From Mytilus edulis (Eukaryota): 64,000 nucleotides of DNA. The position numbers and the translations under genes were made by a program. Of this stretch, positions 1 to 64,000 are shown one piece after another. Under the pieces are notes generated by a model. That model made no database searches, was not told the origin of the DNA, and was given only the letters and a program-made list of their open reading frames with translations. Numbering within the stretch: position 1 is the first letter of the stretch; every line of letters begins with the position of its first letter. The stretch spans positions 104,594,001 through 104,658,000 of the forward strand of contig NC_092344.1 in NCBI RefSeq assembly GCF_963676685.1. Direction: 5' to 3'.

Positions 1-567
1 ACCGTTGGAACTTTCACACGTCGATCCTACTGAATGGCATTGATGTTTTGAGTGCTATCCAAGTACTGGTGCTATTTTAAACAAACTTTCAACCAATGTT
101 GGCTGCCAAGCTAGATAAACGTGCAATATGAAAAGGTATCAATTAATCAGTATAAACGAAAATAAACAAACACCAAATTATTTTTTCATTTACAGCTAGG
201 ATACCTTTTTGGTTTGAAGGCATACTATTTTTTTTGGAGTTTTTCATTCCAAAATACTTTCATAAAAACTACTAGTAGATGAAGTGGTGGCTGACACATA
301 CTATGTCTATCTGCATAGTTCTTTTTTTATGTTAATTTTAATTCATGAAACTAGTTCAAATAGTTGTAATGATTCATTGAACCAGCTAAGTTTAATAGTC
401 GAGTTAGTCGTCTAGAAAGGGTCAAGTGTCAAAAAGTATCCGCAAGGTGTTTTATTTTACAGAAGTCAAAATTAAAAAAAAATGAAATAAAAAACAAATA
501 TATTTATCCAAAATGAATGGTATTCTGAAATGCAGATAGCCAAGTGACTATTTCCTCCACCTTTAGT

Positions 568-657
568 CATCTGAAGGGATTTACATGATTTTTTTTTCAT
601 CTGAAGGGATTTACATGATTTTTTTTTTCATCTGAAGGGATTTACATGATTTTTTTA
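568..657. repeat. ~30-bp tandem repeat x3 (CATCTGAAGGGATTTACATGA-Tn)
   Basis: Three consecutive copies that differ only in T-run length. Confidence 0.9.
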
Positions 658-1346
658 AAGAAAAGTATGATTACTATGGTTATAGTCTTCATTGTGGTTT
701 GTCAATAAAAGAGCATCTTATTGAATTCCAAAAAATGCACTCTCTACGGATATTTGATGACAATAACTTAGGGTCAGAACTTTAAAAATTTCCCGAAAAT
801 CATCGATCGTAAAATATAGCAAGGCATCACAATGCCAATTTAATAAGATTTATCATTGAATACTTCAGTTCTCTATGAAAGTTATGAGCTCTTAAAAGCA
901 GTGACTAATAGATAGGAAAATGACTAGTAATTTTGTACATGGCCGACTAAAAATACAAAAAGAAATTGTTTATCTTTTATAATAAAAAAACAAAGTCATT
1001 TCACATCTGCATATGACAATAGTGCTAATAAATACATGTACAAATGTATACATAAAAGGTTCCGATTGTTATTTTGTACAAAATGACATCAATACATGTA
1101 ATGATATAATAAATGTTTTTCAAGTAAAATTGGACGATTCGAATCAGCAGAAATTTAAAATCCAGCAATAAAAATGAACGATCTAAATAAAAAAAACATG
1201 TGAAAAACCTGACAGTGAAATATCTTCGAACAGAGGGTAAAAAAGATGATTCTAATGAACTTGATTTCGATGAAATTGAAACCACTATATATAAACATGA
1301 ATTATGGAAACTAAATTGCAAGTATCGTAAACGATGTAAAAAAGAT

Positions 1347-1823
1347 GTGAACTTGTTGCCTTTTGTTGGCTGTTGTTCGTGTGATTCTTTGTCAATTGTG
1401 TGAACTTGTTGCCTTTTGTTGGCTGTTGTTCGTGTGATTCTTTGTCAATTGTGTGAACTTGTTGCCTTTTGTTGGCTGTTGTTCGTGTGATTCTTTGTCA
1501 ATTGTGTGAACTTGTTGCCTTTTGTTGGCTGTTGTTCGTGTGATTCTTTGTCAATTGTGTGAACTTGTTGCCTTTTGTTGGCTGTTGTTCGTGTGATTCT
1601 TTGTCAATTGTGTGAACTTGTTGCCTTTTGTTGGCTGTTGTTCGTGTGATTCTTTGTCAATTGTGTGAACTTGTTGCCTTTTGTTGGCTGTTGTTCGTGT
1701 GATTCTTTGTCAATTGTGTGAACTTGTTGCCTTTTGTTGGCTGTTGTTCGTGTGATTCTTTGTCAATTGTGTGAACTTGTTGCCTTTTGTTGGCTGTTGT
1801 TCGTGTGATTCTTTGTCAATTGT
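1347..1823. repeat. 53-bp minisatellite, 9 perfect copies
   Basis: The unit GTGAACTTGTTGCCTTTTGTTGGCTGTTGTTCGTGTGATTCTTTGTCAATTGT starts at 1347, 1400 ... 1771, with no spacers. Confidence 0.97.
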
Positions 1824-2313
1824 GTTCTCCAATTTATTTATATTGTAGTCCTGTGTTGTCATTTTGATGTTATATTTCACATGGCCATAAAAGTGCGAGG
1901 TTTGGCATGCCACAAAACCAGGTTCAACCCACCATTTTTTCCTTTAAAAATGCCCTGTACCAAGTCAGGAATATGGTCATTGTTATATTATAGTTCGTTT
2001 CTGTGTGTATTACATTATAACGTTGTGTCGTTTGTTTTCTCTTATTTTTGAGTGTAAATTCACATTGCGATAAGACGTGTCACGGTACTTGTCTATCCCA
2101 AATTCATGTATTTGGTTTTGATGTTATATATATATGTTATATTTGTTATTCTCGTGGGATTTTGTCTATATGTGTTACATTTTAGTGTTATGTCGTTGTT
2201 CTCCTCTTATATTTAATGCGTTTCCCTCGGTTTTAGTTTGTTATCCCGATTTTGTTTTTTGTCCATGGATTTATGAGTTTTGAACAGCGGTATACTACTG
2301 TTGCCTTTGTTTA
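1824..2313 (+). mobile_element. Non-autonomous interspersed repeat carrying the 53-bp array at its 5' side
   Basis: Contains AAACCAGGTTCAACCCACCATTTT...TGTACCAAGTCAGGAATATG and ends GAACAGCGGTATACTACTGTTGCCTTT. These motifs recur near 20400, 39787, 43460, 44163, 53303 and 61615. Confidence 0.7.
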
Positions 2314-2655
2314 TCTAAAAATGAAAAAGTAGAAAGAGCAATTACACCACATGAATCATTTCAATACATTGTTCAACCTTTGACAATACACCGGGATTTT
2401 GACACAAATAGTTCAAAAATTATGTATAAAAGCAAAAACTATTAATACAAAAACATGAACATTGCTATGTTAAATGTCTAAAACTACATATATTTATGAT
2501 CAATTAAGTTGGATAGCATAAGGTGCAATAATTTCTAACTTATAGAATCTGTTATTTGATTGATAACACTATGTCTTTCTATGTCACGTTCCCAGCAGCA
2601 ATTTTATACTTGACAATGTACCACGGGTAACATGATGATTACAATGCTAACACTA

Positions 2656-5600
2656 TCATACTGTTGATTCAAAAGTTAATGACGTAATTCTAGAAATACC
2701 AGCTTCTGATAACTCTCCTGTTGACTTAGCTTTGAAACCAGGTATAGAATAAATACTGGATGCCTGTTAGGGTTAGATAAAGTAACGTGATCACATGAAA
2801 ATATATCAGAATAAAGTTGTCCATTAAAAACAAAATGACATGCATAAGGATTTAAATGTCATAAATCATCGAAAATACGGCTCTTTTCCAGAATAAAATT
2901 CAAATAGTACGCCCATAGCTCGAAGTGTGTTTTGTAAATATCATCTGAGTATCTTTCTTCTGTATCACAAGGCGATACACAAAATGCCTTTCCATGCATT
3001 CTTCTTCACCGAAACTCATTAGAGTGGAATTAATTATTTTATTACATCATGTCTTTCATATCCTGAGTTAAGGCAATGGGCTGGGTTTCCAGTAACTTCA
3101 AACGGTGTGACTACAGTATAATGTTTCTTTGATTTTTCCAATTATGAAGCATATGCAACTTATATCTTGATTCTGTACATAATATGCTAGAAGATTAAAA
3201 CTGGACGTCTTCTAATGGTTATTTATTACAAGTTTTATTTTCTAATTACAGATTTTGTTATGTTACAAAGAACACACACACTGATCAGGGTAGATAGAAC
3301 TATTGCAGTCAACAACCGTATGTATATATGAAATATCAATATGTTTTATCTTGATCTTCTTATCAAATTATCAACACACACAAAATCACGAGAAAGTGTT
3401 TTGGTTATAATTCATTGCATGTTCACTGTTTTATGAAATTAAGCATCTGATAAATTTGGTGTGTCCGAAGTGCTGTCTATAATTTTAAAGCCAATGATGT
3501 TTAAATAATGTAATATTTGAAAAGCTGTATGACCTAATAGTTAGTTTCTTAATGTGTTAATTCTGAAAACTAAATCAAACTTACCCTAGACGATGCATAA
3601 GTTGATGGTGTACTATAGCCTTTGTTCAGATAAGCTCCTCTTTCTGCCCAGGGGTCTAATACCCAATCATCAACATAGGTCACCAACTTGCGATGCTTAA
3701 CTAATGCAGGACCCCACTCATCAGAAGGTGAAGTCAACAAACTTAATTTCTAAAACAAAATTATAAAAAAATATGATAGATAACCATTCACCCCACCCCT
3801 TTCCATTTAAATATAACGCAACTTTGTATATTCTTGGGTTGGTTTTCGTTAATCATACAATAACGTGTGCGACTTTGTATCAAGTGTTTTCTTTCAACTA
3901 TCGTGTTCAAAATCAATACAAAAGAGCCAGAAAATCTCTTGGTATCTTATGTTGTATTTTTTCACAAGTCTGCTTTTTCATTAACGTAAACTCGCATCTC
4001 TTTATATTCACGCTATAGTAAAGACGTTTCACCATTAAGGTCACGAATATATATTTGTTGTTTAAAATTCCTGATTATACATTTATTTATAGATATAAGA
4101 AAATATGATATGAATGCCATTGAGACAACTCTGCATACAAGTCACAATTTGTAAAAGTAAACAATTATAGGTCAAAGTACGGTGTTCGAAACGGATCCTT
4201 GGCTCACACCGAACATCTTGCATAGTTTATAAGATATAATTGACAGTAATATGTGGTGTTTACGTACCTCCTTAACCGACAAGTAGGAATCAGCATAACC
4301 AACTTTGTACAATATAACAATAGGTATTGGGATAACCATCATAACAGCAAGAAACCATCCTATACCATCAGCCCATCCAGGAAATTTGTAGTCACCATAC
4401 GTTGACGATTCATAATCAACAAATGTAAAAACAAAAATAAACTGAAAAAGAAAAGATTTTTTTTCCTAAATGGTGTTCCATATTTGTACTATCTAAACAG
4501 GTTCTCAAGAGTTTTGAAATAAATCGTTGGCTTTTCACATAATATGTGGAACACAACGCCTATGAAAAAGTGTTCTGTTACTTTTTAAATCTCTTATAAA
4601 TACTCAAACTACTGAAAACGTTTACGTTTTTGTAATTTGGTAAGCGGATGTCTTTTGGTAAAACTGTGAAAACAAATTAATTGATAACTTTCATCACCCA
4701 GTTGAACAGCCCATTTAAAAGTAATCAATTAAATTTTATTTGGCATCTCCCAACAACAAACGACATCATGCATTACAGATCATTGCAGATATATGTTAGA
4801 CATGCATTTTTGTATTCATAATAGAAGAGGTTGTTCCTTTTTTTTTCTTTTTTTTTTTTAAAGTAGAACCAAGTTTACTTGATTCCCTCTTAAATTATTT
4901 AACTTATCTTTATACTATAAGTGAACCTACCATTAAAACTAAGGGACTTATTACCATCCATAACACTTTCCACACAAGCGATATCTTGAAACCCAGCATT
5001 ACTTCAATATCTTTCATGAATCTAGTGACACCTATAATAAAATTTAAATAATGAATTGACTTTCAAGTAATGTTCTATCTTCAGAATGTACGAAAGGTTG
5101 ACCTGTTAGTCTCGTATTACATGGAACACTATTATAGAGTTTTAATTTTCGAAATAAGCACAAGCTGCAGTAAACTTGGTATCTTATAATGTAAAAAATA
5201 AAACAGTAAGTCGATACCTCTGTTGTTGTTCTACGATGGTACTTTAGTACAGGCAAGAAAACACGATTGTCGTTTTAGTGTGCTTTAATAAACCATAGAA
5301 TGTATATCTCTCTTGCAAATACTTTCAAGTATGATTCTGTTATATAAGCAACGATAATCAACGAAGTTTTGTGTCTGTATAGTAAAGAACACTTGTAACC
5401 AATATGTAAGGGATTCATAGGCAGCTTATATGTAAGGGGTGTGTAGATGGCGTGTTGCGGGGGGGGGGGGGATTACCTATCCAAAATACTCCTTTTCAAT
5501 TGAAGTTTGAATTTCCAGCCATTCTTTCATCTTGAATATATAATACATGATATCTTTGTTAAGCAAACATCAAATAATAAATCATATAATCTTAACACAG

Positions 5601-8600
5601 AGTTAATAGAGTGGTCTGTTTCTTTAACCCCTCTGTGCAAATGTGATTATCAAATTAAATCATCATGATTACCAGGACACAGATAAGTAATTGCATAAAA
5701 TTACATGGTTATTGGTGTTAGCATTGGTTTGTTTTACAGACTGTCAGAAACATATGCGTAAAATTAAAAGAATGCAACTTACAAAAGAGTTACTACTAAA
5801 AACATAGGAAGTGTCATTTCAATATTGGAGTACAAGTCATTGGCACTGTGAGATCCACAGTTAGTAGAAAACTCTTGTATTAATAGTGGTTATACATATA
5901 CACAAATTATGAACTTACCATATGCATATGTAAGGCACATACATTCTGCAAAACCTATTAATAATAAAGTCCAACCTCCTACATAATTATCTAGAATTTG
6001 CAAGAGATATATACCACCCTGCAAAAGAAAAACAAAATAATTTAGTACTCGAAATTGTACAGATAAAAAAACTCATCATAGATATACCAGGAATCAAGTC
6101 TAATTGCTTCCAAACAGAAACATAAATAGAAAATTACTGTAGTAAAGAATATATTATCCTTATGAACTATGAATGCAATGTACAGAACACAGGTCCTATA
6201 TATAATACACACAAATCACTTTTGTATTGATATATAGTCATTAATTTTTCAGTTTTCTTGTATATTACCCTTATTGGACAGTTTTACTGAATAATTTGTC
6301 ACACATCTTTTATTAATATGTTATTCCTCGAATACAGAAAGGAACAAAGTATACGCGTTATATATACCAAAAATGGTTCTATTATATTACATTTTGATGT
6401 TCCATGAAATAAGAATATAATTCTTTATAGTAGACTATCCTATTCTAAACAAACTCATAAAGAAAAATTATTAAAATAAAATAAGAGAATTCTTACCGGA
6501 CATGTGAGTGGAAGCCCGGCAAGAAAGAAGAGAGAACAAATGATGAGTATAACTATTGTTTTATGTTGTCTTAGATGTGGCCATTGGTCAGTCACACCTG
6601 TCAGGACAGTTTCTAACATTGCAAACTGAAATAGACAAATAAGATTATCAACATAAATGACTATACAATTATTTTATTTTATTAAGACATGTTGTTTATC
6701 GATTAATTACTCTGGACTGTCTCTAATCTATAATACTTTACCAAAAGCTTATGGTCATTGGAGAAAAGAGGAACGAAAGATACCAGAGGGACAGTCAAAC
6801 TCATAAATCGAAAATAAACTGACAACGGCATGGCTAAAAATGAAAAAGACACACAGACAAACAATGGTACACATGACACAACATAGAAAACTAAGAATAA
6901 ACAACACGAACCCCACCAAAAACTAGGGGTGATCTCAGGTGCTTCAAAAGGGTAAGCAGGTCCTGCTCCACATATGGCAACCGTCGTGCTGCTTATGGGA
7001 TAACAAATCCGGTAAATAGTCTAATTCGGTAGGTCACATTTAGAAAGGGAAGGGGAAAACTATCCTTCGTGTATCATCCTACAGATAAACAAGTCATGAC
7101 ACAATTCGCTCAGATTTATAACTACATTACAATTATCTTAGTTTTGCAGGGCAAAAGTCAGGACTAGATGGCAATTCTTCATAAAAAATATGAATGCAAC
7201 ATATGGATAATTATTATAGAAATTTTTTTCTCAATGGCAATTTGTATTAGAACTTGATTCTTTTATGTTAATAATGGTTAGAAAAAAACATAAGGTTCAA
7301 CTCTTGCTTCGTTTTGCTGCATCATCAACAGACAAAATCTAAAATTTGACACAATCCATTAAAAAATTCACAAGTAAAACTAATTTGTTACACAGCAAGT
7401 GAGAAGGTGAAAGCATATAACGGAAGAATCAATTTCTATTGTAACCTTGAAAAAATGTTTCATTTTTTGTCGTCAAGAAATCGCATGACCAGCAAATAAT
7501 TCTGTGTATCTTTTTTTCCCGTTCGTTACATAGATATGATGCAACGAAAAAAATCTTTGAATTACTTTACAGGTTTTGTTGTGCTATAGGTTTTTTTTTC
7601 AAAAATCGAATGTGGTTCAAATTTGAACCGATTTATAAGAAACCGTCTTTTAAAACTGCTCGAGCCGAACTTACCTATTGTACGCATGAAAACTTAATTT
7701 CCTTGATTCGTATGAGGCAGATTTTATACAGTGACTCCTCGAGAATAAAAACCATGCACCGCTATGTAATGGATTACCATCCCGCTGATATAATTAATCT
7801 TAACTCTTTCAATCGCATGTATCACCTCTAAATAACACTTCCAAAACAATCGAACTAAATTGTGAAAACAGCTAAATTATATATTTCTTTTAAATTACCT
7901 GACTGTCCAGCCCTAAGGTAATCAGCATTAAGAAAAATAAAATGGACCAAAATGGCGCTCCTGGCATACTAGTGACTGCCTCAGGGTAAACCACAAATGC
8001 AAGGCCTGCACCTGAAATATATATGTATATCTATTTGTAACTACAGAAATTGCTGCTGTAAATGTTAAAAGTTTAATATAACGTTATACATGTAAGTAAT
8101 CTGGCTGTTTAAGCTTTTAGACGAGTATATTTTTTTAAAGAGAAAAATAACAGACTGTGCTGTGCTCTGACACTGTAATTTGTTTGATGGCATAATGTTT
8201 TGCCTAAGTTTTAGTTGAAAGCAGTGATTTTTAGGCACCCATGTCTTGTTCTTTTATTCATTAAAAGGTAAAGATATATTTGTTACAGGGCACGTCTAAC
8301 CCAAATATCACCCGTCTAGTTGCTCGTTATGAGTAAAACTCTGATATATATTGGTATCTTCTATATATTTATTTCACTGAAAGCAAGCCAAAAGTTCGAA
8401 ATCTGCTGATTATGAGATATGGATTCCAACATTCTTATATCAGCTGTGCAGATCTCTTACCACAGCATGAACAGTGAAAAGTATCTTACATAATGTTAAA
8501 AGAATAAGTCTTCGAACTTCATCCGTGTTTTCTATATACTGTTATGAAGCACATTGATAACCGACAAATTAGACGCATTGCGTAACTATTGTTAAAACAG

Positions 8601-11600
8601 CATATTTATCACATCTTTCAATAAGTCGATTAATCCAAAAATAAAGCATAACATATCATTGCCTTGTGTATTGTTGCTCATACACCGGCTTTTATTTTTA
8701 AAAAATATACTTGTACATTATATATATACACTACAGCCATAAGAAATGAAATAATCAACAAATATTACAATGTAAGCAGAGAGAAGAAATGACGACAGGA
8801 TGCTTTTTCTCAGCAACTTAATAAAAGCTATAATGGAAAATTTACAACAAAATACAGAAATGATGGAATTGTATTTACCATCTCTAGCAACATCTTTCAC
8901 GTGCAAGTTCATTCGACCAGCCATGTAACCCAGAAAAGAGAAAATCACAAATCCAGCAAAAATACAGGTCAATGTATCTCCTACACATACTATTATAGAA
9001 TCCCTGAAATAAATAATATTAAATGCATTTTAGGGGATTTCCTAATCTAAAATATAAAAAAAACATAAATTTATTTACATAAAGAAAAAAGTTTAACCCT
9101 GATATTTATATATATATATAAAATTATATATCTAACGAAAAAACATTTTCATATTATTAATTTATGTTATAAACAAAAATATTTTTATCAGTAGTCATTA
9201 AAGAGATGTATTTATAACAAACGATAAGGAATGTTAGTTTGCACTAGTTAATATCCGGGTATATATCATGTTTATAGATCGGTTACTAACCTAAAACGAA
9301 AATTACGTGTGCAAAATTTAGGCGATAGCAATACATCGGAATGACCTCAACCTCAAACCCAACCCGGCCAAACAAATTGGAAACATAAACAATCTACATT
9401 CCAATGATTATAAAGTTACTCTTACTTGAGTATGTTATTATGGAATCTGTTATAACTAGCCAATGTTACTAATCCACCTCCAGCAATAGACATAGAAAAG
9501 AATATCTGTACAGCTGCATCTTTCCATACCTGGAAATTATGTGCAATGGATGTCAATACCGTTATAGCAATGATATGCATACAACATTGCGTATGTATAT
9601 AGATATAGGAAGATGTGGCATGAGTGTTAATGAGCCAACTCTCCATCCAAGTCACAAATTATAAAAGTAAACCATTATAGGCCAAGGTACATCCTTCAAC
9701 ACGGAGCTTTGGCTCACACCGAACACGAAGCTATGAAGGACCCCAAAATATTCTACTGTAAAACCATTCTAACGAGAAAACCAACGGTCTAATCTATATA
9801 GATACTTCAATCTTAATTGACCAGGATTGAAAAATTTCCTACGCCAGGTCGGTGGTTCTCTCTGAGCACTCCGACTTCCTTCACTTATAAGACTGACCGC
9901 CACAAAAGAACCAATAGTGCTGAAAATGGCGTCAAACACCAATCAATCAAATCACCTTCCTACGTCAGGCCAAAATAAAAGGGATAACTAATTTTTTTTA
10001 TTTGTTAAATGCCTCCATATATTGAGATGCATCTAGAAGAAATATGACAAAAATGCATGGCTAACTTCAAGAGAAATTTTTCTTTACCACTTTATTATAT
10101 TTTCATTTTTTTTAATTGGTACATACATCATGTACATGCTATCAATCTCCTTATATATTATAATTGTATATGTAGTATAAATGCGACGATTTCAATTGAA
10201 AATAATGTCAGTTTCAAATTTAATAATATTACATGTATACAACAGACAAGTTGTGACACTTGCTTTGTTTAAATTAAATGTTTTGATTGTATATTTTCAG
10301 TTTAATATTCCTTGTTATCAACGATTGTTAGGACGAAACTTTTTTCAATCAAAGTTTCACTCCGACAATTTTGTTTGTTCAGCTTAGTTTGATTTTGGTG
10401 CTTTTAATTTAACATGACGATTTCCCTAAACTTTCGTCTCCACTGTATCAGATGAAGGTAATTCGGAATTTCCAGAAGCATGCTATTTGAGCACACTGAA
10501 ATGTGTACCATACGCATAAATGTTCTTCATCTGTATTTACGTACTTACATATATAAATAAAGAAATTTTACTATACGATGAATGTCTTGTAAATCTGGTA
10601 TCGCTTTTAGCTGTGCCATTTTCTCTTGTTTAAATGTCTGCATTAATCATAAAATATGACAAATGAAAAATTCATAACTCTTAAAATAATTATACCTGAG
10701 CGTCTAGAAGCCTATCGAAGTCTGGAACAATGAAATAATATATACCCTGACCTGCATTGTCGAGTGTTACACCACGAAAAAATAAAATAATCAACACAAC
10801 GAACGGGAATATAGCTGTGAAATATACAACCTGAAATAAAATGTTAAAAAAGAAATAACAAATGACTACGAAACATCCCTTTGATGCCCTCATTTACCAT
10901 TTACACTGAATAAGGGATCTATATTCGTAGAAGTCCATTGGTTGTCGTTTCATTATAGTTTATCGAAAGTAGCAGGATAGGTATTTAATTATATGATTAC
11001 AAAGAATAAGAAGTATTATAAAGTTCGCTTGCATTTTTAAAAAATACAAAAAAAAACTCTGAACGTTTAGGCTTGCCTTTTCGATATTTCAACATATTAT
11101 CAAATTTATATAATTATTGTTTAATAAATGTGCTTATCAAAAATCTAAATTTATACGTTTTCAGCCGTTTAACCTAGCTTTTCAGTTTAATACGACGTGT
11201 ACCTATTACAAATTTATACGTTTCCAGCCTTTTTCCTAACTTTTCAGTTGTTTAATACCTTAGAAAATTCATACCTTTCCTGTTGTTTTAATACCCTTCA
11301 TAAGGCACAAGAAGCATATTATCCACGCCAACATTAAACACATTACAAGCTGCCATTTTGGTTGTCCGAAGTCATCGATACCAGAGCTCATATTTATTGC
11401 TCGATTGCTGTAAATAAAAGTTTCTATACATTCAGAAATGTTTGCGTGTATATCTTATTGCTATTAAAAGTATGTATTTTATTTGTTTCTGTCGATTTGA
11501 ACGGTTTGTACTTCTGTTGACCATACCTGGGTACAGACCAATGTGTACTCTTCAGAGGAATCAGGGTTCATTACAGGTTAAAAGGAGGGATTTGCATTGC

Positions 11601-12067
11601 CTATACTATTTAGTTTGAATGTGTAGCCTATTATTTTGACCGTGTAATAGTCTTTTTCTTTTCGACTAATAATTTTGAACCCCATATTGGTTACTTTCTT
11701 TTTCACAAGGTGGTTCGAATCTGACCAACACTATATAAAGACGGTAATTTTGGTTAAGGGATAGAAATGCTGACTTGCAGTAGATTTCATAAAGAACCGA
11801 TTTTAAATAAGTATTGCAAGAGTTATATTACTCTCTATTAGCATGGTATATCGGTTCTGACGTTTCCATTATAACTTAACGTGGCTGCGTATTTATACAT
11901 CCCGCACAACCAAACGAACTTCCGCTGGCACGTGATGTGTGCTACTGCATGCCGGACAAGATCAAGATACAGATTACCATATATTTGCATCTTAGTCATC
12001 TCTTTGGAAGATCAAAAGTCTAACCAAATACAGATGGTTATATCAAAAATCAAGCACCAAATTAATA

Positions 12068-12134
<67 letters not shown>

Positions 12135-15100
12135 TGTTATTGAATAGATTTTTAATCTACATGCCATCTGAATACGTAATTATACTAACGTCCAGTACTC
12201 TTCAGCTGCTGATATCCTTTTATGTCCGGTAACTTCTGTAAACATGGTGTCATTCCATAATCCAAGGAACTGGTCCCCATTGTAACATGTTCCATTCAGA
12301 TACTTTGTTGTGGTACAGTCGATCAGAGGAAGTTTATCAGCACAAACTATAATAAAGAGGTCAAATTTACATGCACATGAAACACATTTAAAATTCTTGT
12401 TTAAATTTACTATACATTTTAATTGTTTTACATCGTATAATAAATCTAAGTTTCTATGAAAAATCGTTATCAAACATTCACGAAGATTGGCTTCTTGTGA
12501 TTTTTCTCATACCTTCTATCATATACTACAGAAAGGATAAGCAAAGATAATACATTTCGATTACAAAATAACCTTTTTGTTAAGGTCACGGAATGTAAAA
12601 AAAAATTTAATTCTAAAAGACTTGATTGCAACTAAAAAAATATAATTTTAAGAAATATGAAAGGAAGTATTGTAATAATGATTCAAGTATACTAGTATAT
12701 AGATTTTCATTTTCTAGAATAAGTATTTATACTTATATATTTTTCATTAAAATTATTAGATATATTGATATTTAAAATATCAAAACGTACTGAATATTCT
12801 AGTAATATGTAAAGGACATTTTGAATATGGTAAATAAGGGTTATAATTTAGTGTCGCCTTAGCATATGAGCCGCAGACGGAATACTTATGTGTTTTTTTC
12901 CCGATTTGCTGAGGAGAAATAGTGTCATTAGGTAAGAACTTACATTCAGTATTCCACTCTGGATTATTACAGTCAGCCCAGGGGAGATCACTCGTGAATG
13001 AAACAAACAAATAATAATACGACCAAGCTAAGATCATGTTGTAGTATAATGATGTAAAACCAGACACCAGTACCATGGCAATTCCAACACCTTTAAACAT
13101 AGGTGCGAACTTCCAGCATGTCATTGGTCCACTGCTACAAAACTGACCAAGAGACGCCTCCATAAAGAAAAGGGGAACACCGATTAATCCCATCATCAAG
13201 ACAAACGGAATAAGAAAGGCACCACCCCCGTTCCTGTAGCACAAGTAAGGAAAACGCCACACATTTCCAAGGCCGACAGCGTATCCAAGGAGTGAGAGAA
13301 GGAAATCAAATCGTCCTGACCAGTTTCCACGATCCTCGTTTTCATCTTTCCCGAATATTAGCTTTCTGCTGTCTGTTGTTTCCACTGTAACCCCAGTACC
13401 CTGTTGAAATATATCATTTATGTATTATATTATAATCGTCTAATAAGATGTGAAATCGTTCAGTTCAAAAAGTAATGAAAAAAGTACATACTAGAATATA
13501 GGAAAAGACATAACAAAAAATAAATTGCACGGGACTTGTTTTATACGAATGAAAAAAATAAGTGCTATTCATTTGTTATTTCGTCCATTGCGAACACGTC
13601 CATCTATATTTTTCTTAAACTTTTTATAAAATATTTGGTGTCATAAAATCAGGCTCTATTCTGATGTTCTGCTTTATTACACTCTAAAATCGCCCGTTGT
13701 TCTTTTAATTGATGCAGTAACGTCCAACACATTAGATGTGCTCATTTAATATAAAACAGCATGACAGTATTGTTCTATACACAGAAAATAATTTTTAGTC
13801 GTATTGCAAACTGCAAATGCATGATTGCATCAACGTAATCATCAAAAAGAGGCGCAATGATTTCATAAAACCATCAGAGGTACAAACTTACCGTGGAAGG
13901 TGTCCTGGAATATCCCTTTTTGTCATCGTAGATTCCAGGGTCCAGCGAGGTTTTTATTTCTTTGCCTTCTACAGAACTTTCCTCTGACTCATAATAGTCC
14001 CGTCTGGCCTAAGTAATTATAAAACTGAATTTAAAACATAACAAAACACATCAAGAGAAAAAAGAATAATTGAACATGTATAATATTTACTTGATATCAT
14101 TAAACCCGAGAGAAAGTGAAAAAAAACTTTCAGATTCATTTTATGCGAGTATCGATGTTTATTGGTTTGTCTCGTATGCTAAATGAACTGTCCGTATTGA
14201 CATTCATGGACATATTTCTGGAAGTTCAAACATATTGCATAAAGCAAGAACAAACGGACCAGAAACAAGTCAACCCTCCATATTGGTAAAAGTAACTTAC
14301 ATATTATTTGTACTTTTTGTATGGCCCTTACACGTTTATTTTACTCTTGGAAAGTGCTTTGAGGAATATCATCGCTAGTCGAGGGTTACGATCCATTCCA
14401 AGGAGACTTGCAATATACTTTATATAATATACACTCTATTCTTATAAGTTTTGAACTGCAGAACTCTTAAATCCAATTGCTCCATTATAACTAGTTTTGA
14501 ACCAGGAAGTTCTTAATCTATATTGAAATTATTGTCAAAACCTTATTTTCTAATGCATTCTTTAACAGATAGAATCTCTTGCAAACTCTAGAAAACGGTA
14601 TGTCAATTTATGACTGATTGGTTTTAATGGTTTATTATTCCATAACGCCTGTCAGCCTGAAACTGCTATATCACATAACAGTACAACTGACTGTAGAATA
14701 GAAATCTTAACATTGGACACTTTGTATATAACCATAGTTGTACATCTATGATATAACAAAGAAATACGTGTTTAATGTTCTAACAAATAATACTACGTTA
14801 TTAAAGAAAAATACACAATTCTTGTTTTAATAACTCATTAAGTCATGTTTTAGTTATTATGTGTTTAAAGGTTTTTCCGATGACAACCAGTGTATCCACT
14901 GATCCATGAAGATTGACATATTTAAGTCCATGTTTACAGTGCATGTAGTTTTCTTTAGTAAAGCATGTAATTGATATCAAAATAAATCAATGGAATATAC
15001 GAGTTATTATTATAGTTTTATTTTGGTTTCCAAATTCATAAATGCATTTTGAATTAACCCGAACATTTGGTTACTAATTTAACGATCATATGATAGCAAA

Positions 15101-15184
15101 TTTACATAAAAGTAAAACAATCCAAATAATTTAATTTTAGAAATTACTTACGCCTCCTTTAAGTCCAGGTTTGGATTTTGACAT
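2656..15184 (-). CDS. SLC6 (NSS) Na+-dependent amino-acid transporter, GlyT2/PROT/ATB0+-like; 15 exons, ~716 aa
   Basis: Exons 15184-15152, 14008-13892, 13400-12944, 12346-12190, 11407-11275, 10830-10696, 9529-9426, 9003-8879, 8011-7899, 6625-6497, 6018-5919, 5031-4931, 4441-4268, 3749-3585, 2763-2656. All are GT-AG and phase-consistent (2151 nt). Motifs: [73 protein letters not shown]. The first two and the last exons are less certain than the core. Confidence 0.93.
6764..7056 (-). mobile_element. 3' end fragment of the Penelope-like element
   Basis: Reverse complement of the 28225-28520 tail. Confidence 0.85.
9843..9952 (+). mobile_element. SINE 3' fragment (V/Meta-domain-like core, (AATC)n tail)
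   Basis: GGTCGGTGGTTCTCTCTGAGCACTCCGACTTCC...ACTGACCGCCAC...AAACACCAATCAATCAA resembles the cores of molluscan SINEs. Recognised from memory. Confidence 0.5.
12068..12131. repeat. (AAGT)16 microsatellite
   Basis: Directly visible in SLC6 intron 4, preceded by AATAAA. Confidence 0.95.
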
Positions 15185-15752
15185 AATTCAATTTTATAGA
15201 ATGAGAATTGTTAAGTCTGTACCCATAGTCTACCCATGCCACCCGAATAAGGAAGCAGTCATGTTTCAAACCAAGCGCTTCATCATGATTATATGTATGT
15301 CCATTTACCTGGTAAACGTCACGTGACAGGATTTAAACTAGGTAAAAAGATTCCACAGACCAACTTAGCTTGCTTAACTGTATAAGGTTTTTTTTCTTCA
15401 GATAATTAAAGCATTTATTTTCTGACTTGAATGTCCAAGTCCCTCGTTATTATTTTCAAAAAGAAGGTTGAGTTATCCATTAATTCCTATTATAAATTAG
15501 TTATTAATAACACCAAAATTGAAGGAAAGGATGATCAATAAATATAACAGGTAACTTTCAATTGCCGACAATATTTTTTCTAGAATTGTGTACGATTGAT
15601 CGTTTATGTAGACAGATGTAACCAGAAACAAAATCAAATAGTCAATACGTTACGTTTTAGCAGTAGGTAAAGTGTGTCAATCACTGGCCCATCATCTAGA
15701 TATATAAAGTACATCTTTAAAATAAATCAATTATCCATGTAAACATTACATA

Positions 15753-17058
15753 CAGTCCGCAAAAAGTTAAGCACCACCGAAGTATAACTTGCAATATTTT
15801 TTAACTATTGCGAAAACAATATTAATGTTTGGTGTTATGAATTACCTTTAATATACACTAAGACAATTCATTACGACCAAAAAGATTGAACTCCGATAAA
15901 GCAGTCAAGCAACCTCTTAACAAAGGTCATCTGCGCGTTTACAAATACACTGTTTCTCCAGGTGGTCGTGTTAGTGTTCGTATATTGGTCCGTCGACTTC
16001 ATAGAGGCAACCGAAGAGCAAGTCGTGGTGTATAGAGACCTGTACTTACGAGCAGGCACTCTACCGTCAGGTTTCAATGGGGTAATGACTATCTATGCTT
16101 GAACATAAGAAGCTAATAAAACACTCATTGGTCAGATGGGAGTCAGTTTCTTTTACTGCCAGTAGACGCCATAATACGAATTTTTCGCGGGGAAACAAAA
16201 CGGTCTAGGACTAAAACAATGTTTGCACAAGGACTGCACTCAGTGCTGGTGGTGTTCCAATACAGGGTTGCTTCTTGTACCGTTATAAGCTGGGTATGCA
16301 TATTCTGTAGGGTAACATAAACGGACAGACATACACCGATTTCGTGCCTTAAAACATTGTAGTCCCTCATTTTAATAAACCCCCACTTGTATCGACATTG
16401 CCAAGACCCTTGTACATGGACGACAACACTAGACCACACACGGCAACGATTTTAACCGAGTTCAAAGAGCAACAAGCCATTTACACTATTTTTTGGCCTT
16501 CCATGTCTCCATACATAAACCCTTTCAAACATGTCTGAGATGCCATTGGTGGAAATCTCAATCGCAGAGATCCACCTTCACAATATTTTCTTGATTTAAA
16601 AGTGGCATTTGTTGTTTAATGCAACAGATTTCCTCAACTAAAGTTTTGAAGGCTTGTACCGAGAATGATACGTCGTGTTATGCAAGTGTACCGGAAGAGA
16701 GCTTGTTACACATGCTATTTACACAAATATTGACATTAATTTTGCCGATCATACCAAAGATTATGTGTAGAAAATTTTAATGATATAGGGTGATCAATTA
16801 TTGTAAAAAAATAAAATCACAGTGAAACTTTAATTCCGTTTCTGAATTGTGTAATTTACACTATTTCTTTGAACGAAAAACCTACATGCATAGAACCTTC
16901 ATAAGTGACCAAAATTATATTTGTGGTTTGTGTATGGTATACATTAGCAAAATTACTATATGATTGTTTTTCTTTTTTTCGAGGAATAATTGATTTTTTA
17001 AATTTGAAAAAAAAATCTATGCAATAAAAATAGGTGGTGCTTAACTTTTGGCGGACTG
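15753..17058 (+). mobile_element. Degenerate Tc1/mariner transposon
   Basis: 26-bp TIRs (CAGTCCGCAAAAAGTTAAGCACCACC and its reverse complement, 1 mismatch) with TA on both flanks. Decayed transposase motifs MDDNTRPH (~16415-16440) and WPSMSP-NP--HV (~16493-16535). Confidence 0.92.
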
Positions 17059-17998
17059 TACACATTAATCGCCATTTAAAGTTTTTATAGCGAAGACATG
17101 TTGTGGATACATCTTCATTGCAACAAAGACTGCGAAATATATTTTAACGCAGTTTTGTCAAGTCTTTAGTTTCCAACGTAGTGATTTCTAGTGTCTGTGA
17201 CTTTGCTGTATCCAGTAATATCATTGTCTTGTGTTTTTTTTTTACATTAATGTATTATTGATATCATTATTTGTTTTCGATGAACCAATGCTGAACGTTA
17301 GACTGTGTTCTGTGAAGCCCGTCATGATTTACATCTATCCAAACATTAACAATGATAAACTTGATAAATCTTCCTTATTATTAATGCAATTTATTTCAAG
17401 ACGAACCAACTTCGAGGACGATTTTTATATATCTTGTAAAATAAATATTGATAAAAAAAATGCTTCCAATAAAATGTTCTTAAGTTTGTCACCCTTTTTT
17501 CACCATTGACCATAGCATAACAAAATATTAAAGTAGTCGCATATGTATATCCCATGGCATTCAGTTTCAGTGACAATTTAATTAAATATCATTTGAATGC
17601 CAAAGGGCTATACTAACAAAATACCATATGTTGAAGTGAAATAAATGTTAAAGATAATAGGATAAATTTTCCGATACATATATATATGCATACAAAAACA
17701 ATTTCAACATCCGCAGCTACAAGCTAATCAGTAAAACTGAAAATCAATATTTTTTTCGAAATTTTTAATGAAAAACTGAAAACTTTTTGTACATAAAACT
17801 ACACTAAAAATTGTTTCTTTTTCGGATAATAACAGTAAATAACATCTATGTACATCGTGTATCTATTAAACTATATGTTGTTCTTTTCGGGTTTTTTTTC
17901 TCGAATCTTCCATTTTCGATACTGACTGACACAGACAGGATTTTTGACACGAGCTCCCATATTTATTTACACAAACGCTGCAGAATGAACACATGTTT

Positions 17999-19515
17999 TC
18001 AATTGATATTTTTCTTGTTCAATCTATGACTTTGAATATGGTGCTTCTTCATTTTCATGTTCTTATGTTTCATTCTTCTTTTATGTTTATTACGCGTTCT
18101 CTTTTCCAGTCGTTGTTTTAACGTTTCGGTGCCTCTGTTCTTTTTCCTCTTCTGGGTTAATGCACCCGACTGGCGCGATAACTCTTGTTTCACGGTGTTC
18201 AAATTAACATTTCTATCCAAATGTCCATGCAATGCTTTAAAATGCCTTTTCTGTGTTCCTATAGGATAATTTACATATTTATTCCTATTTCTCTTAATTT
18301 TGTGAACGTTGGGTATTCGTTTTTCCCTTGCAGATCGTTTCAATCGATTGACCTGTGACAGTTCAATTGTATTCGGATCATGAAACCGTTTTACTCTTGA
18401 AAGATCCTTTTCATGTAATGCAAATTCAATCGATCTTTTAGAACGTTTCATTCTGGACAAGTTCGGTTCGTAATGAGAAACTGTCAAAGTTTTATATGGG
18501 GACCGTTTTAATCGTTTGACACGAGTGAGCCTGAATGAGTCCACCTCAAGATCTTTAAAACGTTTAGCTCTTGAGAGTTCAGGTAAAACTACTTCACTAG
18601 CTCTTTTTGTCCGTTTAACACGTGATAAACCAGGTTTTAATGATCGTTTTAAGCGCTTAATTCTCGACAATTCACGTTCATAGTGTTCATCTCTTTTCAT
18701 ACGCTTTACCCTGAGAAGCATTGCATCTGTATCCTTCAGCCTCTTAACCCTCCTTAAATCATTTTCAAGTTGGAGTTCTGAAGTTTTTTCTGCTTCTCTT
18801 TTGATGATTGTATGACTCTAAAACACATAGAAAATAAATATCAATTAAAGTAATAAAGAAACTCATTCAGTGACATGGCAAAGCTTAGATTTAGAAGACG
18901 TAACTAAAAAAAATCTATCCATTTAAAATACTATATGTTATCATAGCCAGTTCAACACATTGGTGTCGTAACATACGCTATAATATTAGTCAAACATAAC
19001 TGTCGTCTTGTTATTTTGTATGCATTGCTTGTTGTGACCAGAATGTCAAATTCTAATCAACTACTTTGATTTTGTTTAAACCTCCAGTGTGTTCCTCTTA
19101 TTGTTCTTATTTTTGCCTGTTTTTATTCCATTACTCCTTTTCTATCATTGAATAAAACCAATGTTAATTCTTTGTCAAAATGCAGTTTACAACAACCGAA
19201 CTGACATTTAAAAGACATATTACAACCTCTAAGTATGTCAAATGCACCTCATTTATGATACAGTTTAAACTTTAAAATCTGCATGCGTCCTATTTATTAT
19301 ATATTCAAAACTAACAAGATTTCTCTTTAAATGCAGCCAAAGGAAGTAACTTTTTCCTAACAAACATAGAAATAATAAAAACGGGGAAAATTTCCAATCC
19401 AATTACGCAGTATTCGATAAATTTACGTTTCAGAATAACGAAAATGTCTTACCCGTACTGTCTCTGTTAAAGTTGAAAAACAGAATACAAGAACTAGAAA
19501 CACGGGTACCACCAT
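17999..19515 (-). CDS. Secreted prohormone-like precursor with repeated L-x-R-x-KR peptides and a basic tail; 2 exons, ~293 aa
   Basis: Exon 1, 19515-19453, encodes MVVPVFLVLVFCFSTLTETVR (signal-peptide-like) and ends at a GTAAG donor. Exon 2, 18817-17999, joins in phase 0 and extends the 240-aa ORF upstream by SHTIIKREAEKTSELQLENDLRRVKRLKDTDA. Confidence 0.85.
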
Positions 19516-20145
19516 GATGCAGAAGGAATAAAATGTATATTACATAACAACTAATTCAGTTCGAAAATGTCCACAAACGGGCGATCAATAACAACAGCAT
19601 CAACCCGCAAGAAATTCTAATGTCGTCTGGCAACATAATCACGTGGTTTGATGGTTATTAAAACGATCGATTTGGACAGCCGAGATTGTTGTAATGTATT
19701 GAATATATCAAGTCGTAATTATAAAATTTCTTTGAAAATTACATAACTTCATAAAAATAATGAGATCACTCTAATATCACAGCTTTTTAGTTATTTTTTC
19801 TTTCTAATACATTATAAATAAAATTGGATTAATGATTTTTGTCTGTATGTTCAACAGAAAGACAATGGGTGGCATCACAGATTTTTGTTTAGATATTTTA
19901 AACAACCTGGACGTATTGACTTAAACTGGGGCATATCTTTTTTATATTTAGTCATGATTGAATAAAATGCTTTGAATAGATATCATAAAAACAAATGTTT
20001 CTACAGAAAGCGATTCAGTGAAGAATGTTTTAAAATTATCTTGCAACCCTCATTTCTACAAAAATGAATCCATTATTTTTTTAAATAGAAATATTTTGTT
20101 GTCAAATTAACGTTCGTTTATTGAGAAACACATACTTATTTAGCA

Positions 20146-20307
20146 AAACTCTTAGGAATTTTGGTCCTCAATGCTCTTCAACTTCGTACTTTATTTGGCC
20201 TTTTTAACTTTTTTGGATTCGAGCGTCATTGATGAGTCTTTTGTAGACGAAACGCGCGTCTGCGTATATACAAAATTTAGTCCTGGTATCTATGATGAGT
20301 TTATTTA
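20146..20307 (+). mobile_element. Hammerhead-ribozyme-bearing interspersed repeat (retrozyme/PLE-related), degenerate
   Basis: GAGCGTCA-TTGATGA-GTC(ttttgta)GAC-GAAA-CGCGCG-TC at 20221-20260 has the minimal type I hammerhead layout with a C3-to-U change. Related copies lie near 20790, 21984, 34730 and 37710 (minus strand). Confidence 0.7.
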
Positions 20308-20509
20308 TTAGAGCATCGAATACTTGGCAGTTGTTATCAAATAATTCGGTTTTGTTTTGTAACCCGAATTTGTTTTTCTCTATCGATTTTATATATCGGT
20401 ATACTACTATTGCCTTTATTTCGAATATTCATATTTTTTTAGGTCAAGTGGCATTAAAGACTTAAGTCACAGATTTTTATAATATTTTTTATAAAACACT
20501 TTTTTTATG

Positions 20510-22269
20510 ACACTGAGTCAACTGGAAAACTGAACGAAGAGAACAAATAAACAACACTACTAGTAATTAAAAAAAGCGGATAGATTTTTGTAATTGGAAC
20601 TTAAGGTTCTTTATCAAGATGGAATTAACAGAAACAATTGCAAGGGTTTTAGGCGAAATCATCGTTAGTGTTTTGAATGTTAATATGGTTTGTTACATCT
20701 CCCCCATGTTTTACATTTTGAGGTATTTGGATTTATAAATGTAAATAAACTCATCCTAGATACTAGGATTGAAATTTTATAGTTGTGCTACACTCGCGTT
20801 TCGTCTACAAAAGAGTCATTAGTGACGCTCGAATAAAAAAATATTGAAAAGGCCAAATAAAGTAAGAAGTTGAAGAGATCTAAGGACCAAACATTCCGTA
20901 AAGTGTTGTTAAATACAGCTAAGGTAATTTAATCCTGAGGTAGAAAAGCCTTATAGTATTTCAAAAATTCTAAGTGTTGTAAACAGTTCCTTTATAATCA
21001 TGACCATATCAATGATAATTCATGTCGACACAGAAGTGCTGACTACTGTGCTGCTGATACCCTTTGGTAATAAAATTTTTATAATATTTTTTATAAAACT
21101 GCAGGAAGTTGAACTTGAACTGAAAATAACAATATTAAGATATAATTTATTTATTCCAATTAATTTATTAACTATTATTGAATGAATTATCTTTAAAGAA
21201 GTGTAGATTTGTATATACAGCACGTAAAATTAGGCAAGAGATGAACGTTCTCAAAATTGTATAAAAATCATAAAATCTCCCAAAATCCAATGCATAGAAT
21301 TTGATGTTATTGCTTCATAAATTTCCGTTTGATTAAAACTGACTTTAAACTATAATATGTGACGAACGTGATGAATTCAACTTTCTCATCGTCAGCTTCC
21401 CATAGCTCAGTAGTGAATTGCCCCCTGTCCCTTCGTTTGGCGTTTACATATCTCAATTGAAACGTTACGCTGGTGCATGTTCGAACTAAATGAAATAACT
21501 GCTTCAGCAGAGTAATGAAATGGACACTCCTTCAGTTTCGGTCACCTTCACAAACTGGATTATGTTTTAGGCTGAAGCAGCGTATAAAAACCAATAATCA
21601 ATCAGCCAAATAAAACCGACCGTGCAAGGGCTGTATAGCCATTCAAGGTCGTTAATAATTTCTATTTGTATAAGCGAATATGCTCCAACATAGAAAAAGA
21701 CAAACACTGAGTCAACTGGAAAACTGAACGAAGAGAACAAATAAACAACACTACTAGTAATTAAAAAAAGCGGATAGATTTTTGTAATTGGAACTTAAGG
21801 TTCTTTATCAAGATGGAATTAACAGAAACAATTGCAAGGGTTTTAGGCGAAATCATCGTTAGTGTTTTGAATGTTAATATGGTTTGTTACATCTCCCCCA
21901 TGTTTTACATTTTGAGGTATTTGGATTTATAAATGTAAATAAACTCATCCTAGATACTAGGATTGAAATTTTATAGTTGTGCTACACTCGCGTTTCGTCT
22001 ACAAAAGAGTCATTAGTGACGCTCGAATAAAAAAATATTGAAAAGGCCAAATAAAGTAAGAAGTTGAAGAGATCTAAGGACCAAACATTCCGTAAAGTGT
22101 TGTTAAATACAGCTAAGGTAATTTAATCCTGAGGTAGAAAAGCCTTATAGTATTTCAAAAATTCTAAGTGTTGTAAACAGTTCCTTTATAATCATGACCA
22201 TATCAATGATAATTCATGTCGACACAGAAGTGCTGACTACTGTGCTGCTGATACCCTTTGGTAATAAAA
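20510..22269. repeat. 566-bp direct duplication (20510-21075 = 21704-22269)
   Basis: The copies read as identical at an offset of 1194. The duplicated ORFs at 21000 and 22194 share MTISMIIHVDTEVLTTVLLIPFGNK. Confidence 0.95.
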
Positions 22270-22599
22270 ACTCCATCAGCAGTGACATCAACCCAGTGGT
22301 AAGTACGCACCATATTGGAATTTATAAGTACATAGAGACGTATAACACATTCAAAGGATTTTCACATTCAATCATTTCATTTGAAAAAAACATTGCCACT
22401 GTTTTATAATAATAATTCATTATAACACACTTTCTTTTAGTTCTTTCGACTGGATATCCCAAAATTATACCCCAAATATCTGAGAATAAGGCCAACTTGG
22501 TAAGTGTAAAATAAAGAAAATCTAAGAAGATCTTGGATGTATTCTACCCAGAAAAAAGTAGTTGCTTTAGAGTTGTCATTCTTTTCATAGAGTTGTTAA

Positions 22600-23338
22600 G
22601 GTTTATGTACCCTTCTGTAGCCATTTTTGTACGAATTTTTCAAACCTCAAATGTATCAAAACTAAAGATATAATAAATAATAGAGATAGGCCATTTAGTA
22701 CATGTTCCAAGGGGAAACTTGATGCAAAGCATTATTTTTTACTGTTTCATTGCATTTGATAGATAAAGAGGACTTTGTGGCAAATAAATCAAGATTTTTA
22801 TAGAAAATCCAGCGTCTTTGATACAGAAATTTTTGTTATTAAATTTGAAACATTAATTACTCACTTGATTTTCTATGATGTGCTTGTGTTTATTTTTTAC
22901 AAAAAGTTCTAAGTAACCTGTAAATTTCAAAACACCTCGTGCTGAGTCCCTAAAGTCGAGCGCACCCTAAAAGGTGTACTTGATATTGGCCATATTTATA
23001 CTTGTCTTAACCAATAACTACATTTATAAACTTGTTTTAAGGAAATCAATGCTAGCACTGCATGCAATAATCCTATATCTATCAGTCATCAAATTGCCAA
23101 ATATGAGAGTACAAGGATAAAGGCTGTGGATTTTCTATAAAAATCTTGATTTATTTGCCACAAAGTCCTCTTTTTCTATTAAATGCAATGGAACAGTAAA
23201 AAATAATGCTTTGCATCAAGTTTCCTCTTGGAACATGTACTAAATGGTCTATCTCTATTATTCATTATATCTGTAGTTTTGATACAATTGAAGTTTGAAA
23301 AGTTCGTACAAAAATGGCTACAGAAGGGTACATAAACC
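22600..23338. mobile_element. MITE with ~212-bp TIRs and TTAA TSD (Kolobok-like)
   Basis: 22600-22811 is the reverse complement of 23127-23338. TTAA lies at 22596-22599 and 23339-23342. The termini are GG...CC, not the CC...GG of piggyBac. Confidence 0.85.
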
Positions 23339-23914
23339 TTAATAACCCGGTGAGACGTGTTGTCATCATTGAAATCATATTGAACATAATATAATCTGAG
23401 AATTATAAATACCTTCTGTTTACCCGGTTAGTATTATTTGTAACACTATCACATATAGATAGTTTGAATTCTGTTTGTCTGCACACATCTATTCATTATG
23501 TATTTTTTTTTTTTTTTTCAATGTGATAATTGAACATTTTTGGTTTGGATGAAACTCATGATTATTACTCACTTGAAGGTTATTTCAATATTTGTAATTA
23601 ACGTAAAAAAATAAGCTCATACACATAGCTATCCTTATCACTTTCTATAGGTATCCGCCCAAAGTTGGACACTTTAGCACATACGTAATTCGGTGGTTGT
23701 CATTGGTTCATTGTGACAGACACACTTTTTGGATTAGAAGAAATTTCAAAGAAATGAACAAACTTCAAACTTTATTAATCAAACGCAGACGCTGTAATTG
23801 CGCTATAGGAGCATCAAATATGTATAGTATATTATAGTAACAGATGACAGAATGAGTCTAGAAATTATCTTACATTTATATATTAAACTATATGATTTCA
23901 AGTTATTTGAACTT

Positions 23915-24640
23915 ATACATAGAGAATAATACATGGCAAAATCCGTATCATATGTCGTATCATCCCGAGACATCAATATCAGCCCAAGGGCCTTTAGGCC
24001 CGAGGGATGATATTGGTCGAGGGTGATACGGCATGTGATACGGATTTTGCCATGTATTATACGCTTTATCATATATTTCAACAGAAGAGTATTATATTAT
24101 ATGAACTGTTTTATGATCCCGATAGATTAGCACTGGGTTACCTTCAGTTCTGCTTTTGTCTTGGTTCAAAGCCTTAAAATAACTGCTTATACAAAGCACC
24201 TGGGTTACCTTACCATTTGCCTGCTGCTGTTTTAAAAATATTTTGTTTATTATTGTATTTATTTGAGTGTTTTGTATTTTTTATAGTTGCATTTAGTGTG
24301 CCAAAAAATATGCAAACTTGATGTTCGTGACGTCACATACAATATGAAAACTTGACGTTCGTGACGTTACATACCAAACAATGACGTCATTAAAAAAAAT
24401 GACCTATTTTGAGGAAATTTTTTCTTAAGCCAAAAAAAAAAACAAAAAACTTTATGTAAAAAAAAAAAAAAAAAAAAAAAAGGTATGCGATACGGGTTTT
24501 ACCATGCGATACGGGGTATGCGATACGGGTTTAGCTATTCGATACGGGGTATGCGATACAGGGTAGGTGATACAGACTGGAAAAACAACCTTTATTAGAT
24601 ATACAAAATAGCTGTATTTTGTACTAAATATATGATAAAA
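23915..24640. mobile_element. Palindrome-ended non-autonomous element (Crypton-like architecture)
   Basis: 135-bp hairpin at 23926-24060, a 14-bp inverted pair at 24065-24078/24626-24639, and internal GGTATGCGATACGGG repeats at 24482-24563. The superfamily assignment is inference. Confidence 0.6.
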
Positions 24641-24825
24641 GTGTATTATATATACAAAGTAAATATAGGTAGTAGCATTACCGTATATATATATTATAAT
24701 TATTAACACATATTTCAAAGGTTATCCACATGTTCATGCTTCAACTATGTTTTGGGTGTACTCGATTCGGTTACAGTACGTCACGCCACCACGTGTAGTG
24801 TTGTGTTATTAACAAGAATATTAAC

Positions 24826-27800
24826 CACAGTGTAGATACTATTCTGTACGCTATCCGGAAGTCGCGATATTCGAAGCGAGAACTTTTTGGATCACATTTT
24901 AAATTTGATGGGTATACTGAATTAAACGGTAAGTTGATCATCTGTACATTGCTTAATGATTAATTCAGCCGACATCGATATTATCAAATGGTTTAGAATT
25001 AAATTCCGCACATTCAATATTCGTATCTTTGCCTTAATCAAGAGATTTCTAAGTGCATCACTAAGAAAAATCAGTCGGCGAACCTAAAAACAATCTTTTA
25101 CCCTCTTAGTGTTCAAATTAACGTAAAATCCAGACTTAATTAACACAAAATCTTTTATGGGGTTACTTTATATAAGATACGGACTTGAACATTGCATTAT
25201 ATGGGGGCACCAATCAGGTATTTCTAACACCTCCTAAAAACCAATCAGGTATTTTCAACACCTCCTAAACCAATCATTAAAGTTTTCTGAAATTGCTCCA
25301 TTTGTACTCGATTAATGCATTATGGACCTTCTATTTCTGTAAACTTACCAAAATTATATCACATGAATTAACCCCCTACGCAAAGCTGTCTTTATCCATT
25401 TTTTGTTATTTTAAAAGCGACAAGCTTGATTTATGGTATCATCAATTGGTCAACGGAGGACGGTGTAAATAATCTTTAAAAATGTAATAGCTATAAACAC
25501 TGTAACGATACACTATTACAAAGTCTACAAGCGAATCATGTATTACATTTTAGGCATTTGATTTTAAATAAGACTGATGGAACAAAAATACAATTATTTT
25601 GCCATCTAAAAAATTCATCAGAAATATATTTGTATTGTCTGATGAAAGTAATTACACGTTATAGTTCCCTGGATAGTTCATAATATCACATATACACGTA
25701 CAATGTATATACCTTCAAATTGCTGTTGTTTTTTCTTCAAAATCACGACTGGTCATACAGTCAAAAAATCTGAAATCGCTTCTAGAATACAGTCAGTTCT
25801 AGACTGATCGAACAGTAATTTATTTTGGGATCCTCAAGGAAAACATATTTTTTTATGGGAAATACGAATATTCTACTGAAATACGAAAAGAATATTGAAA
25901 CAGTATATATTTAACTGTAAACTGATGCAAATATTTGCAATAAAAGATTATTTGCTTTGTACTACGAGAGCAAAATTGTCCATCGATTTCACTTTTTTTC
26001 TACCAAGTTGATGTGATGCACACGTATATTTCTCTGCATGATGTCTCTATTAATGACTTGCTGTCATTCATACAAAAGCCGTTCGGTATTCATCACATTC
26101 GCACGAAACTTTATCCATTACCCCTTTCAAAACTTCATTCTCTGTTCAATTTATGTTTGGAATCCACTGTTACAAACCCTCATTCAAACCAATACAAACT
26201 TCAAGCTATAATTTCGGATATTGCAAGTCACAGACTTTTCAAGCCAGTTCGCATTGGAAAAGACGAAAAAGAGAAAAGATCTTTTCTAAATCTTTCCTTT
26301 GCCAACAAAGGTCTCGATGGCGTCAACCTAGGCAATATCCTTCATCATAAATTAGTTCAATCGAAAATACCTCCTTATTTCAAAGACCAGTCTGTACCAA
26401 TAATTTCTTATACCTATACCAAACCTATTGCAACTTAAATTTTCAATTACAAACGCGTTTTGCAGAATCTCGATATTGACGACTTCAAGTCTAAACTTCC
26501 TGATTGCACTTGTGCTAGTTCCCAATTCATATATAATCCTGCTGGCCACGTTATTACCGGTGACCTTAACATTGTTGATAACACTTCTCTAAGAAATGTG
26601 TTATCGAAAGGTCCGAAATATCGTGAGCCTAAATCCATCAATTGGAAATACAACTTTAAAATTTTGATGGACTCAGTCGAGGATTATGCAAGGCAATGGG
26701 CTAAACGTGAAAAGGAAGACGTAGACACTCTATCCGAATGGATTAAGGCAGTGAGGTCGTTAATACAAATCAGAATCAAGAAACTGAATGGGTCCATCAA
26801 TGCCCATGCTACGTCAATCTTTAAAGACCCAAATGTTGCTAAACACTTATCCGACCTCCATGATAAATATGTTGTTGTTCCCGCAGACAAAGCCCCAAAT
26901 AACATCGTTTTTGTCTGTAAAAGTCACTACATTAATTGCTTGATAAACGAATTAGGTATAGACAATTCACTTGGAAACTCAACATATACCCTCACGACAC
27001 TTACCAAAGAGGAAATCCTGGATAATCATAGGTCTGTTCTTTGTTCCTTTGGTATTTCAACCAAAGATGAAGAACTGGATCTTCCATCACTGTATTTGAT
27101 ACCTAAACTACATAAGTGTCCTTACAAACAACGGTATATTGCTGGGTCTTCCAAGTGCTCCACGAAACCTCTTTCTAAATTATTAACATCTATTTTATCA
27201 GCAATCAAAGACGGGCTTCAAAGTTATTGTGAAACTGCCTATTCTAGAGGTGGCGTGAATCAGATGTGGATTCTTAAAAATTCCAAAGATCTTTTAGAGT
27301 ACATATAATCTAACTCTCTTTCATCTTGTAACAGTATTAAAACATTTGACTTTTCTACTCTGTACACAAGTATTCCACATTCCAAACTAAAAGACAAATT
27401 GAAAGAGTTGGTATTACTTTGCTTCATAAAAAAGAATGGCCAACGTAGATACAAGTATCTTGTCTTAGGGAGGGATAAATCATACTTTGTAAAGAATCAC
27501 TCTGATTCAAACAAAAAATTCTCTGAAACCGATATTATCAAGATGCTTGATTTCTTGATTGACAACATATTTGTAACGTTCGGAGGACGTGTTTTTCAAC
27601 AAACTGTCGGCATCCCAAATGGGAACAAACTGTGCCCCTCTACTTGCCGACTTGTTTCTTTATTATTATGAGGCTGACTTCATGCAGGAACTTCTTAGGG
27701 AGAAAGATAAGAAGTTAGCTATATCCTTTAACTCTACTTTCCGCTATATAGATGACGTTCTTTCACTAAACAATTCAAAATTTGGTGACTATGTGGAACG

Positions 27801-28725
27801 CATCTATCCCATCGAATTGGAGATGAAGGATACTACAGATACAGTTAAGTCGGCTTCATATCTTGACTTACATCTAGAAATTGACAATGAGGGTCGGTTG
27901 AAAACAAAACTTTACGACAAAAGAGATGATTTCAGCTTTCCAATTGTGAACTTTCCATTTCTAAGTAGCAACATTCCAGCAGCACCTGCATACGGGGTAT
28001 ATATCTCCCAATTGATACGATATTCCCGTGCTTGCATTTCCTATCATGATTTTCTTGATAGAGGGTTACTGCTCACAAGGAAGCTATTAAACCAAGAGTT
28101 CCAAATGGTGAAGTTGAAATCATCCCTTCGTAAATTTTACGGACGCCATCACGAGTTGGTTGACCGTTATGGAATAACCGTTTCACAAATGATATCGGAT
28201 ATGTTCCTTACGTCGTAACTACAATCCCCTTCCCTTTCATGAATGTGACCTACCGAATTAGACTATTTACCGAATTTGTAATCACATAAGCAACACGACG
28301 GGTGCCACATGTGGAGCAGGATCTGCTTACCCTTCCGGAGCACCTGAGATCACCCCTGGTTTTTGGTGGGGTGCGTGTTGTTTACTCTTTAGTTTTCTAT
28401 GTTGTGTCATGTGTACTATTGTTTTTCTGTTTGTCTTTTTCATTTTTAGCCATGGCGTTATCAGTTTGTTTTAGATTTATGAGTTTGACTGTCCCTTTGG
28501 TATCTTTCGTCCCTCTTTTATACTCTAATGCATGTTTTTGTTACAGTTACTCATATTTATGATGCTATATATACCTTGAATATGTTCAAAGCACTTTGTA
28601 GATATAGGAGTAAACAAATGATGAGAAAAGTTACCGTAGGCAAAAACGTCCTGTTAGCCGGTTGGAAATCATCGCTTCGAAAATCGCGACTTCCGGATAG
28701 CGTACAGAATAGTATCTACACTGTG
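24826..28725. mobile_element. Non-autonomous DNA transposon with CACAGTG termini, 54-bp TIRs and a 5-bp TSD (Transib/RAG-like)
   Basis: 24826-24879 matches the reverse complement of 28672-28725 at 53/54. TTAAC lies directly outside both ends. Confidence 0.85.
26035..28520 (+). mobile_element. 5'-truncated Penelope-like retroelement (RT, no C-terminal endonuclease; Naiad-like), disabled
   Basis: ORF pieces 26013-26438, 26460-27308, 27399-27671 and 27589-28218 join into an RT with VPADKA, IPKLHK, TFDFSTLYT, GIP-MGTNCAPLLADL and RYIDD. Two stops (~26436, ~27306) and a +1 frameshift (~27617) disable it. A ~300-bp 3' tail follows. Confidence 0.9.
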
Positions 28726-29103
28726 TTAACATTTTATTCCAAATTGTTTAATGTGATTTCATTAGAGGAGATTGGCGTTGTTTGACCACAAAAATGCCCA
28801 TCAGGCTGTTAAATTAAATGTGTTATGTATCGCCAAAAATTCGCAAGGCTAATTGATTTAATTTTATTGAATTTTGATTCCAAGAAATTTTCTCTATGTA
28901 AATGAATGATTGATATTCAAATACAGATATTTGAGGATACATTAGTTATGACATTAGTTAATAACTTTTCACCTTCTGGTGATTTGAAAAGAAACCAAAC
29001 AATGATAACATCATTTATAAATAGTTTAAAATGATTTTGCTATAACAAGTTCAAAACTCATGATGTACGTCCATGAACACAGAATAAGTTGTGTGCAGTG
29101 ACT

Positions 29104-29934
29104 TTATAGTGCAGCGCCATGAACACAGAATGAGTTGTGTGCAGTGACTTTGGCTTCTGTACTGTGACAGACATATCCAGATTCACAGGGACACTCTATT
29201 GAACGCAGGTTGGGATTACTTTTGGAGGTGGCATTAAACGGGTCACATGATTCTTGTTGTTTCCGTAGGGGTTGACATGTCCCAGGAGCGTCAAACAAGA
29301 ACCGCTTTCTTTGGGATCCTTCCTTACAACATTCAGTTGGATTACAATCTGCAGCTTTTCTGCATACTGTGGCCTGGCCCACTGCAACCTGAATGCAGAA
29401 ATTAAATTAATTCTTAAATATTAAATAGATGACATTTTAACAATTGAACATTGGAATAAATAAAATATTGAATAGCATTAAGTTTCGCAAAAATCTATTT
29501 GTTATCTTATTTGTACAACATATTGGTTTGAATCTAAAAAAAATGATATTGCATGAAGTTATTTTTTTCAAGACAAGGAGGGATTCTTCTAACACAAATA
29601 TTTTTTATGAAAATAACAGTTGTCTTGCTTCCCCATTTACACCTTATATTTACATGGTCAAATTATTAAATTATTCTTTTTACACTGTGAATGTCCTGTT
29701 TTTGATTATCTTTCTTTAATTGTGTGCTTTGTGGGTATTAGTACTCTTTAAAAACAAATACACTCGTAAAAACAAAAAAAGCAGGCGACTAAAACAGTGT
29801 TTAAATATGGCTTTCGCATGGAAGACCATTGTTCATGACCATTGTTCATTACCCGAGTTAAATCATATAATAATGTAATAATGACACTAACTTACCGTAG
29901 TAATCGTAATTATAAATACGAGAGAAGCTTTCAT
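29104..29934 (-). CDS. Secreted 10-Cys prokineticin/colipase-fold (astakine/toxin-like) protein; 2 exons, ~107 aa
   Basis: Exon 1, 29934-29896, encodes MKASLVFIITITT (GTAAG donor). Exon 2, 29388-29104, encodes VAVGQATVCRKAADCNPTECC...C...C...CPC...C...C. Signal peptide plus the C-C-CC-C-C-CxC-C-C framework. Confidence 0.88.
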
Positions 29935-30523
29935 GGCTGTCGTAGAACTAGTGCTCGTTCAAAGATAAGATATATAGGTTCATCAAATGACGTAAAAGTT
30001 CAAAAATTATACCGTATTCAAAGAGTTATTGCGGATTTACATTAATGTACTGACAGCGTGACAACTAGCTTAAACGAAAAATCATACTTAACGTCTACAT
30101 TTCGACTAGAGATTGTGTTTGTATACACCCTGCACAGTCAAACGGACGCCCGTTTTAAGCAAGAGTTTTGATGCCGGGCAGTAGGAGAACAGGAGTGACC
30201 ATATTTCTATTGCCGAGTCAACCATTGAGGTTACTTTTAAGTGTCTATTATTATATATTCATTATCTTGTGAACTGATATATTCCCGAGTCATCTAAGTC
30301 TTCATTTGTCAGGGTTTTCATTTTTTATACATGCAGTCCTTGTAATTTTATATATTATATACTAGCTGTTTTATGATGGAAAATCAAGATAATCCGTTGG
30401 CGAAAATCTCTAAGTCGAGATAAAAGTTTCTTAGACAAGTATATATACATATGAAATCATCAAAACTAAGACGAACGCGAACGGCCAAGAGTGTAGGCAA
30501 GTGTAAATTCTACTTCAGTGTTA

Positions 30524-30752
30524 TAAAAGAGGGACGAAAGATACCAGAGGGACAGTCAAACTCATAAATCGAAAATAAACTGACAACGCCATGGCTAAAA
30601 ATGAAAAGGACAAACAGAACAATTATAGTACACACGACACAACATAGTACACACGACACAACATAGTACACACGACACAACATAGTACACCAAAGAATAA
30701 ACAACACGAACCCCACAAAAAAGCGTGATCTCAGGTGCTCTGGAAGGGTAAG
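30524..30752 (-). mobile_element. 3' end fragment of the Penelope-like element with an internal short-unit triplication
   Basis: Reverse complement of the PLE tail, with ACACGACACAACATAGT repeated. Confidence 0.85.
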
Positions 30753-31619
30753 TATATAACTGTGGTAATCCGGAGGTAAAAGTACCACTGCAACTGCTAA
30801 AAAAGAGGCGGAAGATACAAAAAAGAGGATCATTATGAGTGGTAGAGAGACAGACAAAATCAAGTCAAAACACACGAAAACAGAATTCTTTAGTTTACTT
30901 GTTACTTTGTGACTGGTAATATGAAAGACTGACACTGTATCATCAGCTGTACAAAAAGAACAACTTATTATATTCTACTTTTTTATTAGAAAAATACAGT
31001 CAAACTTTATTTAATGATATACAAGTTTTGTCAGTGTAATTACACCATATTAAGAGTTTACCACGTTTTTATTTTCGTTTGTTATTTCTACGTTAATTTC
31101 CTGTTTTTTTCCATAATTTCTGTGCTGGATCACATCCATAGATACGGGTAAAGAATCTGAAATAAAAAATACATTAAATAAATAGATTATCGATCTAAAA
31201 TCTCAAATTATACTCGACATGTAGATTACGAAATATAAAAGATAAAAGCAGGCGTCTTTAAGTTAAGACTGGTATTATCATTACCGATGTTGCACGAGGG
31301 GCTGTATATGATTTTTTGACTTAAGCACCTGAACTCACTAGTATAGTTACAAGAGTCAGTACAATAAACTCTAAATTAGCCAATTTTAGAATTGGTTGCA
31401 GAACTTGCAAATTATGTCTAATTTTCTTTAACCAAGTTGCTATGAATGTGCAGTTCTCTTCTTTTTTTTTTCTTGTTGCTTTGTTTTTGGTGAAAGTGGT
31501 TGTCGTTGTATACAAATATACAGAATTATAATGTATACCAAAACCATACTACTGACTGTATCTTTCACCTATTAAATGTGTGATCCCAGTATGAAAGCAG
31601 TCTAAAATGTTTGTTTTAT

Positions 31620-34221
31620 TTAACACAATCGGCTAGAATTTGTATCCGATTCCAAATGTACAAATGTTTTCCTTTCAATTAGTATTTCCGTACACGATCG
31701 CCTAATATACCTTCAAGTCAAAATACAGAGCTAACAACTGTTAAAGTGCTGCCAATTTCAACATTACATAAACATGTACAGCATTCATTGCAAACAATGC
31801 TAAATGGTTTGAATTGTTTTACATTGTCTTATGGGGGCCTTTTATAGCTGACTATGCGGTATGGGCTTTGCTCATTGTTGAAGGCCGTACGGTGACCTAT
31901 AGTCGTTAATGTCTGTGTCATGTTGGTCTTTTGTGGATAGTTGTCTCATTGGCAATCATATCACATCTTCTTTTTTATAAATGGGGCAAGATGATAACTT
32001 ATAATGACTTACAGTGCCATCAATGAAGACAGTAATACTAGTCCACCCATTACCAAAAACACCATGCCTTTAAATATGGGTCTTGTTTGTTTATATACGT
32101 CAGAAAATGCAGCTACACCAATCACTCTTACCGCTGAATCTAATACCGCCATATTGGAAAATAGTACACCTGTAAGATGAACATTAACTATTTACTTGCG
32201 AATGCTTTTTTATTCTGTCCACATTTAAGATTTTATCCTTCTGTTTAGAAATGGAAAATAAATCCGTCTTGTCAAATGTGTCTTTCTTAAACCTTTCCGA
32301 TCGTTTTACCCAGATATATGAAGAAATGTTGCCCAGCCCTTTAATAGAGAATAATTGTATAAAAATGTAGGTGTCGTTATCTGGAAATTAGAAAACTTCA
32401 TTCATAGTTCATAACTAATGCTCGATTAATGGTTAGCTTAAACAATTTTGTAATGGGTTCCATATATTCCTAAATATTATTTGAAGCCACGACATAACTA
32501 AATTAACTACTGCTAACCGAAAATGAGTTTTAAATTATTATACTGTTCATCCTCTCTTATTGATCATTTGATAATACTTAAGATAGAGAAGTAAAAGTCT
32601 ATAATGTTCATCCGTTTACCTTGTTTATCAGGACTGACTTTTCTTGATAGTATTGCGTTTATCATTGTTTCTCCACTGTCACCTATTACTCCAATTCCAA
32701 TAACTAAGAAAACACAAAATGTATGTATGAGAACAATACACATTGCGTAAGTTCTAACGCAAAATGAAATATTCAAAAATTTATTTGTTAGATTTGGCAT
32801 GAAAGCTGACTAACTCACATTTGATATAATAATTAGTTTTTTTACACATTAGTACACAAGTAGTGCAAAGTTATGTCCTGCACAAAATATTGGAAATCGC
32901 TAAAACGACAGTGCTTGTTAATTTTTTTTCAGTGATATGATTTTTAAACATCCAAACTGTTTGAGCTCTGTGTATTTTGTCTACAAGATCGCATTCTATG
33001 AGTTTATTTTTTTAACTAACTTGTGAATAAAGACATTAATACACTAAGAATACGCAATGGTATTTATTTAACCTGTATTTACCTGTATATAGCACCCAGC
33101 TATGCATTGCAAGACCATATGCAATATAACTGACTATAGATGACAAATTGCAGACTTGTAGTATTATTTCATCAGGTGTACAACGCTGTAATATAGCTAT
33201 GATCAATGGCGCAAAGATGCACTCAGCAATTGATAAACCTGCTCCATACCACCCTATACGTTCTGAACTCCAACAAAACGGCCAACCTAACTTATAAAGA
33301 TTACTAATTGGTGAGTATGCAGTTCCTGCTAGTTTTAATAGGATAAAAACAAACAGCCACGAGAAAATGTGTTTCCTATTTCCTATGTCTGCGTCGGTTA
33401 TCATCGACCAGATTTGAGATTTCAGTGAAACAGAACAAACCTTAACGTTATGTTTGGCTGGTTTAGGCCTTTGTTCTTTCAGAAATACAACTATAGATAA
33501 ATCAAGAATCAAAAGAATACCAGCACACATGAAATACTGTGGTAAATATCCAAAATAATGAATGGAATAACCAGTTATAATCTGTGCTATAAAGAAACCA
33601 ATGCCATTTGCTGAAGTATAAAGAATCATCACGAATGATCTTTGTTTATCCTTTGAAGTAGTATTGGCCATTATGCCTGACGAAGCAAGGTCATATGTAT
33701 AGTGTGTCCCCGAGAGACCATTGAATACAGACGATATTCCTCATATCCAGGACCAGATACACATCCAAACTGTTGTAAACTACATATGTTCTGACACTCA
33801 TGCCTATGAGCAACATTGATACATTCCATACAAGTAGGAATTTTCTACCAATTCTATCAGTCATTGGTCCTAAAACGATCATTATCACGACGGAAATTCC
33901 CGAACTTATCATTTCGGAATACTGGTTTATCGTTGTAGCCTCACTTTGGGCTTTAGATTCCAGGGAATTTGATGATTTGTTTCCCACCTGACAACTTTCA
34001 ATTTCCATGCTCCTATTTTCTGTTGATACTGTACTTCCATTGGTTAAAGTGTCATTCAATAAATGTTGTTTTACAAAGTGATAAATATACTGTCCATCAT
34101 TCACTGCCGACATTTCAGATTGAAATCCAGAGAGCATTTTAAAAATGAAAAGTTGAACCCATATTTGTGTTAATATTTTTCCTCTTGCATTTTGATGAAT
34201 TAACCCCTCCTTTTCATCCAT
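31620..34221 (-). pseudogene. SLC46-like MFS transporter, paralog A (frameshifted)
   Basis: Exons 34221-33083, 32703-32620, 32169-32013 and probably 31710-31620 (last exon uncertain). Motifs GPMTDRIGRK and PFCWSSERIGWY. The frame breaks at ~33720-33757, with ~10 nt extra relative to the paralogs. Confidence 0.8.
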
Positions 34222-35786
34222 TCCTAACTAATGATAATTGTTTACTTCGTGTAGTTCATTATCCTTTCCATTTATTTATATTAAACCATGACAATTACAA
34301 ATAATTTTATCTAATAAAGTCTTATGAGAGATGGTGTTGTTTACAATTAACAATCACGTGTATATTTAGTACACAAAAGAGTATGTAAATAATATTAATG
34401 TAAAATAAATATATTTCGTCAAATATACATTATTGAAATATTCCAGGATAAATTTGGCGTTTCCGAAGTGTTTTTTTTTTCTCTGGACTTTCACGAACGG
34501 TCAAAGCCATACTTAAAAGCTAAATCCGCAGTAGTACTGGAATTCATGATGAGCTTTATGATCTACAGACAGCGATAGTGTCGGTTTCTATTTTACATTC
34601 GGCTCTCATTTTGTTCTGTACGTTACACCACTGTTTCAAGTTAGACATGTTTAACACCGTCTCATTGTGTATGTGTATATACCAAGTCATATAAATAAAA
34701 TCATCATAAATACCCGTTTTGAAGTTTGTACGCCAGACGTGCGTTTGTCTACAAACGACTCATCAATAATGTCGGCGACACTAATTGGCGTATAGACCAA
34801 CGTGCACCTGACGTACAGGGATAATTGACTAAGTTCGTATATGTTAGGTGCACGAAAGAGGAATTCTAAGCAATGGTTAGACGCGTGTTGCATAAGTTTG
34901 AAATACCAAGGTGTACGCTTGGAGAACGCTATAACTATCTCCAGGAAAGTTTTATTCATCTAGCTACAGCGTTTATAAAGTGAGCGGATAGTTGTTCGTA
35001 CACGCACATATTACATACGCTAGAAGCGCGTTGATAAACTATACAGATAAGTTTGAGACACGCTCAGGGCACGTTGTATACGCCTCAAGATCGTTCGACT
35101 TTTACTTGGACCACCTACTCATATTGTTTGCAGATGTAAATCTTAATTACAATGCTTACGCAAACTTTAATACAAAAACAAGCAAGCAAATCTAACAATT
35201 GACTTCTTGCTAGCATAAGGATAACAGCTGTAAAGTCTAGATAATATGTTATCAATAATGTATCCAACATTATGATGTCGAACAAAATATAAGCACTTTA
35301 CCAGTTATTTTTCAACTAGACAGTGGCACTGATGGTTAGATAGGGTATACATATATGGACACTCAATAACCACTCCAATGACTCTGTTAGGGTTCAGTAG
35401 ATATGGCTTGTTGCAAAGCAAGTTTCTATCCCTATCCAACATATACTCATCATTGAATTTCAATTCATTTATCCAGGTCTTACTGCTTTTGTAGATCCTA
35501 CCTGTTATTTTTATGGTTACTTTCTTTTCTTGTACGAAAAAGCATGACATATTTGCCATAAGTTAATCAACTGACATTCTATAGGTCAATTTTGCTGGAC
35601 CTTTTTTTAGCCTATGTATCTTATACCCCAAAACAAAGAAGAACTAAAATACAATCTGGTTAAAAATGCATTTTCCCTTAAAAGTGAGATTTTTTTTAAT
35701 CATATAATTTGAAAAAAATTGTTAGTCTATAAAATATCAATCTTTTTATCCTCTTTAGAAATATTGTTAAGAAATATTTAAAATTG

Positions 35787-38700
35787 TCAAGTTGATATAC
35801 TTGATTTTTGAATGTCTGGTCTTTCGATGACTATCACGGTTTGGTCTTTTGATGGAGTTTTTGCGCACTTCACAAATCTGAAAAAGAAACCAAAATTATC
35901 ATCTGATTTCTACAACACTAGATTATGATTATTACTAATTACTCAATATCTACATGTCACACATAAATTCAAAATTAAGATTTAGAATTTTTTTTAAATG
36001 CAGACTTCCATGCCTCGTACATTTTACTTTGAAACAATTCATTGCTCTTTCGTGTGAATCAATATATCTTAGAAACTTATGAAACAAAACGTTGATAAAA
36101 CGTTCTTTCTTCGTTACAGGTTTATTCGGCATTATTAACAACATCTTAGAAAATGCTTTTGGACAAAAACTTCATCATATATATTGACAAAAGTAAGACG
36201 GCAATCAAATCATACACGAAGGGCGGGCACCACAATGGCTAAATCACTAAACAGAATATAAACGATTGAGAAATGTTTTCTCACAGTTGTTGAACTCCTG
36301 TGCGCTAGCAGTTCCTTATCTAGTAGTTCCTTATCTATATAGCTGCTGACACTCCTGTGTTTTGTGTAGTGCAGGAATATAGTTTTATTTTGTGATTAAC
36401 GTTTCAAGTACATTTAATTATATATGATATAATATTTAAACTACAAAGTAAAACCAGGTTCTTTCATAATTTTATGATTCAAAAATATGACTTGAAATGA
36501 ATTTTTAAACAACTTACATTATCATCATAATAAGAGCTAATAATGGAAATCCAGCCATTACAAAGAAGACGAATCCTTTGTAGAATGTCACTGTTTGGTG
36601 GTAGATGTTATTGAATAAGGTAGCTGCACAAATTTGACACACAGCTTCTATCAGATATACATTAGAAAATAGTGCTCCTGGAATTAAAAATACTACGAAC
36701 TCTTAAAACTATTACATTTCAAGAAAAATTGAGAATTTACTAACATGCATATCTTTATTAGATTATGAAATAAAAAGTACACCACTGACATAATACATAC
36801 ACGCATGACTCTATTTTTTATTGATGTTCTTTTATGTACCAACTATGTCTAAAGAAAGATCTTCTCAATCAATGATTCATCACAAGCTTTAATTGTATAT
36901 CTTGACGTCGCACTCTTAAATCTTATCGCAGCACAGTTTATATGTTGGTGCACCACTTACCTTGTTTTTATTTGGATGCACCGCTGACCATGTATATCTG
37001 TATGTACAACTCCCATGGTTAATCTTGAAATACTACTCACAGTATTCATATTGGAGTACTTATTTTCTTGTGTCTCTTTCAGTACATTAAATTGTGTGTA
37101 TCTTGACATACATATAAGTTTGATGATTAATCTAAGTGTACCACTCAACTTGTTTATTGTGTTTAACCGGTTGTCTTGTTGATCTTGTTGTATCACTAGT
37201 TTAATATATCTTGGTAGTTAATAGTTGTTATCCATTTGTTTGATGTGTTTTATCTTTGGATTTTGCCATTTAATTAGGGACTTTCCGTTTTGAATTTACC
37301 TCGGAGTTCAGTATTTTTGTGATTTTACTTTTTGATGTAAAACTGAATTTTTTTATTTAAGTGCATCAGTTTTTTCTGTTGTTTCACTTACCTTGCTTAT
37401 TGGGATGTACAACTCTGGATAGCATGGCTTTAATTACGGGTATTGGTAGAATTTGTAAAATAGCAGCTGCTGCAGCTATAAAATATATCACAGGTGTTTA
37501 AACTAATTGAAAAAATGTCAAATAAGTATAGTATTATGTCGATGAATATTATAGACTGCTAATTATGAGAGCGGTGAAACCATTGACAAAAACGCAAATA
37601 AATCATTTTTTCGATTGTTACTTCATTTATTGTGAAATGCAGTTCTTTATTATACCAAACGGACAAATGTTTGTAAATAGTTATCAAAGGTACCAGGATT
37701 ATAATTTAGTACGCTAGGCGCGCGTTTCGTCTACATAAGACTCAGGTGAGACCCTCCGATCAAAAAAGTTATAAAGCCAAAGAAGTACAAGGTTGAAGAG
37801 CATTGAATTGTCTGATTTATGTTATTCTCAATTTGAGTTTCTCAGTAATTCTTTAACACAAAAACGTCACCTATCGTCACAGCCTTGAGCTACTCTAGCA
37901 AAATCAAATCATGTAATTTTAACCCCCCCCCCCCCCCCCCACACACACTAAAATAATCAGCATGTGTATGAATGGTTGGTTCAATAACACACGATTTGAA
38001 TCACGATTAAACGGGGGAATAATTACGCAAGTCATCTTAAACGATAATGTTTTAGACTCATAATAATGTCTTAATATAAATAGATTCCGTTTCGAAAACA
38101 AATCCTTCTCTTAAATGTTTGCTTTTTAATTGTTTGATTGGTCTGTTTTCAAGCTGCATATGTTTCATACAGCAAATTAATTAATTAAATTTAGTTAATA
38201 TTTTACCTCCAAACAACATCCAACTATTTTTTGATAATCCATATAGTATAAAACTTGCAATAGAGGACAAAAAACCAAATGATACTATCAATTCGTCTGT
38301 AATATTTTTGAAGCATATCTGTAAACCTTTAAGAATAATTAATCCGCCTACAAACACTACAATATCATTGCAACCACTAAACCAACCGATGAATTCTGCA
38401 GACCAACAAAATGGTGAACTCAAGGTATATATCATTCTTATAGAGCTGCTTGCAGACATAGGCATCAAATAAATAAAAAATATTAACAGATAAATCAAAA
38501 CGTAATTTACCCTGCCGGTTATATTTTCACTTCTGGTACACCAGGAAAATATTTCTCCGAGAGAGATATTGACATTTGTGTTTTTGCTTCTCCACTATTC
38601 TTCCAAGACTCATTTAAAGTGATAAGCACTAAAATTGCTAAAATGAAAACAATTCCGCCTGAAATAGCGAACGGATATATAAACCCGGCAAATTCTATCA

Positions 38701-39334
38701 AATATCCCGAACTAATATAAGAGAAGAAAATTCCAAATCCTAATAATGCATCATATGAAGCCATTACAATCGTTCTTTCTTTCCCTTTTGATGTTCCGTC
38801 TGCTAACAATGACAAACTTGCAATGTGAAAAGTATTATATGTTCCAGAAAGGCCTTCAGCTGCAAACCCGATTAAAAAATAATACAAATTAAGATCAAAG
38901 TAAATAGCTACCGTCTTCATTGCAAATGAAATGGTCAAAACTAATAAATTCCATAGCAAAATCTTTTTCCGTCCTATTTTATCTACCATAGGTCCAAAGA
39001 ACATAATAAAGGGAATTGCAATTCCGAATTTTACAAGTGTAATATACCATGACCAGTCGGACGCTATGGCCTGTATTTCATCGTCAGAAGTACCATTTGC
39101 ATTACAACTCTGAGTTACAAATTTCGAACGATTCTGATTGGATTCCAATGTCGAATTGTTTGCAAAGTCATGATTTTTAACGTAAGCATAAACAAATTGT
39201 GTCGTTGCTGGACTGGAAATAGACAAACCAAGGGTATAAATAACAACATAAATCATAACTTTGACACGTGTGCTTATCCATGTTGATTTCTGCCGAAGAC
39301 GTTGCTCATTCAATAGCGGTTTGTGTTCCTCCAT
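35787..39334 (-). pseudogene. SLC46-like MFS transporter, paralog B (+2 frameshift)
   Basis: Exons 39334-38207, 37475-37392, 36677-36518, 35877-35787. Motifs GPMVDKIGRK and PFCWSAEFIGWF. There is an extra dinucleotide in the (GA)4 run at 38559-38566. Confidence 0.82.
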
Positions 39335-39540
39335 TCAAAGATTTAACTTCCACTTTTATATAACAGAAATATGCATATGATATAGTGTACAAATTTGTGT
39401 TTGCTATCATTTTTGGATAGATTATGATATATGATAGGTCAGATGAACTTACTCTTATATAACTAATCTACAGATAGTATCTACAATGTTTGCATTACTT
39501 GTCATACATTCTAAATTTGACATATTTACATGTTCCTTTA

Positions 39541-40500
39541 CTCATATGATGATGACTTCATACAGAAACTTCTCCGGAAGAAAGCAAAGAAGTTAGCAGT
39601 ATCATTTAACTTCGCTGTCCGCTATTCAGACGATAGTTATTTTCTAACTTAATAATTAAAAATTTGGTAACTTTGTTGAACGCATATATCCTATCGAACG
39701 TATGATTAAGGATACAGTATATACAGTTAAGTTTGTCTCATATTTCTATCTACATCTACAAATTGGAAAAGTTAGACAGTTGATAAAACCAGGTTTAATC
39801 CACCACTTTCTTAATAAGAAAATGCCTGAAAGTAGTTATGATTATGATAGTTGTTGTCTATTCGTTTGGTGTGTTTAAGCTTTTGATTTTGCTATTTAAC
39901 TATATAGGGACTTTCCGTTTTGAATTTTCTTTGGGAGTTTAGTATCTTTGCGATTTTACTTTTTGATAAAACTTTACAACAAAAGAGATGATTTCAGCTT
40001 TAATATTGTGAACTTTCCATTTCTATGTAGCAACATTCCAGCAGCACTTGCATACGAAGTGTATATCTCCAAGTTGGAACGATATTCTAGGGCTTTTTAT
40101 TTGTTATCATGGTTTCTTTTATATAGTGTTGCAGCTCATAATGAAGCTATCAAATTAAGATTTTCTATTGGTGAAGTTAAATTTAGCCACTCGTTTACGG
40201 ACGTCATCACGAGTTATGGAATATCTGTTTCATAAATGAGGGATATTTTCCAATTGTCGTAACTACAATCTTGTTCCCGTTTCTCCGAATGTGAAATACA
40301 GGTTAAGACTTACCAAGAAGTTTTATTTTGCATGTGCAATACAACAGTGCCACATGCAAAGCAGGACATGCTTACGCTTCAAGCGCACATGAAGTCACCC
40401 CCAGGATGGGATTCGTGTTGTTCAGTCTTTAGTTTTCTATATTGTGTTTTAAATACTGTTGTTTGTGATTTTCGTTTTATTATTTTTTATTTTTTAGCCT
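39541..40500 (+). mobile_element. Old Penelope-like RT fragment with a nested repeat (39785-39965)
   Basis: Decayed match to the 27670-28450 region, including KLYNKRDDFSFNIVNFPFLCSNIPAA. Confidence 0.8.
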
Positions 40501-41066
40501 TCTTCTTCTCCAGTTTATTTACCTTGCTAGTATATCATTTCTGCTCCCCTCCCCAAAAAACATTTTTTACAGAGGATGCTATAATACCAATTATTTATTC
40601 GACATTATATTTTGATTGACTGCATGCAACTGTTTGTTTGTAACATCGGGTTCCTTCTGGGAAAGATTATTTTAATGAATATATTTATACAACATATTTA
40701 TTTAATAAAAAAAAGATATAGTCAAACTGCTGTATTACTTGCCTGTAAACACTGGGTTTGTGAGTTCGAACCTTTCACGTATCAGTTGCATTTAACAAAT
40801 ATGACTAGAATTGCCTTTCCTAGCCTTTTAATCTCACTAAGAAAGTTGCAAATCTAATCTGAGTAACAAACCCCTTTTCATAAAAAAAAATGGATTTCAA
40901 AATGTGTAAATCAAATAATTTTGAATTTGTTGGTCTTTTGAATTTTCTTATTCCGTGATTACAACAGCAACTTTGCATATGTACAACTATGCAATATCAT
41001 ATTGACATTTTTATTCTTCTGACATATCTAATAAAAAAATATTTTAAATTGTTAAGTTGACAAATT

Positions 41067-42071
41067 TTATTTTTTAATGTCTGGTCTTTCGATGTCAATC
41101 TGGGTTCGCTCTTTTGAACAAACCTTCGCACACTTTACAAATCTGAAAGAGCAAAGAGAACTACCATGTAATGTCTACTTCATAAGGTTATAATTATTAC
41201 ATAGCACTGGCTGAGGAAATAAAGGCAACAGTATTATACTGCAGTTCCAAAAACATCTCAATGTGGGAAAATCAGCATATGAGAAAAAAAATCAAAAGGA
41301 AGTTTTAAGCAATGTATAGTTGGATTGTCAATTCTACTTTCTTATTTACCTTTGATGCCTTTAACATAATATTTTATATTCGATATAATACATTACTGCA
41401 AGTATCTTTGTGAAATTTAACCTCGGTTGAGCTTACGCATCGAAATGAATTTAGAAAAAAATAATATATCAAATTGACAATACCGAAGGAAACTATCGTT
41501 ATGCTTAACCACTCATATTGTTATACTTTTATTACAGGCACTCCATGCCAAGCTCGATTGTTCTTTTAATATTGAACTTTGAAAATATTTATTGTTATAT
41601 CATGTGGTTAAACATTTCAGAAAATATTGATAAAAAACGTTTGTAACAAGGTTATTCAGCATTATTCGGTGCACGTTCGTGCAATCATTTTTGCTATACT
41701 GCTTTTTGACAAACACTACATCATATATAGTAATAAAGGTATATATGAAGACAAGGTGGCACTAAAGTCGAAGAAGCGATATCACAATGTGCAAAAGAAA
41801 ACAAAAAAAAAATCAACAATTCATAAATAACGACACAAAAAGAACGATTGAGTTATGCATATCAACAGTTGTTGAAATCCGGCGCTAGGAGGTATAGCAG
41901 GTAACACTCATTGAAGTTGTGTGCTGCACCACTATTGTTTCTGTGATTAACGTTTCGAGAAAAATCCAAATAAAATATTACATTTTGAATACAAAATAAA
42001 ACCATGTTCTTATATAACGTTATGTTTCTAAAACCTGACTTGAACAATAATGTTTAAGCAACTTACATCAT
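41067..42071 (-). pseudogene. 3' remnant of a sixth SLC46-like paralog (exon-3 stub, intron 3, exon 4)
   Basis: Exon 41142-41067 encodes FVKCAKVCSKERTQIDIERPDIKK*, close to the last exon of paralog B. An orphan GTAAGT donor sits at 42061-42066. The intron resembles 35880-36517. Confidence 0.75.
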
Positions 42072-42425
42072 TGCTCCACGTGTGGCACCCGTCGTGTTGC
42101 TCATCTTGGTACAAACCGAGCAAAAAGTCTTACACGGTAGGTCACATTCGTGAAAAAGGGGACGGGATTTTAGTTACAACATTAGAAACATATCCACTTA
42201 CACCTGTGAACGGATATTCCCAAACGATAAACCAAATTCGGATGGCATCCGTAAAATTTACGAAGGAATGATTTCACGATTTGAAACTCTTGGTTCAAAA
42301 GCATCCATGTGACCAGCAACCCTCTATCTTGCAATTGATGATAGAAAATACAAGCCCGAGAATATCGTATGACTTGGGAGATATATACTCAGTATGCAGG
42401 CGCTGCTTGAATGTTGCTACATTGA
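42072..42425 (-). mobile_element. Old Penelope-like fragment
   Basis: The minus strand reads SNIQAAPAY*VYISQVIRYSRAC, followed by the PLE tail. Confidence 0.8.
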
Positions 42426-42688
42426 AACTTGCCACACCTTCATCAAAACTATCGCAAAGATAAACATACCACCTCAGTCACATCAATCAATTCCTTTGAA
42501 AGCACATTAAATAAAACAACAAACGGGCCATATGTACCGAAAAGATTTAATTTTCAAACAACATTTTTATTCTTAGAAAAAAATAACAAATAAAATAAAT
42601 ATATGAATAAAAACATGTAAGTAAATAACGAAGAGAGCTATTTTGCCATTTATGCAATAACCTGAAAATACTACTTCTTTACAAATTG

Positions 42689-45600
42689 TTAAGATGGCGT
42701 ATCTGAATTTTGTATTTGCGGATTGTCGATGTCTAGTTCGACTGGATCTCTTGTCGAATATGTCTTGCATGTAACAAATCTGAAATGACATAATTAAGAT
42801 CGTTCAAATATTTTAACATGCATGTGTATCTAGATGCTGATAGTTCATAGTACATTCTTAGACTTGTGTATTTTGTAAATTCGCAATCTGTAGTTGTAAC
42901 TTATAAAAAGGAGCCTTTATCCTAGCTATCGTTCTCAAAAACTTGTATCAAAGGTAACATTATTCATAGCACATACTATTCAAATATGTCGTTAATATAA
43001 ATATATAAGTACTTGGGATATAAGCCAAAACATTTCTAGAGGTCAAACATATACTAAGGTCGACAAAAAAATATTTGTGCAAAACATGTTAAGCTCTAAA
43101 GCTCGAAAAGATGCGAATAAATATGCCTATAATGATAATCCTAAAAAAAGTAACAGTAGTATATCGCTGTTAGAAAGTCATAAATTGATTGAGAAAAAAC
43201 GAATCCGGGTTACAAAACTTAAACCGAAGGAAAACAACGAAACAACAGAAACACTGAAGTGCAACAAAAAACCAAACGACAATGCAACACACACAGAAAC
43301 GAACTACAAAGGTATAAGATAACAACTGCCATTTTATTTTCCTGACTTGGCACAGGAAATTTTTAGAAAAAGAAATGGTGGGTTGATGCGTTTCCCTCAG
43401 TTTTAGTTTGTAACCCGGATTTGTGTTTTTTTTTTTCGCAATCGATTTATGAGTTTCGAACAGCGGAATACTACTGTTGCCTTTATTGAACCTTGTTTTG
43501 CCAAAACCTCGCGCTTTATATTTGGTGAAAAACTCATCAGATCTTATTTTCGTATGGTTTATACCAAGCTGAATCAAATTAAAGTTTTCTACGATGAAAA
43601 AACAATAATCAAGACATACTTAAGAACATGAGACATGCACATTGACAGTGCCATTCTATTAAATCATAAGACGGATTTTTCAATTTAGGCTGATTTTTAA
43701 TGTTAATCACAGTATTTTTTAAAACATCTTCGTTTATTTGGATGTCAACAAGCCACTTGGTTTTTTTTTACTTACATCATCATAACAAGAGCTATGAAAG
43801 GAAATCCTGCCATTACAAAGAACACAAATCCTTTGTGCAATGTAACTGTATGGTGATAGATGTTATTAAATAAGGTGGATCCAAAAATTGTACAAACTGT
43901 ATCTAACAGATATATATTCGAAAACAGTGCACCTGAAAGTAAAAATTTAAAAGTGTATCATTATTGAATAGTGATTTCAGTTAAAACTATTGACAGTAAT
44001 AAAATGTAGTAAAATTGTGGTTTGGCAGTAACAAAACCTTGATAAAGTAAGGTAGTGTAAACGTCAATAGTAAAATTGACCTATTTTTGATATAATGCTC
44101 TACAGGAGATGTAAAGTGTTTGTTTCTTTATGCTTAGTACTTTATTTGAAACATGCATTAATCCAGGTTTACTCCACCATTATCTACACGAGAAATTGTC
44201 TGTATTGAGTCAGGAATATGAGCGTTATTAATTATCCATTCTTTTGATGTGTTTGAGCTTTTGATTTTGCAAATTTGAATACGGAATTTTCTTCGGATTT
44301 CGGTATTTTGGGGATCCCCTTAATTTTTAATATCATCTTCATACAGTTTATTATAAAAAAAAAATGTAACTCTACGATAAGGTAAGGATATTTTTGGGTA
44401 ACATTTAAAATTTATGATCTATTTTAAAATAATAAAATGAAAAATTTGTCTGTCGTTTTTTTATGTTAAATTTTCAATGATTTTTAATAAATTTGTTCTT
44501 ATACTTTATGTTACCTTGTTTATCTTGGTGCACAGCTCTGGATAAAATGGCTTTGATCAAAGGTGTTGGTAGAATCTTAAGAATACCAACTCCCGCAGCT
44601 ACAAACAAATAGAAAATAAGAAACGAGTTGATATATCAATGTTTTAAGTTTGTCAAGACTACGTGTCTCTTTTATAAGCCGTAATTAAGATAATTGGTTT
44701 TCTCTTGTAAGCCGTTATTTAAGATATGATATTTGTTTCTTCAAGACTATCAATTTAAAATTGTAGTTAGCACTGTGAAATTGTCTTTAAGGGTACTAAA
44801 ATTGATTTCATTTTCTAAAGTTATAGAATCATATTCAAAACAGTGTAGCTGTGGCCATTGATTGACAACCTTAAATTATCCCATTGACTGGGGCATATTA
44901 GGTGAACGTATGTCTGTAACGACAACTGCTCACTACTCACTTGTTATAGAATTTAAACTGTGGGGTCACCAAAGGTTCTTAACGCCTTTAATATTAAAAT
45001 AGTTCGAAAAATTAATCAGAAATAACTTTATGTTTTGATTTATATTATTGATATAAATCAAAACATCGTGTTATTCCGGATTAGTTTTTCTAATTTCTTT
45101 ATTTAGGTGTTGAGAACCTTTTGTGACCCCACAGTTTAAGTGCCTTTAACAAGTACATAGTGAGCAGCGGTTGTTACAGACAAACGTTCACATAATCTGC
45201 CCCAGTCAATGGGATAATTTAAGGTTGTCAATCAATGGCCACAGCTACACTGTTTTGAATATGATTCTATATATAACTAAACACACATTCTTATTTGGTA
45301 ATAAAAGCGTTTTGAACAGTATCATTTGAAAAATTTCAGGAGGATTTTTAAGTCGTTAAATGTTTATAAGAATGGAATATTGAATAATGATTTGCTATAA
45401 TAACGATCAGTATGGTTCTATTTTGTTTCAAAATAAGATTTATAAAAAAAAAACTTCCTAGCTACATTATCATTTTACAGCAGGCAATTACTTCCCACTA
45501 GCTAAGTTCCCTTAAACTACATTTCATTACAATAGCTCGATCCAGTAACGTTAAACTATGTTGGTTGTTTGGTGGAGTATCGCCAATTATACTGACATCT

Positions 45601-46774
45601 TATTCACTAAGCCTTATATAGCATATAACTTACATTCATATATCATATGATCAGTCGTTGACAATCCGAATATAATGTAACTTGCCACAGAGGATAGTAA
45701 ACCAAATATTACAACCAGTTCGTCTTTAATATTTTTAAAACATGTCTGCAAAATTTTTAGAATAGCTGTTCCACCTACAAACACTACAATAGAACTAACA
45801 GCACTAAACCACCCGATTTTTTCCGAAGACCAACAAAATGGTGAACTCAAAGTAAATATAGTTGTTATAGATCCCGAGGATGGCATATTATAAATAAAGA
45901 ATATTAATAAATAAATTAAAATGTAACTAACACCACGGCTTATGTTTTCTACTTTTGTACACAAGGAAAATATTTGTCCTAAAAACACCGACACTTGTAT
46001 TCGACTTGTCGTTTCACGATGTACTAAAGAATCGTCTAAAGTAATTGCTACTAAAATTGTAAAGAAGAAAAATATTCCACCTGAAATAGCAAAAGGATAA
46101 ATAAAACCTGTGAACTCTATTAAATATCCTGTCCCTATAAAAGAAATGAAGGCTCCCAATCCTATTACCGCATCATATATCACCATGACAATAGTTCTGT
46201 CGTTTCCTTTTGATGTTGTATCTGCAAGCAGTGCACAGCTTGCTATACTGAAGGTTGAGAATGTTCCAGAAAGTCCTTCAATTGCGAATCCGACTAAAAA
46301 GTAATATAAGTTCAGTTTGAAATAAATTGTGAGTGTTTTAACTGCAAATGAAAGAGTCATTAATGATAAATTCCACAGTAAAACTGGTTTACGACCAATT
46401 CTATCTACCATAGGTCCAATGAAAATAATAAATGGAATAGCGATTCCGTACTCGGCTAGAGTAATATACCATGACCAGTCGGCCGATATCGCTTGTATCT
46501 TATCGTCGGAAGTACCATTTACATCACAAGTCTTAGATACATTTTTTGACTCACTTTTATTTGATTTCGTTGTCGAGTTATTTGTAGCGTCATGTTGTTT
46601 TACATATGCATAAATATATTGTGTTTGTGCTGAACCCGCAATTAGTAAAGCAATTGTATTGATCATCGCATATGTCATTACTTTCACACGTGTGCCTATC
46701 CATTTTGGCCTCTGTTGTTGCGGGATCTGTTGCACTTTCAGTAGAGGTTCGTTCTCATTTCCGCGGAAATCCAT
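42689..46774 (-). CDS. SLC46-like MFS transporter, paralog C (intact, ~490 aa)
   Basis: Exons 46774-45634, 44598-44515, 43932-43776, 42779-42689, phase-consistent. Motifs ENEPLL, GPMVDRIGRK and PFCWSSEKIGWF. Confidence 0.9.
44822..45271. mobile_element. 450-bp fold-back (whole-length palindromic) MITE
   Basis: The arms are reverse-complementary from TATAGAATCATATTCAAAACAG to a centre near 45046, with TA at both ends. Confidence 0.9.
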
Positions 46775-48062
46775 TGAGAAAAGCTTTCTTTTGTATATTA
46801 ATATAAAACTCTCACTTTTAATAGGTAGATTATACACATATGGCCGGTCAATGAATGTTTACCTGTATCGAATATATTTTAAAATCCTATATTAAATAAT
46901 TGACAGAACTGGTCAATGCATAGGTCACATTTTCGAACATATTTGGAATTAAATGTCCTACATTATGAACTTGTTATATGATCCGTACTAAAAATCAATA
47001 TGGATGTTACACCTGGAATGTTAAAAGATAGTTGTGAACGGAGCCATGAATAAGTGTGTAGACTTATAATTACATGTACATATACTTATTATATACTACA
47101 TGTAGAACACTGGCTTTATATTTGTAGTAGATTCCTAACAATAACTCAGACATTCGTATACCATATACTTGTAACACTAACTAGGTTATCCATTCAACAC
47201 CCTCACAAAATGTCCCTCGAGGGGAAAAGATGACCGCTGACATGATACTAATAATGAAAATGAACAGGAAATTTACAATGAAAATGAACGGGAAGTTTTT
47301 GTGAGAATTGTACAAATAGACGTCCTTATTAATTAAGCTTTATAAATACATGATTACAAGCGATATCAGTACGGCAGATATATTAGGATATGTGTTACCT
47401 TTTGCTATTAAAAGCATTGGATTGGTGATCTTGGTGAACAGATTTTTGTCTGCGTTTCTGATTGCCATTGAAATATGCTAGATTTTGCAATTATGTATCT
47501 GTGTTACCTATTGCATTTTGCAATAGGGTGTGTTATCATCATATTTCAATTTATATGATATTCTATGTGAACTCACGTTAACTTATAAAGAAGTTTTTAT
47601 GCGGTATCTGTTCTTGATTCCTTGATTTGTTTAAGTTCTTCGTATGGTTCCTGTGTGATACTTGCACACCTCTGCTTTTCCATATACACATGACCAAACA
47701 GCACAAACCACTGCCTAGGCTGGCATGTAAAAACGATGTTTTTAAAATTTGCTGTTACAAAATTTTTGTAATTACCAAAATTTAAGGAATGCATCTCCCT
47801 CATGTAAAGCTTTGATTCCTTGCCCGGCTTTGGCTATAATTTTGTCCTTTTTGGTTAATAGCTCTTCGTCCTTTTAATAAGCATTTGAAGTTTCAAATAT
47901 TTTGACCTCGAGCATCACTGAATGACATGGATAGTTGAAATGCGCATCTGTCGCAGAAACATTGGTAACTTTTATGTTATTAAAACTTGATTCTTAAATG
48001 AATTTATACAAAAGTTTTACTGGTGTTGAAAAAATCGTACCTTTCATGTCATTACCACTTAA

Positions 48063-48748
48063 TTACAGATACAGTTAAGTCGGCTTCATATCTTGACTTA
48101 CATCTAGAAATTGACAATGAGGGTCGGTTGAAAACAAAACTTTACGACAAAAGAGATGATTTCAGCTTTCCTATTGTGAACTTTCCATTTCTAAGTAGCA
48201 ACATTCCACCAGCACCTGCATACGGGGTATATATCTCCCAATTGATACGATATTCCCGTGCTTGCATTTCCTATCATGATTTTCTTGATAGAGGGTTACT
48301 GCTCACAAGGAAGCTATTAAACCAAGAGTTCCAAATGGTGAAGTTGAAATCATCCCTTCGTAAATTTTACGGACGCCATCACGAGTTGGTTGACCGTTAT
48401 GGAATAACCGTTTCACAAATGATATCGGATATGTTCCTTACGTCGTAACCACAATCCCCTTCCCTTTCATGAATGTGACCTACCGAATTAGACTATTTAC
48501 CGGATTTGTAATCACATAAGCAACACGACGGGTGCCACATGTGGAGCAGGATCTGCTTACCCTTCCGGAGCACCTGAGATCACCCCTAGTTTTTGGTAGG
48601 GTTGTTGTTTATTCTTTACTTTTTTTATGTTGTGTCATGTGTTCTATTGTTTTTCTGTTTGTCTTTTTCATTTTTAGCCATGGCGTTGTCAGTTTGTTTT
48701 AGATTTATGAGTTTGACTGTCCATTTGGTATCATTCGTCCCTCTTTTA
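48063..48748 (+). mobile_element. 5'-truncated young Penelope-like copy
   Basis: Near-identical to 27833-28520. The ORF ends ITVSQMISDMFLTS*. Confidence 0.92.
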
Positions 48749-50017
48749 ATTCTTAAAAATGAATCTATTCCAAATGCTTTTCTGCTAGCCAAAACAAACA
48801 TCTTCAAAAAAGGACATTTATGCTGTTTTGGAGAACGTTGATTTTGCTTAAAGGTTCAGGGTTTATATCAAACCCCTTAAACTAACAATTTTCTAGGTCG
48901 GGGTTGCGACCAAAGTTTTCCTAGAACTGTTTTGAATTGCGGTAAAATATGAGAAAAAATGACAACACACCTAATGTATAATCTTAAAAGAGTCCATAAC
49001 ATCGTAATTTATATTGTGAATATAATATTTTGTATTGAAACTTATAGCACATCAATATCTGTAAAATTTGTAGTTTTGACCAGATTTGTAAATTATGCAA
49101 ATCTTACGGTTATTTTTACCCTTCGTAAACCTACATGTAATATTTCTTTGTTCATACTCAAAACCTATATGTGTTGATCCTTCCATATTTCTACTACTGC
49201 ATGTACCATTTCTAACTAGAAGTAAGTTCTTCAGGTTAATCGTTACATTCACGATAAATTTTGTTCAAACATATAAAAAAAAAAGAAGATGTGGTATGAT
49301 TTCCAATGAGAAAACTCTCCCCCACAGTCCAAACGACATAGAACAGTTCCGTTTGACGGTTTGGTGTCTTCAGTAAAAAAAACATTATTTTGGAAGCGCT
49401 AGGTATGTGTATTTTTATACTTTTTTTATTATCGGATTCAGAAATTAACTATATATTTTGCTTTCATATTTTGTTATATCAATAAAAATAAATAAATATG
49501 CCAGAAAGAATAGGTGCGCCGTGAAGTCCAATTTAAAACAAAATTAAAAACCAGCACGTATGTAAATGAAGTGACTTTATTCCACCCAGGGTCCAAATGA
49601 CGATTGTACAAGGACATTGCTATGGCTTTAAAATATCTACTACATATTAAATTTACGCTTAAAATACATGACCTACTGAACTGCCCGAATTTCATATCTT
49701 AAGAGAACTCACATGACTTCGCATAATGTAACTAATAATATTGTGTTCTGCACATAAGAAAAACTATCTTATTTTCAGTTAAATTAAAACGACAAAGTAA
49801 TAGTTGATGTTAATGTTTATCTTCTTCGAGCATAATTTTAATCTTAAAACAGGCCATTTCATAGATTTAAATGACCCCCTTTACCACCAGTTTACGGTGT
49901 TATTTTCAGTATTGTGGCCGCACTTTAGCTGAAGATGTACCATAAAAAACATATTTTCTTTCCTAACACTTAAAGGAGATATTCAGTTCACCAGTTGTCG
50001 CATATACGGTCTAACCA

Positions 50018-50530
50018 CAAGAGGGGCGAAAGATACTAGAGGGACAGTCAAACTCATAGATTGAAAACAAGAATGTGTCCAAAGTACACGGATGCCCCAC
50101 TCGCATTATCATTTTCCATGTTCAATGGACCGTGAAATTGGGCAAAAAATCTTTTTTGGCCTTGAAAGTAAAAAGATCAACTAATAAGGAACATGTGTAC
50201 TAAGTTTCAAGTTGATTGGACTTCAGCTTCATCAAAAACTACCTTGACCAAAAACTTTAACCTGAAGTGGGACGAACGGAAGAACGGACGAACGGACGAA
50301 CGGAGTCACAGACGGACGGAGGCACAGACCAGAAAACATAATACCCCTCTACTATCGTAGGTGGGGCATAATAAACTGACAACTCTGTGGCTAAAAAATA
50401 AAAAAGACAAACAAATAAATAATAGTACATAAGACACAACATAGAAGACAAAAAACAAAGCAACGCGAACCCCACCAAAAACTGGGGGTGGTCTCATGTG
50501 CTCCGGAAGGGTTAGCAGATCCTGCTCCTC
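50018..50530 (-). mobile_element. PLE tail fragment interrupted by a Helentron-associated (HINE/DINE-like) element at 50067-50371
   Basis: The PLE sequence GAAAA|TAAACTGAC is split by an insert with a GGAC/GAAC microsatellite core and a CCCCTCTACTATCGTAGGTGGGG hairpin end. No TSD; A-run target. Confidence 0.75.
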
Positions 50531-51193
50531 AAGCTTCATGCATTTCTGAGATTCTACACATTGTGAAATATGTGTTTGCATATCTTTTTGTAATTGTTAA
50601 TTCGTTGTTGTCAAGCTTGCGACGACAAACACGAAAGCAAAACATAATATGTCATTGTTTTTGTCTTTAAGATTTTTTTTATACATTGATAACTTTGTTA
50701 AAACTCCATTGCATTATACGAAAATCGGATACATGCTTCATCGTGATTGAACAACATTTTGAATTTTTCTATTCTTCATTTTCTATATTTTATTGGTAAA
50801 TGGAATTTATCTATTTATTGCAATTAACAGTTAAATACGGTCTCAGAACAATTTGATTTTCAGAAATCAGTAACTTTTCCATACTTTCATGGAATTTTAC
50901 AAATGATAGAACTTTCTTCATGATCAACAAACAGTTTCCAGTCAAACTGAGAGCAGCAAAAATTTTAGATAACCAACCGTTTCACGATATTAAGAAGTGT
51001 ACAAAACGCATGTAGACTGACTTTTAGAATGAATTTATTTAATTTCCTGGCGGGCAACACCAATACATCATGCCCATATTGATCTCCAGTGTTGTTCACA
51101 ATACATTGAGATGTTGCAAGTTTAATTGTGACGTCATGCAAGTGCAATCCGTGTTTTATTCAAATAAGGACAGGGCTTTGTTTTTTAAGACAA

Positions 51194-51466
51194 AACAAGA
51201 ACCTTCCCGTAGTACACGGATGTCAAAGTCGCACTGTCCTTTTCTAATTGGGATAAAAATTCTTATTTGGCATTAAAACTAGAAAGATCATAAGATAGGG
51301 AACATGGGTACTAAGTTTTAAGTTGTTCGGACTTCAACTTTATTAAAAACTACCTTGAACAAAAACTTCAACCTGAAGCGGGACAGCGGACGGACGAACG
51401 AACGAAAGAACGGACACACAGACCAGAAAAAATAATGCCCCTCTACTATCGTAGGTGGGACATAAA
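51194..51466. mobile_element. Second HINE/DINE-like copy
   Basis: Colinear with 50067-50371, with the same hairpin end and microsatellite core. Confidence 0.75.
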
Positions 51467-51560
51467 AAGAGCGCGATATTAAAACATTTCATTTGGCACC
51501 CTATATCAATCATTTGAAAATGTTTTAATTTGATGTTCATAGATCTATGTATAATTGCTG

Positions 51561-54500
51561 CTATATCTGAGTAATTAGTACACCCTTTACATCGTTTTCA
51601 CTAGATGGAACCTGAATATCAACCTTTTCAATCACTAATTCCTTCTGTATTGTTGTTGAATCGAAACAAGAAACAAATCTACAATAAAACAGACATGAAC
51701 TACATTAATCATTGTTTTTCAACGTCCAAAAATAAATATTTAATATTTTCAGAACATAAAAAAGTTCAACAATAGAATAATTAAAGCATAGATGTCTTTT
51801 CCTGTTTAAATTGTTTTACACTAGTTATTATGGTGCCATTTATAGCTTGCTGTACGGTGTGAGCCAACTTGAAGGTTCAGTGTTGAAAGCCGTACTTTGA
51901 CCTATAATTGTTCTACCGACAAAATCTCAAAGATTCATTTTTTTTTCTGAAAATTATAACATGCATTTATATATAATAACTTTATTAACGTATAATTTAA
52001 TTTTAGATGTAACGCGTCTTCTGATTGGCTGACTTTATTTTGTTATGAGCCCATAGACATAATTTAGTCATGTGACCGTGACGTCATCAACGTTTTTTTT
52101 ATGGTTTTCTACGGTTAAAATGGAATTAAAAATTAAATTATAAGAAATGACTGTAATATTTTTTCTGTCTATTCGAAATAACATAAAAAATGTGGTGCAC
52201 ACTGTTAAATAACCCGTTACGCGCGTTATTCAGTGTGCACCAAATTTTTAATGTTATTTCTTCAATGACAGAAAAAAATATTACAGTCATTCCTTAATTA
52301 ATCTTCATACTTTAAATTTTCAAAATATAAAGTTACAGCGCCATTCAACTACAAAAATCTTATTTCAACACACACTTCTATCGACATAACAATGATGTGA
52401 TAGTTAAAATAAATCATTTTATAATTACCCCATTAATATGAGACCGCTAACTGGAAAGCCGGCCATTATAAAAAATATGAATCCCCTGTACACGGTCAAA
52501 GTTTGTCTATATATATTATTAAATGTAGTTGATCCTGATAATACACTCAATACTTCAAACAAATACACATTGGAAAACATCACCCCTTTAATAAAAAAAA
52601 ACAGCAATTAAATACATAAATTATTTTTTTTATATATGTATATTCAGTGAGTCAAATACACTCCATGACCCACAATATTTCATATATTCATTTGACATCT
52701 AATTTAATTTTCGCAAGAACTGATAGAGTCGAGTGGTCTAATGCAGTGGACACAATATATACAGGCCACTATGTCTGAGATGCATGGGTTTGAACCCCGA
52801 TGAGGGAACAAGGGAAAAAAATCATTTGAGTTTGTCATTGCTCACTGCACTTTTGGTATATTTCTATTTTCAAAATTTTATGTTAACTTTTATTTAAAGT
52901 TTTGATATACATGCCTTCTGCCATTGTGGTGTATGGTCAGTCTAAGAAAGCCGAAAAACAAATGAGTTCGAATATTCTATTATGCTTCAGTTTCCGATGA
53001 CAGAAAAATATGATTTGTAATATGAAGTATGAAATACTAGGTTTAATATTATAATTCAAGAAAACAATAGTTAATTAGTGCTTTGCTGATGATTGTTGAC
53101 AAGAAGAAATTAAAAAAAAAAACACAATCTAATAAGTGCAAGTTCTTTGCTCAATGACTAAACTGAGATTTTCATAGGAAATAGTTGAGCCAACTTAAAA
53201 AGTATACTAGAAATCTATGAAATGTAACGCTATAATTGTGTTTTATTCCTTAGAATTTCTTTTTTAAACACAATACGGGACGGACAAATCAACGTTCTAT
53301 ACAACCAGGTTTAATCCACCATTTTCTACATAAGAAAATGCATGTACCAAGTCAGGAATATGACAGTTGTTATCCAAAAGACCAAAGAGAGAGATGCAGA
53401 AATTGAAGATGTCCGTGAATTTACATATCTTGGAAGTGTAACCAGTATATCAGGTGGGACAGATGAAGACATCCAATCAAGAAAAAGAAAAGCTCAACAA
53501 GCCTTTAGTATCCTAAAACCAGTCTGGAAGAGCAAAGCGCTCAGAACGAACACCAAAATCAGGATCTTCAACTCAAATGTAAAGTCTATTCTTTTTTATG
53601 GGTCAGAAACTTGGAGACTGACAAATGCATCTACAAAAACGTTACAAGTTTTCATGAACAGATGCCTAAGAAACATCATTGGAATCAAGTGGCCAAACAC
53701 AATCAGCAACAAAGAACTGTGGAAAAGGACAAGACAAGAACCAATAGAAAGAACGATAACAACACGAAGATGGAAATGGATTGGACACACTCTACGTAAA
53801 AGCAACACAAATGTAACTAGGCAGGCGCTAGATTGGAATCCCCATGGCCATCGTAAAAGAGGGCGACCAAAATTAAGTCAAGTAAGTATCCATTCGTTTG
53901 ATGTGTATCCATTCGTTTGATGTGTATCCATTCGTTTGATGTGTATCCATTCGTTTGATGTGTATTCATTCGTTTGGAGTGTATCCATTCGTTTGATGTG
54001 TATCCATTCGTTTGATGTGTTTCAGCTTTGATTTTGCCATTTGATTATATACTTTCCGTTTTGAATTTTCCTTGAAGTTCAGTATTTTTGTGATTTTTAA
54101 AAACTTTTTTTGAGAATAACATACCTTATTTGGTTATTTAGAGACCCATTTGATATGATAGATAACAAAAAAATAGTCTACTAGACTTAACCTAGACTTA
54201 CCCTGTTTGGTTGGATTAACCTTTCGTGAGAGTGTCGCTTTTAGTAATGGAATGCACAAAACTCGAAATATTGCAGCAAACCCAGCTGTAATGGTGATAA
54301 CATGAAATATTAATTAAGGTGTAAACATTGCAACTCATAAAAATATAAACTGAATTAGACACCTGTTTTAGGATTCTACAGTGCAATTTTTTTAAAAGAT
54401 GAGATGGTGCATTTTTTTTTTTTTTTTTTTTTTGTCGTTGGGATAGATTCTGTTAATTGTACTTCCAAAAAAAACAATTAACTTTTACATGACAGCAATT

Positions 54501-55714
54501 ATTGATAGGTAAAGCATACTTAGGAATGGTAATGCATGAACTTTTCACAGAAATAGTTTAGACTTACCTCCATATACCATCCAGTCGTTGTTAGAAAATC
54601 CCATTAGTATTAGATAGGCAATTGAGGACAACATGGCAAACACTATAATGATTTCATCTTTTAACCAAACACAACACGAGTGCATAATCTTCAACATTGT
54701 GGTTCCCCCAATATATTTCACAAAATCTACTCCTGCATTGTACCAACCGATATGTTCTGATGTCCAGCAAAATGGTTCGCCTAATAGGAACAACGTTAGT
54801 ATAGAAGAAATAGAAGTATATGGAAATATAACCAGAAGTAGTATAAATAGATTAGCGATAAAATATCCTAACTTATTACTTACGTGTTGTCTCTTAAAAC
54901 ATAATGTAAAATTTTTAATTGGTAATTTGAAAACAGATGTTTTTGATTTGTCTTTCGGTGGTTTCCATGTCTCTTCCAAAGTACAAAAAATCAGAATAGG
55001 AAGAATTAAAAGCAATCCACTTGAAACCAGGTACGGATATGTAAATCCAAGCAATTGAATTAGGTATCCAGTTCCTATATTAGAACAGATTGCTCCCAAT
55101 CCTAGGAGAGCATCGTATATCATCATCATTAAAGATCTATCATTACCCAGCGTAGTTGTGTCTGCAATGATTGCGTGATTAATAAGATTGAACGCAAGAG
55201 GGGTACCAGCAAGACCCTCTATCGCACTAGCAGCTACGTAATACTGCAAAGGAAATCTTCCATATACAACTATAGTCTTCAAAACAAATGATATAAAAAC
55301 CATCACTGTATTATATAATAAAAGTGGCTTTCGGCCAATTCTGTCAGTCAATGGTCCGATATAGAATAAAACCGGAAATGCAACTCCATATTCCGCTAAT
55401 GATATGTACCATGTCCAAGAAGATGCTTGTTCTCGAGACTCGTCTGCAGATGATGAACTTTTGTTAAAGCAATTGTTTTGATGATTGCTAGAAATGTTGT
55501 TATGAATATCAACAGAAGTGTTGTTAGATTCGAGTGCATTTTCTAGATACGAATATATATACTGAGGTTGAGTTAATCCAGCGAATTCTATAGCAAAATA
55601 ATTAATCATGACAAATAACGATAATTTTGCTTTGGTGTATTCCGATTTATGCGAATTTTTCTTTTGCTGCAAAGAGCTATTATCCCTCTTTATAAGTGGA
55701 ACTCTCTCGTCCAT
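51561..55714 (-). CDS. SLC46-like MFS transporter, paralog D (intact, ~501 aa)
   Basis: Exons 55714-54568, 54285-54202, 52585-52429, 51678-51561. Motifs [16 protein letters not shown] and [12 protein letters not shown]. Ends ITQI*. Confidence 0.9.
51991..52296. mobile_element. Palindrome-ended non-autonomous element (same architecture as 23915-24640)
   Basis: A 14-bp inverted pair at 51991-52004/52129-52142 abuts a 156-bp hairpin at 52141-52296. Confidence 0.65.
52716..52808 (+). mobile_element. tRNA-derived SINE head (degenerate)
   Basis: A-box-like TAGAGTCGAGTGG and B-box-like GGTTTGAACCC, but no intact cloverleaf. Confidence 0.45.
53377..53886 (+). mobile_element. RTE-clade LINE 3' fragment inserted in another repeat
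   Basis: Reads FTYLGS...KA...F..L...W...TKIRIF...LFYGSETW...RWKWIGH...RKRGRPK. It has an AAGTCAAGTAAG tail and TATCCA at both junctions. Confidence 0.9.
53886..54018. repeat. 19-bp tandem repeat x7 (GTATCCATTCGTTTGATGT)
   Basis: Directly visible; the fifth copy is diverged. Confidence 0.95.
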
Positions 55715-56678
55715 TTCGTTTGATCATCTGTTACATGTATCAAATATGTATAATCTATTTATGATAAAACCATGATTAAAGTTTGTTTGTATAATGCAAT
55801 ATAAAATTGACCAATTATGAATCAATGTAATTCAACAATCACCGTACGGTATACAAAAGTAGTTTATCCACATAAAAAACTCTTTGTTTTACATACAATG
55901 TATATATATATGAGTCCAAATCTATTTGGGAAAGGAAAGGCCTTCTGTCATAATAAGCATTTTTCTAAAAAAAAAACCGCTGTAAAGTATATGGTGCATA
56001 GACTAATACATATAAGAAGATGTGGTATGAGTTTAAAGAGACAACTCTCCATCCAAGTCACAATTTGTAAAAGTTTACCGTTATAGGTCAAAGTACTTTC
56101 TTCAACACGGAGTGTATGTTTTAGATTACCATAATTTCTGAATTTCGAATACACGCTTAAATCGTTCTGTTGTTAAAATATAAGCCATCTTTTCATTCTT
56201 AAACATAACACGACATTTTGAACTATTCGGATTATCATTTTTTGTTTTAAAGAAACTATATACATCGTGTTGTGAGTATAACATTTTGCCTCTGGATTGT
56301 TGATATTTTGATATACGGTGTGTACAACAATATACAGCATATCTTTGTGGGAATTATCTGTTTCATACATGTATATCATAATAGGTTAAGATAAATGATA
56401 CACTAAACTGTCCCATATAAATATATAAATAGAGCTCACATGACTATTATATAACATAAAAATGTGTGTAGTGTACCCGTGTGGCACCTTTAAAGTCCAC
56501 AATTCCTCTAAAGTCCATAACACCGCTAAAGTCCACAACAAAAATCTGTAAAGTTGATAAGGTACATTTAAATGTTGTGTATAAATTTTCATATTATACA
56601 CATGATACAATAGTTGTAAATAAATAAATCCCACCTAGTTTTTGTATCGACAGAGGGTCTTACTGCCCAATGTGTGTG

Positions 56679-56713
56679 CAGGGACTTTCTATAACTAGTA
56701 TAAAAAGTCCCTG
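56679..56713. mobile_element. 35-bp palindromic micro-element with a 7-bp TSD
   Basis: GTGTGTG|CAGGGACTTTCTATA-ACTAG-TATAAAAAGTCCCTG|GTGTGTG. Confidence 0.7.
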
Positions 56714-58404
56714 GTGTGTGCAGGTGTGTTTATGGAGATGGGTGGAAATGTGGATTTTTTATTGGGACTGACGTTTGGAACTTTTTACCCCTACTCTTTG
56801 TTTAATTTCAAGACGTTTATATACGGGATTTTTTGCATAAGTTATATTGGTCATCATTTGATATAAGCTTCCTAAAAGCTAATGTTTATATTGTCAATTT
56901 CCAAAGATATGTTGTTTCGTCGCTGCCTTTATGACACAATCCTGGCAAAAAGTGACGGTTCCATTCTCATTTGCGTTCCCATAATTCACAAAATTAACTT
57001 ATTTCTGTAGAATTTTCAGGTTAATCGGTTATTTTTACAGACTGTTGTTCTTTTGCTTCACAGAATCGAGATACAGCTTGATTTATGTCCAAAGACAAAT
57101 ATAAATATAGTAAGATGTGATATTATTGCCCATGAGGCAACTCTCCAACAAAAACCAAATGAGAAAGAAGTTATCAAATATAGCTAAAAGTCATCACGAC
57201 CGTACGATTTTAAAAATGAACAAAACCCATACACATAAAGATATAAAAAGCCTAAAAGAAACAAATGTTAAATAAGTTGAACAAAAAATGCGGTCTAATT
57301 TATGTACAAAAAAAATCGAAAAACAAACATGATATAAATACAACAAGCGATAACCGCATATTTAGAGCGATATTCCATGTATTTTACTTTTTATTTATAT
57401 AAACACGCGAAGACAATTAAAATAACTAACGAAGTTTTAATATTTTTAGAGTTTTTTCACACAAGTGCAACCCTTACAGTTTTGGTAGTTTTGAGAGTGT
57501 TTTTTTTTTTTTGTGGACACTTGCTAATTTTTCTAACCTTTATTCTTTTGATTATGTCATTGTCTGTCATTCTTTGAGTCATGATTTTCACTCTTTTTAA
57601 AATAACATTTCTTGTAATCAGAAACATGATTTCTAAAAGCTTTGCTAACGAAACTTTACTTTGCACGAGGTGAGACATTCAAGTATACCATAGTCCTAAC
57701 ATATCCTAGGCTCTAGAACAAACAAGTGCATTTACAACAACAAATGACGTTGAGATCGGTCTGAGTCAAATTTTTGCGTACTATATCTTTCAGACATTCC
57801 CTTCAACGCCAAATACGTCATTATCGTAGATTCATATACGAACAAATACGAAACTTATTTCTATTAAACTCATCACTGAATGTTTTTTGTTTTTGACTTA
57901 CTATATCCTCGGGGTTTTTTCTACATTTAACGTTCATGACAATCATCATCTGGAGATTAAAAAAATAATGTCTCCTAGATACGCTTACATTGTGTGTTGT
58001 TGCTGCTTTAATCTTTCCATAAGTTCAGCAGCTGATATTACAGTATAGAACTTTATGATCTCATTGCAGCAGATTTAGTTATTATATATGTAGCTTCTAT
58101 CTGTTTCGATATGTTATTGTTTAATTTTTCACAAATTTTACTGTGTTTAAAGGCAACAAAAGTTTTTGATATGCTTGTCAGAAACTTCGCTAGCGTTTTT
58201 CAAGTAAGATATTTCATAATGATTTTGTCATTTAGAGAATTTCTTGTTGATAGCAGATCTGTTGTGGCCTCAGTTAGTCCCGAATCGGATTAGGTCACAA
58301 CTTTTTTAGACTCTGAGCCCTTAAGAACTTTACATCTTGTATAGAATCTCGTCTAATGATGAAAATCGCACCTTCACTTCTTGGTGTTTTTATTTTGAAA
58401 ACAA

Positions 58405-58722
58405 ACATTGTTTAACCCCGCCACATTATGTATGTATGTGCCGGTCCCAAGTCAGGAAACTGTTATTCAGTGGTTGTCGTTTGTTTATGTGTTACATATT
58501 TGTTTTTCGTTCATTTTTTGTACATAAATAAGGCCATTAGTTTTCTCGTTTGAATTGTTAAAACATTGTCATTTCGGGGCCTTTTATAGCTGACTATGCA
58601 GTATGGGCTTTGCTCATTGTTGAAGGCCGTACGGTGACCTATATTTTTTAATTTCTGTGTCATCTTGGTCTCTTGTGGAAACTTGTCTCATTGGCAATCA
58701 CACCACATCTTCTTTTTTTTAT
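58405..58722 (+). mobile_element. High-copy interspersed repeat family
   Basis: Ends TTGTCTCATTGGCAATCACACCACATCTTCTT. Related copies lie at 31803-31977 and, in reverse orientation, near 4095, 9605, 56012 and 57110. Confidence 0.75.
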
Positions 58723-59836
58723 ATTGTGATCCATCTTTTTTTTATATTGTGATCCATCTTATTAAGATATCCTCTTCCTAAATGTATATTATAATTGAGT
58801 ACCTATGGTTCGTGTAATTCATATATCTTTGATTTTAACTCAAATCAGAAATATTCTCTTTTTCTAGGGAAAAAGATTCAAATCATATATATCCGTGAAA
58901 CAATTTGACTGAAACCCATATTTTAAAATCAGACCATCTAGATTTAAATCAGGAATATTTTGATGTGATTCATAACTTGCATGTTGTCATTAAACATCAG
59001 ATTAAAAAAAATGTATATGCATCAAAGCTATAACTGGAACTAGCTGGTACTTTCAGTTACTTCATATGAAAAACTTCCTTCATCTAGAAGCTTTCCAATA
59101 AATAAATAAAAAGGAGTATACTGGAGACAGTAACTAAATTACATAAATAGCAAAATAACACATACAGATCAACATACAGCTTCAACAATTGACAGGCCAT
59201 TTAATTACATATTGGTAAAAGACCTTTCCAATGATCAATATAAGAATAAAAGACAGGGTTATACTTAGAAGGGGCAGTAATTAAATTACACAAATAACAA
59301 AAGAAAAATACAGTTCAACATACAGCTCTAGCAAAATACATTTCATTTAAGAACTTCCCAATATAAGGATAAGAAGATGTGATATGTAAACCATATCTTG
59401 TTGCATGAACATATAGGAACATTTCCTATAAAAACTCATTCAGATAACTAGACCTGCTTCTAGTAATTACTCATCACAGAAAAGCTATTGCAAAGTTTGT
59501 TGTCAATACGTTCAAGTTCAATGTAAACAGGTCTACAAGTTATTTGCTTTCTCATTTATACATTGCTTTAATACATAACAATAGTGTTGGTACCCTATAA
59601 TCTATTAATAAAGAGGAAGTCACATAGAACCATTAACTAATGACAATTAATGAGTATTCTGATAATGATGACAATATTTCTCACATACATTAGACTCAAT
59701 TTGTTATTATTGTTGGAGATCACACAATGAATTTCAATTGTTAACATTCGAGAAGAAGTGCAATTTCAAGACCATCGAATTTATATCTCTTTAAAAGAAT
59801 AAGATCTGTATACTTTGTCTTTTTGTTATAAGGGTT

Positions 59837-62800
59837 TTAGACGTTTGATTCTCTACCGTCCACGTCTTTGATGGCTGGTTTTTCGATACCGTCCACGTCT
59901 TGGATGGCTGGTTTCTCAATTATGAGTTCATTGGTTTTCTTGGTCGTTTTTAAGCATACCGTATACCTGAAATGAAAGGTATATCAGTTAAGAACACAGT
60001 AAAAGTACATGTATTACTTAAAATTAGTAAACTATTCAACTATTCACAACAATTTTTCTTGGAAAATAAAATTATTTTGTTTACGACCTTTGTTTTCGTT
60101 TCGTGGTGTGATGCATGTGTGTGTGTGTGTTTTTTTTTTCTTTCTTCTGTTGTTTTGGCCATATAACTATAAAAAAAAAAATGGTTTCTAGATACGGTAG
60201 TCTACATTCTAATTATATCATTTACGATGATAATCTACATCGAAACGATTCATATTTGTGCATTTTTTGCATAGTTGCTAAAGATTGAGATCATATTGCA
60301 TGTGAAGACAGACTTAAAAAACACACCAAAAACAAGCAAACAGACAAAGAAGAGAGAGTGTATGATTTTTATTACTTACATCATTAAAATGAAGGCAGCA
60401 AAAACAAAGCCCGCCATAGTGAAGAATACAAATCCATTATATAATGACAAAGTATGGTGATAGATGTTGTTAAACAGTGTGGCTCCTCCTATTCTTAGTA
60501 ATGTTTCCATCACGTGAATGGAGGAATACAGTACTCCTGTAACAAAAAAAATAAACAAAAAAAAATCAAACAGCATATATTTACACAAATGATATCGGAT
60601 ATGTTCCTTACGTCGTAACTACAATCCCTTTCCCTTTCATGAATGTGACCTACCGAATTAGACTATTTACCGGATTTGTAATCACATAAGCAACACGACG
60701 GGTGCCACATGTGGAGCAGGATCTGCTTACCCTTCCGGAGCACCTGAGATCACCCCTAGTTTTTGGTGGGGTTCGTGTTGTTTATTCTTTAGTTTTCTAT
60801 GTTGTGTCATTTGTACTATTGTTTTTCTGTTTGTCTTTTTCATTTTTAGCCATGGCGTTGTCAGTTTATTTTAGATTTATGAGTTTGACTGTCCCTTTGG
60901 TATCTTTCGTCCCTCTTTTACGTAAACTGATGAACATATTCAGTGGTGAGCGGCTTAAACCCATTGATGACATTGCGCTGTTTTTTGCTCTTTTGTCGGG
61001 TTGTTGTCTCTTTGACACATTTCCCGTTTCCATTCGCAATTTAAATTTATTGGATATGCGTGTGTGGTTGATATAGTGACCGTCTCTTAGGAACTAATCT
61101 CTGTAAACTGTTTCGATGATTATTATTTAAGTAAAAGTTAAATACATGTATATATATTATATATTACCTTTACTTGTATATAATTTGATGGCACGTCATA
61201 CTGTTTGTTTGCTTTATATTATCGTGCTTTTTTTCATCGAAAAATGGATTTTTAAAAGTTTTTTCTTCTTCAAATCCCTTATTTGACTGTTATGTATAAC
61301 TGTTATAAAATAGTTTTCCATCGCAATAAATTTACTAGTGAAAGCTGTTTATTAAAAATGATGCTGTATAAAACCTATAGTAATCACGATAACCAACCTT
61401 GCTTGTCTTTGTGTACCATCTCGGACAAGAGTGCTCTAATTAAAGACACTGGTAGAACTCGAATAACTCCTGTTCCTATTGCTGAAATGTGAAAATATGT
61501 CAATTAAGCTTGATTATTTAAAATTGCTGAAAAATGTAAACTCACTTCATGGTAATTAGTGAACTACAACTTTTCAGTTAACGTTTATACAAACTGCAGA
61601 AACTTCAAAAATACCTGTACCAAGTCAGGAATATGACAGTTGTTAGCCATTCGTTTGGTGTGTTTGAGCTTTTAATTTTGCAATCGATTATGGGCTTTCC
61701 GTCTTGAATTTTCCTTAGCGTTCGGTAATTTTGTGATTTTTCTTTTTGAAATGAAATAAAAATTGTAAAAAAATAAAATACAACATATAGAACATAAATT
61801 ACCTCCGTATAATATCCATTGATTTTTCGATAGCCCATACACGATATACGTTGACATACAGGATAGAATTCCAAAGACTGCGATTACTCGGTCGGTCAAC
61901 CCGACGCAACAAGAATGAAATGTCTTTAGTATGAGTGTTCCACATATAAACATGACAAAGTCAGATCCTGCTCCATACCACCCAATGTGTTCAGAGGTCC
62001 AACAAAACGGGGTTCCCAACTGAAATATAGTTCTTATTGCACTAACCACACAATGTGGGAAATAAAAAAGGCAATATGCGACGAAATATATGATAAATTT
62101 GGTTATATTAACTAGTTTACTCATATTTTCAGGCTTAAAGCAGAATGAAAATAATTCAAACGGAATCTTAAGCCATTTTATTTTAGTTTTCTTGTCTGGT
62201 GGTATCCAAGAATCTGCAAGTGTTAATTGTACTAAAACACACAGGAACAGAAACATGCCTGAGGTAATTATATATGGATCTGTAAAACCTATTAGTTGTA
62301 TTAAGTACCCGGTACCTATTTGAAAGCTAACAGAGCCAACGGCAGATAAAGCATCGTATACTGTCATCATTAAAGATCTATCTTTTCCCTCTGAGGTTAC
62401 ATCTGCAAGAATAGCGAAGTTTGTTATTTGATATGTATAAAACGATCCTGCAAGCCCTAATATTCCACATGCAATGGTATAATAATATAAATTCATGTTT
62501 CTATACACGATTACTGTTTTAAGAATAAATGAAACGAGTGTGATAACTAAATTCCACATCAAAACAGGTTTCCGTCCAATTTTATCAGCGATTGGTCCTG
62601 CGAAAACTACGATTGGAAATGAAACACCCGCTTCAGCAATTTGCATGTACCATGACCAGTCTGATGCTAATTGTTGTAGTTGGTCGTCTGATGATGTTGA
62701 ATTGGCATCACACGTCTTAAAGTTTTCAGTAGAATTATTCTGTGTTTCATCACGGGTGTCATTTAAAGAATAATTATTTTTTATGTATGAATAAGTAAAT

Positions 62801-63042
62801 TGTGGTTCGATTGTTGTGGTCACAGTAATCGCACAGTTGTAAATTAATGCATACATCATCACTTTCATTCTTGTACTCATACATTGTGTGTATGTTTTCT
62901 CCTTAACTAATAGAACTTCCTTTTCATATGTTTTATCCTTGGCCAATAGAACTTCCTTTTCATATGTTTTATCCTTGGCCAATAGAACTTCCTTTTCATA
63001 TGTGTTATCCTTGGCCAATAGACCTTCTTTTTCATCGTCCAT
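59837..63042 (-). CDS. SLC46-like MFS transporter, paralog E (intact, ~536 aa)
   Basis: Exons 63042-61803, 61481-61398, 60536-60380, 59966-59837. Motifs GPIADKIGRK and [12 protein letters not shown]. Ends ESNV*. Confidence 0.9.
60583..60920 (+). mobile_element. Young Penelope-like 3' end in intron 2 of paralog E
   Basis: Near-identical to 28185-28520. Confidence 0.92.
62891..63034 (-). repeat. 36-bp coding tandem repeat x4 (EKEVLLAKDKTY)
   Basis: Units start at 62891, 62927, 62963 and 62999. Confidence 0.95.
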
Positions 63043-64000
63043 ATTTGTCTATTTAGAATGAACACTTACAACATACACGTTCGTTTATCAATAAATAAAT
63101 ATTTATATTTATTTGTGTGCATATACACTAACAGAAAATTATGTCCTATCTTTTTGACAATGATAACTACATGTGGAGATAAACATGCATCTATAGAAAT
63201 TTGAGGGAATATGGTTCACTCTACATATTAATTATTTGCTTAGGATTTTTTTTACTGTAGATGAGTCTTATAATCGAATACCGTGAATACTTAATTCAAT
63301 CTAGTTATTTTTTTTCTAAATTGTATGACCCCATTGGTAAATAAGCCTGTAGAAATATTATCATTCATGTACTCCATATGTCACGTAAATCATTGGTAAA
63401 CAGGGGGCTTCTGTTTTGCTGTGCGGGATGTATACATACGCAGTCACGTTCGGTCGAAAAGGGAACTTTAAATTCTAAATTTTAACAAATATTTTTATGA
63501 TTATATATTCAAACAGCTATGAGTAAGTTCTGAAACTATAGAAATAAAAAAAAAAAAACTTTTCTGGCTCTTGTATTCACAAAAATATCTACATTGTGTC
63601 TTGCAAAGTTTACTTTCGTTGCAGAATGTCGTATAATTGTCCTGGTTTCCAGTTGTCTACAGCCGGACAGCAAATTCCTGATTTGTCCGTTAAAACCCTG
63701 GCTCGCTAGTGGGCAATTATGCAACATCTCCTAAATTTTATAGAATCAAGACATATATATACTCATATATACATGGTATTTAAATATAGTTCAATGATTT
63801 CAAGAAATGTATGATAAACATCAATAACTGAAAAATGAGGGACACTCAATTTGTTCAGTTGTTCGAATAGGAAACACAGTATTTGTTTTTAAATAAGAAG
63901 CATGGGCTTTTTCGAGTTTGTCCTTCACCGGAAAAAAATCGTCAATTATGCACGCCTTTATGACGTCATTTACCAGATAGAGGGGATCGCATATATCCCT

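What the first reader, a model, noticed from the sequence alone, without database searches (positions are those of the whole stretch)
17999..19515. Secreted polyprotein releasing ~8 non-amidated L-x-R-x peptides
Seen: splicing adds a signal-peptide exon to what looks like an orphan basic ORF. Cutting at KR gives EAEKTSELQLENDLRRV, LKDTDAMLLRV, DEHYERELSRI, SLKPGLSRV, ASEVVLPELSRA, FKDLEVDSFRLTRV, SPYKTLTVSHYEPNLSRM and SIEFALHEKDLSRV, plus a degenerate FHDPNTIELSQV. N-termini vary, the LxRx C-terminus is fixed, and no amidating Gly is present. Known: this paracopy layout is typical of neuropeptide precursors. Every site is also a furin consensus (R-x-K-R) and is often doubled (KR-x-KR). Inference: a candidate peptide signalling system with an unknown receptor. 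I recall similarly named LXRX/PXRX peptides in molluscan surveys, so novelty needs checking.
Basis: partly seen in the sequence, partly recalled or inferred. Interest (0 to 1): 0.85.

Follow-up and report, generated by a model that had tools for sequence, protein, structure and literature searches.

The report
Mussel LXRX neuropeptide precursor gene
This is the blue-mussel copy of the LXRX neuropeptide precursor, a secreted protein cut into about nine short peptides ending Leu-x-Arg-x; the family was described in 2013, and a Mytilus transcript is in its founding alignment, so it is real but not new.

Summary
On the minus strand, a 63-base exon (19515-19453) encodes a hydrophobic leader. It is spliced GT-AG across a 635-base intron to an 819-base exon (18817-17999).

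The 293-aa product is identical to Mytilus edulis CAG2234788.1, labelled "unnamed protein product". It carries eight L-x-R-x-K-R sites, against 0.2 expected by chance, plus one degenerate copy. There is no amidating Gly and no Cys. The C-terminal tail is conserved and rich in His, Lys and Arg.

The novelty is not.
- **Known family:** this is the lophotrochozoan LXRX (LxRV) proneuropeptide family (Conzelmann 2013, De Oliveira 2019, Thiel 2021, Réalis-Doyelle 2021).
- **Mytilus already included:** the founding alignment contains Mytilus EST ES394341, which reads across the same exon junction.
- **Link to oyster:** profile searches connect the mussel protein to the oyster LXRX precursor (E about 1e-11). 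That precursor's LxRx-type peptide was detected by mass spectrometry in visceral ganglia.
- **Leu is conserved:**

No receptor or function is reported in the papers I could search. One speculative point remains: L-x-R-V-K-R equals the proSAAS PC1/3-inhibitory hexapeptide, and vertebrate PEN also ends LLRV.

The parts
19453..19515 (-). Coding exon 1: start codon plus a 21-residue leader. Residues 2-13 form the hydrophobic core of a signal peptide. The donor gt lies at 19452-19451.
   Evidence: Translation. The Kyte-Doolittle 11-residue maximum is 3.19 at residue 2, and no other segment exceeds 0.3. The leader is conserved in all full-length orthologs. No SignalP tool was available.
18818..19452 (-). 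Intron of 635 bases with canonical GT...AG ends and a pyrimidine-rich tract before the acceptor.
   Evidence: Sequence. The exon 1 frame hits a stop after 30 aa if unspliced. The spliced form is shown by P0015 on a 1108-base contig and by Mytilus EST ES394341.
18797..18817 (-). Start of exon 2: a short propeptide linker (residues 22-28) that ends in the first KR.
18335..18796 (-). Paracopy region, residues 29-182. It holds eight canonical copies and one degenerate copy ending L-x-R-[VIMA], each followed by KR, with six sites doubled as KR-x-KR.
   Evidence: Leu, Arg and KR are invariant or nearly so across seven mytilid proteins, while the peptide N-termini vary.
18701..18718 (-). Copy 2 cleavage site L-L-R-V-K-R (residues 55-60). 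It is letter-for-letter the proSAAS PC1/3-inhibitory hexapeptide.
   Evidence: Sequence. The proSAAS hexapeptide and the PEN C-terminus LLRV are given.
18002..18334 (-). Basic tail rich in Lys, Arg and His, residues 183-293, with many further dibasic sites. Conserved blocks are KRIPP-x-VHK, HFK-x-L-x-G, FKQR...R-x-R and the terminal KHH[IV]Q-x-HRLNKK.
   Evidence: Invariant columns. A comparable tail occurs in oyster, scallop, Platynereis and Phoronis LXRX. AlphaFold2 is confident only for a helix at residues 251-280.
17999..18001 (-). Stop codon TGA.
17962..17967 (-). AATAAA polyadenylation-type signal, about 32 bases after the stop.
   Evidence: Read directly from the sequence. Its use was not tested.

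Best explanation
This is the single-copy Mytilus edulis gene for the LXRX (LxRV) proneuropeptide, a family known from annelids, molluscs and phoronids.

**Likely mechanism.** The exon 1 leader directs the protein into the secretory pathway. Subtilisin-like proprotein convertases of the furin and PC1/3-PC2 type cut after each R-x-K-R, and again after the second K-R of the doubled sites. A carboxypeptidase E/D-type enzyme then trims the Lys-Arg. This releases about eight or nine non-amidated peptides of 9-18 residues. They share a C-terminus of Leu-x-Arg-[Val/Ile/Met/Ala], usually preceded by an acidic residue. The basic tail yields further fragments.

**Shown here:** the gene structure, the existence of a spliced product, the excess of the motif over chance, the conservation pattern, and family membership.

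**Taken from published work on the oyster ortholog:** ganglion-restricted expression and mass-spectrometric detection of a processed LxRx-type peptide.

**Inferred:** that the same processing and neuronal expression occur in Mytilus, and that the peptides signal through an as yet unidentified receptor.
For: - **Gene model:** translation of the two exons by reference equals the 293-aa NCBI M. edulis protein P0001 returned by the search.
- **Copy number:** there is one copy in the genome.
- **Orthologs:** they occur in M. galloprovincialis, M. trossulus and M. coruscus at 86-97% identity, and in more distant mytilids at 43-50%.
- **Oyster link, search:** a profile search finds P0061 and P0063 at E of 1.5e-11 and 8e-10. 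These carry the peptides that PMC8398477 lists for Cragi-LXRX: SLQTSEI, GEVSHASKHASNKLSNSENT and HGNLGKHRVM match exactly in P0061, and the LEKEIALHRM peptide matches over its last seven residues.
- **Oyster link, pairwise:** BLASTP of mussel against oyster gives E of 9e-13. hhalign of the mytilid profile against the oyster profile gives probability 97.5% and E of 7e-12.
- **Founding alignment:** Conzelmann 2013 Additional file 10 aligns Platynereis LXRX with Mytilus_ES394341, and the N-terminus of that EST reads across the same junction.
- **Shared layout:** the published Platynereis and Phoronis LXRX sequences have the same architecture.
[quoted passage not shown] The listed mass for LEKEIALHRM equals the calculated mass of the KR-trimmed peptide.
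- **Leu conservation:** P6 Leu is present at about 80% of RxKR sites, both in 61 mytilid sites and in 123 non-mytilid sites.
- **No fold:** AlphaFold2 gives pTM 0.20, as expected for a precursor that is cut up.
Against:
- The signal peptide was judged only by hydrophobicity and conservation, not by a trained predictor.
- The conserved Arg, Lys-Arg and even the Leu all lie within a convertase recognition site. Their conservation could therefore reflect processing rather than receptor binding.
- The tail is at least as conserved as the peptides, and the neuropeptide model does not explain that.
- Platynereis expression is low at all larval stages (file 11).
- No receptor or bioactivity is reported in any of the five papers that mention LXRX.
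Confidence: 0.88

Rival explanations
1. The protein acts as a proSAAS-like regulator or high-affinity slow substrate of prohormone convertases. The repeated L-x-R-V-K-R units would be tandem copies of the motif that, in vertebrate proSAAS, binds and inhibits PC1/3. On this view the protein's main job is to buffer or time convertase activity in the secretory pathway, and the L-x-R-x peptides are the spent products, just as vertebrate PEN ends LLRV.
For: - Copy 2 is exactly LLRVKR.
- Ac-LLRVKR-NH2 is described as a proSAAS-derived PC1/3-specific inhibitor, and the hexapeptide also inhibits furin at sub-micromolar Ki.
- Human PEN ends ...GALLRV and is cut from ...LLRVKR-LE.
- P6 Leu, P4 Arg, P3 Val, P2 Lys and P1 Arg are the family's conserved positions.
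- One family member, P0067, scores above the Pfam ProSAAS cut-off (26.3 against 23 bits) over the profile's PEN-LEN region. Oyster LXRX hits the same region weakly, at E of 0.8.
Against: - The mussel protein and 15 family members give no ProSAAS hit, even at E up to 10.
- A scan of the mussel genome with PF07259 does not pick up this locus.
- The resemblance is confined to a 6-8 residue motif that is itself a cleavage site, so convergence is easy.
- proSAAS has one such site, not nine.
- In oyster the site is evidently cleaved and trimmed.
- No enzymology exists.
Confidence: 0.07
2. The functional product is the conserved basic, His-rich C-terminal tail, for example a cationic helical antimicrobial, metal-binding or matrix-binding peptide. 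The L-x-R-x region would then be an acidic-basic pro-region that neutralises the tail and is discarded.
For: - The tail carries the longest invariant blocks among mytilids, including the terminal KHH[IV]Q-x-HRLNKK.
- KHH[IV]-type motifs recur in oyster, scallop and Platynereis.
- It is the only segment AlphaFold2 predicts confidently, as a helix with pLDDT 78-91.
- Oyster tail fragments were detected by mass spectrometry.
Against: - The paracopy motif, including a Leu that cleavage does not need, is conserved across phyla, while the tail sequence is only loosely alignable outside bivalves.
- The tail is itself riddled with dibasic sites.
- Oyster expression is ganglion-restricted rather than in haemocytes or epithelium.
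Confidence: 0.04
3. It is an intracellular, highly charged nuclear or RNA-binding type protein, as automatic names of relatives suggest ('trichohyalin-like', 'RNA-binding protein 25-like', 'transcriptional regulator ATRX homolog'). The apparent leader would then be an annotation artefact.
For: The names that sources give to relatives. The composition is 31% Lys plus Arg.
Against: - The hydrophobic leader is present in every full-length ortholog from mussel to gastropod.
- It is joined to exon 2 in transcript-length contigs and in an EST.
- There is no Pfam domain.
- The automatic names come from low-complexity similarity.
- Oyster peptides were recovered as processed fragments.
Confidence: 0.01

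Closest known systems
LXRX (LxRV) proneuropeptide family: Platynereis dumerilii LXRX, Crassostrea gigas Cragi-LXRX (XP_011417984.2), Phoronis LXRX, Haliotis and Mytilus ESTs
   Same: It has a signal peptide and multiple non-amidated copies ending L-x-R-x, each before KR and often KR-x-[KR]R. An acidic residue precedes the Leu, there are no cysteines, and a long basic His-rich tail follows. Sequence similarity to the oyster member is significant, and a Mytilus EST of this same gene is in the founding alignment.
   Different: Nothing essential differs. The mussel has about nine copies against about five in oyster. Mussel spacers are mostly a single residue between two KR, whereas gastropods use acidic spacers. 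Copy 9 is decaying within the genus Mytilus. The M. edulis genome record itself is unnamed.
Vertebrate proSAAS (PCSK1N) and its peptide PEN
   Same: It is a secreted, cysteine-free neuroendocrine precursor cut at furin-type sites. It contains the hexapeptide LLRVKR, and trimming leaves a non-amidated peptide ending LLRV.
   Different: No profile-level homology was found for the mussel protein. proSAAS has a single inhibitory site, Pro/Ala-rich helices and no basic His-rich tail. Convertase inhibition by LXRX is untested. The PEN-GPR83 pairing is itself disputed.
PXRX family (De Oliveira et al. 2019)
   Same: Only the naming style, and its occurrence in conchiferan molluscs.
   Different: PXRX precursors have four conserved cysteines and a P[FM]R[WY] motif. 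The mussel protein has no Cys or Trp and no such motif.

Membership tests
LXRX (LxRV) proneuropeptide | N-terminal signal peptide | tested here: met
   The hydrophobic core spans residues 2-13 (Kyte-Doolittle 3.19), and there is no other hydrophobic segment. It is conserved in 13 full-length relatives. This is a hydropathy and conservation test only, because no SignalP tool was available.
LXRX (LxRV) proneuropeptide | Several paracopies ending L-x-R-x directly before a dibasic site, without an amidating Gly | tested here: met
   There are eight canonical copies plus one degenerate copy, against 0.2 expected by chance. P6 Leu is 80% and P4 Arg 100% across the family.
LXRX (LxRV) proneuropeptide | Sequence relatedness to published members | tested here: met
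   The oyster precursor was identified by its published MS peptides. It is found at E of 1.5e-11, BLASTP gives 9e-13, and hhalign gives 97.5%. Mytilus_ES394341 is in the founding alignment. The Platynereis and Phoronis sequences were compared by eye only, because they have no reference id.
LXRX (LxRV) proneuropeptide | Basic Lys/Arg/His-rich C-terminal region after the copies | tested here: met
   Residues 183-293. The same arrangement occurs in oyster, scallop, Platynereis and Phoronis.
LXRX (LxRV) proneuropeptide | Expression in nervous tissue and detection of processed peptides | not testable with these tools
   This is published for oyster visceral ganglia.
proSAAS (Pfam PF07259) | Match to the family profile above its curated cut-off | tested here: not met
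   There is no hit for the mussel protein at E up to 1, nor for 15 relatives at E up to 10. The own-genome scan does not pick up the locus. Only the distant member P0067 passes, at 26.3 bits.
proSAAS (Pfam PF07259) | LLRVKR-type convertase-inhibitory hexapeptide | tested here: met
   Residues 55-60 are LLRVKR, and seven more sites are L-x-R-x-K-R.
proSAAS (Pfam PF07259) | Inhibition of PC1/3 | not testable with these tools
   This needs an enzyme assay.
PXRX | Four conserved cysteines and a P[FM]R[WY] motif | tested here: not met
   The mature protein has no Cys and no Trp.

The most novel reading that the evidence does not exclude
LXRX precursors may be the invertebrate counterpart of vertebrate proSAAS, either homologous or convergent. 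On this reading they are tandem arrays of the L-x-R-V-K-R unit that binds PC1/3-type convertases tightly. They would act both as regulators of convertase activity and as the source of PEN-like peptides ending L-x-R-V.

The LXRX-like precursor in the hemichordate Ptychodera flava (P0047) would then mark a family of bilaterian rather than lophotrochozoan age. proSAAS currently has no recognised relative outside vertebrates in the papers I could search.
Probability: 0.08. Interest if true: 0.65.

Novelty: already known. Interest (0 to 1): 0.15.

Why it matters
As it stands, the finding allows a simple annotation fix. Mytilus edulis CAG2234788.1 and its orthologs (M. galloprovincialis VDI66382.1, M. 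coruscus CAC5425585.1, M. trossulus LOC134686818) can be named LXRX proneuropeptide.

The same applies to mis-named relatives: Gigantopelta 'trichohyalin-like', Saccostrea 'RNA-binding protein 25-like' and scallop LOC110456206.

The family is still an orphan, with no receptor and no bioactivity, so the mussel peptide list is useful input for receptor screens. The observation that the family motif coincides with the proSAAS inhibitory hexapeptide and the PEN C-terminus is cheap to test. If true, it would connect an orphan spiralian peptide family to a vertebrate neuroendocrine protein.

Tried and rejected
- **Pfam scan of exon 2 product:** nothing found.
- **RNA evidence:** I did not try to get around either.
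- **De Oliveira 2019 supplements:** searching for LXRX or mussel motifs gave nothing in the held files.
- **ESM Atlas look-alike search:** the best score was 0.79, below the useful range.
- **DNA-level tandem repeats in the gene:** none, so the copies are old.
- **More deuterostome relatives of the hemichordate hit:** none at E up to 0.1.
- **ProSAAS profile:** tested against 21 family members and the mussel genome. There was one pass and one weak hit, otherwise nothing, so homology is not supported.
- **AlphaFold2:** no globular fold, so I ran no fold search.
- **Complex prediction:** not used, because a convertase would be predicted to dock any RxKR peptide and the result would not discriminate.
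- **Joined exons:** Exon 2 was searched by reference, and the full-length protein used afterwards is the database record that this search returned.
- **Paper searches:** a search for 'LxRV' found nothing, and no paper on Mytilus LXRX turned up.

Full report
**What is there.**
- On the minus strand, 19515-19453 encodes a 21-residue leader with a 12-residue hydrophobic core. It is followed by gt.
- The next coding block starts at 18817, immediately after an ag that forms part of an in-frame TAG. The long open frame therefore cannot reach an upstream ATG without splicing.
- Exon 2 runs to a TGA at 18001-17999, and an AATAAA lies 32 bases further on.
A search with exon 2 by reference returned a 293-aa NCBI protein of Mytilus edulis, CAG2234788.1, 'unnamed protein product'. 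It is exactly leader plus exon 2.
- The genome holds one copy.

**Is the spliced form real?**
- Indirect evidence is nevertheless good. A protein differing by one residue, leader included, was called on a 1108-base public contig. The genomic ATG-to-stop span is 1517 bases and the intron carries stops, so that contig must be intron-less.
- The same holds for M. coruscus-type proteins on contigs of about 1110 bases.
- A Mytilus EST printed in a 2013 paper also reads across the junction.

**Is the motif more than chance?**
- The mature part has 8 matches to L.R.[KR]R, against 0.20 expected (maximum 4 in 20,000 shuffles). It has 15 R.[KR]R sites, against 1.9 expected.
None is followed by Gly.
- Across seven mytilid proteins down to 43% identity, the Leu, the Arg and the KR are invariant or nearly so. 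The peptide N-termini drift and one copy changes length.
- I anchored all RxKR sites and left out the second site of doubled pairs. P6 is Leu at 80% of 61 mytilid sites and at 79% of 123 sites in oyster, scallop, gastropod and other relatives. P3 is mostly Val, P5 mostly Ser, and P7 and P9 are often acidic.
That criterion is not met.

**What it is.**
- LXRX is a named lophotrochozoan proneuropeptide family. It was introduced for Platynereis (PMC3890597). It was later extended to other phyla (PMC6425005) and to phoronids, as 'LXRX (LxRV)' (PMC8557429). It was characterised in the Pacific oyster (PMC8398477).
- The printed Platynereis and Phoronis precursors have the same layout: a leader, then E-L-x-R-V-K-R-x-[KR]-R copies, then a long basic His-rich tail.
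- A profile of the mytilid proteins run against 1.8 billion representatives found scallop, gastropod and unnamed relatives.
- A second search with a broader alignment found two oyster proteins at E of 1.5e-11 and 8e-10. These contain the peptides that the oyster paper's supplement lists under Cragi-LXRX.
- Mussel against oyster gives BLASTP E of 9e-13. The profile-profile comparison gives probability 97.5% and E of 7e-12, covering the leader and the first copies.
- Additional file 10 of the 2013 paper aligns Platynereis LXRX with 'Mytilus_ES394341' and a Haliotis EST. The machine-read text is garbled, but the Mytilus row is recognisably this gene from its first residue on. So both the family and its Mytilus member are already in the literature.

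**How it most likely works.**
- It is a classical prohormone. The leader takes it into the secretory pathway, convertases cut after R-x-K-R, and a carboxypeptidase removes Lys-Arg. The result is non-amidated peptides ending L-x-R-[V/I/M/A].
- The doubled sites are two overlapping R-x-K-R sites that free a single spacer residue.
- The listed mass for LEKEIALHRM is exactly that of a peptide cut at dibasic sites on both sides with KR trimmed. The tail fragment HGNLGKHRVM was also seen.
- AlphaFold2 finds no fold (pTM 0.20). Only a basic helix at residues 251-280 is confident.
- Processing and neuronal expression in Mytilus are inferred, not shown. No receptor or bioactivity appears in the five papers that mention LXRX.

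**What the standard model leaves open.**
- The tail is as conserved as the copies. The blocks are KRIPP-x-VHK, HFK-x-L-x-G, and the terminal KHH[IV]Q-x-HRLNKK. KHH[IV]-type motifs are also present in oyster, scallop and Platynereis.
- All conserved positions of the copy (P6 Leu, P4 Arg, P3 Val, P2 Lys, P1 Arg) lie inside the convertase recognition window.
- They coincide with LLRVKR, the proSAAS-derived hexapeptide used as a PC1/3-specific inhibitor. That hexapeptide also inhibits furin.
- Mussel copy 2 is literally LLRVKR. Human PEN, cut from ...LLRVKR-LE..., ends LLRV.
- One distant family member passes the Pfam ProSAAS cut-off over the PEN-LEN part of the profile, and oyster LXRX touches the same part at E of 0.8.
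- Against that, the mussel protein and 15 relatives give no ProSAAS hit. A genome scan with the profile misses the locus.
- I therefore keep this as a motif-level resemblance and a low-probability novel reading, not a membership claim.

**Verdict.** Novelty is nil at the level of family and genus. Interest is low, apart from the annotation fix and the two leads recorded here: the proSAAS/PEN motif identity and a hemichordate look-alike.

Noticed in passing
P0047 (Ptychodera flava XP_070559151.1, named 'transcriptional regulator ATRX homolog'): This hemichordate protein has a clear signal peptide and seven L-x-R-x-K-R sites (nine RxKR-type sites in all), several doubled as KR-x-KR. It was found by the mytilid profile at E of 3e-5, and hhalign gives 94.9% over 31 columns matching the conserved first copy. 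LXRX is described as lophotrochozoan-specific. No further deuterostome relative was found at E up to 0.1, so convergence is not excluded.
   Followed up: partly
P0067 (unnamed ENA protein, 213 aa) and P0061 (oyster LXRX): P0067, an LXRX-like protein with A-L-S-R-M-K-R-L-D copies, scores 26.3 bits on Pfam ProSAAS (cut-off 23) over profile positions 194-252. Oyster LXRX hits positions 224-253 at E of 0.8. The family motif equals the proSAAS inhibitory hexapeptide and the PEN C-terminus.
   Followed up: partly
window 18335-18384 (minus strand; residues 166-182): Copy 9 is decaying within the genus Mytilus. Distant mytilids have ELSRVKRLKR. M. galloprovincialis and M. trossulus have ELSQVKRLKR, and M. 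coruscus has ELSEVKRLKR. The window's M. edulis has ELSQVNRLKR, which has lost both the P4 Arg and the first KR.
   Followed up: yes
P0002 (second M. edulis record, 155-kb contig) against window 18002-18334: A second M. edulis protein, 97% identical, differs from the window only in two short runs in the tail (..KIREIGIKY.. for ..KIKRNRNKY.., and ..EKERVIKHK.. for ..EKRTRNKHK..). These look like paired, compensating one-base indels in A-rich runs. They could be a haplotype variant or an assembly error.
   Followed up: no
window 18002-18049 (minus strand; last 16 residues): The extreme C-terminus, KKHHIQSHRLNKKNIN, is almost invariant among mytilids down to 43% overall identity. It is echoed by KRHHVQHHR in oysters and KKHHVQGH in scallop. 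The papers I read do not comment on it.
   Followed up: partly
Automatic names of relatives: LXRX orthologs are mis-named in public records: Gigantopelta aegis 'trichohyalin-like', Saccostrea echinata 'RNA-binding protein 25-like', and Mizuhopecten LOC110456206 'uncharacterized'.
   Followed up: no
window 8879-13260 and 24821-28730: Other first-stage notes on this window report an SLC6 transporter gene and a transposon with heptamer-like ends. I did not examine either.
   Followed up: no

Follow-up and report, generated by a model that had tools for sequence, protein, structure and literature searches.

Positions 24821–28730 of the 64,000-nucleotide stretch of Mytilus edulis DNA analysed here (the window) hold a transposon with CACAGTG ends, which is most probably (we estimate roughly 0.88) a copy, shortened by internal deletion and without genes, of a family that has the same terminal inverted repeats (TIRs) and full-length members of 12.6–13.5 kb. 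A retroelement would have inserted into this copy later, and the large protein encoded by the family would have moved it in trans. To judge from structure modelling, this protein would be a DDE transposase of the P-element type whose RNase H fold is interrupted by a lambda-exonuclease domain.

The window element and its gene-less relatives

Re-measurement of the element reproduced the anatomy given in an earlier note on this DNA. Two 54-bp TIRs at 24826–24879 (plus strand; in the autonomous element this end lies on the zinc-finger side) and 28672–28725 (minus strand) are complementary at 53 of 54 positions (98%), start with CACAGTG at both ends and are enclosed by the target site duplication (TSD) TTAAC at 24821–24825 and 28726–28730 (both on the plus strand). 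The nested retroelement is also present: mapped against other copies of the family it is a broken element of 2,484 bp at about 26032–28515 (plus strand), its edges being uncertain by 3–4 bp owing to T microhomology. Its removal leaves about 1,416 bp, in keeping with the approximately 1.4 kb without an ORF that had been reported; no ORF of at least 100 aa lies within this remainder, and one from 25944 merely overlaps its edge. The terminal arm at 24826–25144 (minus strand; 91% identity to positions 13491–13172 of the autonomous copy) adjoins an internal deletion, the window copy being short of about 880 bp that the typical copies of 2.2–2.9 kb, of which there are many, have. The internal non-coding arm at 25147–26031 (minus strand) is without DNA of the transposase ORF, its part from 25454 to 26031 being 87% identical to autonomous-copy positions 780–208 upstream of that ORF, and the terminal arm at 28516–28725 (minus strand) is 91% identical to positions 210–1, the terminus that precedes the transposase gene.

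The retroelement has RT-like frames at 26439–27308, 27309–27671 and 27577–28218, which are interrupted by stops and one frameshift and for which Pfam gave no match. From its motifs, from the lack of any nuclease frame downstream and from the features of Naiad elements given in an excerpt of PMC8557442, it is likely to be a 5'-truncated Penelope-like element of the Naiad type. Contig depth over it is very high and increases toward 28550, and a joint skipping 26028–28516 is present in three of four runs.

In the genome (1.37 Gb) the first 25 bases of the TIR have 234 + 228 = 462 exact matches, equivalent to about 230 copies, and the reversed control has none, so the recurrence of the TIR is not due to chance. 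TSDs were compared in 40 copies, namely the window copy and 39 of the 41 other pairs from the first 100 TIR matches listed: they are perfect 5-bp repeats in 34, measure 4 bp in four and contain one mismatch in two. The TSDs are AT-rich, as the earlier note had observed for TTAAC, with a GC content of 19% (n = 34) as compared to 28% for the 35-bp site and 32.5% for the window. A transposase frame was found in none of the 40 copies. Among their terminal 200 bp the median pairwise identity is 92.5%, and 3.6% of 703 pairs are at least 99% identical, which together indicate several waves of movement, some of them recent. The view of the family as non-autonomous, fairly recently mobile and of the cut-and-paste type with 5-bp TSDs is upheld. 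Among the joints listed, outside which there are 1352 further joints, none is an empty-site joint. The metagenome, prokaryote and viral collections yielded one non-autonomous fragment, two short symbiont-MAG contigs that matched without ends and are probably host DNA, and two weak matches to the exonuclease only; the TIRs and TSDs of the lineage are known from this genome alone.

Full-length copies and their predicted transposase

From further TIR matches listed, which are part of the 462, six pairs of 12–14 kb were examined, and four noted pairs of 6–8 kb were left aside; of the TIR matches with a C or G in front of them, the listing covered the first 100. Two of the six are full-length copies on contig C10, measuring 13,491 and 12,624 bp, which are 98.6% alike and have unrelated flanks. 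Both carry the same 54-bp TIR, an ORF of 1511 codons and a convergent ORF of 270 codons for a C2H2 zinc-finger protein, and the ORFs of the two copies differ at 17 bases. The TSD of one is AACTT; the other sits in an AAT run, where matches are found at lengths of 3 and 6 and no clean 5-bp TSD. The annotated transposase product has 1581 aa and three exons, two of them extra 3' exons beyond the 1511-codon ORF. None of the other four pairs is autonomous: LTR-type inserts are present in B9 and C5_19.7, B7 results from mis-pairing, and C4_52.2 retains no more of the ORF than its first codons. The longer members of the first set of 40 copies were likewise discarded as parents, being mosaics of nested inserts without a transposase.

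The earlier note was therefore right in expecting that the genome contains an autonomous partner, and wrong in expecting a Transib/RAG1-like transposase: the two full-length copies carry a transposase of predicted P-type fold and the C2H2 ORF instead. The 1511-codon ORF belongs to the element itself rather than to a nested insert, because its 5' part is overlapped by 16 of 49 shorter copies (four of these via an inverted repeat only) and because one of the shorter copies, L040, covers autonomous-copy positions 1–2070 continuously from the TIR at 97.5% identity. A 1.2-kb probe from the ORF found in the genome the two full copies, one fragment of 90% identity and no others. Since the arms of the window copy are only 87–91% identical to the intact copies, its mover may, judged by these identities, have been an extinct sister subfamily. 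Expression of the ORF amounts to almost no reads in two raw-read RNA runs and a low depth in two contig sets, which may be DNA.

In Pfam the 1511-codon ORF has a YqaJ domain at residues 556–710 (E 2e-7), and an Atlas search gave no more than a lead, to a YqaJ cluster (0.85). Pfam analysis of 26 homologues gave YqaJ in 24 and the TNP-like RNase H domain (PF21787) in 13 at E ≤ 0.5 (best 1.4e-5), RAG1 (PF12940) in none, and THAP in none at E ≤ 0.5, some members being N-terminally incomplete; the N-termini of members show a C2H2-like pattern. The convergent ORF, of which one frame was read, is a zf-C2H2 protein (E 3e-16) with no match to RAG2.

A structure model of residues 330–1511 (pLDDT 82, from 30 sequences) aligns with the Drosophila P transposase (6p5a) over 325 residues, between residues 200 and 569, with Z 30.3 and an rmsd of 2.9, as compared to Z 12.0 for HzTransib, 10.0 for BbRAGL, 8.7–10.7 for RAG1 and about 9 for Hermes. 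It is these values, together with the YqaJ domain inside the protein and a second ORF that is C2H2 and not RAG2, that argue against a Transib/RAG1-like partner. Model residues 210–427 align with lambda-type exonucleases with Z of about 15. Foldseek gave E 6e-4 for the model against P. Similarity at the level of sequence is slight: when its profile was compared to that of a local P-like ORF, the probability was 0.5% and the C-terminal glutamate motif alone was aligned, and a search of the PDB with the single transposase sequence gave no matches.

In the 30 aligned sequences D359, E614, D656, E678, K680, D914 and D1300 are invariant, H1303 is present in 29, and E1470 in all 24 of the sequences aligned there. 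From their conservation and position, D359, D914 and E1470 are predicted to form the DDE triad, D1300 and H1303 the DxxH signature, and E614, D656, E678 and K680 the exonuclease site. The first two putative catalytic aspartates are about 550 residues apart, and in the model the exonuclease domain sits between them on a helical bundle.

The genome also contains related elements. A total of 67 sites match the C-terminal 240 aa of the transposase, and many of them lie in frames of more than 1,100 codons. Eighteen related loci were examined and at all of them zinc fingers are encoded on the opposite strand downstream of the transposase ORF. Both ends could be located at 15; ten of these, belonging to nine families, have perfect 5-bp TSDs and TIRs that start with CAC in nine cases (CACTGTG, CACGGGT, CACGGTG, CACAGTG, CACGGTC or CACTGGT) and with CAA in one (CAAGGGG), and the other five are without a clean 5-bp TSD. 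Outside the mussel, homologues of the transposase bear snail, clam and annelid labels, and 447 protein clusters (50% identity) match it at E ≤ 1e-30.

Proposed function of the inserted exonuclease and rival assignments

The fold, the conserved residues and the TSDs suggest cleavage at the CAC ends by the DDE core and transfer of the 3'-OH ends to the target strands at points separated by 5 bp. Since lambda exonuclease degrades 5' strands and P elements leave 17-nt 3' extensions, the most likely role of the inserted domain, which we propose tentatively and by analogy, would be that of a 5'-to-3' exonuclease which trims back the 5' strand that is not transferred, either at the end of the transposon or at the donor break. 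Such trimming would generate 3' overhangs like the 17-nt ones of P elements, for which the use of GTP is also described (excerpt of PMC7776569). Binding to the ends or regulation of the element would be a likely function of the zinc-finger protein.

It is possible, if somewhat doubtful, that the exonuclease is catalytically active and yet dispensable for cutting and joining, and that it takes part in repair of the donor site or acts on DNA ends that compete. Lambda-type exonucleases do accompany unrelated transposases, as in KolobokE and ISL2EU (excerpts of PMC9587614 and PMC4482050), which suggests a general accessory benefit. However, in the model the domain is embedded in the catalytic fold, where a helical bundle carries it, and it is retained in 30 of 30 aligned sequences; both point to an exonuclease that is tied to the transpososome.

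A second alternative accepts the full-length copies as parents and places their enzyme in a separate superfamily beside P rather than within it. The TSD of 5 bp instead of 8, the absence of THAP matches in the 26 members, the second gene, the distance of about 550 residues between the first two aspartates, the barely detectable similarity in sequence to P and the number of clusters (447) matched at E ≤ 1e-30 would all fit with this. We nevertheless regard it as unlikely, because the alignment with P at residues 200–569 and an rmsd of 2.9 is far above that with all other transposases, and because the DxxH signature and the matches to PF21787 agree with P.

Very improbable is the assignment of the window element to the non-autonomous Transib/RAG-like transposons, mobilised by a RAG1-fold enzyme and with the P-like ORF as cargo or nested insert: CACAGTG ends and 5-bp TSDs are published hallmarks of Transib and RAG-like (RAGL) elements (excerpts of PMC1131882 and PMC7204232) and the genome does contain intact RAG1-fold ORFs, a fragment of one lying within copy L078, but that fragment is from another family, in nine other families the P-like ORF occurs together with CA-start TIRs of their own and with TSDs of 5 bp, the AT-rich TSDs are at odds with the GC-rich sites favoured by Transib (excerpt of PMC1131882), and a nonamer is absent. 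With spacers of 11–13 and 22–24, at most four of nine nonamer positions match at either end. The caveats that the earlier note had attached to its own reading, namely the missing nonamer, the symmetry of the ends and the AT-rich TSD, led in the correct direction. The heptamer match is likely due to convergence or to an ancient preference for CAC ends common to both, and not to descent from RAG.

The RAG-like ORF fragment in L078, which led to intact ORFs of 808–865 aa elsewhere in the genome, was rejected as the family's partner: it ends in a CAT terminus of its own, like the RAG1-fold elements, and is therefore a nested insert and not a parent. L078 is also the only one of the 49 copies with a clear tblastn match to these ORFs. 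The RAG1-fold family served as a positive control in the same structure comparison as that used for the P-like transposase; the predicted model of one of its ORFs gave Z 26.7 with RAG1, 25.5 with BbRAGL, 15.2 with Transib and 12.5 with P. The RAG1-fold elements have CAT...ATG ends and, in five of five copies from two families, no TSD of at least 2 bp. It should be noted that a Pfam search of the genome for RAG1 (PF12940) gave no candidates, which is no evidence of absence since the same search missed these real RAG1-fold ORFs.

Comparison with known systems

CAC ends together with a 5-bp TSD are currently used to name gene-less elements Transib or RAG-like, and Kapitonov and Jurka (2005) considered Transib to be the sole eukaryotic superfamily with 5-bp TSDs (excerpt of PMC1131882). 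In the mussel genome this signature accompanies a P-fold enzyme in ten families, and the RAG1-fold elements of the same genome are without it, which weakens evidence on the origins of V(D)J recombination that is drawn from ends only. CACAGTG-type ends by themselves are thus likely insufficient to identify relatives of RAG. The literature covered, which excluded Repbase and most subscription journals, has no description of a P-type/YqaJ lineage with CAC ends; the consensus libraries in the supplements of PMC10294476 could include it. We suggest, with somewhat less than even confidence, that there is an undescribed and widespread invertebrate lineage, perhaps a superfamily of its own, in which a P-type transposase has, within its catalytic fold, a working 5'-to-3' exonuclease for processing the ends and in which RSS-heptamer-like ends, 5-bp TSDs and the convergent two-gene layout arose independently, and that some gene-less relics called Transib or RAG by their ends belong to it. 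A link of an accessory nuclease to end processing and TSD length has been proposed for Academ lineages (excerpt of PMC10045372), and the predicted two-nuclease transposase, with two open-frame copies, is a tractable system for such effects.

The exonuclease-bearing transposons in print are, as far as the excerpts go, KolobokE and ISL2EU, and both differ from the mussel element in layout and TSD. KolobokE also has a DDE transposase of the C/DxxH type fused to a lambda-exonuclease-like nuclease, but its TSD is TTAA and the nuclease lies downstream of the transposase (excerpt of PMC9587614). ISL2EU is likewise a DNA transposon with a YqaJ exonuclease, but this is encoded by a separate ORF next to a PHIS-type transposase, and the element has an AT TSD and GG ends. 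For CACTA/Chapaev (CMC) elements TSDs of 2–4 bp are given (for both, excerpt of PMC4482050), whereas 34 of the 40 copies here have perfect TSDs of 5 bp.

With Transib and RAGL the mussel element has in common TIRs starting with CAC and TSDs mostly of 5 bp and sometimes of 4 bp (excerpts of PMC1131882 and PMC7204232), and with RAGL also two convergent genes (PMC7204232). It differs from them in the predicted fold (Z 8.7–12 to RAG1 and Transib, 30 to P), the absent nonamer and the AT-rich targets. Moreover, its second gene encodes a C2H2 zinc finger and not RAG2, and its TIR departs from the consensus of protostome RAGL after base 3.

The closest known system is the P element/THAP9 group (Drosophila P, 6p5a; excerpt of PMC7776569), with which the element shares the predicted split RNase H fold with helical insertion domain (Z 30.3), the DxxH signature, the DDE triad, CA-start TIRs and cut-and-paste anatomy. 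P elements, however, have 8-bp TSDs (PMC7776569), whereas those of the mussel element are of 5 bp and its ends are of the CAC type; P and THAP9 have an N-terminal THAP domain, whereas a C2H2-like finger without THAP match is found here; and only here is an exonuclease located between the first two aspartates of a protein of about 1580 aa and accompanied by a second, convergent zinc-finger gene. Because its TSD is not of 8 bp and no THAP match was obtained, the mussel element is filed not as a plain member of the P superfamily but, on the strength of the modelled fold, as a new variant allied to it, and neither as Transib nor as RAGL.

Genes and remnants around the insertion

The TIR transposon copy is flanked by a tandem cluster of MFS transporter frames, represented by five Pfam MFS_1 matches on the minus strand (window 33036–34227, 38519–39334, 45614–46858, 54545–55723 and 61672–63048), and by a single minus-strand exon of a sodium:neurotransmitter symporter (12780–13424). 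The DUF6451 frame on the plus strand (53315–53920; E = 2e-16) is probably the remnant of a retroelement.

Copies and relatives of the window family elsewhere

Two non-autonomous copies of the family, L138+L139 (G000:C9:21162126–21175240) and L184+L185 (G000:C5:19714165–19727848), each carry an LTR-type retroelement of about 10 kb with gag/pol-like long frames. Some copies contain one or two units of about 160 bp (in L035 at about 1700–2600 of the oriented element), which recur elsewhere in the genome as tandem arrays, dispersed on contigs C2, C4, C10 and C11; the amplified unit may be a satellite derived from the transposon.

Full-length-like relatives of the transposase (L186, L187) were found on 3–4 kb contigs from two metagenome-assembled genomes (MAGs) of sulfur-oxidising symbionts. 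Most likely these contigs are host DNA; horizontal transfer is a possible alternative source.

RAG1-like transposons of the mussel genome

The genome also harbors intact, almost identical RAG1-like transposons of about 8 kb (L121:311–8556, L122:410–8629, L123:347–9822, L124:910–8801, L125:920–8810, and those of L120 and L126), each with one ORF of 808–865 amino acids, to which the Pfam RAG1 model is nearly blind (a match in one of four, E = 0.008). A few kb from the L120 element lies a P-like two-frame remnant (L134:2303–4880, plus strand; PF21787, E = 1e-13). In L121–L125 the termini are CAT...ATG, and a TSD of at least 2 bp is absent from all five copies. Possibly, these transposons represent a TSD-less RAG1-like group that is so far undescribed. 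In structural alignment, the model of the L126 member has a predicted RAG1 core fold (Z = 26.7), which is nearer to RAG1/BbRAGL than to Transib.
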